This document shows positions 1-64,000 of a DNA stretch of 64,000 nt, one piece after another; the stretch's first letter is position 1, and every line of letters starts with the position of its first letter. The notes under the pieces are model-generated. The model was given only the letters and a program-made list of their open reading frames with translations. It had not been told where the DNA came from and searched no databases. Source of the stretch: Mytilus edulis (Eukaryota); contig NC_092354.1 of the NCBI RefSeq assembly GCF_963676685.1, forward strand, positions 10,602,001 to 10,666,000, read 5' to 3'. Made by a program: the position numbers and the translations under genes.

Positions 1-380
1 AGTTGATTCATCACTTCGTAAATTTTCCGGACGACATCACAAGTTGGTTGACCGTTATGGAATAACCGTTTCACAGATTAAATCGGATATGTTTTTACAA
101 TCCTCTTTTCTTTTCGTGAATATGACTTACCAAATTAGACTATTCACTGGGTTTGTTATAACATGAGGAACACAATGGGTGCCCCATGTGGAGCCTGATC
201 TTTTTACCCTTCAGGAGCACCTGAGATCACCCCCAGTTTTGATGGGGTTCGTTTTGCTAAGTCTTTAGTTTTCTATGTTGTGTTCTGTACTATCATTTGT
301 CTGTTTTTGGGTTTTTTTTTGCCATTGCAGTTTGTTTTTAATCTATGAGCTTGACTGTCCCTCTGGTATCTTTCGTTCCT
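1..380 (+). mobile_element. 3' end of a Penelope-like retroelement with SINE-like tail
   Basis: Start translates SSLRKFSGRHHKLVDRYGITVSQI, resembling the C-terminal region of mollusc PLE ORFs. A homologous copy lies at about 18610-19070. Confidence 0.6.
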
Positions 381-2245
381 CTTTAAATATTTAGGATATT
401 GAAGCTTGATAAACATATTCAGATATCTATATTGTATATCATCTTGAAATTTATGAAAACACATAGAGATATGTAAAATTGAGTGTGTTTTGGAACATTA
501 AATGTTCATAATAATAATTTTCAGTAATTGTTGTAATAATTGTCAGTGATGAATAACTAATAAAATGAACAATTTTAATTGACAAAAAGATGAACGAAAT
601 GTAATCCTTGATGTACGAAATGTAAAGCATGAAAAAGCTTTAAAAGCTTATTTTTATCATATTGCGTACTTGTAAATTGATTGACTTGGATTATTTAAAC
701 TGTTTACAAAATATCAGGATTTGTACACAAACTATATCCAATCCTTAAAATTATCAGCAAAGATAAATAAAGACATTGCATCCAAGTATCGTTTTATGCA
801 AACCAAAGGAAACCAATTATTTGGTTGCATCAATACAAATACTCGTCGAATTGTTCAACAAACCATGACTACATATAATAACTCGTTTACCATATTCTGT
901 TCAAAAAGTGAACTATAACTGCAACTAGACAAAAAAAAGCCACCAGGAATCTTGGCGAACAGGTATAATGGTAAGCGGGTACTAGGGTGAACGTTTATCT
1001 GGGCGACCGGACTCGGATTCGCCGAGAGTTAAATAAAATTGAAAACAACTCGTTTAATAATGTCTTGCGTTCGAAAAGCTTTTCTGGATTTACATTCATC
1101 GGGAACGCTCAAAGCAAAACATTTGAAATCCGAAAAAAAATATTTGTTAAATCATGTCAGTACTGCAGCACTGACTACTGAGCTGATGATACACTCGGGG
1201 ACTGACCAGCAGAGGTATCGACCCAGTGATGTAAAAATGGAAAACAACACTTTAATAATGTCTTATTAAAGTGAAATAAGGTCTGGTTCGAACAAAGATT
1301 TTTAAATCAAAGTTAACGTATGACAGGACTGGTTTCGCAATTAACTTATTATCATAGCGAACCTATATTTAAGTTAAGTATTCAAACAGTCATACTTGTC
1401 AACAGTCAAGTCCGTTTACTTGATTATGGTCCAAGGACTGGTCAGAGTAATCCTAAATTCTGTCACAGGTTAACTTTGAACGTCAAAAATGGCTGGTTGC
1501 TAAGGTAACATGCTGTAAGGTTAGGTTTGGATTAATGTTTCATTGTTAGCCGATGCCCATCTCCAGGCGCGGGACTATTACGCTGTGAAGGCCCGTTGGT
1601 AGTCTTGGTATGATTTCAATTCTTTGATCTTTTTTTGTCTCTTTAACACATTTTCCGTTTTCGTTGTCTATTCTTCATAATGAATATCAACAAGCAGATC
1701 TAGAAATTGTCATAAAACAAGCGTTGGTACTTGGTACTAACATGACAATTCATAAATATAGTTTTCCATCAAAATATACTGTAAATGTCATTAACTACCA
1801 ATTTTCGTTGTTTGAGGCAAACCTGAAATTTCGTGGATATTTGAATACGTGATTTATCAAGGTACTTTTATCATTTTTGTCTAATTACTTCTTATAATTG
1901 TAAAATGAAAAAGTACTTTTGAAACAGTTGTTAGAAAAGTACGTAGGAAGTTTAAAGATTGACTAATTACATTAGTAAGAATACAAGGAAAATGCAACAT
2001 GTGTTATTTATGCATCCATCTTTCATCACGTACGCACATTATACAATGGATATTAAAGTTCGTAATGATTGATTTTCTCATTAAGTATGCAAATGAAAAT
2101 GATTTAACACGTCATGTATGAAGTTGGTATCAAACAGATGTTTCAAAAGTGTCTAGGATATTTGAATAATCACAACAAAAATCCATAAACTTACACCGAA
2201 GCTTCAACCTATGGACAAGTCATTCAACTTATGTGTATGCATCTG

Positions 2246-3147
2246 TACCCCAGGAGTAGATTACCTTAGCCGTATTTGGCATAACTTTTTTGAATTTTGG
2301 ATCCTCAATGCTCTTCAACTTTGTATTTATTTGGCTTTTTAACTATTTTGATCTGAGCGTCACTGATAAGTCTTGTGTAGACGAAACGTGCGTCTGGCGT
2401 ATAAAATTATAATCCTGGTACTTTTGATAACTATTTACACCACTGGGTCGATGCCACTGCTGGTGGACGTTTTGTCCCCGAGGGTATCACCAGCCCAGTA
2501 GTCAGCACTTCGGTGTTGACATGAATATCAATTATATGGTCATTTTTATAAATTTTCTGTTTACAAAACTTTGAATTTTTCGAAAAACTAAGGATTTTCT
2601 TACCCCAGGAGTAGATTACCTTAGCCGTATTTGGCACAACTTTTTTGAATTTTGGATCCTCAATGCTCTTCAACTTTGTATTTATTTGGCTTTTTAACTA
2701 TTTTGATCTGAGCGTCACTGATGAGTCTTGTGTAGACGAAACGCGCGTCTGGCGTATAAAATTATAATCCTGGTACTTTTGATAACTATTTACACCACTG
2801 GGTCGATGCCACTGCTGGTGGACGTTTCGTCCCCGAGGGTATCACCAGCCCAGTAGTCAGCACTTCGGTGTTGACATGAATATCAATTATATGGTCATTT
2901 TATAAATTTTCTGTTTACAAAACTTTGAATTTTTCGAAAAACTAAGGATTTTCTTACCCCAGGAGTAGATTACCTTAGCCGTATTTGGCACAACTTTTTT
3001 GAATTTTGGATCCTCAATGCTCTTCAACTTTGTATTTATTTGGCTTTTTAACTATTTTGATCTGAGCGTCACTGATGGTTCTTGTGTAGACGAAACGCGC
3101 GTCTGGCGTATAAAATTATAATCCTGGTTCTTTTGATAACTATTTAC
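2246..3147. repeat. Tandem array of about 2.5 copies of a 355-bp interspersed repeat unit
   Basis: TACCCCAGGAGTAGATTACC recurs at 2246, 2601 and 2955 with near identity. Dispersed partial copies occur near 4190, 10900, 39650 and 44780. Confidence 0.9.
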
Positions 3148-5538
3148 AACGTAATCTCCAAATTTATGGAATATACATCTATAGTTTCATACTTGCCTGT
3201 TCTCTTATCTCATGGATATACGATAAAATGACTGACATACATGTATAAAACGCGTCAAATAATCTTGCTCTGTAATGATTTAAAAACCAAGGCAAATAAA
3301 TACTGTTAAAATTACCCCATCCCATTTCAAAAAGAAAATTTAGATAATAAGAAAATAACCTTGTACAGTAGCGGAACAGGACAGCGAGTTAACACACATG
3401 GTTAACCTTAGACATTCACCATTATTGGCTGTCCGATTCTTTGTTATCCAGAAGGTGAAGTAAGAATAAGAGCAGTGTTTTTTCCATTGAAGTAAAAAAA
3501 AAAATGTATTAAACATATTTCTAATATATTGCAATGACATCGTTCATATGCTCATTAGACATAGGTCTGTCGAATATTAGTATCTTTATTTTTCCATTTT
3601 GTAAAAAATATTGGCATGAAGGCTTTAAATGTCATACATTTCATACAAATCATAAAGACCTCCAAAACTTATCTCTGATCGATTTCATAGCATGATTCTT
3701 TAAATGAGAGTAACATGATTTTAACTTGAGGTTACAATTTTATGAAAACATTATTTACAAACATATGTCTAGGAAGCGTGAGTATTGGCCAACAAAACCA
3801 AAGCTGTACTATTAAGCCTGCATGTCTTTATTTAAAATTATTCAATATTTTTATATCATATTATCTCTGTCATTTATATCAGACATATGGTTAAACTCAT
3901 CAACGTGTGTAATTTTTTTATGTATTTTCAAGAATTCATAATAAGAGGTTTTTAAATTTAGATAAACTGAAAATCTTTTCCTGGTAAATCTATACATCAT
4001 GTGATGTAATATCGAACAACCCTTTATATATTTAATCACACTGATTCCCTGTTCCCCGAACGTTTGATACTACACAACATGTCTGTGTGTTATTAGTAAA
4101 AGTTAAGATATGTCCTGTTTTTAAAGAATGTTAATTATCTCCCCTTTTTTTAGGTCAATTTTTCTTTTTGTAAATTGTTAGCAAAGGTACCAGGATTATA
4201 ATTTAATACGCCAGACGCGCGTTTCGTCTACACAAGACTCATCAGTGACGCTCAGACCAAAATAGTCATAGAGCCAAACAAGTACAAAGTTTTTCGAAAA
4301 ATTCTAAATAAAACCATAAAAATATGTTTTATATGGATACACAATATAAATTTATGCATCTTCTAGCTAGACAAATAAAATAGCAAAATTGGTGGAAATT
4401 TCATTTCAAAATTTTAAGATTATGGTAACCTTATGACAGTACTTACACTTATGAAACATTTGAAAATGATACAATAAGATACTTAATAGCACTTGTTCAT
4501 TGAGACAAAAAAGAACACCATCAAGTAGTAAGGTCAATCATGGAGTTTCAACCCAGCGATAAAATCCCGCAACAAGAAACGGCTTCAGCTGGACACTAAA
4601 CAAAAATGTGCACACGTTCAGCAAAACAAGACATCATACTAAACTCCAAAACATATTCATGATATAAATGAACAAAAATTAACTAAAAAAGAGAATGTTT
4701 GAGTGTTAAGATTGTGCTAAATCGACTTTATGTTTGCATCTACATTACTGAAAGAACACAATAAATATTTGCCTTCCAATTAGCAAAATACCTTAAAAAT
4801 CATGCCATTGCCATGTTTTTTTCTATTTAGCTTTAACGTTTGCCTTTATTATGGAAAATAATTGCAGTTAACATGTTTTCAATGAACAAGTTGAATTTCG
4901 CTGTAAAATATACCTTTTATTTCATTTAATCAAAATATGTGAACACTGAAAACGTGAGCTCGAATCGTACATGTAGCAAGTGCGCTCAAATTCAGTCGTA
5001 AACGATTATCATTGTCAGGAAAAATATACTGGTTGATACTCCAATAAAAGTCCAGAAAATTACACCAAAATCAACCGTCACAAAAAGCACAATAGTGCTG
5101 ACAATAGCGTTAAACACTAATCAATCAAAACATGCTTGTAAATATGTGAAGTCGAAGGTAAATCACACGCAATTATTTTAATGAGTTGTCTGATTGACAA
5201 CCTCACCACAAATCCTTCTTTTTTATGACGACTCATACTTTATGATCTTTTGTTTCCATTTCCGTTTCAAGATTTTATTATAATTTTGTTGTTTTACTAT
5301 TTTCTCCGTCAATGTTAAACTGGCACATAATTTTTACTTTTAATTTTTCTACTTTTGATAAGATTTCCAAGGTCTGTCAATATGAGTAACATGTAATTGT
5401 CTGATTGGTCATGATGTAAATTGTAAATTTCCTTAATCAATACCTTATGTCGCAAATGATATGACTATATATACTGTTGTCGGTTGGTTATATGTACAAC
5501 ACATCAACGTTTAAATCGAATCAGCAAAAGCCTCAACG

Positions 5539-5602
5539 ATGAAGTCATTACTTTTCACGATAACAGGTATTTTGGGATTGTTACTTGTTCCAGCCATTGA
5601 AA
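5539..5602 (+). CDS. Sushi-CTL gene exon 1 (signal peptide)
   Basis: ATG, hydrophobic core, GTAAGT donor, phase 1. Confidence 0.75.
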
Positions 5603-8600
5603 GTAAGTTGTTTTTCTTTGATAATTTGAATTTTAAGCAAAAACATTTGGAAAGCATTATTGAAATTAAACGCAATGTATCAAGCTTGTAATTGTTTCTT
5701 AGAGATGCTCAGCACTATGAGAAACACTTAATATATCAGATGTTTGTTCACGACAAAATATGTGACATTACAAAATACATGTACAGTATTAGACATGGAT
5801 TATAACTTTTAAGTAAAACTTGTACTATTGATTAAGTTACCAGGATATATGAAATTATCTTACCTCCTATACATTTATAGGAATATGATTGGTTAATAGC
5901 GACCTCATGGAGACCGTGTATATTCAATATTAGGTTAGTAGGGAGGCGGGCCTTATTTCAATACACAGTTAGTAGTGGATTTAAAACGTAGGCATTGTTT
6001 GATTATTAAAAAGTATTGAAAGATCTGTTTAATATTGTCATATCAAGGTTGTTGATAATAGATATTTGTCGTTTACCTTAGTTTTTAAGTGCAGATCAAT
6101 TGAAGAAGGTTCTTAAAATTGAAGACTTGAACACTTTTTATGCAGAAATAAGAAGATGTGTTATGATAGCAAATAAGACAACTTTAGTCTAAATTCCACA
6201 AAAAAAGATAGTCGGTAAGATAAATTCGTTACATAGTGTGCTAGTGACCTAATATGATATATACAAGGTAAGTAAATTCCATATGGGGTGAGAGCGAAGC
6301 TCCCATATGGAATTTACTGACCCTGTATATATCATATTAGGTCGCTCGAACCCCATATGGAATTTACTTACCCTGTATATATCATATTATGTCACAAGCA
6401 CACTATGTAACTACTAATATTTTAAAACTGATATGTAAATGGAATACTATAAATTCTTCATACAATTGTCGTTTCAAATCTGTTTGTTAATACTGTTCGT
6501 GCCTTTATTAAGAAACAAACGCAGTGTTTTCTATATTTATCCAATATTTCAAATAATATATCCAACGATGTTTTCCAGGCAACACGTTCTGATATTTACA
6601 TTTGTGTTCATAGCATTTTTAAAGACGCACACTAATTGTTTTATTATTAACAAAAGCACCAGATAAACTGAACAATTACTATACTTCTTTTGCGATAAAA
6701 GACCAGACATTTCATTATTTCTAGAACAGTTTGCATAGGATAGCCAGAAATTTTTTGCAACATAACATGTACATTCCAGAAATATGTTAAACATTTAGTC
6801 TCTGATTCCTAATAAACTTCTTTATCCAGTTTTTTTTTACTTGCGTTTAAATAAAGATGACAACATGGTATAATTCTATAAACATCTTCAAATGGAAATT
6901 TTGTATAAAATTAGTTTCGAGAAGTAATGAAAGGGATGGAGTATTCCAAAACTCAAATGTCATATTTTTATTCATATCCCACTTAATTCTGAGAGATATA
7001 GCAGCAAATACTGTATTATCTTTAAAACAAAAAAATAGCAAAAATCTTTTTTTTTATTGTTTTTATTTATACAATGTTGAAACCATACTTTTTAAAATTT
7101 CATAGGAAAAGAACAAATTACTTTCTGACACAAGTAGTGGGAGATATTATGGACATAATTGTGCAAATCGTGATACAAGCATGAAATTTGGTATAAAGGT
7201 TAACTAAATGATACTTACAAAAAATCCGCTGCTGGCCAGAAAAAAAAATCATTTTTTCAAGATGGCCACCACACATTTTGGAAATGGCGTCATTACAAAG
7301 GTCGCGAAATACAAATGTGCCCAACTTTCAATATTTGAAATTCAAGATAACCATAACATCTATGAGGGCCCTCATGGGGTTTTTGATTATGTGATTACTT
7401 GGCCCTTTTTTTAATGATTATTTGATTATTAAGCCAAATATTTCATGATTATTTGATTACCTAGGACTGTATTTTTAGTTTATGATTATTTGATTACTAA
7501 AGATAAGCAAATATTTAATGATTATGTGATTATATTGGCAAAAAAATGGTGATTATGTGATTACTAGGATCCCCCCCCCATGAGGGGCCTCATCTATGTT
7601 GATGTTTGATTAAACAATATGGGTCGGGTTTTACTATCATTTTTGTTTTCATTTTAAACATGTTAAACTTATTTCTCGTCATGGAAGTATTCCCAGAATA
7701 TCATGTTCAACGGGATTGACCTTTTAGATTATTAACAAAATAATCCATGTTGAATGTACTGTTAAACATATACATCATTCATTCCAACATTCGAATGTGT
7801 ATCAAATGAAGCCGCCGGCCATAATTGTGTTGTACAATTACATCAATTTTCAAAAAAGTCGAACATTTAACATTTAAAGATCACATTTATAGGAATTTTG
7901 TTTTACTATTAATCTGAAAATTGATCACAAATATACAAAATATGTATAAGATACGATTAAAGATCTATCATTTTTACAAATAGTACCTTTATTGTACAAT
8001 TTTTATTCTATTTAAATATAAAAACAATTGATTGTTATCTCAAATGAGCTGTGTGAAAAAAGCTTCTATTTCTTCAAATGGATAAAACAAAATAATAATA
8101 CTTTCAGTGAAAAGAAAAAGATGTCACAAGAGACCAACTGTTGGTAAGTTATTAATATGTCTATACTTTGTTGACCGTCCAATATAATTAATATTCCAAA
8201 ACTTTAAACAACTGTCATACAGTCGAACATTGCCGTAAAAGCACAAGTCTATGTTGTGATTTCCATAGTACAAATGCCACAGTTTGAGACACAAAAGGAA
8301 TTCCAATACAAAATTATATTTCAGTCCATATTATGAACAATATATTTTTTTTTTACTTTGCTATAACATGTATAACATGTATAATAAGATATTCACACAT
8401 TTAAATTATAAACAAAAATACTTTATCTTAATTCAACGTGTCTAGATAAATAATAAAAAAGGGTGTTTTGTCAGTAATCCAAAAAGGGCTTTCCGAAGAC
8501 AAAAGGTTATGTATATATATGAAATTATAGCAAACAGACTTTTGGTAACAAATTTGTAATCATAGGAATTGATGTTGCAATACTATTTAAATCATCTAAG

Positions 8601-11600
8601 ACACCAGGATAACAATTGTGAACGCTAGTCGCGAGTTTCTTCTGAAAAGAAAAAGCAGTGACGAAACAAGATAAAGCCCAAAAATAAAACAAAGAAGAAC
8701 AGTATCGAATACACCAAAAAACTTTGTATCTTATGATTAGGGTTTTTATTTTCCATGCGATGTATCGTTCTAAATATATCTGTAGTTGAGTGCCCAAACC
8801 CGTCTACCAGAACATGTGCCAAAATAATAGTTACTGCAGAAGAAAGATTTGTTGGGAGTACAGGAAAAGTGACGTGCTCAGTTGGTTATTTTCTAATGGG
8901 AAATGACACCATAACGTGTTTAGATGATGGTGTATGGAGTCCGATAAAGGCTATATGTAATACTTGTGTTTTATATAATATTTCATCTCTTTGCTTGATA
9001 TTAATTTATGAGAGAATCGTTTTACAAATAAATTGAAAAACGTAGTTAAAACTTCGACAAAAAAGCTCCGATAGGCGTTCTGTTTTAAAAACAACATTCA
9101 GGATTTTCTTGTTTTGTCAGATAAATACAGGCCTTTATAATTTTATAGGCAAATCTGTTATTGGCTAAATAAACTATAGAAATTATCAACACTCCGTCAA
9201 CTATGTTTTAGAACCAAAACCAAGCTGAAGGTTAAATAACTTTATCTTTAACTTAATATGGCGACAAAGAAATGGTCATATATATTTAATTATTACTTTC
9301 ATATAAATATTGATATCAATATTTGTATATATGAACACAACACCTGATTACATAGGGTATATTCTGAATTAAATTAGACAAAGGAACTAAAATCATAACG
9401 AAACAAAATCTTGTAAAAAAACAGGGCAATTTAGAGATATATCTAAAATAATGAAATATTCATTACTATTATATGTATAGTTACATGTCACAATTATATA
9501 CATTTAGGTGTTGCAAATGGAAATGGTTTTGGCGTAGCTGAAGTACGTTCATTCAGTGGTTCATTATACATATTTGTTAAAAATGTCTTAGGTTACGACG
9601 ATGCAAAGGTAAATTGGTATATACTAGTATCAAATTGAGAATTGAAATGCACAGATGGGAAATTTTATAGATTTATACATTTTACAGTAAAGATCGGTGA
9701 CAGAATAATTCATTTAATGTGTGCATGATATGTAAGGTGTGCCTTTTCGTGTTAATTGGGTTGAACTTATATGCCTATATCATTGAAGTACACTTGTCAT
9801 TTACGATTAGTTGTGTTAAACTATGTAACGCTGGTAACTGTGTATTCAAATCATGTTTTGCAGGATTTTTGCTCTTATAAGTGTAGTACTCTTGTTGAAA
9901 TAAATAACAAAGAAGAAAACAGATTCATATATTCAGCTTTGAGAGAAAATGGTTAGCAATATTATTCAAATTGATCTTAAAATTAGATAGATAGATAGTT
10001 TATTCTCATAAAACCATGCAAGTACAAAGGTTACAGAGAAGTTAAAAAAAAAAAAATAGTATACATAAAAATAAAAAATGCATTAAAAATGCATAAAATT
10101 CAAAATTCAAAAAGATACATACCATTGTATTGAAATTCTATAGCATAATTGAACAACAAGGTAAATCAAGTTTTTGCATGCAACTTATCAAAAATAAATT
10201 AATCCAAGGGTTACAAAACATATTTTTCACATGAGCAACATGGCATATGTCACATATCTAACATGTTCTACTTACCCTTTTGAAACACCTGATATCAACC
10301 CTGGTTTATTGTGAGGTTTCAGTTTCTCAGTCTCTAGTTTTTTATGTATTGGTTTGTTTACAAGTGTTTATCTTTAGACAGTTTTTGATTATTTTTTTTT
10401 GGCGTTATCAATTTGTGTTCGACTAATGAGTTCAAATGACTATATGATTTTTTCCAACGATAGAGGCGATTCCGCCAATTTAAAAGTGAACATGAAAAGG
10501 TATTAAAAAATATTTTGAATCCGTTAAAATAAAAACCGCCAGAATATTTCGTAGACCTTTTTCAATTAATATCGCGAAATTTTACACCCGGGAAAATAAT
10601 CCGCTATACGGTATTGGATGCATCATGTCGAGCGGGATATACTTACCCTTTCTGAAGCAAATGTGATCAAACCGATTTTTTTTAAGGTTTCCTAAGGTTG
10701 AACTTGCCCTTGTTTCACAATTAAACATGAACTCCAGAGACCAGCACACTAAGCTGTATTACATTAAACAGAATAGTTGAGTTCACACATTCAGTACAAT
10801 TTTATTAACGTTATACAACTCAAAAGCTAATGCAAGCTTCATTAAATGTTCCGAAGAACCGTTTATAAGTACGTAAAATTTTTGAAATATTAAGGCTTTT
10901 CTACCTCAAGAATAGATTACCTTAGCTGTATTTGGCAAAACTTTAAGGAAATTTGGTCCTCAATGCTCTTCAACTTCGTACTTTATTTGTCTTATTTTAT
11001 CTTTGGTGGATTCGAGCGTCACTAATGAGTCTTTTATAGACGAAAAGCGCGTCTAGCGTAAATAAATAATGTTATCCAGGCATCTATGATGAGTTTTGTT
11101 TTACATTGAAGATTACTCGTTGTGTAAAGAGTAAATGAGTTAAATTAGAAAAATACCGAATCCAAATGAAAATTCAAAACGGACAGTCCTTGGTTATTTG
11201 GAAAAACTCAAACACATCTAACCAATGGAAAATTAACTGTCATGTTCATGATTTGGAGCAAATCTATCTAAATTAAAAAGGCCCCTTGTTGAAATCTTGT
11301 AGTGCATTCATTTGGTACACATCTCTACTTAAACGAAAAAAGTAGTTAACAAAGTAATGAATAGCTACAGATATATCAATAAGTCCAAAAAGTTAGAAAT
11401 GTATGACAGATCCACCCATTGGATCATTAGTGAGGGTGATACACGACTGGAAATATATATAATAGTCAAAAACTACTCTTAATATCGACAAAACACTGTT
11501 TTAAATCTGCAGAGAAGTTTGGTTTTAGTTTTATGAATTTCGAGATTGTTTTAGGTAAATCAGAATAAATATGTTTCATTTTACGTCATAATCATACTGA

Positions 11601-12001
11601 TAAAGGAAGTGTGTTATTTATGGATACGTTAACATTGACTGTTTTTTTGTTAATATTAATATATTGATGTTTGTTTTTTGGCACACTTTGTAGGCGTTTG
11701 TTTTATATGCATATAGTTTGTTTTACTACTTGTTGTAGGTTTATCCTATCCTTTGATTGGATTAGAGTCAAGGAATGGCATAAGTTATGAATGGCAATCT
11801 AAAAATACAACCGACTCAAACATGTTTAACGACTGGCATCCGACCAAACCTGACAAGACTGCAGTTGGCAGTTGTGCTATGATATTTTTAAATCTTGATA
11901 AATGGATTGACATCCGTAAAAGTTGCGATTGTTTTTCCTGGATTGACATCCCGAAAGGTGTTTGCGAATGGGAATCACAATGTATATGCGAATTAAGGTA
12001 G
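5539..12001 (+). CDS. Secreted Sushi/CCP + C-type lectin domain protein, about 228 aa; exons 5539-5602, 8786-8956, 9508-9608, 9864-9951, 11739-12001
   Basis: Signal peptide MKSLLFTITGILGLLLVPAIE. Sushi domain CPNP...VTCSVGYFLMGNDTITCLDDGVWSPIKAIC. CTLD motifs YIFVKN..YDDAKDFC, LVEINNKEENRFI, LIGL, WHPTKPD, CAMI, WID, ICE. All junctions are GT-AG with compatible phases (1,1,0,1). The exon 2 donor could alternatively lie 9 nt downstream. Confidence 0.85.
6228..6411. mobile_element. Long palindromic non-autonomous element core (Crypton-like?) with GCGAAGC loop
   Basis: GTTACATAGTGTGCT...AGCACACTATGTAAC inverted arms, a central GAGCGAAGCTC hairpin and a duplicated right arm. Confidence 0.5.
7364..7591 (+). 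mobile_element. MITE with GAGG...CCTC termini, internal TGATTA repeats and a 6-bp TSD (ATCTAT)
   Basis: TIR GAGGGCCCTCATGGGG / CCCCATGAGGGGCCTC with ATCTAT on both sides; a near-identical inverted copy lies at 38343-38584. Confidence 0.85.
8786..8956 (+). CDS. Sushi-CTL gene exon 2 (Sushi/CCP domain)
   Basis: CCP pattern with Cys residues and the G.WS motif; phase 1-1 exon. Confidence 0.85.
9508..9608 (+). CDS. Sushi-CTL gene exon 3 (CTLD N-terminus)
   Basis: TTTAG acceptor, ...SFSGSLYIFVKNVLGYDDAK, AAG|GTAAAT donor. Confidence 0.8.
9864..9951 (+). CDS. Sushi-CTL gene exon 4
   Basis: TTTTGCAG acceptor, DFCSYKCSTLVEINNKEENRFIYSALREN, GTTAG donor. Confidence 0.85.
11739..12001 (+). CDS. Sushi-CTL gene exon 5 (CTLD C-terminus)
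   Basis: GLSYPLIGL...WHPTKPD...CAMI...WID...CICELR then stop. Confidence 0.88.
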
Positions 12002-12961
12002 GAAAGTGTATAACGTTTAAGTTTAGTTTCATTCTGAAATGAAACAACAAATACATATGTTATATAACAAAATATTACGAATCCAAGAAAAAAAGTTTCT
12101 ATTCAACGTAGTTACATAATTCAAATCAATGATGTATAAAACAAATGACAAACTGAACAAAACTGGACAGTATGTCACACATCATCATTTTCCTGAACCA
12201 GAATAAAAAAAAAAGACATACCCACTTTTTTTCTGCAATAGGGTGTCTTATCATACCATAACAGCTCAACAGATATCGGTAATCTGTATTTATGGACTAT
12301 ACGATTATCGCTTTAAAGGGCCGCCAACAGCCGATATAATTTTAGTATTGCTAGTGACCCCAGAATGTTTAATGCTACAGATTGCCCATGACGTATCGGC
12401 CCGTTAGTTAATGTTCTAGTCACCGACCTGCAACCCGCTTTCTACTCATAGAAAATAACTTCATTTTCCATGGCGCCAATCTTCAAGTTCAAAACTTAAA
12501 AGTGTAAATTTGAATACTCAAAATCAACCATGCAACAATTTAACTATAATCAGTGAATGCACAGACAGATTGAAATCAAACGCTACTGTTGCTATATGGA
12601 ACGATGTTTTGCTATTTCTTTTAATTGTTAGAATTAGTTGTTATCTTTTAATACATTAATTGTGAAACAATGAACTTCAACAAAAGCAAACGTCAACAAA
12701 GAAACGGTCTGCAGATAACAACGGTATTACCCTAACTCGGTACAGGACATTAAAAAGAAAAAAAATAGTGGGTGGGACTGGTTTTAACATTTACAAAAAT
12801 ATGATAAACATAATAAATAGACAGTAAAATAGCAGGGTCAATTTCCAAAACCCTCTTATTAATGAAGTAATTGTCTTGTCAATTTGAATTTAAGTTAAAA
12901 ATTAGGAATTAAAGTTTGTTGTGATAAACAATACAAATCATGATCATACACCATTGTACAC

Positions 12962-14007
12962 TACGGGGCGCCGAATGGGACTCTTGTGGTTTTGTACAAA
13001 ATTCAATTCTGTCATAACAAACTCATTTCTGTCTTACAAAACTATGTGATACAGACTTGTTTTTTGAGAACTTCTATTTTGTGATGACAAATTCATTTTT
13101 TGTCAAGACAAAATTCATTGTTGTCAAGACAAAATTCATTGTTGTCAAGACAAATTTCATTTTTGTCAAGACAAAATTAATTTTTTGTAGACAAAATTCA
13201 TTTGACAAAATTTAATTTTGTCAAATAGGTATGCAAATATAAACTTATTTGCATACAACTTTTGTGTTAAATTTTCACTTCTGTTTAACAAAACTCAATT
13301 TTGTCTACACAAAAAAAAATTAAATTTAACTTTGTCATGACAATTGAATTTTGTCTACAAAAATGAATTTTGTCATTACAAAATTCAATTTTGTGTAAAA
13401 ACAATAAATTTTGTCTACAAAATTGTCGTTTGTCATTACAAAATTTAATTTTGTGTCACATAAGTTAATTTTGTCAACACAAAAATAAAAACAAAATTGA
13501 AATTGGTCTACATGTACCAATTCAATTTTGTGTTTATTTTTGTGTACACAAAATTCACCTTTGTGAGACAAAATTGACTTGTTTGACAAAAATAATTTTG
13601 TGTTACAAAATTGACTTTCTGGCACAAAATTGACTTTTGTGTTAAATTTTCACTTCTGTTTAACAAAACTCATTTTTTTCCTACACAAAAAATAAACACA
13701 AAATTGAGTTTTGTGACAAAATCTCAGTTCTGTATGCAAATTAGTTCACAGAATCTAAGCTTAAGTAATTTGCATACAAAACATACTTTTGTCGCCCAAC
13801 TTTCAAATTAGGTAACAAAAGTAAAGTCTGTGTTCCAAAAATGAATTTTGTCATGACAAAACTAACTTTTGTCCACTGAAAGATAATTTTGTATGACAAA
13901 ATTAAATTTGTAGTATGCTACAATTTTTTTTAACTGAACTCATTTTTGTCCGTACAAAATTTAATTTCGAGTACAAGACCACAAGAGTCCCATTCGGCGC
14001 CCCCGTA
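12962..14007. mobile_element. Foldback-type non-autonomous DNA transposon with TACGGGG termini and a 5-bp TSD (TACAC)
   Basis: About 35-bp TIR TACGGGGCGCCGAATGGGACTCTTGTGGT at both ends, TACAC flanking both sides, and an interior of ACAAAATT subrepeats in both orientations. Confidence 0.88.
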
Positions 14008-15479
14008 TACACCTGTCTTGAATACGTCTTATAAATATTTCGTAACAATACTCATAAATAGAGAAAAGTCATTAACTAGTAACACTCATTCTTTTCTTAT
14101 ATTTCACTAATTGATTTTAATGTATGAAAACTATAGTATCCGTCCTACATATAATTCATATCTTATTTTCTACTTTGCAGGTTTGACTAACTACCATGAC
14201 GTCAATGACCAGACAACAAAAACGAATCTTTATAATAAAATTAAAACAAAAGTTAATAATTGTATAGGATTGTTTTCTATCAATCCCCTCTCCCTTCGAA
14301 TCTGTGCCAATTGATTTTGTCAGAATAATAGAATGAGGACGTGGATACGAGTAAGAGAACAATGGGATGACGAGAATGCATGTAAGGGGTGAACGGGAGT
14401 ATGCATAGAGGTTAGCGGGGGTCAATAATAAGTCTTAGCGGAATTTCTGGATATTAGGGGTAAAACATAGAGAACAATTGTGTACATAAATCTATGACAT
14501 GCCGTGGTTTGGTTGTTCGAGATTGTTTGCGTTTGTCTTGTCGGTTCCTTTCATAGCTTGCAATATGGTATGCAAGTTTTTCATTGTATCATAAAATTCT
14601 AATGTTCAGTGGTTTTCGTCTGTTTATGTGGTACATCTCGTTTCTCGTTTTAAGATGAATTAGACTTGATTTTCCCGTTTGAATGGTTTTACTTTAGTAA
14701 TTTGTGAGGCCCTTTGTAGCTTGCTGTTCGGTGTGCGCAAAGGCTCTGTGTTGAAGACGGTACCTTGACCATTAATTAGTTACTTTTATAAATTGTGCAT
14801 GTTGTAACTTGGATAGAGAGTTGTCTAATTGGCACTCATACCACATCTTCATATATATAGGTGTGGTGTAGATTGGCTTACATCTACATAATGTATTGTC
14901 TTCTGTGAATATTTACAACATCTGTTATCATACCACATCTTCTGATGTCTATGTTACAAAAATATTACTGGCTAATTTTTGAGACATTTCATGGTACCTT
15001 ACAGTTAAAGATGTAGCTGTAAGGTCATTGTTAACAGCTTTAGTTTAATAAATTTATATTCAAGTGTTAAAAAAAACATAATATGTAAAACTATAGTGAT
15101 GAATATTGTTCAGCACTTTTGAAATACATCGGTGAAAGAACATTATAATACAAAATTTGACATATAACTGGGGTTATTGTTTTCTCAGTGTTAGGAATTG
15201 GAGTGAGTTTCTGTTTATTACCTTAAGATCTCTTTTACTTGTGGATTTCAATTTTGCTGTTTAATGGGATGTTGTGTTGATTGCATATTTGGATTTATTT
15301 GTAAAATAATCCACGCGTATTCAGGTTTTTTTTTAAATGTTTAAACTTGAAATATTGTAAAGAAGTCTATCGTCATTTCGTTAGGTATTAATTTGGTTGC
15401 TGAACTTTGCATCTCATTTTGCTTACACAAATAAATCTTGCACCGCTTTGAATTATTTTATATTTCGGTATCTGAGCAA

Positions 15480-16270
15480 TGGTCACTGCGAAATGCGACG
15501 TGTTTGCACAGAAATGTGTTTCACATAACAATGAACATTATGAAGTGCGTTGTGTGTTCGTTTGTGTATTTCTAACACTTGACTCCTCATGAATCCTTTA
15601 CCACATACATCACATTAATAAGGTTGTTCGCCATTGTGTGTTCGTTTGTGCATTTCTTACACTTGACTCCTCCTGGATCCTTTACCACACACATCACACA
15701 AATGGGGCTACTCTCCAGTGTGTGCTTTCATGTGGTGTAGCACGGCATTATTGCTCTTATTCTTTTTGTCACAAATATCACATACATGAGGTTTATAAAG
15801 AGCATAACCAGTGTGTGTTTCCATATGTTTCGTTAAGTAATCTTTTCTCCTGAATCCGTTACCACAGAAATCACATAAATGTACCTTTATGTTACCCTTG
15901 GCATGTGTTTTTGGAAGGAATTCCGACCTATAACTTCACCACATACATCCAATTTGAGGGAGTTACCTTCAGTGTGTATACTTATTGTGTCTGTAAGTTA
16001 TGACTCTCCCTAATCCTGAACCACACATACCACATGTGTACGGTTTGTCTCTTATATATGTTTTCCTGTGTGTTTTAAAGTCACTATCATGACTAAAATC
16101 GGTACCACATAAACCACATTTATAAGGTTTATCACAAGGATGTGTTTTCATGTGTGTTTTGAAGTCACTTCGTTGACTAAATGTTTTACCACATACATCG
16201 CAGTCACGAGATTCATTATCTGTATGTGTTCTCACATGTCTCTGTAAATGACCAAGGCGACTTAATCCTT
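15480..16270 (-). pseudogene. C2H2 zinc-finger pseudogene, a partial duplicate of the ZNF gene at 21859-23532
   Basis: Colinear with about 22020-22710 (CDKPYKCGLCGTDFSHD, RDKPYTCG). It has small deletions causing frameshifts and an in-frame stop (PY*CDVC), and is 5'-truncated by a repeat at about 16275. Confidence 0.85.
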
Positions 16271-17454
16271 TAAACTTAAAATCAGCCCCACCGCCTTTTT
16301 TCAGGAAAAAATGTCTTGTACAAAGTCAGGAATATGACAGTTTTTTCAAAAGGTCTATTTTTATGTATGTTTGAGTTTGTTTTTGTAGAAGTTCAGTATT
16401 TCTGTTGTGCCATTGTTTCCCTCTGTTTGGGTTTGTGATCCTAACTTGAGTTCGCTAAATCACTTTTACGTCTATTAAACAGTGAAATATTTATGTTACC
16501 TGCAATTACAAAAGAGAGAAAAGAAACAAAAAAAGTCCAATACGAACACTCAAGACATTTGTCTTAGGAAAAACGATAAAATGACAAAACAAAAGTAAAC
16601 AGAACACTACACAGAACACTGAATAGCAACGGCACGCTTCACAGAACACCGAAGAGCAACATGAACCGTAAACCGGAAGTGCAATCGGTGAGCAGTTATA
16701 GGAACTCTAATATCCGAGTTTATGTTAGCTAAAAATTCCATCAAATAATAAATTTTAGACATTCGTACAGCCTTGAAAATGAGCCAAAAAATACCGCAAA
16801 AAATGCAAGAAAAGGAATTGTAAGAAAATAGTGATACCGGACATAAGTCAACGAAACAACTGATCTGAAGGCACTTGACTTTGGACAGACATAATGGTGA
16901 TAATCTTCCCTTAACCTGGAACAGTGGTAGAACACAAGACTTAAATATAGAATTCAGTTGAAAATGACTCAACAGATCGATACAAAGCAAGGCTGTACGG
17001 TAAACTACATTTGTTAATTTCTGTGTCATAAGGCCTCTTGTGAAGAGTTGTGTCATTTGGCAAAACAAGCAACGCAAAACAACCCAGCTGAATCCATGTC
17101 ATTTAAGTTGGAGACTGTTAGATAGTTGTTTACTAGGAAATCATTGGAAATCTCTTTAATTAATCGGAAGATTAAAATCAAGTGCATACGAGAAATGTTG
17201 ACACACATACACACTTGTACATTGTTATGCATTAGGTAAAACCTAAGTCGTTAGTATTTCAATTGAATTTATGTATGGTTTGCATGTCGCGGCCTTTTAT
17301 AGCCGACCATACAGTAGGTTGTTTACTCATTATTGAGTCATATGTTGCATTCGTTTGCTTATATCCTCTTTATTTGAACTTTGGTGGATAGTTTTCTCAT
17401 TCGCAATCAAACCACATCTCCTTGAATGAATTAGGTGATGACAATGCAATAAGA

Positions 17455-17577
17455 AACTCAACATATACCCTTACGATACTTACCATAGAGGAAATCCTTA
17501 ATAATCATAGGTCTGCTCTATGTTCCTTTGAAATTTCAACCAAAGATGGAGAACTTCCATCACTGTATTGTACTTAA
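17455..17577 (+). mobile_element. Penelope-like element fragment (N-terminal RT region)
   Basis: NSTYTLTILTIEEILNNHRSALCSFEISTKDGELPSLY matches the LPSLY(W)xPK region of PLE RTs. Confidence 0.55.
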
Positions 17578-17648
17578 AAACGAAAACGATAAAATTGGCT
17601 TACGAAAGCACAAATGTAAAGTTCATGAATTTATTGTATATTCATATA

Positions 17649-17857
17649 CTGTGGATTCATTTATTTTCGTGGGTACCAATTTTCGTGGTTTGAGGAAAAC
17701 TTACATATTCGTGGATATTTAATTTCGTGGTTTTGACAAAAGCCCACACTCATTCCTTTACAAAATTTGTATTTCGTTGAACATTTGAATTCGTGGTTCT
17801 CCTATACCCACGAAATCCACGAAAATTGGTATCCAACGAATATTAATGGATCCACAG
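17649..17857. mobile_element. Tc1/mariner-type MITE with CTGTGG...CCACAG termini and TA TSD
   Basis: TA|CTGTGGATTCATT ... AATGGATCCACAG|TA; a second copy lies at 45884-46088. Confidence 0.85.
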
Positions 17858-18609
17858 TATTCACATTACACATATATCGAAAATAATCACATAATAAGAA
17901 AACAAAATAAAGAATAGATTAATTATTGGCAACGCTGAATAGTTCAATATTTTGAAAAAAAAATAGAAAAACATAATACATCACAAGTCTATTGAAATGG
18001 AGATTATAAATTTTATTTGAATTAAAGCTTATTCAAATATCAACATTCTCCCTTTCTGAATATTACAACTCTTCACTTTTCTTAATAAAAATATGAAACA
18101 AGAGAAATTATTCTAAATAATCAACATTTGTTTATGTATAATCATTGATAATCAATAATGTTTCAATTAAGAATACTAAAAATTAACATATCAATCAAGG
18201 ACACAAAGTACTATTCGATATGCATACCCTAAATAAGGAAATGGTAGACAATTTCACTTTCAAATATTATCCCGTTGTAAGAAACACACATAGATCAAGC
18301 TGTGAACAATACTGACGTTATCCGAACCCTTTATATTTAAAATGTAAACCACATCTTTTGTAGTATATAGTTTCTCAACAGTTGGCACAATAAAACTAAA
18401 CTTTAAATTCAAACGATTATACAAAATTTAAAAATCATATTTGCATTTGCAAAACTTTAGATAAAAATATTGAATGTTTTTTACATGTACACATCATATG
18501 TTTATCTTTTTTGTATTTTTATAAAACTCTTTTATATAAAACACGCATATTCAAAATCATTACAAATATTTCCAAAATACACCCACCTTAAATCTTCAAA
18601 TATTGTATT

Positions 18610-19070
18610 TCCTATCATGATTTCTTTGATAAGGGGTTGCTGCTCACAGGGAAGCTTTTTTAATCAAGCGTTCCAAGTTGAAATAGTCCCTTCGTAAATT
18701 TTATGAACGCTATTTCGAGTTGGTTGACCGTTATGGAATACTTTAGTAACCCTTTTACATAAGATATCGGATATGTTTCTACGATCCCCTTCCCTTTTCA
18801 TGAATGTGACCTACTGAGTAAGACTATTTACCAGGTTTGTAATAACATGAGCAACACGACGGTTGTCACGTGTGGATCCGCATCTGATTACCCTTCCGGA
18901 GCACGTGAGATCACCCCCGTTTTGGTGGGGTTTGCTTTGCTCATTCTGTGTTGTTTCTTGTTTACTATTATTTGTCTGTTTGTCTTTTTCATTTGAAGCC
19001 ATGACGTTGTCAGTTTATTTTCGATTTGTGAGTTTGACTGTTCCTCTGGTATCTTTCTCCTCTCTTCTAT
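18610..19070 (+). mobile_element. Penelope-like element 3' end with SINE-like tail
   Basis: YHDFFDKGLLLTGKLFNQAFQ...SLRKFYERYFELVDRYGI; homologous to 1-380. Confidence 0.6.
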
Positions 19071-20229
19071 CGTGTTTCTTTCTATACCTATCATCAAATT
19101 TTCAATACGCGAATCAAATAAACAATTTATTACCATGAACGAGCTGTCATTTAGAGAAAATGTGAATAGCTTACTGTAAACCATCTTTTTTTAATCGAGA
19201 TTCTAATGAGGAATACTGACACCACATACGTGTGCAATATACAATGTATGCAGTCTGATAAATATGTCTCAGTGAACACGAAATTGTTTACAATAAAACA
19301 CAAATGTAAGAAAAACTTTATTTGACAAAACTAAAAACAACCAGGTAACGTCCACTTGTTTTCTAGGAGAGGATGTTGAATTATTTTGATTTTGATAAGA
19401 ACTATACAGAATTGATCTTGTCAAAAAAGGTATAAAGATGAATAATCACCAACCCCCGTCCACCTAAAAAACCCCACACAAAATGAATATCATATGTTCG
19501 AATATTTGAATCATTTTTTTTTCAATAGATATGTGCATCTGAGAATATTTCTCTTCAGTTTATCATGTTTGGCGCCCTTTATAGCTTGTTACTCGGTGTG
19601 AGCCAATGCTCTGTGTTGAAGACGGTACTTTAACCTATAATCATGATATTGGTTTACTTTTACAAAGTGTGACTTAAATGGAGACTCAGAGTTGTCTCGT
19701 TGGCACTCATACCACATCTTCCTATATCTATAAGCTTGTTTACTGCATTGCATAATATATCCTCTTTGTTCTCTTATGAGTTGCCCAGAACTTTAACATA
19801 CTTCTGATAAAACATATCTGTGGTGTTCTTAATTTAAATATAGTTTGCCTGAAAAGACCTATACTTAATACATGTTATACGTCTGAGGTTTATATATATA
19901 CTCTTTGTTCTTTACTGACAGGGCTGAGTTTGAGGAAGTGGCACAATTTATAAAGACATTTTACTATATACATTGCATGTACAAAATGTAATATATCAAA
20001 GATTTACATCCAAGTTATGTGTTCTATGATTTTGTATGTGGCTTAGTAACAAAGAGCATGAAGAGTTTTTACTGGATATTCAGTACATCTAACATATTCA
20101 AGGTTTATATCCTCTATGCGTTTAGCTTTTCATGAGCATACATTTAGTATATGCACATGTAGTTCAAACTCCTAACCACATACATTTTACATGAATTCCG
20201 TTTCACTAGATGTATCACAAGACTAAGAA

Positions 20230-21890
20230 TATATTCTTAAGTGAGTCTTTTAATAATGTCTTGGATTTAACTATTTAAACCAAACATCGCATTCCATTGA
20301 TGACATCATGTCATGCATGTATAGCCAGAATGTACATGATGTATTATCAATAGACTCTTTACGATTAGAGTAAACTCTTTATACACTGTAGTAACATAAA
20401 TCACATTACATTACTGATCATTACTAGATGTATCACTGGAGTGATTCTCATATGAGTCTTTGAAGAAATGACTCGGAGTTAACTCTTTTAAACAAACATC
20501 GCATTCCATTAGATGACAATATGTATCGCCAGAATGTATTATCAACATACTTTTCACAATTTGAGTAAATTCTTTATACTAGTAACATAAATCACATTCC
20601 GTTACTAGATGCATCACCGGAGTGATTCTCACATGAGTCTTTCAAGAGATGGCTCGGAGTAAACTCTTTTAAACAAACATCGCATTCCATTAGATGACAA
20701 TATGTATCGCCAGAATGTATTATCAACATACTTTTCACGATTTGAGTAAATTCTTTATACTAGTAACATAAATCACATTCCGTTACTAGATGCATCACCG
20801 GAGTGATTCTCACATGAGTCTTTTAAGAGATGACTCGGAGTTAACTCTTTTAAACAAACATCGCATTCCATTAGAAGACAATATGTATCGCCAGAATGTA
20901 TTATCAATATACTTTTCACGATTTGAGTAAATTCTTTATACTAGTAACATAACTCATATTCCATTACTAGATGCATCACCGGAGTGATTCTCACCTGAGT
21001 CTTTTAAGAGATGACTCGGAGTTAACTCTTCTAAACAAACATCGCATTCCATTAGATGACAATATGTATCGCCAGAATGTATTATCAATATACTTTTCAC
21101 GATTTGAGTAAATTCTTTATACTAGTAACATAACTCATATTCCATTACTAGATGCATCACCGGAGTGATTCTCACATGAGTCTTTTAAGAGATGACTCGG
21201 AGTTAACTCTTTTAAACAAACATCGCATTCCATTAGATGACAATATGTATTGCCAGAATGTATTATCAACATACTTTTCACAATTTGAGTAAATTCTTTA
21301 TACTAGTAACATAAATCACATTCCGTTACTAGATGCATCACCGGAGTGATTCTCACATAAGTCTTTCAAGAGATGGCTCGGAGTAAACTCTTTTAAACAA
21401 ACATCGCATTCCATTAGATGACAATATGTATCGCCAGAATGTATTATCAACATACTTTTCACGATTTGAGTAAATTCTTTATACTAGTAACATAAATCAC
21501 ATTCCGTTACTAGATGCATCACCGGAGTGATTCTCACATGAGTCTTTTAAGAGATGACTCGGAGTTAACTCTTTTAAACAAACATCGCATTCCATTAGAT
21601 GACAATATGTATCGCCAGAAGGTATTATCAATATACTTTTCACGATTTGAGTAAATTCTTTATACTAGTAACATAACTCATATTCCATTACTAGATGCAT
21701 CACCGGAGTGATTCTCACATGAGTCTTTTAAGAGATGACTCGGAGTTAACTCTTTTAAACAAACATCGCATTCCATTAGATGACAATATGTATTGCCAGA
21801 ATGTATTATCAACATACTTTTCACGATTTGAGTAAATTCTTTATACTAGTAACATAAATCACATTCCGTTACTAGATGCAAAACCGGAGT
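20230..21890 (-). repeat. 181-bp tandem satellite (about 8 near-identical copies plus 1 diverged) derived from two degenerate zinc fingers
   Basis: Period of 181 (TTACTAGATGC near 20602, 20783, 20964 ... 21869). The minus strand reads ECDLCY*YKEFTQ...IIHSG...ECDVCLKELTPSHLL. Confidence 0.9.
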
Positions 21891-23532
21891 GAATTTTCAT
21901 ATGAGTCTTTAATGTATAACTCTGTGTAAACATTTTACCACATACATCACATACATATGGCTTTAAACCAGTAATATGTGTTATCTTGTGCCTCTTTAAT
22001 GAATAACACTGACTAAACCTTTTACCACATACATCACACTTAAAAGGTTGTTCCCCTGTGTGTGTTCGTTTGTGTACTTCTAATACTTGACTCTTCCTGA
22101 ATCCTTTACCACACACATCACACAAATGGGGTTTTTCTCCAGTGTGCACTTTCATGTGGTGTATCACGGCATAACTGCTCTCAAACTTTTTGTCACAAAT
22201 ATCACATACATGAGGTTTTTTAACAGCATAACCAGTGTGTGTCCCCATATGTTTCCTTAAGCCATCTTTTCTCCTGAATCCTTTACCACACAAATCACAT
22301 AAATGTACTTTTATATTACCCTTGTGTATTTTCATGTGTATCTGTAAGGAATTCCGACCTATCACTTTATCACAAACATCACATTTGAGGGAGTTACCTT
22401 CAGTGTGTATACTCATGTGTATCTGTAAGCCACGACTCTCACTAAATCCTGAATCACATATACCACATGTGTACGGTTTGTCTCTTACATGTGTTTTCAT
22501 GTGTGTTTTTAAGTCATTATCATGACTAAAATCTGTACCACATAAACCACATTTATAAGGTTTATCACAATTATGCGTTTTCATGTGTGTTTTGAAGTCA
22601 CTATTTTTACTAAATTTTTTACCACATACGTTACAGTCATGAGATTTTTTATCTGTCATGCCTGTGTGTGTTCTCATGTGTCTCTGTAAATTATCAAGGT
22701 TGCTAAAGACTTTACCACATACGTTACCGTTATGCGATAGATTTCCAGTAGGTGTTATTGTGTCGGTCTGTACACTACACTCCTTCTGACTGAACCCATT
22801 ACTATATGGAGAACATTTAAATGGGTTTGTAATCTTATGTGTTCTTCTCATATGTCTCGTCAAGTCCACTCTATGACTAAATTCGTGAGCACAGATACCA
22901 CATTTATAAGGTTTATCACCAGTATGTATTCTCTCATGTATTTGTAATTTATCCATCTGACTAAAACTAACATCACATACATCACATTTATATGATTTAT
23001 CACCAGTATGTATCGTCTCACGTCTTTGTAATTTATCCATCTGACTCAAACTAAAATCACACTTATACTGTTTAGTACATGATAGTTTTTTTATGTGTCT
23101 CTGAAGATGATAATTTCGAGTAAACCCTATACCACAAGTCTCACATTTATAAGGTTTAATACCAATATGATCTCGTATATGTCTATGTAATAAAAAAAAT
23201 GTGCCAAACCCTTTACCACATATACCACATTGAAATGGTTTTTCGCCATCATGTGAACGCATGTGTGACTTTAATAATTTAATTTGATCAAACCCATCAC
23301 CACACACACCACATTTATGAGGTTTGACTTCAGTATCCGACGTCTTCTCAATATTTTCTCCAGTATCTGACGACTGCTCTATATCTTCTCCAGTATCTGA
23401 CGTCTGCTCCATTTCATCTCCAGAATCTGATGTCAGTTCCATAACACCTCTGGTATTTGATGTCTGCTTCATATCATCTCTGGTATCATATGTCTGTTCC
23501 ATATCTTTTCTGGTATCTGACGTCTGTTCCAT
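21859..23532 (-). CDS. Tandem C2H2 zinc-finger protein, 557 aa; about 13 canonical and 4 degenerate fingers, acidic 10-aa N-terminal repeats
   Basis: Intact ORF with CxxC...HxxxH units and TGEKP/TGDKP linkers, and about 7 MEQTSDT repeats. An acceptor (TTTCTTTGATAG) at about 23570 implies an upstream, probably non-coding, exon. Confidence 0.95.
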   Translation of the reverse strand: MEQTSDTRKDMEQTYDTRDDMKQTSNTRGVMELTSDSGDEMEQTSDTGEDIEQSSDTGENIEKTSDTEVKPHKCGVCGDGFDQIKLLKSHMRSHDGEKPFQCGICGKGFGTFFLLHRHIRDHIGIKPYKCETCGIGFTRNYHLQRHIKKLSCTKQYKCDFSLSQMDKLQRRETIHTGDKSYKCDVCDVSFSQMDKLQIHERIHTGDKPYKCGICAHEFSHRVDLTRHMRRTHKITNPFKCSPYSNGFSQKECSVQTDTITPTGNLSHNGNVCGKVFSNLDNLQRHMRTHTGMTDKKSHDCNVCGKKFSKNSDFKTHMKTHNCDKPYKCGLCGTDFSHDNDLKTHMKTHVRDKPYTCGICDSGFSESRGLQIHMSIHTEGNSLKCDVCDKVIGRNSLQIHMKIHKGNIKVHLCDLCGKGFRRKDGLRKHMGTHTGYAVKKPHVCDICDKKFESSYAVIHHMKVHTGEKPHLCDVCGKGFRKSQVLEVHKRTHTGEQPFKCDVCGKRFSQCYSLKRHKITHITGLKPYVCDVCGKMFTQSYTLKTHMKIHSGFASSNGM

Positions 23533-24049
23533 ATCACCTCTGATATCTGACTTCTGGTCAATAATTTATCTATCAAAGAAATATTAAAATACAGATAAAA
23601 TGTTTAACGTAGTGCTGCAAATTAATTTAATTTATAATTTAACGTTGAAAACTGAGATAATGAGATGACTCTTAAATAGTATGTTTTGTTCAACACTTAA
23701 TTCACAGTATAAAAATACTCTATCATACATTTCAATCAAAACTGTATGGCTGTTGTTGTTACCTCCTACTGTATAATTTTTCGTCAGCAGCATCAAAATG
23801 TTTTTTTGTTTGTGATGAAGTCATTCTAAGGGTCATCACTAGTGGTAGATCATTCCTATATGGTGCGCAGAAGTATGCGCATTGTCACATTTATTTCTTG
23901 GTTATTGAAACCTGCTCTATTTGTCATGGTTTAATGACTTCGAATAAATAACATGGTTAAAATGTTTGTAATTAGATCAGTTTAAGATACATATGTTAAG
24001 TCAAAGATATATTTGATATGCAGTTGTATTTAATAGCTTTTTCAAGTCT

Positions 24050-24775
24050 CCTTTCATGGAGAATGAGAAACCACTATATATGGGTCAATGCTATCTATAT
24101 GGCTCTTTCCCCTTCTCATGGTTCTTTGACTTAAATCTTTTGCCTAGTTTACAAGTTACATTTGTGTTGAATTAAGTTAAATAGAACCACTATAGATGGT
24201 TCAATGGTATCTATATGTCTCTTTTCCCTTCCTCATGGTTTCTTTGACTTGAATCGTTTGTTTAGTTTACAAGTTACATTTGTGTTAAGAGAAGTTAAAA
24301 GAAAACCACTATAGATGGGTCAATGGTATCTATATGTCTCTTTTCCCTTCCTCATGGTTTCTTTGACTTGAATCGTTTGTTTAGTTTACAAGTTACATTT
24401 GTGTTAAGAGAAGTTAAAAGAAAACCACTATAGATGGGTCAATGGTATCTATATGTCTCTTTTCCCTTCCTCATGGTTTCTTTGACTTGAATCGTTTGTT
24501 TAGTTTACAAGTTACATTTGTGTTAAGAGAAGTTAAAAGAAAACCACTATAGATGGGTCAATGGTATCTATATGGCTCTTTTCCCTTCCTCGTGGTTTCT
24601 TTGACTTGAATCGTTTGCTTAGTTTACAAGTTACATTTGTGTTAAGAGAAGATAAAAGAAAACCACTATATATAGGTCAATTGTATCTATATGGCTCTTT
24701 TCCCTTCCTCATGGTTTCTTTGACTTGAATCGTTTGCTTAGTTTACAAGTTACATTTGTGTTTAAGAGAAGTTAC
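24050..24775. repeat. 119-bp tandem satellite, about 6 copies
   Basis: AACCACTATAGATGGGTCAATGGTATCTATATG repeated about every 119 bp. Confidence 0.9.
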
Positions 24776-26549
24776 TAGTATAGAATTCATGGCACAAATC
24801 ACATGTTTTAATATTGATCCTGTATCGCTTATCATTTTTGTTTGTTGTCTCTTTTTTTGGCTTCAACCAAAACTTACAAAAATATCAACAAAATCGGTAT
24901 TAAAGACACTCTAATCATTATCAAGGGTCTAAAGCTTCCAAAGATGTTGACAAAATCGAACTTATTTGTATAGATATTGTCTTGCTGAATATTTTTATTT
25001 ATTTACTACATTTATGTCTAGATATCTTATAAATAATTTCCAATATACAACATGTACAATTAACAATTATAAGCCAACCATTTGAGAATATTGTTATTAA
25101 AGAATGAGAAATGAATATTAAAGTTTTCAACTGACTTTACCGGTCATGCAAATCTAATTATTATCAAACCATGTATTGAACTCATTCGTTGGACAACTAT
25201 TAACTATCGGTACTGGCATGAACATACGGATTTATGTTGTGTTATTAAAATTTGCTGTTACAAAATATTAGAAATTATTATAAATTAAGGAATGTATCTC
25301 CCTCGTGCAAAGCTCTGATTCCTTTCACGGATTTGGCTATACTTTTTGGACCTTTTGGATTATAGCTGTTCATCTTTTATATAAGCTTTGGATTTCAAAT
25401 ATTTTGGCCACGAGCATCAGCTGTGAAGATACATGTATTGTCGAAATGCGCATCTGGTGCAAGAAAATTGATACCGTTAATTTTATTAACTTATAACAGT
25501 GAAATATGGTATATATGTTACAGTAAATAGGTGAAATTAGGAATTACACGTAATTACTAAACATTTCAGTAAATACCTGTAATTACTAGCCAATTTAGTA
25601 ATTACATGTATTTACTAGTTGTTTCAGTGATTACTGGTAATTACTATTTTTTTTGTCATTTTTACAGCTATTTACTAACTTGATGTTTTTGTTTCAAAAT
25701 TAAAAACATAATTCAAGATACCAAATAAGAAAGTAAAGGGGTAGGGATTTTAAGGGAGCTTACTTAAGGATGTAGGACTATAAGGCACATCAAAAGTGCA
25801 TACTCTTTAGTGTTTGTGAATTGAAACTGGAAAATGGTTGTTTTATAGGTCTTGAAACTCCGTAAATATATGCATGGAAGACAATGATATCAATCGAAAA
25901 TTGATTTTCATAATTTTGTTAAACTAAAATCTCAATCATGCACTGTGGTTTAAAACTTTAAAATAACTTTCTCCAAATATCCTGAATTTCTACCAAACTT
26001 GGACAGAAGCAAAATGTTAATAATCATACTAAGATAATGTCCGAAAGTAAAGTTTGTAAAAAACTCCTTTTTTCCAAATTACTTATAAACATGATAAATG
26101 GACTACTTTTGTTCCTAGTTAACATTACATACACTCTGCAGTTAAAGTTTTTAAAACATAAGATTTTATAAATCATCCTGGATTTTTACCCAATTTTGAC
26201 AGAACTAGTCAAAAGATAGTATCTATAGAAAAACTTCAATATGTTTTCCTCATTTTTGTTGAGCCTGCGATTAACAACAAAAGAAGACGATACTATTTGT
26301 TCTGCAAAACCCTTACAATTTAAAAAGCTTAATACATCGATAACCCATCATCAGCTAGGGGTTGAATTGAAGGTCATATGAATAAGTATTCAATGAGGTC
26401 CTAATATTCACTCGCAAGTGCAAAACTCATCAACCTTGTTTCTCAGCTAATTTAACAAAATAGAGCCAGATTGGCTGCTAATAGTGGCTTGCTAAAACCA
26501 AGCAAAATGCTTATGTTGGACCTTTTTTTTGTCCCCTAATGCCTAAAAT

Positions 26550-27938
26550 AGTAGTTTACATAATGTTGCCGGTAATTTTAGATATCGCCCTCTTTCAATA
26601 GATAAAGTATGAGCACTTAACAGTAGTTTACATAATGTTGCCGGTATTTTTAGATATCGCCCTCTTTCAAAAGATAAAGTATGAGCACTTAACAGTAGTT
26701 TACATAATGTTGCCGGTATTTTTAGATATCGCCCTCTTTCAATAGATAAAGTATGAGCACATAACAGTAGTTTACATAATGTTGCCGGTAATTTGAGATA
26801 TCGCCCTCTTGCAAGAGATTAAGTATGAGCACTTAACAGTAGTTTACATAATGTTGCCGGTATTTTTAGATATCGCCCTCTTTCAATAGATAAAGTATGA
26901 GCACTTAACAGTAGTTTACATAATGTTGCCGGTAATTTGAGATATCGCCCTCTTGCAAGAGATTAAGTATGAGCACTTAACAGTAGTTTACATAATGTTG
27001 CCGGTATTTTTAGATATCGCCCTCTTTTAATAGATAAAGTATGAGCACTTAACAGTAGTTTACATAATGTTGCCGGTAATTTGAGTTATCGCCCTCTTGC
27101 AAGAGATTAAGTATGAGCACTTAACAGTAGTTTACATAATGTTGCCGGTAATTTGAGATATCGCCCTCTTTCAATAGATTAAGTATGAGCACTTAACAGT
27201 AGTTTACATAATGTTGCCGGTATTTTTAGATATCGCCCTCTTTCAAAAGATAAAGTATGAGCACTTGACAGTAGTTTACATAATGTTGCCGGTAATTTGA
27301 GATATCGCCCTCTTCCAATAGATAAAGTATGAGCACTTAACAGTAGTTTACATAATGTTGCCGGTAATTTGAGATATCGCCCTCTTTCAATAGATTAAGT
27401 ATGAGCACTTAACAGTAGTTTACATAATGTTGCCGGTAATTTGAGTTATCGCCCTCTTGCAAGAGATTAAGTATGAGCACTTAACAGTAGTTTACATAAT
27501 GTTGCCGGTAATTTGAGATATCGCCCTCTTTCAATAGATTAAGTATGAGCACTTAACAGTAGTTTACATAATGTTGCCGGTAATTTGAGATATCGCCCTC
27601 TTCCAATAGATAAAGTATGAGCACTTAACAGTAGTTTACATAATGTTGCCGGTATTTTTAGATATCGCCCTCTTTCAAAAGATAAAGTATGAGCACTTGA
27701 CAGTAGTTTACATAATGTTGCCGGTAATTTGAGATATCGCCCTCTTCCAATAGATAAAGTATGAGCACTTAACAGTAGTTTACATAATGTTGCCGGTAAT
27801 TTGAGATACCGCCCTCTTTCAATAGATAAAGTATGAGCACTTGACAGTAGTTTACATAATGTTGCCGGTAATTTGAGATACCGCCCTCTTTTAATAGATA
27901 AAGTATGAGCACTTAACAGTAGTTTACATAATGTTGCC
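26550..27938. repeat. 72-bp minisatellite, about 19 copies
   Basis: CAGTAGTTTACATAATGTTGCCGG at 26621, 26693 and onward. Confidence 0.95.
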
Positions 27939-28045
27939 TATCACATTTGAATTTGCATTGATCAACATACGAGGGTCTTCTATTTGGTTTATATTGTATA
28001 TTTTGTAATTTTGTATTTTGATTGATGTCAGTCGTTTGCTTCTGG

Positions 28046-28170
28046 AATAAAATTGAGAATGGAAATGGGAAATGTGTCAAAGAGACAACAACCCGACCGT
28101 AGAAAAAAAAACAACAGCAGAAGGTCACCAACAGGTCTTCAATGTAGCGAGAAATTCCCGCACTCGGAGG
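28046..28170. repeat. SINE-like interspersed repeat (ATAAAATTGAGAATGGAAATGGG family)
   Basis: Other copies near 40011, 47033, 49290 (inverted) and 1550 (inverted). Confidence 0.7.
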
Positions 28171-29677
28171 CGAAGGCTATAGCGTTGATTCTCTCTTTAA
28201 TGGGTGTTAAATACATTTTAATATTAATAGGATTTAGATTAATAAAATCATGAAAATGAAATCCAAGTTATTTTGTTCAGATGCTTGATATATTTTTAGG
28301 GCAAGTGAATTACTGATTTGACTCAACTATATGAAGCCAATATTAAGTAATAAATGGAAAGCGAATATTTTATGTTTTTATATATATATATATATATATA
28401 TGCATGTATGCACGAAACTTGTTAAGGATTTGACCAAAATTTAAAAAGGTATGTACATTTATCGCCATTGAATTATAGAACCACTAGCTGTAATCAAAGG
28501 TCTATAAATGATTTTAACAAAATCTAATTTATTTTTGAAGATCTCGTCTCACTAAATATGTTTTCTTATTTAAATGTCTAGCTTGCCTCTATTGTATAAA
28601 TACTTTCCAATAGACAATAAACAAATAAGCGGCCAAAAGCTGTAAACATTGTCATTAAAGAGTGAGCACTGACCATATCGGTTAATTTATTTATTTGTCA
28701 ACAAATGCCCGAGTGGACACAGTGTATATAAAGTGCGAATCCAGCTAGTTCATTTTTACTGTTATATGCGGGTATGTCTATTGTAGAATAAAGGATCATG
28801 GGAAAACTGTATTTGTTTACGTTTTGAAAATATCAAGTTACAGGATTTTAAGTTAAGTTTTAACATATTTTCATTGTGATATGTCTTTATAATATACAAA
28901 CATAGCATTAAAGTTCAAATAAGTGTTATAAAAGCATCATAATATAGCATATCGATTATTGAAAGCGATCCATTTTAACTATAGATGCGATGAATTATCA
29001 CTGTTAGAGCAGTCATTATTAATGTAGAATTTTCAAAGATGCGAGGAATTTTTATTGTAGAATTATGTGATAAATGCACTTGCAACAAATGAAAAAAAAC
29101 TTAGTTGATGACTTTAGGATTTATGATACATGTATTTTCAAATTGAAATACAAACTCCTCATTCATTCTTCATCAAATATATAGCTTTTCAAACTTCAGT
29201 GTAACAAAAGCGATTCTCAAAATGTCATATTGTATTCTTCAGATTACGTTTCTCCTTGATTTTAACTTATATAGGGAATCACTGGAAGGTGACAGCAGCG
29301 GGCCCTCTTAGGCAGTCAGTGGGCCCCTACTTATGAAAAATTCTAGATCCGCGAATGGATACTACCGCAGAGGTAAAACCATGCACATTTGGGTTATTGT
29401 ACACGAAATGCATGCTACAATTCATTTTTGTTTATTTTAGACCCTTTGGAACTCTATGTGTGCTATTTCAGCAACTAGACAAAAAATCCCCGAACTAGAT
29501 ACACGGTTAGATTCAGCATGTCAACGAATTCCAAATATCTATATTAAAGGACTTTTGTCTATAAATTTGGACCCCACAAAATTGAAAAAGTGACCAAAAA
29601 AAATAAAAAAATGCATGCATCGGATACATTTGTTATTGAAGGTATGACTGCAACAATAGGATGAATATGTATAGATT

Positions 29678-30350
29678 ATTACATGGCATTTTTCATATCA
29701 AACCCTTTATCGGCCCAAGGTTGTGATATCAGCCCAAGAGCCGCAGGCTCGAGGGCTGATGTCATGAACGAGGGCCGATAAAGGGTCTGATATGAAAAAT
29801 GACATGTAATTATCTTTTTATCATATACTTCAGCAGAAAATATACAGAGAAGAACTATTAAAATTCAATTTTGATTGTCCTTGCACTTTCAGAAGATATT
29901 TACAGACAACCAAAACAAGTTCTTTACTTTAATTGTTTTATTGATATAGCAACCATGCCAGGTATTTTATTTGTTTTGTCACAACAGTCATCATGTTCTT
30001 CAATAATATTGTCACCTCATTTATGTCTTTCAAAACATGTTAAACTTAATTCATTTTGCTCTTCAACTATTTTGGGAAAAGTCTTATCACTTGCCGTTTT
30101 CCGCGTTCTGTTTTCGTTTTCAATCAAATTTCCGGAAATGCACGAAGTTGCATGTGATAAACGTCACGGAAATTAACGGAAAGGCATGTGATAACATTCC
30201 GGAAGCAGTCAATAAAGGTACCTTTATCAGCCCGCTATGGAAATTCTTAAGAATCTGGTCAATTAACCTAGTAATCCTTTCATAGCCTTTTGATATTTTC
30301 AAATGTTATTGAACTGTAAAATTTTAGTAATATTTTATACAAGTATATGA
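29678..30350. mobile_element. Non-autonomous element with a 130-bp nested hairpin (Crypton-like?)
   Basis: Inverted arms span 29678-29810 around a GAGCCGCAGGCTC loop. A partial third arm (CCTTTATCAGCCC) lies near 30221. Confidence 0.45.
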
Positions 30351-30719
30351 TAAACAAAAATATCTTATTCTTGGGTCTCATTGGGGGGTTCTGATCCCGG
30401 ATCCCGCTTACTGTTTTGTCAGATTCCCGTATTCAGCTTATTGTTTTGTCGAATTCCCGTATCCCGCTTATACTATGCAGTTCTAATTTTTATCCGTGTC
30501 CCGCTAGACCTCATTTCCTGTTTTTCACTACACAATCATTTGACTTTCACCTGTCACGCTTGCAAAAAATCGGCAATCCGGCGTGACGCTTATACCCAAA
30601 TGCGACCCACTATTTTACTCTATTTTGATGCATATTAAGCCCATTATAAATGTATTAAAAAAGTAGCGTAGATTTTTTTATCCCTTTTTATCCCGTCTCG
30701 TTTCGTTTTTGAGCCATAT

Positions 30720-30900
30720 ATAGATGTCGTATGTGACAATGAGACAACTCTCCATCCGAGTCACAATTTATAACAGTAGACCATTATACGTCAAAATACG
30801 GTCTTCAACATGGAGTCTTGGCTCACACCGAACAGCAAGTTATAAAGGGCTCCAGTGTGAAACCTTTTAAACGGGAAAACAAAGGTGCAATCTATATCAA
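30720..30900. repeat. SINE-like interspersed repeat (AAGATGTGGTATGAGTGCCAATGAGACAACTCTCC family)
   Basis: Other copies near 14700, 19600, 32880, 48320, 62740 and 63120. Confidence 0.7.
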
Positions 30901-32218
30901 GATGTACGTAATTAGTGGTGAAGTGTCATGGAAATGGATAAAAAAATAAGGATAAAGATCCCTATACGCTTTATAAGAAACTAAATGAATAGGCATAGTT
31001 TAACCTGTATTTTTAATATTTGAATTAAATTGGGTGTTATCATAATGATTATCCAATAAAAAAAAGCAAGCCAATCAACTAAAGTCTTGCTTTACATGCT
31101 CAAAGAAATGAGCTGTAATAGATAAAAAAAAATTATACAGTGAAAATGCACCGCATATACAATAATAATGATTCGCTCCACAGTGAAAATGAAAGAATAG
31201 TATCATTATTCGACAGTAAACATGACTAGCATTACGAAATCATCATAGTGGAATTTAGTTAAATATGAAGAAACTGAATGACAAAACATATTGCACGTTA
31301 TACAACTTTAATAATTGTATTAAAATGAATAGTTTTTACTGCAAAAACATCTAACCTGTTAGTATTAAAGCACCTGCACGATCTGTTCATGAAATGTCCT
31401 AAATATTCACTTATTTTGGTATATATTTCACAGCTGGATGGATTTAGGCGCAATAAAACCCCGCTCGCATCTCTTACTTTGTTTTATTAGTATTATGTAT
31501 TTCTGAACATATACATTTTAACTAATTTTCTTGATTTTCTTCAGAAATTAAAAAAAGTTCTTCTGTTTATTTATCATTCTACATTAGACATTTATGGCAT
31601 ATACAGTAAAAATGATATTTTAGGATCCGCACTTTACATACACTGGGACATAGGATTTTAATTATCTCCATTTCAAGAAATAATTGTAAATTGCGTTTAA
31701 AGTAAAAAAAAATAAAGAGAAAAACACTATATATACACATTATATACAATGAATTTTCAATCTAACAAAGAACTTTTAAAATGAAATAAATATAAAGGGA
31801 CTTTTAAAACCACAATTTTACATTTTTGTATACACAATTTATTATGATCCGTTTAAAGTAAAAAAATAAATAAAGTGAAAAACACTGATAAATGTCAAAT
31901 AGGCTTTCCATACAATTTTCAAATCTAACAAAGAACTTTTAAAATAAAATAAATATTAAAGGGACTTTTAAAACCACATTTTTACATTTTTTGTACACAA
32001 TTTATTATTATCCGTGGGGAGAACATAGACATCGCGATGTCAACATGTAATCAATATAAATACTTACAAATATAATGTGGAAGAATAGTGTAAAGGTAAA
32101 TAAACGTTCTCAAATTGACCAGGTCGTGGGTCTCAAAACACAATACAAAGGGAGATAATAGAGATAAACCTATGGAACGCACTTTTAATAAATATGTTAT
32201 CAAATAATCATGATAATA

Positions 32219-32777
32219 TCTATAATACTAAATTTACGAGATCCAATTTGTCAGCCGTCATCACGTAAAAACGACGAATCAAAGAATTCAACTTTATATA
32301 TAACTAATATAGTACAAAGGTGTAGATTAAAAATTATACCACTCCAGTCTCTTTTGTTTTCCGCGTAATTAATATTGCGAATAATAAGGTAGTTCCGGGT
32401 CGAGTCCGATACCGATACCAATAGTATATTCACCTGTTACCTATTACCTTATCTTTACGTTCCGCATATGACAGGCGCACCACCAAACGGTGTATTTAGA
32501 ATTTTGCTGTATACTATTGAATAAATAATATTATACTATTGAATAAATAATATTCCATTCCAGGCCTTTTGTTTTCCAAATTATTAATATTACCAATAAT
32601 TGATAGGTTCCAGGTCGACGGGTTCAAACAGAAAGATTTTAAAAGCAGAGAAAACTGTGCATTTTATAATCGGCATGACTTTTTGGCGGATGACAGTACC
32701 AATACTAAAATAAGGCATACGCATAGTTATATACTTTAATTCCGTCACGGATCCGCGATATCACGGGTGTGTTCTAG
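32219..32777 (+). mobile_element. Non-autonomous Helitron
   Basis: 5' TCTATAATACT after A; 3' hairpin CCGCGATATCACGG followed by TTCTAG then T (A|T insertion site). Confidence 0.8.
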
Positions 32778-35139
32778 TACGATTGAAAATTCGGAATGCA
32801 GCAACGAGAACTGGCTTATGACAAGTCGGGAACAAAACTTGACTTTCCATACAGTTTATGTACTCACCTAAATTGTTACTTGGATGGAGAGTTGTCTCAT
32901 TGGCACTCATACATCACATCTTCCTACATATATCTATTTTTCAATCTAACAAAGAACTATATTAACATATAAAGGTAAACGATATTTTCACAATTTCACA
33001 TGTTGTATACATAGTACTACATAAATTAACTATTATTCCCGTGCGAGAGAACAAAGACATAATGTGATATCAAAATGTTGTTAATAAAAACTTACCAATC
33101 GATTGTGAAAGAATAGCAAAGGTAAACGATCTCAAGTTGACCACGTTTGACCAGGTCGTGGGTCACCAAACACAATGCAAAGGGAGTTTATGGAACGCAC
33201 TTTCAATAAATATATATATAATCAAATATACTATTGGCAAAATTGGAATACAGTTCCGATCGAGAACTTTCAGTGATCCTTATAAAAGATCGGGAACAAA
33301 ACTTGTACATTATTTCAGGGTGTGCCAATTGTAGTTTCCTTCTGTTATTTTTCTACATGATAATACTTAATTGTTATTGCAGTTGCGAATCAAGAGGGGG
33401 TCCGGGGCTGAAACCCCTTTTCTTTGGACGAGTTGCATTTGAATCAGGACTTATGGTTGGAACCCACCCTTAATTTGTCCTGTATGGGAACTCCTCCTCC
33501 CCCCCTTTTTTTTTAGAATGGTTGGATCCGCCCCTGGCTTGTTTGGGTTATTGACCAATGATGGACTACGCCTTATAATTCTAGAAGTAATACACGTACT
33601 GTTTACCGACATACATTGTATTTTTTCAGATTGCCGGTTGACATTTTGTCTTTCTTTTTTCTGTGCGATTACATTTAAAGAACGTAATAGAAAATATTAA
33701 TTCTATGCTCACATTGGCAAGTAATTGTTTCTGTCATAAGGAAATAATGTTCAAAATAAAATATACTTGGATCATTTCAAGATTTCAGATGTTCTTTTCT
33801 TGCGATAACAATTTAACTTATGGTACATAAAGTTAAGCGAAAAACAATTATCCGCTGTATTTGTACGAGGCTAGGAAACAAGGTGTATGCAAGACTACAC
33901 CTGTTTCGAGCCGAGTGCAAATACAGCTGATATTTAAAGGCACTAAACAGTTATTGTCTTTATCCTGCAATTAACTCTGTAGATTGTTTGTGTTTTGAAA
34001 GACACAACAAACTACCATATTTAGCATTTATTTTCGATTTGTAATCCCTTGAGGCCTGCGTAGTAATATTCAAATCACACATTTTACGCTGAAGACGGTA
34101 TCGCAAAAAAGAATCTCGAATGGTCAACAATAATACATCGCTCAAGATGAATAATTGTCTATTTTAACGTAACAACTAATTTCAACAGTAAAAACAAATA
34201 ACAAAACATTGTCAATTTTGGAACAGAAGTGTACGAGTTGTCCTACGCTTCAGACTTGACATTCACTAAACATGCATGCTGAAATTGACATGACAATCAT
34301 ACACATTCAAGTGGGCGCAGTGGGCGCAGCTTTAAAGCGATATCTGTATAGTATACAGATACAGCATAGCGATATCTGTAGGCCTGTATCTGTATAGTAC
34401 GACACCCAATTGCAAGATAAATAGCAAGTCATGCACACAAAATTACACATATAAACATGATAAAGCAAGAGTTCATACCAGTATATAAACATGCGGCACA
34501 AAAGTTCTTTAAGCATCTCACAAGTCAAACACATACTGATACACCCAATTTTGAGATAAAAACACAAAAGCAAAAAATAAAATGGTTTGCACATACAAAG
34601 CACATTTAAAGCACATATAGACTAGTTAGTTACTAAAATTAGCACAAAGCAGCAGGTAATCATGGTGATGTAAAGTAAAGTACTATATAGAATATAGTTT
34701 ACTATAATAAATATAACAAATGAAAATGAATTTGCCATCCTGAAAATTAAGTATTAAACCGAAAATAATCAACAGAAATTAATTTGTATTGCATGCAAAC
34801 CATTGGCATTAACTGCCAGGTCTACCAAGAATTAATCAAGTTTTTGAATTGATTTAAAGATGATATATATGACGAAGCTCATCTGACAACTCAATCCAAA
34901 GTGTAGCAAGTCCATTAATATAGGTGTTACATTTTTGCACATATTTATTCTGTCTAACCTAAAACAAAAATAAATGGCAAAATACAGACGTTCTAATGCA
35001 GACAACAATTAAATGCCAGTCCCGACGACGACCATGTTATTGGCTGCTTTGTCTTAAGATCAACTAAAGTGGAAATTATTTCACGTCAAAACAGTACCTT
35101 TATATCCCGACTTGTGCTGACAAAAATCATTGTAATTTA

Positions 35140-36470
35140 ATTAAACATTAGAGCTTAGCTACTAATACTGGGTCCCGTTAAACCAACGGTATATCAACAT
35201 AACTTTAATTAAATATTAGAGCTTAGCTAGGCCTACTAGTACTGGGTCCCGTTAAAACAACGGTATATCAACATAACTTTAATTAAATATTAGGGCTTAG
35301 CTAGGCCTAATCATTCCCGTTAAACCAACGGTATATCAATATAACTTAAATTCAATATTCTGGCTTAGCTATGCCTTAATGGTTCCCGTTAAACCAACGG
35401 TAAATCAACACAACTTTAATTAAATATTAGAGCTTAGCTAGGCCTACTGGGTCCCGTTAAACCAACGGTATATCAACATAACTTTATTTAAATATTAGCG
35501 CTTAGCTAGACCTACTGGTTCCCGTTAAAATAACGGTATATCAACATACCTTTTATTAAATATAACAGCGTAGCTATAGGCCTATTGAGACCCGTTAAAC
35601 CAATGGTATATCAACATACCTTTAATAAAATGTTAGAGCGTAACTATAGGCCTACTTGGTCCCATTAAACCAATGGTTAAACCAATGGTATATCAACATA
35701 CCTTTAATTACATAGTAGAGCGTAGTTATGTCTACTTGGTCCTGTTTAACCAACGGTATATCAACATACCTTTAATTACACGTCAGAGCGTAGAGCTATA
35801 GGCCTACTGGATGCCGGTAAAGCAACGATATATCAAGATATCTTTAGTTATTCATTATAGTGTAGCTAGGCCTACTGGGTCCTGTTAAACTAACCGGCGG
35901 TATATTAACATACCTTTAATTATATATTGTGTAGCTTGGCCTACAGGGTCCCGTTAAACCAACGGTTTATCAACATACCTTTAATAATATATTATAGTGT
36001 AGCTAGGCCTACTGGGTCCCGTTAAACTAACGTTATATCAACGTAACTTTAATTTGATATCATGATCATGATGATAGTGTAACTAGGCCTTCTGGGTCCA
36101 GTTAAAACAACGGTATCATGGGTATATCAACATACCTTTTATTAAATATAAGGGCGTAGCTATGTCTACTGTGTTCCGTTAAATTAACGGTATATCAATA
36201 TACATTTAATAAAATATTACAGCTTAGCTAGGTCTACTGGGTCCCGTTAAACTAACGGTAAATCAACATACCTTTGATTGAATATAGAACGCAACTAAAC
36301 CTACTGGGTCCTGTTAAACCAACGGTAAATCAACATACCTTGAATTAAACATGTTCAATATTAGAGCGTAGCTAGGCCTTCTGCGTCCCGTTACATCAAC
36401 GGTAAATCAACACACCTATAATAAATATTAGGGCGTAGCTAGGACTACTGGGTCCCGTTAAACCAACGGT
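35140..36470. repeat. Degenerate satellite of about 67 bp, about 19 copies
   Basis: GGGTCCCGTTAAACCAACGGTATATCAACATA...TAGCTAGGCCTACT repeated. Confidence 0.9.
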
Positions 36471-38292
36471 ATTTGTTGTCTTATATTTGTATTAAAAGTT
36501 TCTTTTTTAATCCGGTTAATTTGAGGTAGCGGGCGCGTAGCTACGTTTACGTCAAAACGCCCGGGCGTACACTTGAATTTTGTTAAAAAAATATTTTAAT
36601 CTAATTAAGAAAATAAAAACTTGAGAGAAGCACAGCAGCTTTATAATTCTTTCTTCGTTTGCTTGTAATTGCGGATCAATTGACGAAATTTACTTTTAAT
36701 CAAATGGTATCATATCATTTATTTGTTCATTTTCTGTCAAGTCTGAAGCTACTGTGAGTTTTATACTCCCTTACCTTTTGTTTTAAGCAATCCTTTATCT
36801 CCTTAGATTCATTTTGTGGTTTACAGTTTTGTCGAGCCTGTGACATACATTTGTATTTATAACACCAAAGCGTCACATAGCGATCCTACATTTCTTCGGC
36901 AACGTCAATATCTAGGTTAAGTATGTTGAGAAACTTATTTTTTAAATAATAATAAATTTGCCAAACCTTTGTGAAAGTTTCCAGAAGTTGAACAGAAACT
37001 GTTTATGGTCAAAAGAGTAAACTGACTGAGAGCATAATATTGAAGTTAGTTTTCCCGTGTTTTACGGACACAATTAACGGGTACTAAAAGTCATAGTGTG
37101 GGGTTAAAAATTTACACAACAAATTCATTGTCAAAACTTCATCGAATTGAATGAAACTTCAGCAGATTCCAAGCATTTTATTTTTGTCTGAAGCAAAGTT
37201 TTTAAAGTTAACTATTTGTTTATTCATTTTTCAGTATTATACTGATAGACTGTATGACTTTTTTTTAAATTATCAATGCACCAATCTTCATAAATTGTCA
37301 TGAAACTTGGCCCAAAACTAGTACTCCAGATCAAGAAAAAATGTCTAAAGAAAATTTGGATTTTTTTAAAATCCTGTAATGGACTGATAAATGGATTCAT
37401 TTTTTGCGGGGGGAATCCTTGACAAAAATAAATAGGGTCCACAGAACCCTTTACGATATCTCATTTTGCACCTAAACAATTAATGTTCATTTACGAAATT
37501 TGGAAATAGAAAGGTGATTTTGTTTGTTAATTGCTTTACCCTCACAGCTCATTTAAAACATATTTAAAAGCTACTGGATCCAATGATCATTATATTTCAA
37601 ATTAACAAAATGAATAATTTAACATAACAAATATAAACCATTTAGATTTTAAAGTATGTTGCTACTGATGAGTTTTTAATGACAGGAATGGTATTCATTC
37701 TCGTTAACTCATTAGCTTCCTTGGGCCTCGCTCCCTATATCTAATCCACTACAAGAACTTGTTTGACATGGATACGTTTGGAGTCCTCAAACCCTTCGCA
37801 AAGGTTCGGGCGTACACGTAAAAATTACCTAGCTACGCCACTGGTACGAATGAAGAACTTTTATAAAATGTATATAAAATGCTTTATATTGCATTACATT
37901 GTTTGTAATCATGCGTTCCATAGGTATATCTCTATTACCTCCCTTCGAAGTTTGTTTTGATATTAGCACAAACGAAAAAATACTTATATAATTGTATTTA
38001 CCTTTTCTAGTCTAATAAAAGGTAAGTTTTATATTTCTTCCACGTTACATATTCACTGAACCGTGTCGAACTATATTAATATCGTGTATTTTAAACCAAA
38101 ATGATTCACAGTCATTATACTGTCTTTGTTACATTGGAAAATGTATGGAAAGCACATTTAACATTGATTACATTACTATAAACTCTATCACGTACAATGA
38201 ATATTTTAAATAAACAAAATTAAAGTGCATATTTATATACACACATGGTTTTTAAAGGGGTCTCTGAATTTGTTTTAATGTTATAATATATA

Positions 38293-39642
38293 CTAGAACA
38301 CACCCGCGAAATCGCGGGCATTCAGAGCGTATTTGAAAGGATGAGGCCCCTCATTGGGGGGGGGGGGGGGGGGGGGGGTCCTAGTAATCACATAATCACC
38401 ATTTTTTTGCCAATATAATCACATAATCATTAAATATTTGCTTATCTTTAGTAATCAAATAATCATAAACTAAAAATACAGTCCTAGGTAATCAAATAAT
38501 CATGAAATATTTGGCTTAATAATCAAATAATCACTAAAAAAACGGCCAAGTAATCACAAAATCAAAAACCCCATGAGGGCCCTCAAGGATGTAAAGTGTT
38601 GTAGGAAGAATTATGAAAAAAGATTTAATGACTTGATAATTTCAGGAAGAGTATCAAAAGTCATAGGTACTTGGGGACAGGAAAATGTTTTTTTTAACCC
38701 TCCTCCTTTTTTTCCCAAATTCCCATTTTTTGTTTTCTATTAATTTCATTATGAACATACATTTAGTTAACATGTATTATGAACATTCCAGTCAGGAGCC
38801 TGTAATTCAGTGGTTCAGTGATATTTGTTTTTCGTTAATTTTTTGTACATAATAAGGCTGTTAGTTTTCTCATTTGAATTGTTTTACATTATCATTTCGG
38901 GGCCTTTTATATCAGACTATGCAGAGGCGGATTTAGGCCCCCCCCCACACTTTTTCTGGAAAATAGTTGGTTGCTTATATAGGAAATCACTGAAGCATGA
39001 CCGGAGCGGGCCCCTGCGTATGAAAATGTCCGGATCCGCCACTGCGGAGTGGCCCTGATCCCAATATATCCCGGGCTTAAAAACATGAAATTCCGATGTT
39101 CTGAATTTATTATACAAATTAAATATCTCGTCATCCCGAAATTCGAAAAAAGAAATCCCGGATCCCGAAATGGTCCATCCTGAAATTTCGATCTTCACCC
39201 TCTCTATAAAATAAACCTTGTGACTGCCGTGGATAGTAAACTTGAAAATGATAATCAGACAGAAAATACACTTAATTCGTGGTATATGTATTTGTTTCAA
39301 AGTTAAAAAAAACAAACACAAATCGGAGGTCTAATCTGACTTAAATTTCGTCTATTGACGGATAGAAGACAGAAAATACACTGTATTCGTAGTAATTATG
39401 TATGTTTCAAGTATACAGAAAAACGCAAACCGGAAGTCTAATATGACTTAAAATTTCGCCCAATGACGGAAACATGACGTCTTTTTGCTCGTTTTTCACC
39501 CAAAATAACTCAATCTGAATAATCATATGAATGGATGACAAATGCGATTATGCACTGTACCCATAGGACACAGAGGCATGATGATTAATTTATTGTGGAA
39601 AGAAGAGAAGCGACACCCAAAATGAGGTCTTCTCGTTAAATA
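38293..39642 (-). mobile_element. Non-autonomous Helitron with nested MITE and SINE insertions
   Basis: Plus strand CTAGAACACACCCGCGAAATCGCGGG is the reverse of a Helitron 3' end of the same type as at 32777. The far boundary is approximate. Confidence 0.6.
38343..38584 (-). mobile_element. MITE (GAGG...CCTC) with a 6-bp TSD (AAGGAT)
   Basis: Inverted near-identical copy of 7364-7591 with AAGGAT on both flanks. Confidence 0.85.
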
Positions 39643-40768
39643 AACTCATCATAGATACCAGGACTAAATTTAGTAAATACGCCAGACGCGCGCTTCGTCT
39701 ACATAAGACTCATCAGTGACGCTCGAATCCAAAAAAGTTAAAAAGCCAAAAATATAGATACTGGCATGACTGGTGTATAATCATGATAATAATTATATTA
39801 TTAAATGTTAAAGGTACATATTTTTTTCGACGCTATCAATCAAATTTTTATTTTCAAAAAACTTTTATAGGTATGGGACTAATCTGTATATATTTTTCTC
39901 ACTTGCACAAGTTGCATGACCACAGTATTGTTAACCATTTAAACTTAATTTCTACAAGTCAATTGTTTATTGAATTATTTTTTGTGTGAATTAGGTATGT
40001 CATGTATGTAATAAAATTGAGAATGGAAATGGGTAATGTGTCAAAGAGACAACAACCCGACCAAATAAAAAAAAAAACAACAGCAGAAGGTCACCAACAG
40101 GTCTTCAATGTAGCGAAGGCAGGCAGGTGGGTCCATTGATCAAGATGAAATCTCTTTGACATTGTTTTTTTCTTCACATTTAGTTGTTTTCTTTGAATAA
40201 ATGAAGGTCAAGTTCAATTTTCTTAATTTTGCCTTTCTTGTTGATGAATTGTTGAACTTTCCAAAGAAATCTACTTTTGATAAAATACTTATTAATTAGT
40301 TCTTTATCATTACTGTTCAAAGGGAAATAACTCAATTGCGTGAAAACGGTTTTTCAATATTTCTGTTCAAAGGGAAATAACTCAAATTTATATATGAGTA
40401 TAACTCTTGGCTATTGACATTGATGAGTGAAAAGTGTCACAAACAGGGTTACAAAAATACGAACCCGACCAAAAACTTGGGATGATTTCAGGTGTTCCGA
40501 GGGATTTATAAAGTATGGTTTGATTTATATGTAGCTCGATTATATTCATTATGTAATAATTAAATTTTATCATTTTTAGATGATTTGGACGAATTAAATT
40601 TTAAAGATTGGAAAAGAAGGCGCAAATCATATCATAAGTAAAAGGTTTAAACATCATGATCATGGAAATATAGCAGGCACCACTACAATATATGTCATTC
40701 TAATCAGACTAGACAATATAGATATTTAAATAGTTGTCTTCCCTAAACAACCTACAGACAATAAAGAG

Positions 40769-42511
40769 ATGTTACACTATAGCCATGGTGGGGAGGAGAG
40801 GACAGGAACAGATACTTTTTCAGATACGGAAAATAAAGAGATTTTAACAGTGATCTCCCCTGAACAACCAACAGACAATTTAGGGATGTTCCATGGCGGA
40901 AAGGATAATAACGAAACAAATATGGGTTCTGATACTGACATCTACACTGAACAACCAACAGACAATTTTGAGATGTTCAACGGCGGACAGGATAATAATG
41001 AAACAAATATGGTTTCTGATACCGAAATTTCCACTGAACAACCAACAAACGATTTCGAGATGTTCCTCTTTGCACAAGACAAGACAGAAACAGATATGGT
41101 TTCTGATACCAAAATCTCCCATAAACATGATGAACAACCTAAAGACACATTAGAGACGTTCCACGACGGACAGGACAAGACAGAAAAAAATATGGTTTCT
41201 GATACTGAAATGTCCCCTGAACAATCCACCGACAAGTTAGATACGATACACCGCGAACAGGACAAGACAGAAACAAATATGTTGTCTGATCCTGAAAAGA
41301 AAAATAAACTGACATTCATCCCTCTTTATCAAACCAGTACAGACCAACTGATTGATAAGGCATATCAGACTTGTACAGACCAACTGATTGATAAGGCATA
41401 TCAGATTTGTACAGACCAACTGATTAATAAGGCATATCAGACTTGTACAGACCAACTCATTGAGAAGGCATATCAGACTTGTACAGACCAACTGATTGAT
41501 AAGGCATATCAGACTTGTACAGACCAAGTGATGGATAAGGCATTTCAGAAAAGTGAGAAAGTTGATACTGGTACTGAATGTGTTAATGAGTACCAGGGTA
41601 GTGTTTGTGGTAAAGGGTGCAAAACTAGTGCATATGGTAAAATGTGCCAATGTAACTTATGTAATAAAGGATGTGATCAGTCTTGCATTGTACATAAAGG
41701 CTACAAACCTTTTAAATGTGGTGTCTGTGACGTGGATTTCACTAGGAAGCAACACATAGAAATGCACATGAGAACACATACTGGTGCTAAACCATACAAA
41801 TGTGATTTATGCGATAATACTTATAGTCGGAGTCATCACTTACGGAATCATATGAGAACACATAACGGTGATAAACCATTCACATGTGATATATGTGATA
41901 AGACATTTGGTGAGCGTTCTCACATGCAGAAACACAGGAAAACACATACAGGCGAAAACCCGAGTAAAATATGTAAATGTGATGTATGTGAAAGGGAATT
42001 TAGTCTGCTCTCTGACTTAAAGAGACACATGAAGACACATACAGGTGATAAACCTCATAAATGTGAGTTATGTGATAAAGCTTTCTGTAGGAAGGAACAC
42101 TTACAATCCCACATGAGAACACATACTGGCGATAAACCTAATCAATGCGAGGAATGTGGTAAAGCTTTCACTAGAAAGGAAGGCTTACGAGTACACATGA
42201 GAACACATAGTGGCGAGAAACCGTTTGCATGTGATATTTGTGGTAGAAGTTTTACTTGTAACAACGACCTGAAAAGACATACACGCAGACATTTAAGACA
42301 TGATGAACATGGTGAAGGACCCTATAAATGTGATATGTGTGATAAAGATTTTATTCGGACATCCAACTTAAAAGTGCATAAAAGAACACATACTGGTGAA
42401 AAAACATTTTTGTGTGAGATATGTGGTCTGACATTTAGCCTCTCAATTTCTTATGCTTCACACGTTACAAAACATAAGGCTAAGAAGACCAAATTACTTA
42501 AATCAAATTAA
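40769..42511 (+). CDS. Tandem C2H2 zinc-finger protein, 580 aa; 9 canonical fingers and two families of N-terminal repeats
   Basis: Intact ORF with HTGDKP/HSGEKP linkers, about 5 EQPTDNFEMF...ETNMVSDTEIS repeats and 6 YQTCTDQLIDKA repeats. Confidence 0.95.
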   Translation: MLHYSHGGEERTGTDTFSDTENKEILTVISPEQPTDNLGMFHGGKDNNETNMGSDTDIYTEQPTDNFEMFNGGQDNNETNMVSDTEISTEQPTNDFEMFLFAQDKTETDMVSDTKISHKHDEQPKDTLETFHDGQDKTEKNMVSDTEMSPEQSTDKLDTIHREQDKTETNMLSDPEKKNKLTFIPLYQTSTDQLIDKAYQTCTDQLIDKAYQICTDQLINKAYQTCTDQLIEKAYQTCTDQLIDKAYQTCTDQVMDKAFQKSEKVDTGTECVNEYQGSVCGKGCKTSAYGKMCQCNLCNKGCDQSCIVHKGYKPFKCGVCDVDFTRKQHIEMHMRTHTGAKPYKCDLCDNTYSRSHHLRNHMRTHNGDKPFTCDICDKTFGERSHMQKHRKTHTGENPSKICKCDVCEREFSLLSDLKRHMKTHTGDKPHKCELCDKAFCRKEHLQSHMRTHTGDKPNQCEECGKAFTRKEGLRVHMRTHSGEKPFACDICGRSFTCNNDLKRHTRRHLRHDEHGEGPYKCDMCDKDFIRTSNLKVHKRTHTGEKTFLCEICGLTFSLSISYASHVTKHKAKKTKLLKSN

Positions 42512-43099
42512 GCAAAACAAGCAATTCATATATATAGAATGTACGTTTAGCTGAATCTCCACCCTATATACATATAATTTTAAAGAAGGAAACTTTAAAG
42601 ACATTGAACTTTTGTATTGCCTTACTTTATTAATAAACGTTTGAAAAATATTATTAGCAATTAAGGGAATACTTATATTAGTCTGAGCGTCAGTGGGATT
42701 AATTTAAACATATATGTATTCATAGTCGATTTAGAAACAAGTTATTACAACTTATATTAATAATAAACCCCTTTTCACTGTGCTTGGTGCGAATGTTGCC
42801 TTGTATACTTGCTAAAATGTTCAGGGTTCGACCGATGCAGGAAATTCAGGTTTGCTGTCACTCTAGAATTTTGTTGCAATACAATAATTTTTTATCTGGT
42901 AGGGGACTATGTATTGCCTTGCAGTACTCTCAGAATTCCTGTACTTCTAATTTGCGTCCTGAAACGAACTGTTATTTATATGCATTATTGCCTTTGTCCC
43001 AGATTTTCATTTATAGGTAGATCTTTTAATTTGAATCGGTCTTTGTTTGTAATGAACATTGCTGAATACCAAGCACAGAGCCATCATGGCAAGCTTTGA

Positions 43100-43350
43100 A
43101 ATGTTGTCTGTCTAAAAGTATAATGTATCCATCCATGACAAAACATCAGTATATACACAGCAAAATAAACATACACACCGATATATAGAAAATGCGGTAT
43201 CCATGGACACAAATAAGAAGACGTCGGCAATGAGAGATGCACAGTTTGTTCCCATAGAAATGTCGACAACTTTTTTTCTTATAATAATTCTACCTCCAAA
43301 TTCACCAATTATGTTGTCAATAAGAGATTCCAGCATACTGATCACTTGTT
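43100..43350 (-). mobile_element. Penelope-like reverse transcriptase fragment
   Basis: MLESLIDNIIGEFGGRI...ISMGTNCASLIADVFLF is a degenerate RT 'G.PMG.N.AP.LA.LFL' motif. Confidence 0.75.
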
Positions 43351-45883
43351 TCTATGTGTAGCATTTTTTCTTTTTTTTTCAATATTTTCGAAAGTACAGT
43401 AAGACGAGTTTATGACGTCAAATTGTCTGGTTGTAGCACGTTCACGTTTCCTGTTTGCAGTATTCTAATGGGTTGATTCTGTTTTTTATTCCTGAGTCTT
43501 GGCAATATGGAGATACAACATTTTTTTACTTATTTAAGTGTGGCCAAGGATAGTAGAACTGTTTTACAAGAACAAATAATAATAAAAACATGAAAATAAA
43601 TCAAAATTTCGCTTTCTGAAATTCGTGAGATCTCAATAATTCGATATTTTTAATAACCATTGGTAAATCAGGTGTTGATTTTTTCAGAAGAGAAAGCAGT
43701 ATAATAAGCATGACTAGGAGTTGTGTGAGGGTCAAACATGATTTGGTAAAAAAAAAATCTACAAAATGAGTGTTGCGTTTTTAAAGTCAGTCAGTATATC
43801 TGAAAACATTGAAAGAAAATTTTACACAGGTGCCCATTAGAGCATGTAAATGTTGTGCTATTTCGTCTATTAGTGACAGTTTGTTTCTCCTATGTCCAAA
43901 AACAATCTGTATTTGTCCTAGTATTTGTTATGTTTTATATATCAGTCGTTTGATTAAGGAGAAAGTATGGTAGAACCACTTTTAAAGTACAATAATGTGA
44001 AAAGTCAAATATAGATAAATTAAGCAAATGACAAGGTTTAAAACAAAGAAGCAAAAGATACAAAAGGGACATTCAAAATCATAAGTTATAAATAAATTGA
44101 CAACACCATGGTAAAAAATAAATAAATGAAAAGACATACAAGGATAAACAAAAAATAACGTAGGAAACCACAAAAAAAACCGTGGCTGTTGTCATGTGTT
44201 TTTTAAAGGCATTCGTATGTGGTGATCGATATTTATATTTTGATTGTCCTCGCTAAAACAAAAAACATAATTTTTCATTCGCACACATTTTTATTAGCAA
44301 AATGATCCCCTCGAAAACTTGTTGTTTTTGCCTAGAGCCAATCATTCATCACAATAATGTATTTTTTTTACAAATTGCGTATGTGTAATGTGCAGTGCAT
44401 GGTACATCACCATTAGATGACGCATCTGGTTATAACCACATGTTTTATACTTGACTATAATATTTTGATAAGTTCAAAACGCTGTTAGAAGGTATTGTAT
44501 TTACGTTAAACTGGTCAACATAAAATGTGGAAAGCTGGGATTCTGATACTTTGTGCAATTCAATTTGTACATGTAAGTTTGTTTAGTACTTATATCATTA
44601 TTGGTATATTTATTCTTTTTTTCTATAAAACACCGGATTTTTTATACTGACGCAGAGTAGTTTATTTTATTAATCTGTTTATATATTTTCAGAAGATATG
44701 AGCAACTCGCTAGTGAAACCTATTCACGTCACATGTCCATTGCGATTACATGATTATACAATTAACTTAGTTGTATTTGGTTAAACTTATTGAAATTTTT
44801 GGTCCTCAATGCTCTTCAACTTTGTACTTTATTTGGCCTTTTTAACATTTTTGATTCGAGCGTCACTGATAAGTCTTTTTTTTAGACGAAACGTGCTTCT
44901 GGCGTACATATACAATTTTAATCATGTTATCTACGATAAGTTTATTTATTCAATTGAAATGATACATTTTTATAGAAATCATAGTACATGTATCCATGTT
45001 GGAAAATAAGTCTGACCTCGGAAGAAAACATACATGACGTCAAACTGGTATATGCAAAATACTAGATCAACTATTCTCGGAATCTTTAATCTTTAAGTCA
45101 ACACAGTGCAATTGATGATAAAAAAAAACTCTCAGCAGAAGTCATACAGACAAAAACTACTTTTCAAAAAATGCAGTTGGTGTAATTTTTTTTTTATATT
45201 ATAAATTTTCCTGATTCTTCCTGTTTTTTTCCAACTTCGTTATGGTTTACACAAAAATGTACAATTGAAGTGTACAGTGTATCGTTCGAAATTTGTCGAA
45301 TGACGTCGAATTGTATGCGATAATTATCGGAATCAGTTAATATAAAACGGTAGAATTGTAAGCGATAATTACCGAAATCAGTCCCCTTTGGTATCTTTCG
45401 TCTCTCTTTTTTGATATAAAATGGTAGCAGTTGACAGAAAAAAAAGCATATCCCAAGGCTTTAATCCTTCTTAGAATTAACTGCATTTTTTGCCTTGACG
45501 TTTCGTTTATTACCACGTACATTTAATCATTCATATTTTTTTTATTTCAGCAAACAAAATCAGCAAAACGTGAGAATATATGTATATATATATATATCAA
45601 TATATATCAACGATATTTATAGTTTTCTTACCATTAACCAATCAATTAAGTAAACAATGATGAAAGACAGACAACACCCGAATTATTCTTTGCATATTTT
45701 TTTTCTATCAAATTCATTACCAGCTTGTGATTTTCAATTTGTTTGAAAAGGTCAGGTTATTTTAAAATCTGTCCAGAACATAATTCAATAAGCTACAAAT
45801 GTACGTAATACACATATGAAATGAGAAGGGTGCCAGTTTACAGCTTAGCGAAGCAAGAATCAGTTAGATCCTGTCAATCACTA

Positions 45884-46088
45884 CTGTGGATTCATCATTA
45901 TTCGTTGGAAAAATGTTCGTGGGTTTCGTGGGTACAGGTGAACCACAAATTTAAATCTCAAACGAATTATAAACTTAATATAGGCTTTGTATGCAGATTG
46001 ACTATACCACGAAAATTAATATCCACGAAAATGTATGTATTCCTCAACCTACAAAATTTGATACCTACGAAAATAAATGAATCCACAG
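45884..46088. mobile_element. Tc1/mariner-type MITE (CTGTGG...CCACAG, TA TSD)
   Basis: TIRs and TA flanks; same family as 17649-17857. Confidence 0.8.
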
Positions 46089-47032
46089 TATGGCTTTTAA
46101 GATTTCTAAATATGCAGAGGAACGACAAAAATTGGATTCATACATTCTTTATCTTTTTAAGTAAGGTCATTTTTAAGGTCTGTCTCACTTAACATTATAC
46201 AATTTAATTTCGACAACACAGTCTCTCCTTTAACAAAGAGGTGAATGATGTTTGTTTAGTTAGTTTCTTTTTTATATATTATCTGGATTTGATGCGTAGT
46301 TTAATTTGTAGGCGATTTCCAGAAACAACATGCGCGGAGATGTTCATAAGAGTTTGTGTTTGTAATGTTATTTCAATATCGTTATGTCAAGGTAGATTAC
46401 AGATTAGCATATCAATATGAGTGATATACAATTGATTTATATATGCTGAATATACGATCACTGTAAACAACCGCGGAAAACAGAGAAAAAAAAATATAAT
46501 TGTGATATTACTGTCACTCAAAAATATAAAGATTGGAATGATTGGTTGACAATGGTTAGTAAATGTAGATTTTAAATGCATTTTCTATTTTAGCATGTCC
46601 TATAGTTGCATGCAAGTGTCGATATGGAACTTATCTTGTTATCGTGAGATGTGTCGATGCAAGGCAAGTAAGTGAAGATTTCTATGCATGCAATTACCAA
46701 CATTTGATTTTTTCCTTCAGAACCGCAATATTACCAAGTTTAAACAAATTGAACAAGAAGGGTTTTAGTTGATATCAACTTGAAATAGCAACATTTTCGT
46801 ACATGGCTATTTGATTATTATATTCAATTGCCATATTTCTTTTTTAGCACACAAAAACCAACAAATTAAATGCTATCACCCTTGTGTTGTCCAGACGCTA
46901 AAAAAGAACGATCAACTTTCGACAGTTCTTGCTTAAAAAAAGCCTAGTCATTAAACAATTTACAATAAATATGCTTTTGTAGCACCAAAACATGGTTCCT
47001 TTTTAAAAATTCTTAAAAAAAGCACCTAAATA

Positions 47033-47645
47033 AATAAAAATGGAAATGGGGAATGTATCAAAGAGACAAAAACCCGATCACAGAAAAAACAACAGCAGAA
47101 GATCACAAACAGGTCTTCAATGTAACGAGAAGTTCCCGCACCTGGAGGTGTCCTTCAGCTGGCCCCTATACAACTATATACTAGTTCAGTGATAATGAAC
47201 GTCATACTTATTTCCAAACTGTACACAATAAACTTAAATTAAAATAATACAAGACTAACAAAGACCAGAGACTTGGGACAGGTGCAAAAATGCGGCGGGG
47301 TTAAACATGTTTATGAGATCTCAACCCTATTCCTAAACCTCTAGCCAATGTAGAAAAGTAAATGCAAAACAATACGCACATTTAAAATACAATTCAAGAA
47401 AAGTCCGTGTCTGATGTCAGAAGATGTAACCAAAGAAAATAAACAAAATGACAACAAAACATAAATAGCAACAGACTACTAGAAGTTAACTGACATGCCA
47501 GCTCCAGACTTCAATTAAACTGATTTGAAGATTATGATTTCATCGTATGAATATCAGACACAATCCTACTCTTTATGGGTTTAGTATCATACCATCATAA
47601 CATATATGAGAAGAACATAACCCGTGTCATGCCAACAACTGGTTG
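47033..47645. repeat. Long copy of the SINE-like GGAAATGGGGAATG repeat family
   Basis: Shares sequence with the copies at 28046, 40011 and 4545-4690. Confidence 0.65.
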
Positions 47646-48626
47646 GCCTGACATGTTAAGAACATCTAGGTCAATTTTAATCAGATAGAAATTCATGACA
47701 TAAATATTAAAACACACTGTACATGCTGTATAACAACTTCAAACAAAATAAAAGGCTGATAGGTGATAGAAAATTCCATAATAATTGATTCTATGACAGA
47801 TATTAAATCAACTTAATATTAAGATACATATATAAAAGACGACCATCTATGAATTAGTATCAGCTGAACACATTCGATTAATTTGTTTGACTATAATTTC
47901 AAATTTTGAAACAGATTTAAACTTTCTGCTTATTTGTATACAAAACATGGGTGATTCATTGCATTATTCAAACTGTTTAAACCAAACTTAATATTTTTGT
48001 TGTTTTTAACTTGGAGGAAAGATAATTATTATAGCAAATAAGATATACTGGAATGAAAGAGAAATTTTGCTTTTTGCTTGTACAAGATTTAGAATGAGAA
48101 CAAACTCCCATATTTCCATTTTCCATTTTATATTCAAAGTTGAGCCTATATCATTTGTATAAATTTACAGGACTAGCATGACCCCCAGTTTGTGCAATAA
48201 CATATGCATTTTGACAAGTGTGTGATGACTTTAATGCACACATTTGTCCATCATAGATTTTAATCACGAGAAGAATGAATAAAGAAAATAGTACTCAAGT
48301 TGTGCAAATATGAATAAGAAGATGTGGTACGAGTGCAAATAAGACAATCCAAATCACAATGTATAAAAGGTTAATAATTATAGATTAAAGTACCACTTCA
48401 ACGTGGGACATTGGCTCTCACCGAACAGCAATCTATGTTTCTTTATAAAGGGTGCAAAAATAACTGCAATGACCCCAAAATAACTTGTGCATTAACCATG
48501 TCAATATGTATTTTTTTGTTTACATGTATCCCTCACACATCATACATGTAATTTTGTATGTACCCCTCATACATCATACATGTACTTTTGTATGAGTCTC
48601 TCATACATCATACATGTTCTTTTCAG

Positions 48627-48746
48627 TATGTCCAGGTAATGTGAATTCGTTATCAATTACCTGTGGCGACGGTATACAGAGATGCCCTGGACATTACACA
48701 TGTATAACACATCCAGGAAGCAAAAAAGGGATGTGCTGTCCTATTG
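48627..48746 (+). CDS. Lustrin cysteine-rich (WR1-like) domain exon of gene A
   Basis: CP...C...CP.HY.C...G.CCP six-Cys pattern; 120-nt phase 1-1 exon. Confidence 0.75.
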
Positions 48747-51173
48747 GTAGGTATCAATCAAATTTTTGAATTGACAGCAATTAACCAAAGTACCAAACAA
48801 TCTGACATTGTAAAATTGACTTTCTAAATTCACTCATTCTGAAATCATATCTTTTTTGAGCTATTTCAACTGCCAAATAATCTGGAATTTTGTACGATCT
48901 ATTTATAATTCAGTAGTTTCAGCTGATTCAGACCAGTAAAGCCTAAATTTGAGGGTCTATAATATTAGAGACAGGTCGAGACCAGTTCAGACTACACGCG
49001 GATCATGAAGTACTGGATAAGACTTATTAAGTAAATTCGAGATCAAAGTCGAGTACAGTTAAGTAGAGTGAAGTACTGTCGAGATAATGTCGAAACCAGT
49101 CGAGTATTATCTGTGCTCGATTTTTTTCTGAATGAGCACAAAATGTGGTCTTTGCAAACCCTGAGCAGTTTGTAGATACCTTCAATGTGGATTGCTTCAG
49201 AAAATAGCTTTAACTGTGGTAACTCTCTTGAATACAATAGAATCTCTTTTGGTATACTATGATGAGTTTGATAATTGTTCAGGAGCTATAAGCTAGCTGA
49301 AGGACGCTTCCGGGTGCGGGAGTTTCACGTTGCATTGTATACCTATTGGTGAGCTTCTGCTGTTGTGTGTTCTATGGTCTAGTTGCTGTCTCTTTGATAC
49401 ATTCCCCGTTTCCATCCTTAATTTTATTGTTTTCTGAAAATATATCTATCAATACTAACAAACACTAATCCATATTTTACATTTTAGGAAAACCTTATAT
49501 CCCACTGAGTGGTTGATGCCCTAGAGAAAATGGTTACCATCAATAATATGTAAATCCTACTCATTGCTGTAGACAACAACAAATTACATTTTAAATTTTT
49601 CTAATATCTAGATATTCATAAAAACTTCATGAATGTTGATGTTCTTAATTTTTTCAGTCCATAGTCATCCGTTCGGCTTTCAACAATGTAAAAAAACTTA
49701 AACCGCATTGTAGGCTGTAAAAGACCCCAATATGAAAAAAAATATGAAATCTTCACCAATCTAATATTGACTCTAAAAAAGGATTTGTCTCCTTTTGTAG
49801 TTTAGTATTAATCAAACAGTTGTACATTAAATATTGTAAGAACAAATTGCATCTCCTATTTTAATACATTCGTCATTGTGAGCAGTGTTGAAGTATACAT
49901 TTACCTTAAAATATGGTGGTTTGTGTTCTCTAGCATGTCCATTTTTCAATGCAAAATACTGGATGAATGACTAGGTTGAATCAAGTAAAATTTATACTTA
50001 TATGCAGTATAAGCAGAATTTTAAATATCCAACCATAAACAAAATGTAATAGTATACGTTTCGACAACTGATGTTGTCTATAATGTCAAACGACAAATAT
50101 TCCAAGTATATTAAGAGAATAAAACAATGACCAATGAATTTAATGACAAACATGTATTCAGAAAGGCCATTGCTATTTGGTTAGACAGTATATACTGATT
50201 TGAGAACAATATCGCCTTTCAGCAGACCGCTTGTTTGAGTTCTTACACGCATAGAGAGCTGGAAACTCTTCAATTAAAAAGATCGAATTTTACCTCTCGA
50301 CTTTTTACAATTAATGGTTTTGTCTTTGACCAACTTTAAAAAAGAAACCGGCGTCTTTATTTTGCATAGAGAGACGAAAGATCCGGTGACAATATCTGTA
50401 AACTACATTCTGCTCTTTGAGTCCAAAATGCAAACGCCACGTATTTTCGTTTGTATTTCTTAACCACTAAAACTCGTTTATGAGATATGTATGCTATTGT
50501 TTTATCCGATTCATATCTTATGCATATGTAAGAACAGATTTAAAAGATAATGATATAAGTAAAGGTATGTGTTATTTATCATAATAATTGCTATATATCC
50601 TTCAACATAATTCACTTCAGGTAAGTTTGACAAATAAAATATAAATACGTAACATTTTCTTATTTGATTTCATTTGTATACAGGACATGATAGTAATAAT
50701 ATATAGTTGTTGACAATAATGTTGACAACGTGGCTTATGCAGATGTTACTAGATCCGTGTTTACCACTGTTATTAAGGAGACGTCGTCAATAACATGAAT
50801 TGTTTTTTTCCGACATTTCTAAGATTGATAACAAAAATTAAAAGAAACAGACTCAATATTGAATTAAAGTATATCACTTGTAAAAGATAAAAGAGTCGAA
50901 TACTCATATAAAACATAGCGTATAGTAATACTAATAGTAGATTATTATACCTTCTGTAAACATGTCCTTTTATAGTAAAGTTGCTCTATCTTTGCATAGT
51001 GTTTTAAAGAAATATATAGCGTTAACTGCACTATGTGAAAATAGTATGCCTTGCTGTTGTAATAGACTATTGATTTCCATGTCAATCATTGTCAATTTCA
51101 AGTGCAAAGTCAGAGCTTAGTTGTTTTGACAGACAAGGGGGTAGGATTGATAAGCATAACAATTAAAAAACTA

Positions 51174-51587
51174 CACAGCTAATTTTGCATAGGTACTATT
51201 ACTGTACTAAAATTATGTAGTACTGGAAATTTGCTTTTGATATTTAGTACTTTACTCTAAAATTATTGAAATATTTAGGTACTTGTATTTTACAGTACTT
51301 GATTTGTACTAAAAATTTTGGTACAGAAATAATACAATATTCCATGTTTGAAATTCATAATTTTAAGAGATTTGAAATAGAAAAACTTTCAAAATGCTGA
51401 AAGTGTAACGGTCGTAACCAAAATTCTGTAGTACCTAAATCTCAGGTACAAATTAAGTACTGTAAAATACAGGTACCTAAATATTACAATAATTTTAAAG
51501 CACCAAAATAGTACTGAATTTTAAAAGTAAATTTCCGGTACTACATATTTTTAGTACAGAAATAGTACCTATGCAAAAGTAGCTGTG
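51174..51587. mobile_element. Foldback MITE with CACAGC...GCTGTG termini and TA TSD
   Basis: TA|CACAGCTAATTTTGCATAGGTACTATT ... AATAGTACCTATGCAAAAGTAGCTGTG|TA with long inverted arms. Confidence 0.85.
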
Positions 51588-52576
51588 TATTACAATTGAA
51601 CAATCAGGGAAAATAGTAAAACTATATGCATTTAAATTTTTCTGACATTTTAAGAGACTTTAAAATACTGTAGTTTCTGTTTGAACGTTTTTTTATCTGT
51701 GTTTACTTCTGCTTAATGTTGTTGGAGCCAAAAATTGTTTAATACTTTAGAAGGCATTTGTTACAGATAAATAGATATGATGCGATATCATTGTATATTG
51801 TAAATTATTGACTTTAATATGAGTATTGTTTTTTTACTGCAACTAAAATTAATAAAATGATAGCTTTCTTGTCAAGTTTATTTTTATCCCTTAATGGACC
51901 TCCGATTGTGGAAAAATTATTCCATGATGAAATTGACAGTTTACATTTAAATACACTGCTGTCACTTTTCAAAATAGTGAACAGTCAGTATAATAATGAT
52001 ATTAATGTTGAATTTTACATTGACTATCCCCTTAGGGTCCTGAACTATTTTCTCTGACCCTGGCAACTATTTTCGCATAGACAATGTTAAACACAACATT
52101 ATTATATAAATATCCCTAACGTTTATGCTATACTATTGTAAGCGTCATTCTATTCCCAATAATGAGCATGATGAGAGACTATTACAAAATTATCATAAAC
52201 AATATTTTACATAATTTTTAAACTATTTGAAAAAACAAAGCAAGATTACAAGATTAGATTACAAGAAAATGAATTTAACATTTTGTATGTAGACGACTTG
52301 TTGTTTTATGATCAAAAAGTCAAATGCAGTCGTTTATGCAACGTAAAATATTATGTTATGACGCTTGTCGTTTGCTGTATGAACTACTTAAAATGTCCGT
52401 TTTTATTTAAATATTTGCCAAAATTTATATTCGCGTTATTTTTTTACTCGCGAAAGTTGCAAAGATAATCTGTAGCAAAAACTATTTGATTTACAATACT
52501 CGTTTGTTTTACACGACTCGTTGCTGTATGAACTACTTATCTTTTTCAGACGACTCGGTGTTTGTTATATGAACTA

Positions 52577-52800
52577 CTGTAAACCAACTTATTTTAGCGG
52601 TTACTTTATTTCGCGTTTTACCATTTTTGATTATTAGCACTTTTTGCAGCGATGTGTTTCGCGATTTCCTAATTGTTTCATGGTGTTAAGTAAGACAATA
52701 TTCGATTATTGTGCATATTCGCTACAATTAATATTCGCGTGAGTTTTCTACTTGCTTAAGCTGCGAAGATAATCTCTAGCGAAAATAAGTTGGTTTACAG
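52577..52800. mobile_element. Tc1/mariner-type MITE (CTGTAAACCAACTTATTTT TIR, TA TSD)
   Basis: TA|CTGTAAACCAACTTATTTT ... AAAATAAGTTGGTTTACAG|TA. Confidence 0.85.
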
Positions 52801-52819
52801 TATTCGTTTGTTTTACACA

Positions 52820-55110
52820 ACTCGTTGCTGTATGAACTACGAACTCATTATAGACGACTCGTTACTGTATGGACTTCGTACTCATTGTAGACGACTCGTT
52901 ACTGTATGGACTACGTACTCATTGTAGACGACTCGTTGCTGTATGAACTACGTACTCATTGTAGACGACACGTTGCTGTATGAACTACGTACTCATTGTA
53001 GACGACTCGTTGCTGTATGGACTACGTACTCATTGTAGACGACTCGTTGCTGTATGGACTACGTACTCATTGTAGACGACTCGTTGCTGTATGAACTACG
53101 TACTCATTGTAGACGACTCGTTGCTGTATGAACTTCGTACTCATTGTAGTTGCTGTATAAACTACGTACTCATTGTAGACGACTCGTTGCTGTATGGACT
53201 ACATACTCATTGTAGACGACTCGTTGCTGTATGGACTACGTACTCATTGTAGACGAATCGTTGCTGTATGAACTACGTACTCATTGTAGACGACTCGTTA
53301 CTGTATGGACTACATACTCATTGTAGACGACTCGTTGCTGTATGAACTTCGTACTCATTGTAGACGACTCGTTGCTGTATGAACTACGTACTCATTGTAG
53401 ACGACTCGTTGCTGTATGAACTTCATACTGATTGTAGACGACTCGTTGCTGTATGAACTACGTACTCATTGTAGACGACTCGTTGCTGTATGAACTACGT
53501 ACTCATTGTAGACGACTCGTTGCTGTATGAACTACGTACTCATTGTAGACGACTCGTTGCTGTATGAACTACGTACTCATTGTAGACGACTCGTTGCTGT
53601 ATGGACTACGTACTTATTGTAGACGACTAGTTGCTGTATGGACTACGTACTCATTGTAGACGATTCGTTGCTGTATGGACTTCGTACTCATTGTAGACGA
53701 CTCGTTGCTGTATGGACTACGTACTCATTGTAGACGACTCGTTGCTGTATGGACTACGTACTCATTGTAGACGACTCGTTGCTGTATGAACTTCGTATTC
53801 ATTGTAGACGACTCGTTGCTGTATGAACTTCGTACTCATTGTAGTTGCTGTATGAACTTCGTACACATTGTAGACGACTCGTTGCTATATGGACTACGTA
53901 CTCATTGTAGACGACTCGTTGCTGTATGGACTACGTACTCATTGTAGACGATTCGTTGCTGTATGGACTACGTACTCATTGTAGACGACTTGTTGCTGTA
54001 TGGACTACATACTCATTGTAGACGACTCGTTGCTGTATGAACTACGTACTCATTGTAGACGACTCGTTGCTGTATGAACTTCGTACTCATTGTAGTTGCT
54101 GTATGAACTTCGTACTCATTGTAGACGACTCGTTGCTGTATGGACTACGTATTCATTGTAGACGACTCGTTGCTGTATGAACTACGTACTCATTGTAGAC
54201 GACTCGTTGCTGTATGAACTACGTACTCATTGTAGACGACTCGTTGCTGTATGAACTACGTACTCATTGTAGACGACTCGTTGCTGTATGAACTTCGTAC
54301 TCATTGTAGTTTCTGTATGAACTTCGTACACATTGTAGACGACTCGTTGCTGTATGGACTACGTACTCATTGTAGACGACTCGTTGCTGTATGGACTACG
54401 TACTCATTGTAGACGACTCGTTGCTGTATGGACTACGTACTCATTGTAGACGACTTGTTGCTGTATGGACTACATACTCATTGTAGACGACTCGTTGCTG
54501 TATGAACTACGTACTCATTGTAGACGACTCGTTGCTGTATGAACTTTGGACTCATTGTAGTTGCTGTATGAACTTCGTACTCATTGTAGACGACTCGTTG
54601 CTGTATGGACTACGTATTCATTGTAGACGACTCGTTGCTGTATGGAATTCGTACTCATTGTAGACGACTCGTTGCTGTATGAACTACGTACTCATTGTAG
54701 ACGACTCGTTGCTGTATGGAATACGTACTCATTGTAGACGACTCGTTGCTGTATGAACTTCGTACTCATTGTAGACGTCTCGTTGCTGTATGAACTTTGT
54801 ACTCATTGTAGTTGCTGTATGAACTTGTACTCATTGTAGACGACTCGTTGCTGTATGGACTACGTATCATTGTAGACGACTCGTTGCTGTATGGACTACG
54901 TACTCATTGTAGACGACTCGTTGCTGTATGGACTACGTACTCATTGTAGACGACTCGTTGCTGTATAAACTACGTACTCATTGTAGACGACTCGTTGCTG
55001 TATGGACTACATACTCATTGTAGACGACTCGTTGCTGTAGGGACTACGTACTCATTGTAGGTGACTTGTTGCTGTATGGACTACATACTCATTGTAGACG
55101 ACTCATTGTT
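52820..55110. repeat. 37-bp minisatellite, about 60 copies, with 29-bp deletion variants
   Basis: GACTCGTTGCTGTATGGACTACGTACTCATTGTAGAC head-to-tail with no spacers. Confidence 0.97.
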
Positions 55111-55484
55111 GTTTAAACTCATCATTCATTTGAGACTACTCGTTGTTGTTTTAACTTATAAATCGCTTAGACGACTCGTGGTTTATAAACTTTTGTTTCA
55201 TTTTGCAAAATTTGTTGTTAAATGAAATACTAATTCATTTATAATTGAATCTGATACCTGATTCGACTAAAGTTTTTTCGACCCTTTATTCATTTCAAAA
55301 TGTGAGTCAAGTTGCATTGTAATAATTTAACATACACTTTTGTTTTTTCAATGTGTTTCCTGAAAGCTTAACATTTATCACATGCACATACTTTTAGGAC
55401 ATCTTAAACTGTTTCCTTAAACAAAGTATAACTTTAAAATGTTCTTGACGGATCATCCATTTACATTTACCTGTTCGTACTAAA

Positions 55485-58400
55485 ATGTGGCAAGTTGGAA
55501 TTTTGATCCTTTTTATAGCTAGTTATGCACAGGTTAGTTTATATATTTATTGAAATACCAGTTTGAGTTGTTCTGTATAAAACCCGACTTGATTATTACA
55601 AAAGAAATTATATGTGTGAGACTTGCTAAATTCTTCTGAGACTTAATAGCCATTTTCCCACCTATTGTATATTGCTACGGTCAATCACCAATATATGTTT
55701 TTTCTATTTCAGCAAGCAAGATCCACAACACGTAAGAATACATCTTAACGATTATTTTAGTGTATTTGCAATTCTTTTTAGAAGACAATAATTAAGATGA
55801 AAGATACATTCGTATAATAATTTGCAACCAATTTTTATTCATATGAAATTTATTGCAAGCTGATAGTTTTCATTTTTTTTTGGTTTGGAATTGATGCTCA
55901 AAGGGTAGTTCAATTTGTCGACGATTTGCAGAAACAGCATGCGCTTATGTGTTCGATAGAGTTTACTTTTAATGTTATTTCAATACCCTCATGAACAGGT
56001 AGAATGCATACCGATAAAAGAGGTTGTTTAAAATACAAATGAGTGATATCAACTTGATACGTATTGGCTGTATAAAAGATTACTGCACAGCGTAAAATAA
56101 CAAAAATATATTTTTTTATATTACTGTGACGAACAATATATATAAATATTTTTTGTTTGCAAATGTCACAATAGGTAGTTGCTGTTTAAGTGAATATTGG
56201 TTGTATATGTTTTTCTATTTTAGCATGTCTTAAAATGGCATGTTTTTGTCCACTAGGAAGCTCTTACATTTATTACGTAAATGGCTGTCGAAGGTGTACA
56301 TGCAAAGAAAGTAAGTTGCAATGAAATTTAATTAGACAATAACAGTGGAAAAAAGTATTTGTAAAAATAAAAAATTCTGTACAAAAAAAGCATATCAATG
56401 TTCTAAGTTTGAAAAAAGAAGGTGTTTCAGAGGAAATTAATTTGAAGTAGTCAAATTTACAATATAAAAAAGAAGATATGGTATGATTGCCAATGAGACA
56501 ACTGTCCACAAGCATGAATTCGATACTCGTATACAGTGGCCGCGTCTCTTGTTGTTTGCAAACATATACATATAATTTTATCATCCTTGTGTTATCTGGA
56601 AACTAAATGATGTAACGATCGCTTTTCGACAGGTTTGTAGACTTGAGACTTGATAAAAGGGCCAGTCATTTAGCACTAATAAATATTATAAGATCATAAC
56701 CTAATGAACAGCATCTAGGTCAATTTTTATAGCTTCAAAAAGCATGGCATGATACTCGCTCGGACTCACTGTAAACAATCTGAATCCAAAATAAAATTAA
56801 AAAAACTTATAAGTGATAAAAAATTACACAACGATTGTTTCAATAAAGGCAACAGTAGTATACTGTTGTTAGCAATACATAAATCGAGTAAGAAAAAGCA
56901 AATCCGGGTAACACAATAAAACTGATGGAAACACATCAAATATAAGAGGAGAACTGCTACACAACAAAAACACACCACTAAAATATAACACACAAACTAA
57001 CGAACTATAATATTAAAATGGCATTTTTCCTGACTTGGTACAGGACATTTTAAGAAAAAAATGGTGGGTTAAACCTTGTTCTTAGGTTGGTCAAATAATT
57101 TAAATCATAGTGTATTATGCTACGTCAGAAAGCTATTGTGATCAGTTCGATAAAGAAAAGTTTACGTATTTAGATTTAACTGTAAAACACTCATAAAATA
57201 TTTAATGTTTCTGTTATAATCTGAATGATACTACAGGAGCAGTATTTCAATATATGACGTCATCATTAATTTCAGATTCGTGTCCACAATATGCATCACC
57301 TGAACCAGGGCTCTGTACCGGTCAGCCTAATACATTTTATGTAGGAAAAGTGAAATGCTATGGACCACCTAAAATAATTCCATGCAGTAAAGGTAACGCA
57401 ATTTTTTTTTACATGTCCAATGCACTTTTATCATTGCTAAACTTAGAAATCTTACTTTGGTATTTAATGATTTTGGAGTCATGGTATACCAATTGTATGT
57501 TAATATGTTTAGGCATTATATTATAAATTCTAAAAGTTAATTTAGTTAACGAACAAATGCGTAGGTCATCGCATGATCTCCAAAAGAAGCGCAAATGAGC
57601 AGGTGAACACAGCCATAATGTGTATTACCAAATAATACCATTTTCTTGTTATATGTCTCGTCTGCCAATTTGTTCTAGTAGTAAATTTGAAGTCATCCCT
57701 TTTGACTGACATTATCATGAGTTGGTTTACTGTTATGATATGATTATGTTAAAATGAACTACATATATGTGCCAATAGACGAAACAAGAAAAGCCTCTTT
57801 TTCCCGATTCTGATATCACCGGAACACGTTGCACGATTTGAATATTCTTTGCATACCTAATAATTAATATATTACAACATGTACAAATTGTAATTCTATT
57901 TCTCGAGATATATGTCACAAAATTTACATCTTTAACTTTGTTATAGCATATTAATTGTAATCGTTCCAATTACTTCCTGTTTTTTTTCTTCTATACGATA
58001 TCCGACAATCTGAAAAAAAAAACATATTGGTAGCTGTTATAGAAAATGTGCGCTAAACACATATTAAATCATTCTTTGCTAGTTTGTTTCCATTGGATTT
58101 CTGGAATTGTATTTACATATTTGAACAACAGAGCTCTACTTTGTCACTTACCAGTTTCGGTTTATACGCAAAGCTACAACATTCAATAAAAATAATCGTC
58201 CAGATTAGATGTAACAATATTAGGATTTAAATGTTAATGTAAAGTTACATAAATCCCATAAAATGAAGCATTTATCTTGTCGTTTATAAGTTTATTTTGG
58301 AAGAAAAGAGGGAAACACGTACTAGATTAACAACGCACTGGGTTAAAAAGAAAAAACGATCGACAGAAAAAAAGACTAAATAACACGGACTTAACTAAAA

Positions 58401-58721
58401 GTGGGGATGATATCAGGTGCTTCTAAATGTTTAGTTTAAGATATTCTGGTTAAAAAAATAACAGAATGAAATTTTCGACGAAAGTGAAATACACGAGAGA
58501 TAACACAATTTCACATCAATATTTCGTAGGCTTAGAATCTTTGATTAGTTTATTTATTTTCATTTTACCAGGTCAAATATCCGTGAAAGAGACCAGAATG
58601 AAAAAAGAGAAATGCAAGCGAGATAACATAATTTCATATCAATATATCATAACCATTGTATATTTGATTAGTTTGTGTTACTTTTCCAGGTTCTACACCT
58701 AAACCAACAGTGGCTCAATAA
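55485..58721 (+). CDS. Small secreted cysteine-rich protein gene B, 100 aa (antistasin-like 6-Cys + 4-Cys domain); exons 55485-55532, 55713-55731, 56224-56310, 57276-57392, 58690-58721
   Basis: MWQVGILILFIASYAQ|QARSTT|PCLKMACFCPLGSSYIYYVNGCRRCTCKE|NSCPQYASPEPGLCTGQPNTFYVGKVKCYGPPKIIPCSK|GSTPKPTVAQ*. All junctions are GT-AG (phases 0,1,1,1), giving a 303-nt open frame. Exon 1 and 2 sizes are identical to paralog A. Confidence 0.8.
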
Positions 58722-58899
58722 ACAACAGATAAATAATCAAAAACAGTTCGATATATGTATAGATCAAGTTTATTAATCAGTTCCAAAAAAATTAGCATTG
58801 TGTTATAATTTGTTCAGTATAAATTATTAAACACAATAGTTTTTAGTATTTTGCTTGTTACATTTTGATAGTACATGAAAAATTCACAAAAGACTAAGA

Positions 58900-59060
58900 G
58901 TATTTCTCTTAAAAGTGATGCTTCATCAAAACCATATAACTCTCCACCGTTATGCTTGGTAGATGACATCCTATCTAAGGTCAACGAAAAACGCTCGAAT
59001 CTAGTCATAATAACTCCAGCTTGGCAGTCAAAACTATGGAACGCCAACACTGTCTTGTTA
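58900..59060 (+). mobile_element. DIRS-like retrotransposon fragment (post-RNase H methyltransferase-like region)
   Basis: YNSPPLCLVDDILSKV...NLVIITPAWQSKLW resembles the DIRS motif Y.FPP..LI..VL.KI...IL.AP.W....W. Confidence 0.55.
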
Positions 59061-59073
59061 TGCTCATTTTCCA

Positions 59074-59152
59074 TTATATGATGTGCATTTACCTTTATAT
59101 GATGTGCAAACACCTTTATATGATGTGAAAATATTCTTATATGATGTGCAAT
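59074..59152. repeat. 21-bp tandem repeat, 4 copies
   Basis: TTATATGATGTG core repeated every 21 bp. Confidence 0.8.
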
Positions 59153-61260
59153 GTTCAAGGTTGTTGTTTTCGTGCGTTGTCTCATTTTGAAGTATCAAGT
59201 CTTTTTGATTGTTTTCTTGTTTGTTTTAATATGTTGTAAAAGGGGAGTGTTGGGCGCCACCAAACATGTTGAAATCCTTCACATTCCATGTCCTTGTCTG
59301 CAAGTAAGGGGTTGCCGTTTAATGCTGTATATCATTTTGGTTTGTTGTTTTGGAAAAGAACGACGAAAGATAACAATGGGATATTCAAACTCTTGGATCG
59401 AAGATAAACTGACACCATTTTGTAATGTCGGAACACTTTATGTTTTTTTTGCCAGATGGTATTTTATCATTGTCGAAGGCCGTGCTTTGATCTGTTGTTG
59501 CTTAAATCTATATAGTTATCACAGGTACAATGAGTATAACGTAATACGCCAGACGCACGTTTCGTCTACAGAAGTTATTACAGAAAGGTGATGATGTAAG
59601 ATGTGTTTGCCAATTGAGTAATGTGTGAAATTTGCAGGTCATAAACGTTCTCAAACCTTGATATGCTTGAGTATTCATCAAGATTGGTGTATTTTTTCTT
59701 CATTTTTCTAATGAACAAACAAGAAGTTATGCCCTGAATACAGCAAATGTCTCATCTAGTTATGTATTAATTAGGTATAAAGATGTCGTTGTTTTGAACA
59801 AAATTAGTTCTTTAATTTTAAAACCGAATTTTTCATTTACATGAACATTTGCTATATGAGTACAAAACCCTTTTATCAACAGAATCCGTGATACATTTTG
59901 AAAAGCATTCATTACAACATGTCCTTCAATTTAAATATTCGTCAACTACCTCTATCCAATGTTATGTTGATGCACGAACATTTCGATTTTGTTTGCAATC
60001 TTCTAAATATTATAACACCTAGCATTTTGCCTAGTGAGTTAGTGTTTTACAGAGCACATTCCACGTTCGAAGTAAGCATTATGGCACCTTGAATTTAATA
60101 CAGTGTATGTTAAAAAACATATAATATAACTTTTTCAATTTTCCAAACCATAAACCAGATCATCTTGAAACACAAATAACTGTTCCTGACTTGGTAAATA
60201 AATTTTAAGAAAGACAAAATGGTTGGTTTAACCTGGTATTAATGCTAGCCATTCCTCTCGGTATGACATTGTTATATGAAAATGTAAAAAATACATGACA
60301 ATGATAATACAATAGGAATAAAACACAAACAAACGCGAGTTCCCTCGGCACAAAAATATCAAAATAAAATATATAATATGTTTTTGTTTTATTTAGTCCG
60401 TATATATACAAGGAAACAGATTGCAGTTTTAAATATTACTAGTAGCTGTTGCTTGATTTTCATCTTTGAATTGTCACTTGGACTTTTTCGTGAAAAGATA
60501 CACGCGTTCCTAGTGTGCAATGATATTTGAAATTTGATAACATGTTAAAATGCATATATAGACATGATAGAAGTTAGTACCTAGCGTAGGATTGTATACC
60601 AAAAAGCTGAATTGAACTAGACATATACACTATAACGCTAGCGAATGATAGAAAATAGAAAAAGATAGCGTTATTTAATTGGTTGAAATTTAGGTTATCA
60701 TAATTCGATATTATTATTGAAAAACTGTGTTTTACGGAAGTTTGGATTGTCCTAAGTTTTCATTCTGTAACTTTCGTTGGAAGAACAATACGACTTCCAA
60801 TGATTACGAGAAACTGTTATGTAATAAAAATGACAATAGTTTCCACAACAAAATTTTAGAAAATAAAAACCACTTCATTTTGATTGCGTCATCACATTAA
60901 TAATACACGTGTATGCAATTAGTAACCGCAATGTGAAATTTAACACGTCGCTTCATTTGATTCTGTCGATGAAGTTTACAGTAGAAGTTCATTTAAACTG
61001 TAGGAAGTTTTTGTTATAAATATGAATTCGAAATATCATCCCTTCTCAAATCGCATATATTATTTTTGAAAATTGAAGGTATCCAGATTAAAAATTATTC
61101 ATCATTGTAAAAGAATTCCTGGCAACTGAAGGCATATCTAAGGCTCATAACAAAATACACAAGCAGACTGTATAAGTGTTGTGTAACTCAACGGACCGCT
61201 TGAACATACACACAGCTTTTCGAGAGAGGGAAAACATTAATAATGTTGAATTGGAACAAA

Positions 61261-64000
61261 ATGTTTCGTTTTACCGTTTCGATAGTTTTTCTGTGTGTGT
61301 GGGCATTAAGTGAAATAGTCGTTATCAAAAAACAAAAAGATACAATATATAGTGGCCACATGTTGTTTGAGGTATCAATACCGATGTGGTCATTGTGTGC
61401 CCAGTTTTGCTCGAGAGTGCAAGTATGCAAATCTATTAACTTTATAGCATGGAATAAAACTTGTCAGATAAATGATTGCGAACCTGTTGGAAATAAGTTT
61501 GGACTCATTGAAAGTGTTGGTAACAGCTTTGTAGCGGCCTCGTCTCTGCCAAAGGTATATACAATCAAATATTTGTTAAACACAATTATAATGTCAAAAT
61601 GTTTAAGAAGTATTAATAGTTTTAGTTATACTATTCATATCCCAACTCCAGATATACTTTGCATGAGCGTATTATTTGTAATAATAGATGCATCTTTCTA
61701 TTACTCGGAAGGCAATTTTCCCTAAATTGTTCAAGTATTGTTTATGTTTCGGATCAAATTGAGGTACTTCTGGAAATCAACTTTCCATTTTTCTACACGC
61801 TGATGTCGAATTAAACAGAAAAACATATGTTACGAAAATTAAAGTTAAAACTTCACCTCATTATATTAGATTTTATCTATGTATAGCAATCACATTTCAC
61901 CATTTAAAATCAGCTGTGCTTATAATTGATTGCTGTTATTATTAGTTGACTGTTTGGTGTGACTGAAGTTTTACTAGCTATGCTTACTCATGTCCTATAA
62001 CACCATAAACTGTTATAAGTATAAAGACATTATGTTCGTTCATTCGACACCATTTACAACCCACTTTCCCTAAAATTACATCAAGCTTATGATTTTTTAC
62101 GCCAGAAGCGCGTTTAATCTACACAAAAAATGGAAACCCCTTTCTGGCCCCGTAGGAAACGAATTTATCTGTACCAGCAAAACTCAAAACTATATTGTGA
62201 TCGTCGTATTGCTAAAACTGAGGTCGAGACTTCCCCAGTTGACCTTACATTTTTTTAACTGTTCTGTGATATTGTTTTTTCCATCAATATTTAAATACTC
62301 AATCTGTATGAAAGAAGTCACATTTCAACATTTGAATCTCTCAATTGTATTTGCTCTGAGATGTTTGCCATTTTAGCGGTTTTATGCCAGTTATGTGGAT
62401 GTACTTGTAATAAATGCAGTTAGTCGCATCTTTTGTATTAACGGTGAAACATTGCTTTTCACGTAGACCGAAATATATATTTGATGTTTGCTCGTTGTTC
62501 TTGCAATTCTAAAGTAAAATGCAAGCATATCAAGTATCATAGCCTAATATAACAACTGTCTAAGTATCAAAATATATTTTTAAGATGTTGTTTTTGAAAC
62601 AACTCTTCCGCAGAGACCAAATGTCGTTGTCGTTGAAGTTTAAAACTATAGTTCAAAGTACGGCCTTCAATAAGGAGCACACCATATTCCGCATAATACG
62701 CTATAAAAGGTTGGAACGGACAAATACAGAATAGATATAAGAAGTTGTGGTATTAGTGTCAATGAGACGACTCTCCATCCCAGTCACAGTAAGTAAACCA
62801 GTATACATGTAGGTCAAAGTACGGAGCCTTGGCTTACACCAAACAGCAAGCTATAACGTGCCCACTGATTAGTGTTGGTATCATAATCTGAATGGATTTG
62901 AATCAATGCAAACACAGTGGTTCCTTATTTTGCTTTTTTTAAAGTGCTAAATTTAACAATAGATAACATTAGATAATTAAATATAGCACTACATCTTTTT
63001 TGATGAGGTACTTTGTTACCATAGTTTTTTCATTAAATTTAAGGGTCACTTCTGTTTTTTGTCTAAGTAACATTTTGTGTACAGAAGGGTGATATCAATA
63101 GACATTAGAAGATGTGTCTTACACCGAACAGAAAGCTCTAAAGTACCCCAAAAATTACTAGTGTGAAACCATTCAAACAGAAAAACCAACGACATAATCT
63201 ATATAAAAAACGAGAAACGCAAAACACTTATGAACCACACCAACAAACGACAACAAGTGAACATAAAGTTCTTAGGACAGGTACACACCAATATAGGCGA
63301 ATAAGCGTCAAGTCTACATCTAGAATATTAGGTTGAGGATTGATTTACAACGTATAGATTCTCAAGTGTTCAACTGATAATAGTTCTTGGCCTTCAAATG
63401 TTGGAATTCAGTGTCCCTAGTGAAGATAAACAAAAACAATGTATAAGGACACACACACTTAATATATTTTAATGGTTATATTGAAAAGAAGAAAATGTGA
63501 AATAATCTTATGCTCAGTTCTTCATGTATTCATGTAGAATAAACACAATGTCATTGGTGATAATGTATGTGAAACATGTTAAAGGTCGAATTAAAAGTTA
63601 AAATGGAAATTGGGATTATCAATGCTCTTTCTTTAATATCTATGTACTATTGCTATATACTCGTAAAAGAAATGCCTTTTATTTTCAAATAAAATGTACT
63701 GTTTATTGTCAAAGATACAGACATTACTCTTCATAAGAACCGTTCCTGCGAAAACCAATCATGAGCATTCAACTCGAAGATATGAGTGCATTTATAATAC
63801 TACAGATCCAAGTAAATTCACAAGCACCAAATCAATAGTAATTTGTTGAAATACAACATTAAATATTGTAATATGAAAATGATTTTGTTGTATCAATTTT
63901 CAGGAGCTTGCTGGACCGTGCCAAGGTCATGATTGTAAGATCAATGAAGTGTGTACTCCACAAAGTCCGACTTACACATGCATTCCATTGCTAGTAGTCT
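61261..64000 (+). CDS. Secreted PAN/Apple-domain + EGF-like protein (5' part); exons 61261-61554 and 63904 to window end
   Basis: Signal MFRFTVSIVFLCVWALS. PAN motif CAQFCSRVQVCKSINF....CQIN. AAG|GTATAT donor and TTTTCAG acceptor, then in-frame ELAGPCQGHDCKINEVCTPQSPTYTCIPL. Confidence 0.85.

What the first reader, a model, noticed from the sequence alone, without database searches (positions are those of the whole stretch)
44525..58721. Pair of microexon-built secreted cysteine-rich genes with a swapped domain cassette
Seen: two tandem genes about 11 kb apart, largely absent from the ORF track. Both have a 48-nt signal exon (MWKAGILIL / MWQVGILIL), a 19-nt microexon and an antistasin-like exon with an identical acceptor context (TTTTCTATTTTAG|CATGTC). 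Each then has a phase 1-1 fourth exon, and these are not homologous: a six-Cys Lustrin/WR1-type domain in A and a four-Cys Pro-rich module in B. Both end in a short Pro-rich tail. Inference: a family of about 100-aa secreted disulfide proteins diversified by exon shuffling, as a constant head with an interchangeable effector domain. Candidate roles are immune effector, protease inhibitor, or shell/byssus matrix protein. The architecture matches no mussel defensin, mytilin, myticin or CRP-I pattern I recognise.
Basis: partly seen in the sequence, partly recalled or inferred. Interest (0 to 1): 0.8.

Follow-up and report, generated by a model that had tools for sequence, protein, structure and literature searches.

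The report
Two small mussel cysteine-rich secreted-protein genes
Two neighbouring blue-mussel genes for roughly 100-residue secreted, disulfide-rich proteins share a start region but carry unrelated end modules borrowed from a nearby family of protease-inhibitor-like genes, a clean but fairly ordinary case of exon shuffling.

Summary
Both genes are real. Gene B (55485-58721) matches, exon for exon, a 100-aa RefSeq protein of Mytilus edulis (XP_071139374.1, "uncharacterized protein"), and it has a near-identical M. galloprovincialis counterpart. Gene A (44525-49516) has no public protein. It is nevertheless transcribed: spliced contigs in two runs from two studies join its five exons.

The transcripts use the GTAAGT donor at 46667. 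They also carry 10 extra letters in exon 3, which the window allele lacks, so the window allele is frameshifted, with a stop after 52 codons.

The two exon 4s are unrelated. A's is Lustrin_cystein-like. B's is a 4-Cys module with no Pfam or PDB match, found only in Mytilus.

A/B homology ends inside intron 3, so the whole 3' half differs, not just exon 4. Both module types recur as phase 1-1 exons after antistasin exons in large WAP/Kunitz/antistasin/Lustrin genes 0.2-0.4 Mb away. The 48-nt signal exon recurs at seven further sites.

Verdict: an exon-shuffled small branch of a known kind of family. Function is untested.

The parts
44310..44524 (+). Gene A promoter-proximal region and 5' UTR
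   Evidence: 44310-44583 is 72.7% identical over 282 nt to another family head (L050) and 68% identical to three more. The X1 contig starts at 44448.
44525..44572 (+). Gene A exon 1, 48 nt, hydrophobic leader (MWKAGILILCAIQFVH)
   Evidence: Laid in X1 record 1, ending exactly at 44572.
45551..45569 (+). Gene A exon 2, a 19-nt microexon that takes the frame from phase 0 to phase 1
   Evidence: AG/GT borders. There is a 19-letter gap between exons 1 and 3 in both contigs, and the bin depths (1.31 and 0.62) fit 19 nt at depths 13.4 and 6.3.
46594..46667 (+). Gene A exon 3, a diverged antistasin-like module. It is 74 nt in the window and 84 nt in the transcripts; the window allele is frameshifted.
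   Evidence: Joint 46667>48627 with GT..AG ends. 10 letters put in behind 46643, and T>A at 46636 and 46637, in both X1 and X2. Masked 6-Cys pattern, and stop after codon 52 for the window allele. The alternative frame of the window's 3' part keeps CxC.
48627..48746 (+). Gene A exon 4, 120 nt, phase 1-1, six-Cys Lustrin_cystein-like module
   Evidence: Pfam PF14625 E=5.1e-5, 23.9 bits, below the 27-bit cutoff. Aligns with 8 paralogous modules, one of which passes the cutoff. Laid in both contigs.
49488..49578 (+). Gene A exon 5: 9 codons plus TGA (stop ends at 49516), then 3' UTR to at least 49578
   Evidence: Joint 48745>49487 (cut +1) with GT..AG ends; the X1 piece reaches 49578.
55485..55532 (+). 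Gene B exon 1, 48 nt leader (MWQVGILILFIASYAQ)
   Evidence: Residues 1-16 of P0009.
55713..55731 (+). Gene B exon 2, 19-nt microexon (QARSTT plus 1 nt)
   Evidence: Residues 17-22 of P0009.
56224..56310 (+). Gene B exon 3, 87 nt, phase 1-1, six-Cys diverged antistasin-like module
   Evidence: hhalign against 11 genuine antistasin modules: probability 80%, E=1.4e-5 over 18 columns. No Pfam hit.
57276..57392 (+). Gene B exon 4, 117 nt, phase 1-1, four-Cys Pro-rich module seen only in Mytilus
   Evidence: No Pfam, PDB-sequence or fold match.
58690..58721 (+). Gene B exon 5, tail GSTPKPTVAQ plus TAA
   Evidence: The C-terminus of P0009.
47658..47794 (+). Last collinear block of A/B homology, inside intron 3 (matches 56707-56844). 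The 3' halves beyond it are unrelated.
   Evidence: blastn of the A locus against the B locus.

Best explanation
Shown:
- These are two tandem five-exon genes of Mytilus edulis.
- Each encodes a protein of about 100 residues with this layout: 16-residue hydrophobic leader; six residues from a 19-nt microexon that moves the frame from phase 0 to phase 1; a diverged six-Cys antistasin-like module; a second Cys module; a short Pro-containing tail.

Inferred origin:
- The 5' half (proximal promoter, exons 1-3 and part of intron 3) was duplicated.
- Recombination inside intron 3 then joined it to two different 3' halves.
- Each 3' half carries a phase 1-1 domain exon of a type that sits right after antistasin exons in the large WAP/Kunitz/antistasin/Lustrin genes of the same chromosome arm. 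A carries a Lustrin_cystein-type module; B carries a Mytilus-only four-Cys module.

Shown for gene A:
- It is polymorphic. The assembled allele lacks 10 nt in exon 3 and would terminate after 52 codons.
- The transcribed alleles seen in two studies are in frame, giving 99 codons.

Inferred function:
- The products are secreted, disulfide-locked serine-protease-inhibitor-like proteins.
- The residue after the second Cys, which is the P1 position in hirustasin, is Lys in A and Phe in B.
For: Gene B:
- It equals P0009 (XP_071139374.1), which sits on a contig of 84,322,751 nt, the same length as G000:C11.
- The same exon joins appear in two M. galloprovincialis annotations (P0002, P0008).

Gene A:
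- Spliced contigs in X1 (461 nt, depth 13.4) and X2 (330 nt, depth 6.3), from two studies, have GT..AG joints at 46667>48627 and 48745>49487.
- Both contigs carry the same 10-nt insertion.

Homology and modules:
- Homology blocks end at 47794/56844.
- The two exon 4s are unrelated.
- Paralogous modules pass Pfam thresholds: Antistasin 37-38 bits, Lustrin_cystein 30, Kunitz 75, WAP 43.
- They are flanked by AG..GT in phase 1.
- 6 of 8 four-Cys modules have an antistasin module 0.5-1.4 kb upstream.
- Antistasin-then-Lustrin pairs recur.

Shared head:
- The signal-exon pattern has 9 genomic matches against 0 for the reversed control.
- 6 of the 7 non-window sites show an open 45-48-nt leader followed by a GTAAG donor.
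- The proximal promoter is conserved.

Reactive loop:
- In hirustasin, P2 is Cys29, P1 is Arg and P3' is Cys33 (passages of PMC3014083).
Against: - Pfam finds no Antistasin domain in exon 3 of either gene or in P0009.
- The loop between Cys2 and Cys3 is 1 residue here against 3 in hirustasin and antistasin, so canonical inhibition may not hold.
- A's exon 4 scores below the Lustrin_cystein cutoff (23.9 against 27 bits).
- Two raw RNA-seq runs of the same species label (X18, X21) gave no reads on A's exons.
- X1 and X2 are only guessed to be RNA, and each gives a single contig.
- Two of the four substitutions in A's exon 3 were not listed.
- The direction of transfer (large genes to small genes, or the reverse) is not resolved.
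- Tissue of expression, secretion and activity are all untested.
Confidence: 0.7

Rival explanations
1. One reading: both window genes are intact genes of about 100 codons that differ only by a swapped exon 4 cassette, and gene A splices from a GTGAAG donor after 46671.
For: With that donor the window allele gives an open frame of 97 codons. Exon 4 is phase 1-1 in both genes.
Against: Both spliced contigs use the donor at 46667, and no joint from 46671 was reported. Exon 5 and the 3' flanks are also unrelated, and homology stops in intron 3.
Confidence: 0.1
2. Gene A is a dying pseudogene at the species level, and the transcripts are residual expression.
For: The reference allele is frameshifted. 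No public protein was found. There is no coverage in two raw RNA runs.
Against: The transcribed allele in two independent studies is in frame over 99 codons, with all six Cys positions of exon 3 in the listed letters. Exon 4 keeps all six Cys.
Confidence: 0.15
3. The 10-nt gap in exon 3 of A is an assembly error, not a natural allele.
Against: The gap is not in a homopolymer. Adjacent substitutions (TT>AA at 46636-7, plus others) point to a diverged haplotype. Mussels are known for high structural polymorphism (PMC7653742, search listing and abstract only).
Confidence: 0.15
4. The products are structural matrix (byssus or shell) proteins or antimicrobial peptides rather than protease inhibitors.
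For: The Lustrin_cystein domain is named after a nacre matrix protein. An antistasin-like protein was found in the Perna viridis byssus proteome (PMC6508894, passages). The reactive-site loop is shortened.
Against: No tissue or proteome data were obtained here. All the paralogous modules belong to inhibitor families.
Confidence: 0.3

Closest known systems
Antistasin-type serine-protease inhibitors (hirustasin, antistasin, bdellastasin, guamerin; Pfam PF02822)
   Same: Six-Cys pattern C-x4-C-x-C-..G..-GC-x2-C-x-C. The neighbouring paralogous modules hit these PDB chains at E about 1e-5 and pass the Pfam cutoff. B's exon 3 aligns to those modules with hhalign probability 80%.
   Different: No Pfam hit for A or B themselves. 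There is one residue between Cys2 and Cys3 against three in the solved inhibitors. The leech 10-Cys unit places its 4-Cys sub-domain before the 6-Cys part (my reading of the chains shown), whereas B has an unrelated 4-Cys module after it.
Lustrin_cystein (PF14625) repeats of lustrin A and related mollusc proteins
   Same: A's exon 4 has the C..C..CP..Y.C..CC pattern and a sub-threshold Pfam hit. Close paralogues pass the threshold.
   Different: It is a single copy in a roughly 100-aa protein, not a long multi-repeat matrix protein. It scores below the cutoff.
Large multi-domain WAP/Kunitz/antistasin/Lustrin genes of the same Mytilus chromosome (C11 10.34-10.44 and 10.96-10.98 Mb; C9 79.02-79.07 Mb), e.g. 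P0003, a WAP domain-containing protein
   Same: Same module types, same phase 1-1 exon design. A near-identical 48-nt signal exon occurs in this region at C11:10377172 and is followed by WAP-type exons.
   Different: A and B carry only two modules each, and both have the 19-nt adaptor microexon. That microexon was seen at only one further locus.
Byssal antistasin-like protein of Perna viridis (PMC6508894)
   Same: A secreted mussel protein with 6-Cys/2-Gly antistasin-type repeats (passages).
   Different: That protein is 236 aa with tandem repeats.
Micro-exon genes (MEGs) of schistosomes (recalled, not from a call)
   Same: Secreted products and a very short internal exon.
   Different: MEGs are built mostly from many symmetric microexons. 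Here there is one asymmetric 19-nt exon acting as a phase adaptor.

Membership tests
Antistasin family (PF02822) | Pfam HMM hit above the gathering score (21.2 bits) | tested here: not met
   0 families at E<=10 for both exon 3 peptides. 0 families for the whole B protein P0009. Paralogous modules score 37-38 bits.
Antistasin family (PF02822) | Six-Cys, two-Gly spacing pattern | tested here: met
   B. A's transcribed allele: masked pattern. The window allele of A keeps only 4 Cys in frame.
Antistasin family (PF02822) | Profile similarity to genuine antistasin modules | tested here: inconclusive
   hhalign probability 80%, E=1.4e-5, covering only 18 of 27 columns.
Antistasin family (PF02822) | Three-residue reactive loop (P1, P1', P2') between Cys2 and Cys3 | tested here: not met
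   One residue in A (K) and in B (F), against CRIRC in hirustasin and CRVHC in antistasin. P positions come from passages of PMC3014083.
Antistasin family (PF02822) | Inhibition of a serine protease | not testable with these tools
   Needs a recombinant protein assay.
Lustrin_cystein (PF14625) | Pfam hit above the gathering score (27 bits) | tested here: not met
   23.9 bits, E=5.1e-5. Paralogue L022:7165-7275 scores 30 bits.
Lustrin_cystein (PF14625) | Six Cys with the CP..Y.C...CC motif, alignable to members | tested here: met
   Alignment A4: 8 invariant columns, including all 6 Cys.
Schistosome-type micro-exon genes | Coding sequence made mostly of many symmetric microexons | tested here: not met
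   One 19-nt exon only, and its length is not a multiple of 3. The definition of the family is recalled.
Mussel AMP families (defensin, mytilin, myticin, CRP-I) | Family-specific Cys arrays and precursor organisation | not tested
   No library of these families was available. Pfam gave no such hit.

The most novel reading that the evidence does not exclude
A Mytilus-specific expression cassette, made of a conserved proximal promoter, a 48-nt signal exon and a 19-nt phase-adaptor microexon, repeatedly captures single Cys-rich modules out of giant multi-domain inhibitor genes and releases them as free mini-proteins. Three architectures are seen: antistasin-like plus Lustrin; antistasin-like plus a new 4-Cys hairpin domain; and, in M. 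galloprovincialis P0004, the 4-Cys domain alone. Null and intact alleles segregate as they do for mussel immune effectors. The 4-Cys module would be a new lineage-restricted domain.
Probability: 0.3. Interest if true: 0.6.

Novelty: new variant of a known kind. Interest (0 to 1): 0.4.

Why it matters
This is a compact, well-resolved example of exon shuffling caught in the act.
- The breakpoint is still visible inside an intron.
- The likely donor-type exons lie on the same chromosome arm.
- A microexon solves the phase mismatch between the leader and the phase-1 domain exons.

It also brings out three specific findings:
- An undescribed 4-Cys module, found only in Mytilus among 1.84 billion representative proteins.
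- An expressed paralogue with no counterpart in the public protein collections searched here.
- A frameshift allele of that paralogue in the reference assembly.

For mussel biology these are candidate small protease inhibitors or matrix or immune peptides. Exon shuffling in such families is textbook, so the general surprise is modest.

Tried and rejected
- The search for homologous proteins with A's exon 4 found no candidates, as a 41-aa piece or as the 57-aa stop-to-stop frame. With P0009 it found only P0009's own cluster.
- The genome search 'own' with B's exon 3 (protein and DNA) and with exon 1 DNA found only the query itself and missed gene A. That search is too insensitive to count family members; an IUPAC pattern worked better.
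- The strict 19-nt microexon scan found none at six other heads. One homologue turned up by blastn and alignment, but only retro-element-like ORFs follow it.
- Structure of the 4-Cys module: the model has pLDDT 84.4 and is a beta-hairpin. It has no Foldseek match at E<=0.001, a best VIA Z of 2.4, no PDB sequence hit and no usable Atlas hit.
- The whole-protein model of P0009 was too poor to search (pLDDT 59.7).
- Papers: no paper holds the accessions. None holds microexon + cysteine-rich + mussel. The antistasin/Mytilus/Lustrin, antistasin/WAP/Kunitz/bivalve and antistasin/byssus searches gave only general shell, byssus and tissue studies. Supplementary tables of those papers, which were closed, may list these proteins.
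- Of the 7 hits I set aside three (P0001, P0006, P0007). They match in 7-19 short partial stretches and come from repeat proteins of ENA metagenomes and Pelagomonas.
- The two earlier-scan notes concern other parts of the window and were not used.

Full report
WHAT IS THERE

The window is G000:C11:10602001-10666000 of a 1.37-Gb assembly. A public Mytilus edulis RefSeq protein, P0009 (XP_071139374.1), sits on a contig of 84,322,751 nt, the same length as C11. The genome is therefore the M. edulis reference. On the + strand lie two five-exon genes.

Gene A:
- exon 1: 44525-44572 (48 nt)
- exon 2: 45551-45569 (19 nt)
- exon 3: 46594-46667 (74 nt)
- exon 4: 48627-48746 (120 nt)
- exon 5: 49488-49516, ending in the stop

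Gene B:
- exon 1: 55485-55532 (48 nt)
- exon 2: 55713-55731 (19 nt)
- exon 3: 56224-56310 (87 nt)
- exon 4: 57276-57392 (117 nt)
- exon 5: 58690-58721

All borders are AG/GT. The exon 1 pattern and the 19-nt acceptor context before exon 3 each occur exactly twice in the window, against 0.00 and 0.09 expected from shuffles.

ARE THEY GENES?

Gene B:
- A profile of eight four-Cys modules was searched against 1,835,955,588 representative proteins. It returned 7 hits at E<=1e-3.
- One hit, P0002 (100 aa, M. galloprovincialis XP_076080224.1), has cluster mates P0009 (M. edulis) and P0008 (a partial 2020 M. galloprovincialis model).
- P0009 is identical to the window's five translated exons laid end to end. 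Three annotations therefore make the same joins.
- I did not lay reads on B. The single read-laying run, limited to 6,000 letters, went to A.

Gene A:
- No protein sharing three 5-residue words with its exon 4 exists in the 5.8-billion-cluster collection, within length ranges of about 22-72 aa and 31-100 aa.
- Reads settle the question. In X1 (record 1, 461 nt, depth 13.4) and X2 (record 7, 330 nt, depth 6.3) a single contig covers 44448-44572, 46594-46667, 48627-48745 and 49487-49578. These runs share a species label and come from two studies.
- The joints are 46667>48627 and 48745>49487 (cut +1), both with GT..AG ends.
- Exactly 19 unlaid letters lie between exons 1 and 3, and the bin depths fit the microexon.
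- These runs are only guessed to be RNA, but intron-less GT..AG joints are what cDNA gives.
- Two raw RNA-seq runs (X18, X21) gave no reads on the exons, only on intronic repeats. Expression is therefore restricted.

THE CORRECTION FOR GENE A

The contigs use 46667. In both contigs exon 3 carries 10 letters put in behind 46643, plus T>A at 46636 and 46637, which makes it 84 nt.

Frame arithmetic, done in a script that printed no changed letters:
- Window allele with the observed donor: stop after 52 codons.
- Transcribed allele: 99 codons. Its exon 3 has the masked pattern xCxxxxCxCxxGxxxxxxxGCxxCxCxx, one residue shorter than B's.

I had predicted this from the window alone. A's exon 3 is 13 nt shorter than B's, and the 3' part of the window's exon read in the other frame keeps ...C....CxCKA before the GTAAGT donor.

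Two of the four substitutions in that piece were not listed, so the peptide is not fully known. Whether the deletion is a natural allele or an assembly slip is open, because no DNA run was laid.

WHAT THE MODULES ARE

- A's exon 4 gives a sub-threshold Lustrin_cystein hit (E=5.1e-5, 23.9 bits against a 27-bit cutoff). It aligns with eight paralogous modules with all six Cys invariant.
- Neither exon 3, nor P0009 as a whole, hits any Pfam family.
- B's exon 3 aligns to 11 genuine antistasin modules of the same genome with hhalign probability 80%, E=1.4e-5, over 18 columns.
- B's exon 4 has no Pfam hit, no PDB sequence match, no Foldseek match at E<=0.001 and a best VIA Z of 2.4. The model is a beta-hairpin behind a Pro-rich arm, with pLDDT 84.4.
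- Of the 7 hits, the four with one full-length stretch (P0002-P0005) are all Mytilus. The other three match in many short stretches and I treat them as spurious.
- The two exon 4s are unrelated: BLASTP finds nothing at E<=100, and profile against profile gives probability 0.2%.

WHERE THE MODULES COME FROM

In the own genome:
- A's exon 4 has 12 matches at E<=10. Six of them, at E<0.1, lie at C11 10.359-10.439 Mb.
- B's exon 4 has 8 matches, at C11 10.351, 10.961 and 10.976 Mb and at C9 79.03-79.07 Mb.

The fetched regions are arrays of Cys-rich exons. Samples of these pass Pfam thresholds as Antistasin, Lustrin_cystein, Kunitz and WAP.

A regex scan of the window plus ten loci found 8 four-Cys, 9 Lustrin-type and 12 antistasin modules. 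Nearly all are flanked by AG and GT in phase 1. Six of the 8 four-Cys modules have an antistasin module 0.5-1.4 kb upstream, and antistasin-then-Lustrin pairs recur. Both A's and B's exon 3 plus exon 4 arrangements therefore exist as two-exon units in the large genes.

THE SHARED HEAD

- A degenerate exon 1 pattern has 9 genomic matches against 0 for the reversed control.
- Six of the 7 non-window sites show an open 45-48-nt leader (MW/ML..ILIL..H) followed by a GTAAG donor. One is decayed, with an in-frame TGA.
- Several are followed by WAP-type exons.
- A's region 44310-44583 is 68-73% identical to four of these heads, which includes about 200 nt upstream of the ATG.
- A homologous 19-nt microexon lies at C11:10,837,904.

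EXTENT OF THE A/B DUPLICATION

Collinear blocks of 63-67% identity cover:
- 44468-44585
- 45463-45744
- 46261-46673
- 46855-46972
- 47658-47794

The B coordinates run from 55428 to 56844. There are no collinear matches after that. The breakpoint is therefore in intron 3, about 0.8 kb (A) and 0.4 kb (B) before exon 4. Exon 5 and the 3' flank differ too.

A THIRD ARCHITECTURE

P0004 (VDI41084.1, M. galloprovincialis, 64 aa) is leader, then microexon, then the four-Cys module, then a tail. The gap relative to B is exactly the 29 codons of exon 3. Its best match in this assembly is B's exon 4 at 64% identity, so it has no close counterpart here. It is an unverified 2020 gene model.

HOW IT LIKELY WORKS

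- Shown: the gene structures, the transcription of A, the module identities and the homology limits.
- Inferred: the leader is a signal peptide, judged from its hydrophobic core. No predictor was available, and AF2 gives only a low-confidence helix at residues 3-20.
- Inferred: the microexon's role is to convert the phase-0 leader exon to the phase-1 register that every domain exon needs.
- Inferred function: serine-protease-inhibitor-like.
  - In hirustasin, P2 is Cys29, P1 is Arg, P1' is Ile and P3' is Cys33 (passages of PMC3014083).
  - These align to Cys2-x3-Cys3 of the mussel modules.
  - A and B have a single residue there, Lys and Phe respectively. That would fit trypsin-like and chymotrypsin-like targets.
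  - The loop is two residues shorter, however, so canonical binding is doubtful.
  - Matrix or immune roles are not excluded.

KNOWN OR NEW

- Gene B is already in RefSeq, but only as "uncharacterized protein".
- No paper in the searchable library holds its accessions.
- My searches found no description of this architecture. Closed supplements could hide it.
- Exon shuffling of phase 1-1 Cys-rich modules is textbook knowledge (recalled).
- I therefore rate this a new variant of a known kind, with modest general interest.

Four specific findings stand out:
- the intron-3 breakpoint;
- the Mytilus-only four-Cys module;
- the expressed paralogue that has no public protein model;
- its frameshifted reference allele.

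Noticed in passing
window 52820-55156: A 37-bp satellite of 64.5 copies with 90% matches, lying between genes A and B. It raises GC to 0.37-0.38 in those bins.
   Followed up: partly
window 44761-44948 (intron 1 of gene A): A short repeat of about 190 nt, present in at least 20 copies at 69-83% identity across the 17 fetched loci. It has very high depth in all four runs laid, so it is probably a MITE-like element.
   Followed up: partly
window 46976-47711 (intron 3 of gene A): A repeat-derived stretch with word depth in the thousands and many loose ends in RNA runs. It looks like a transposon fragment and is not part of the gene.
   Followed up: no
L048:561-608 and L053:904-922 (G000:C11:10830061 and 10837904): A third locus with a family leader exon and, 7.8 kb further on, a homologous 19-nt microexon (PSRSKT-type, resembling P0004). 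Only retro-element-like ORFs with a zinc knuckle follow within 9 kb.
   Followed up: partly
L037/L040 (G000:C2:22048841 and 22049542, minus strand): Two leader exons 700 nt apart. One is intact (MWKAGILILCLIYYTH followed by GTAAGT). The other is decayed, with an in-frame TGA and no GT donor.
   Followed up: no
L021-L023 (G000:C11:10342001-10372000): A 30-kb array of more than 20 Cys-rich exons (WAP, Kunitz, antistasin, Lustrin_cystein and one four-Cys module), probably one or a few giant multi-domain inhibitor-like genes.
   Followed up: partly
P0004 (VDI41084.1, M. galloprovincialis): A 64-aa model with the family leader, the microexon and the four-Cys module but no antistasin exon. Its best match in this M. 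edulis assembly is only 64% identical. It may be a presence/absence gene or a mis-annotation.
   Followed up: partly
window 15711-16325 (-), 21859-23532 (-), 40769-42511 (+): C2H2 zinc-finger ORFs flank the pair upstream. A 181-nt-period array of zinc-finger-like units lies at about 20595-21845. An earlier scan note, s1-837063, covers it.
   Followed up: no
window 8737-9033, 11717-11998, 61243-61725 (+): Open frames that look like a Sushi/CCP domain, a C-type lectin domain and a PAN/Apple-like domain. This is judged by eye only and was not tested against Pfam.
   Followed up: no
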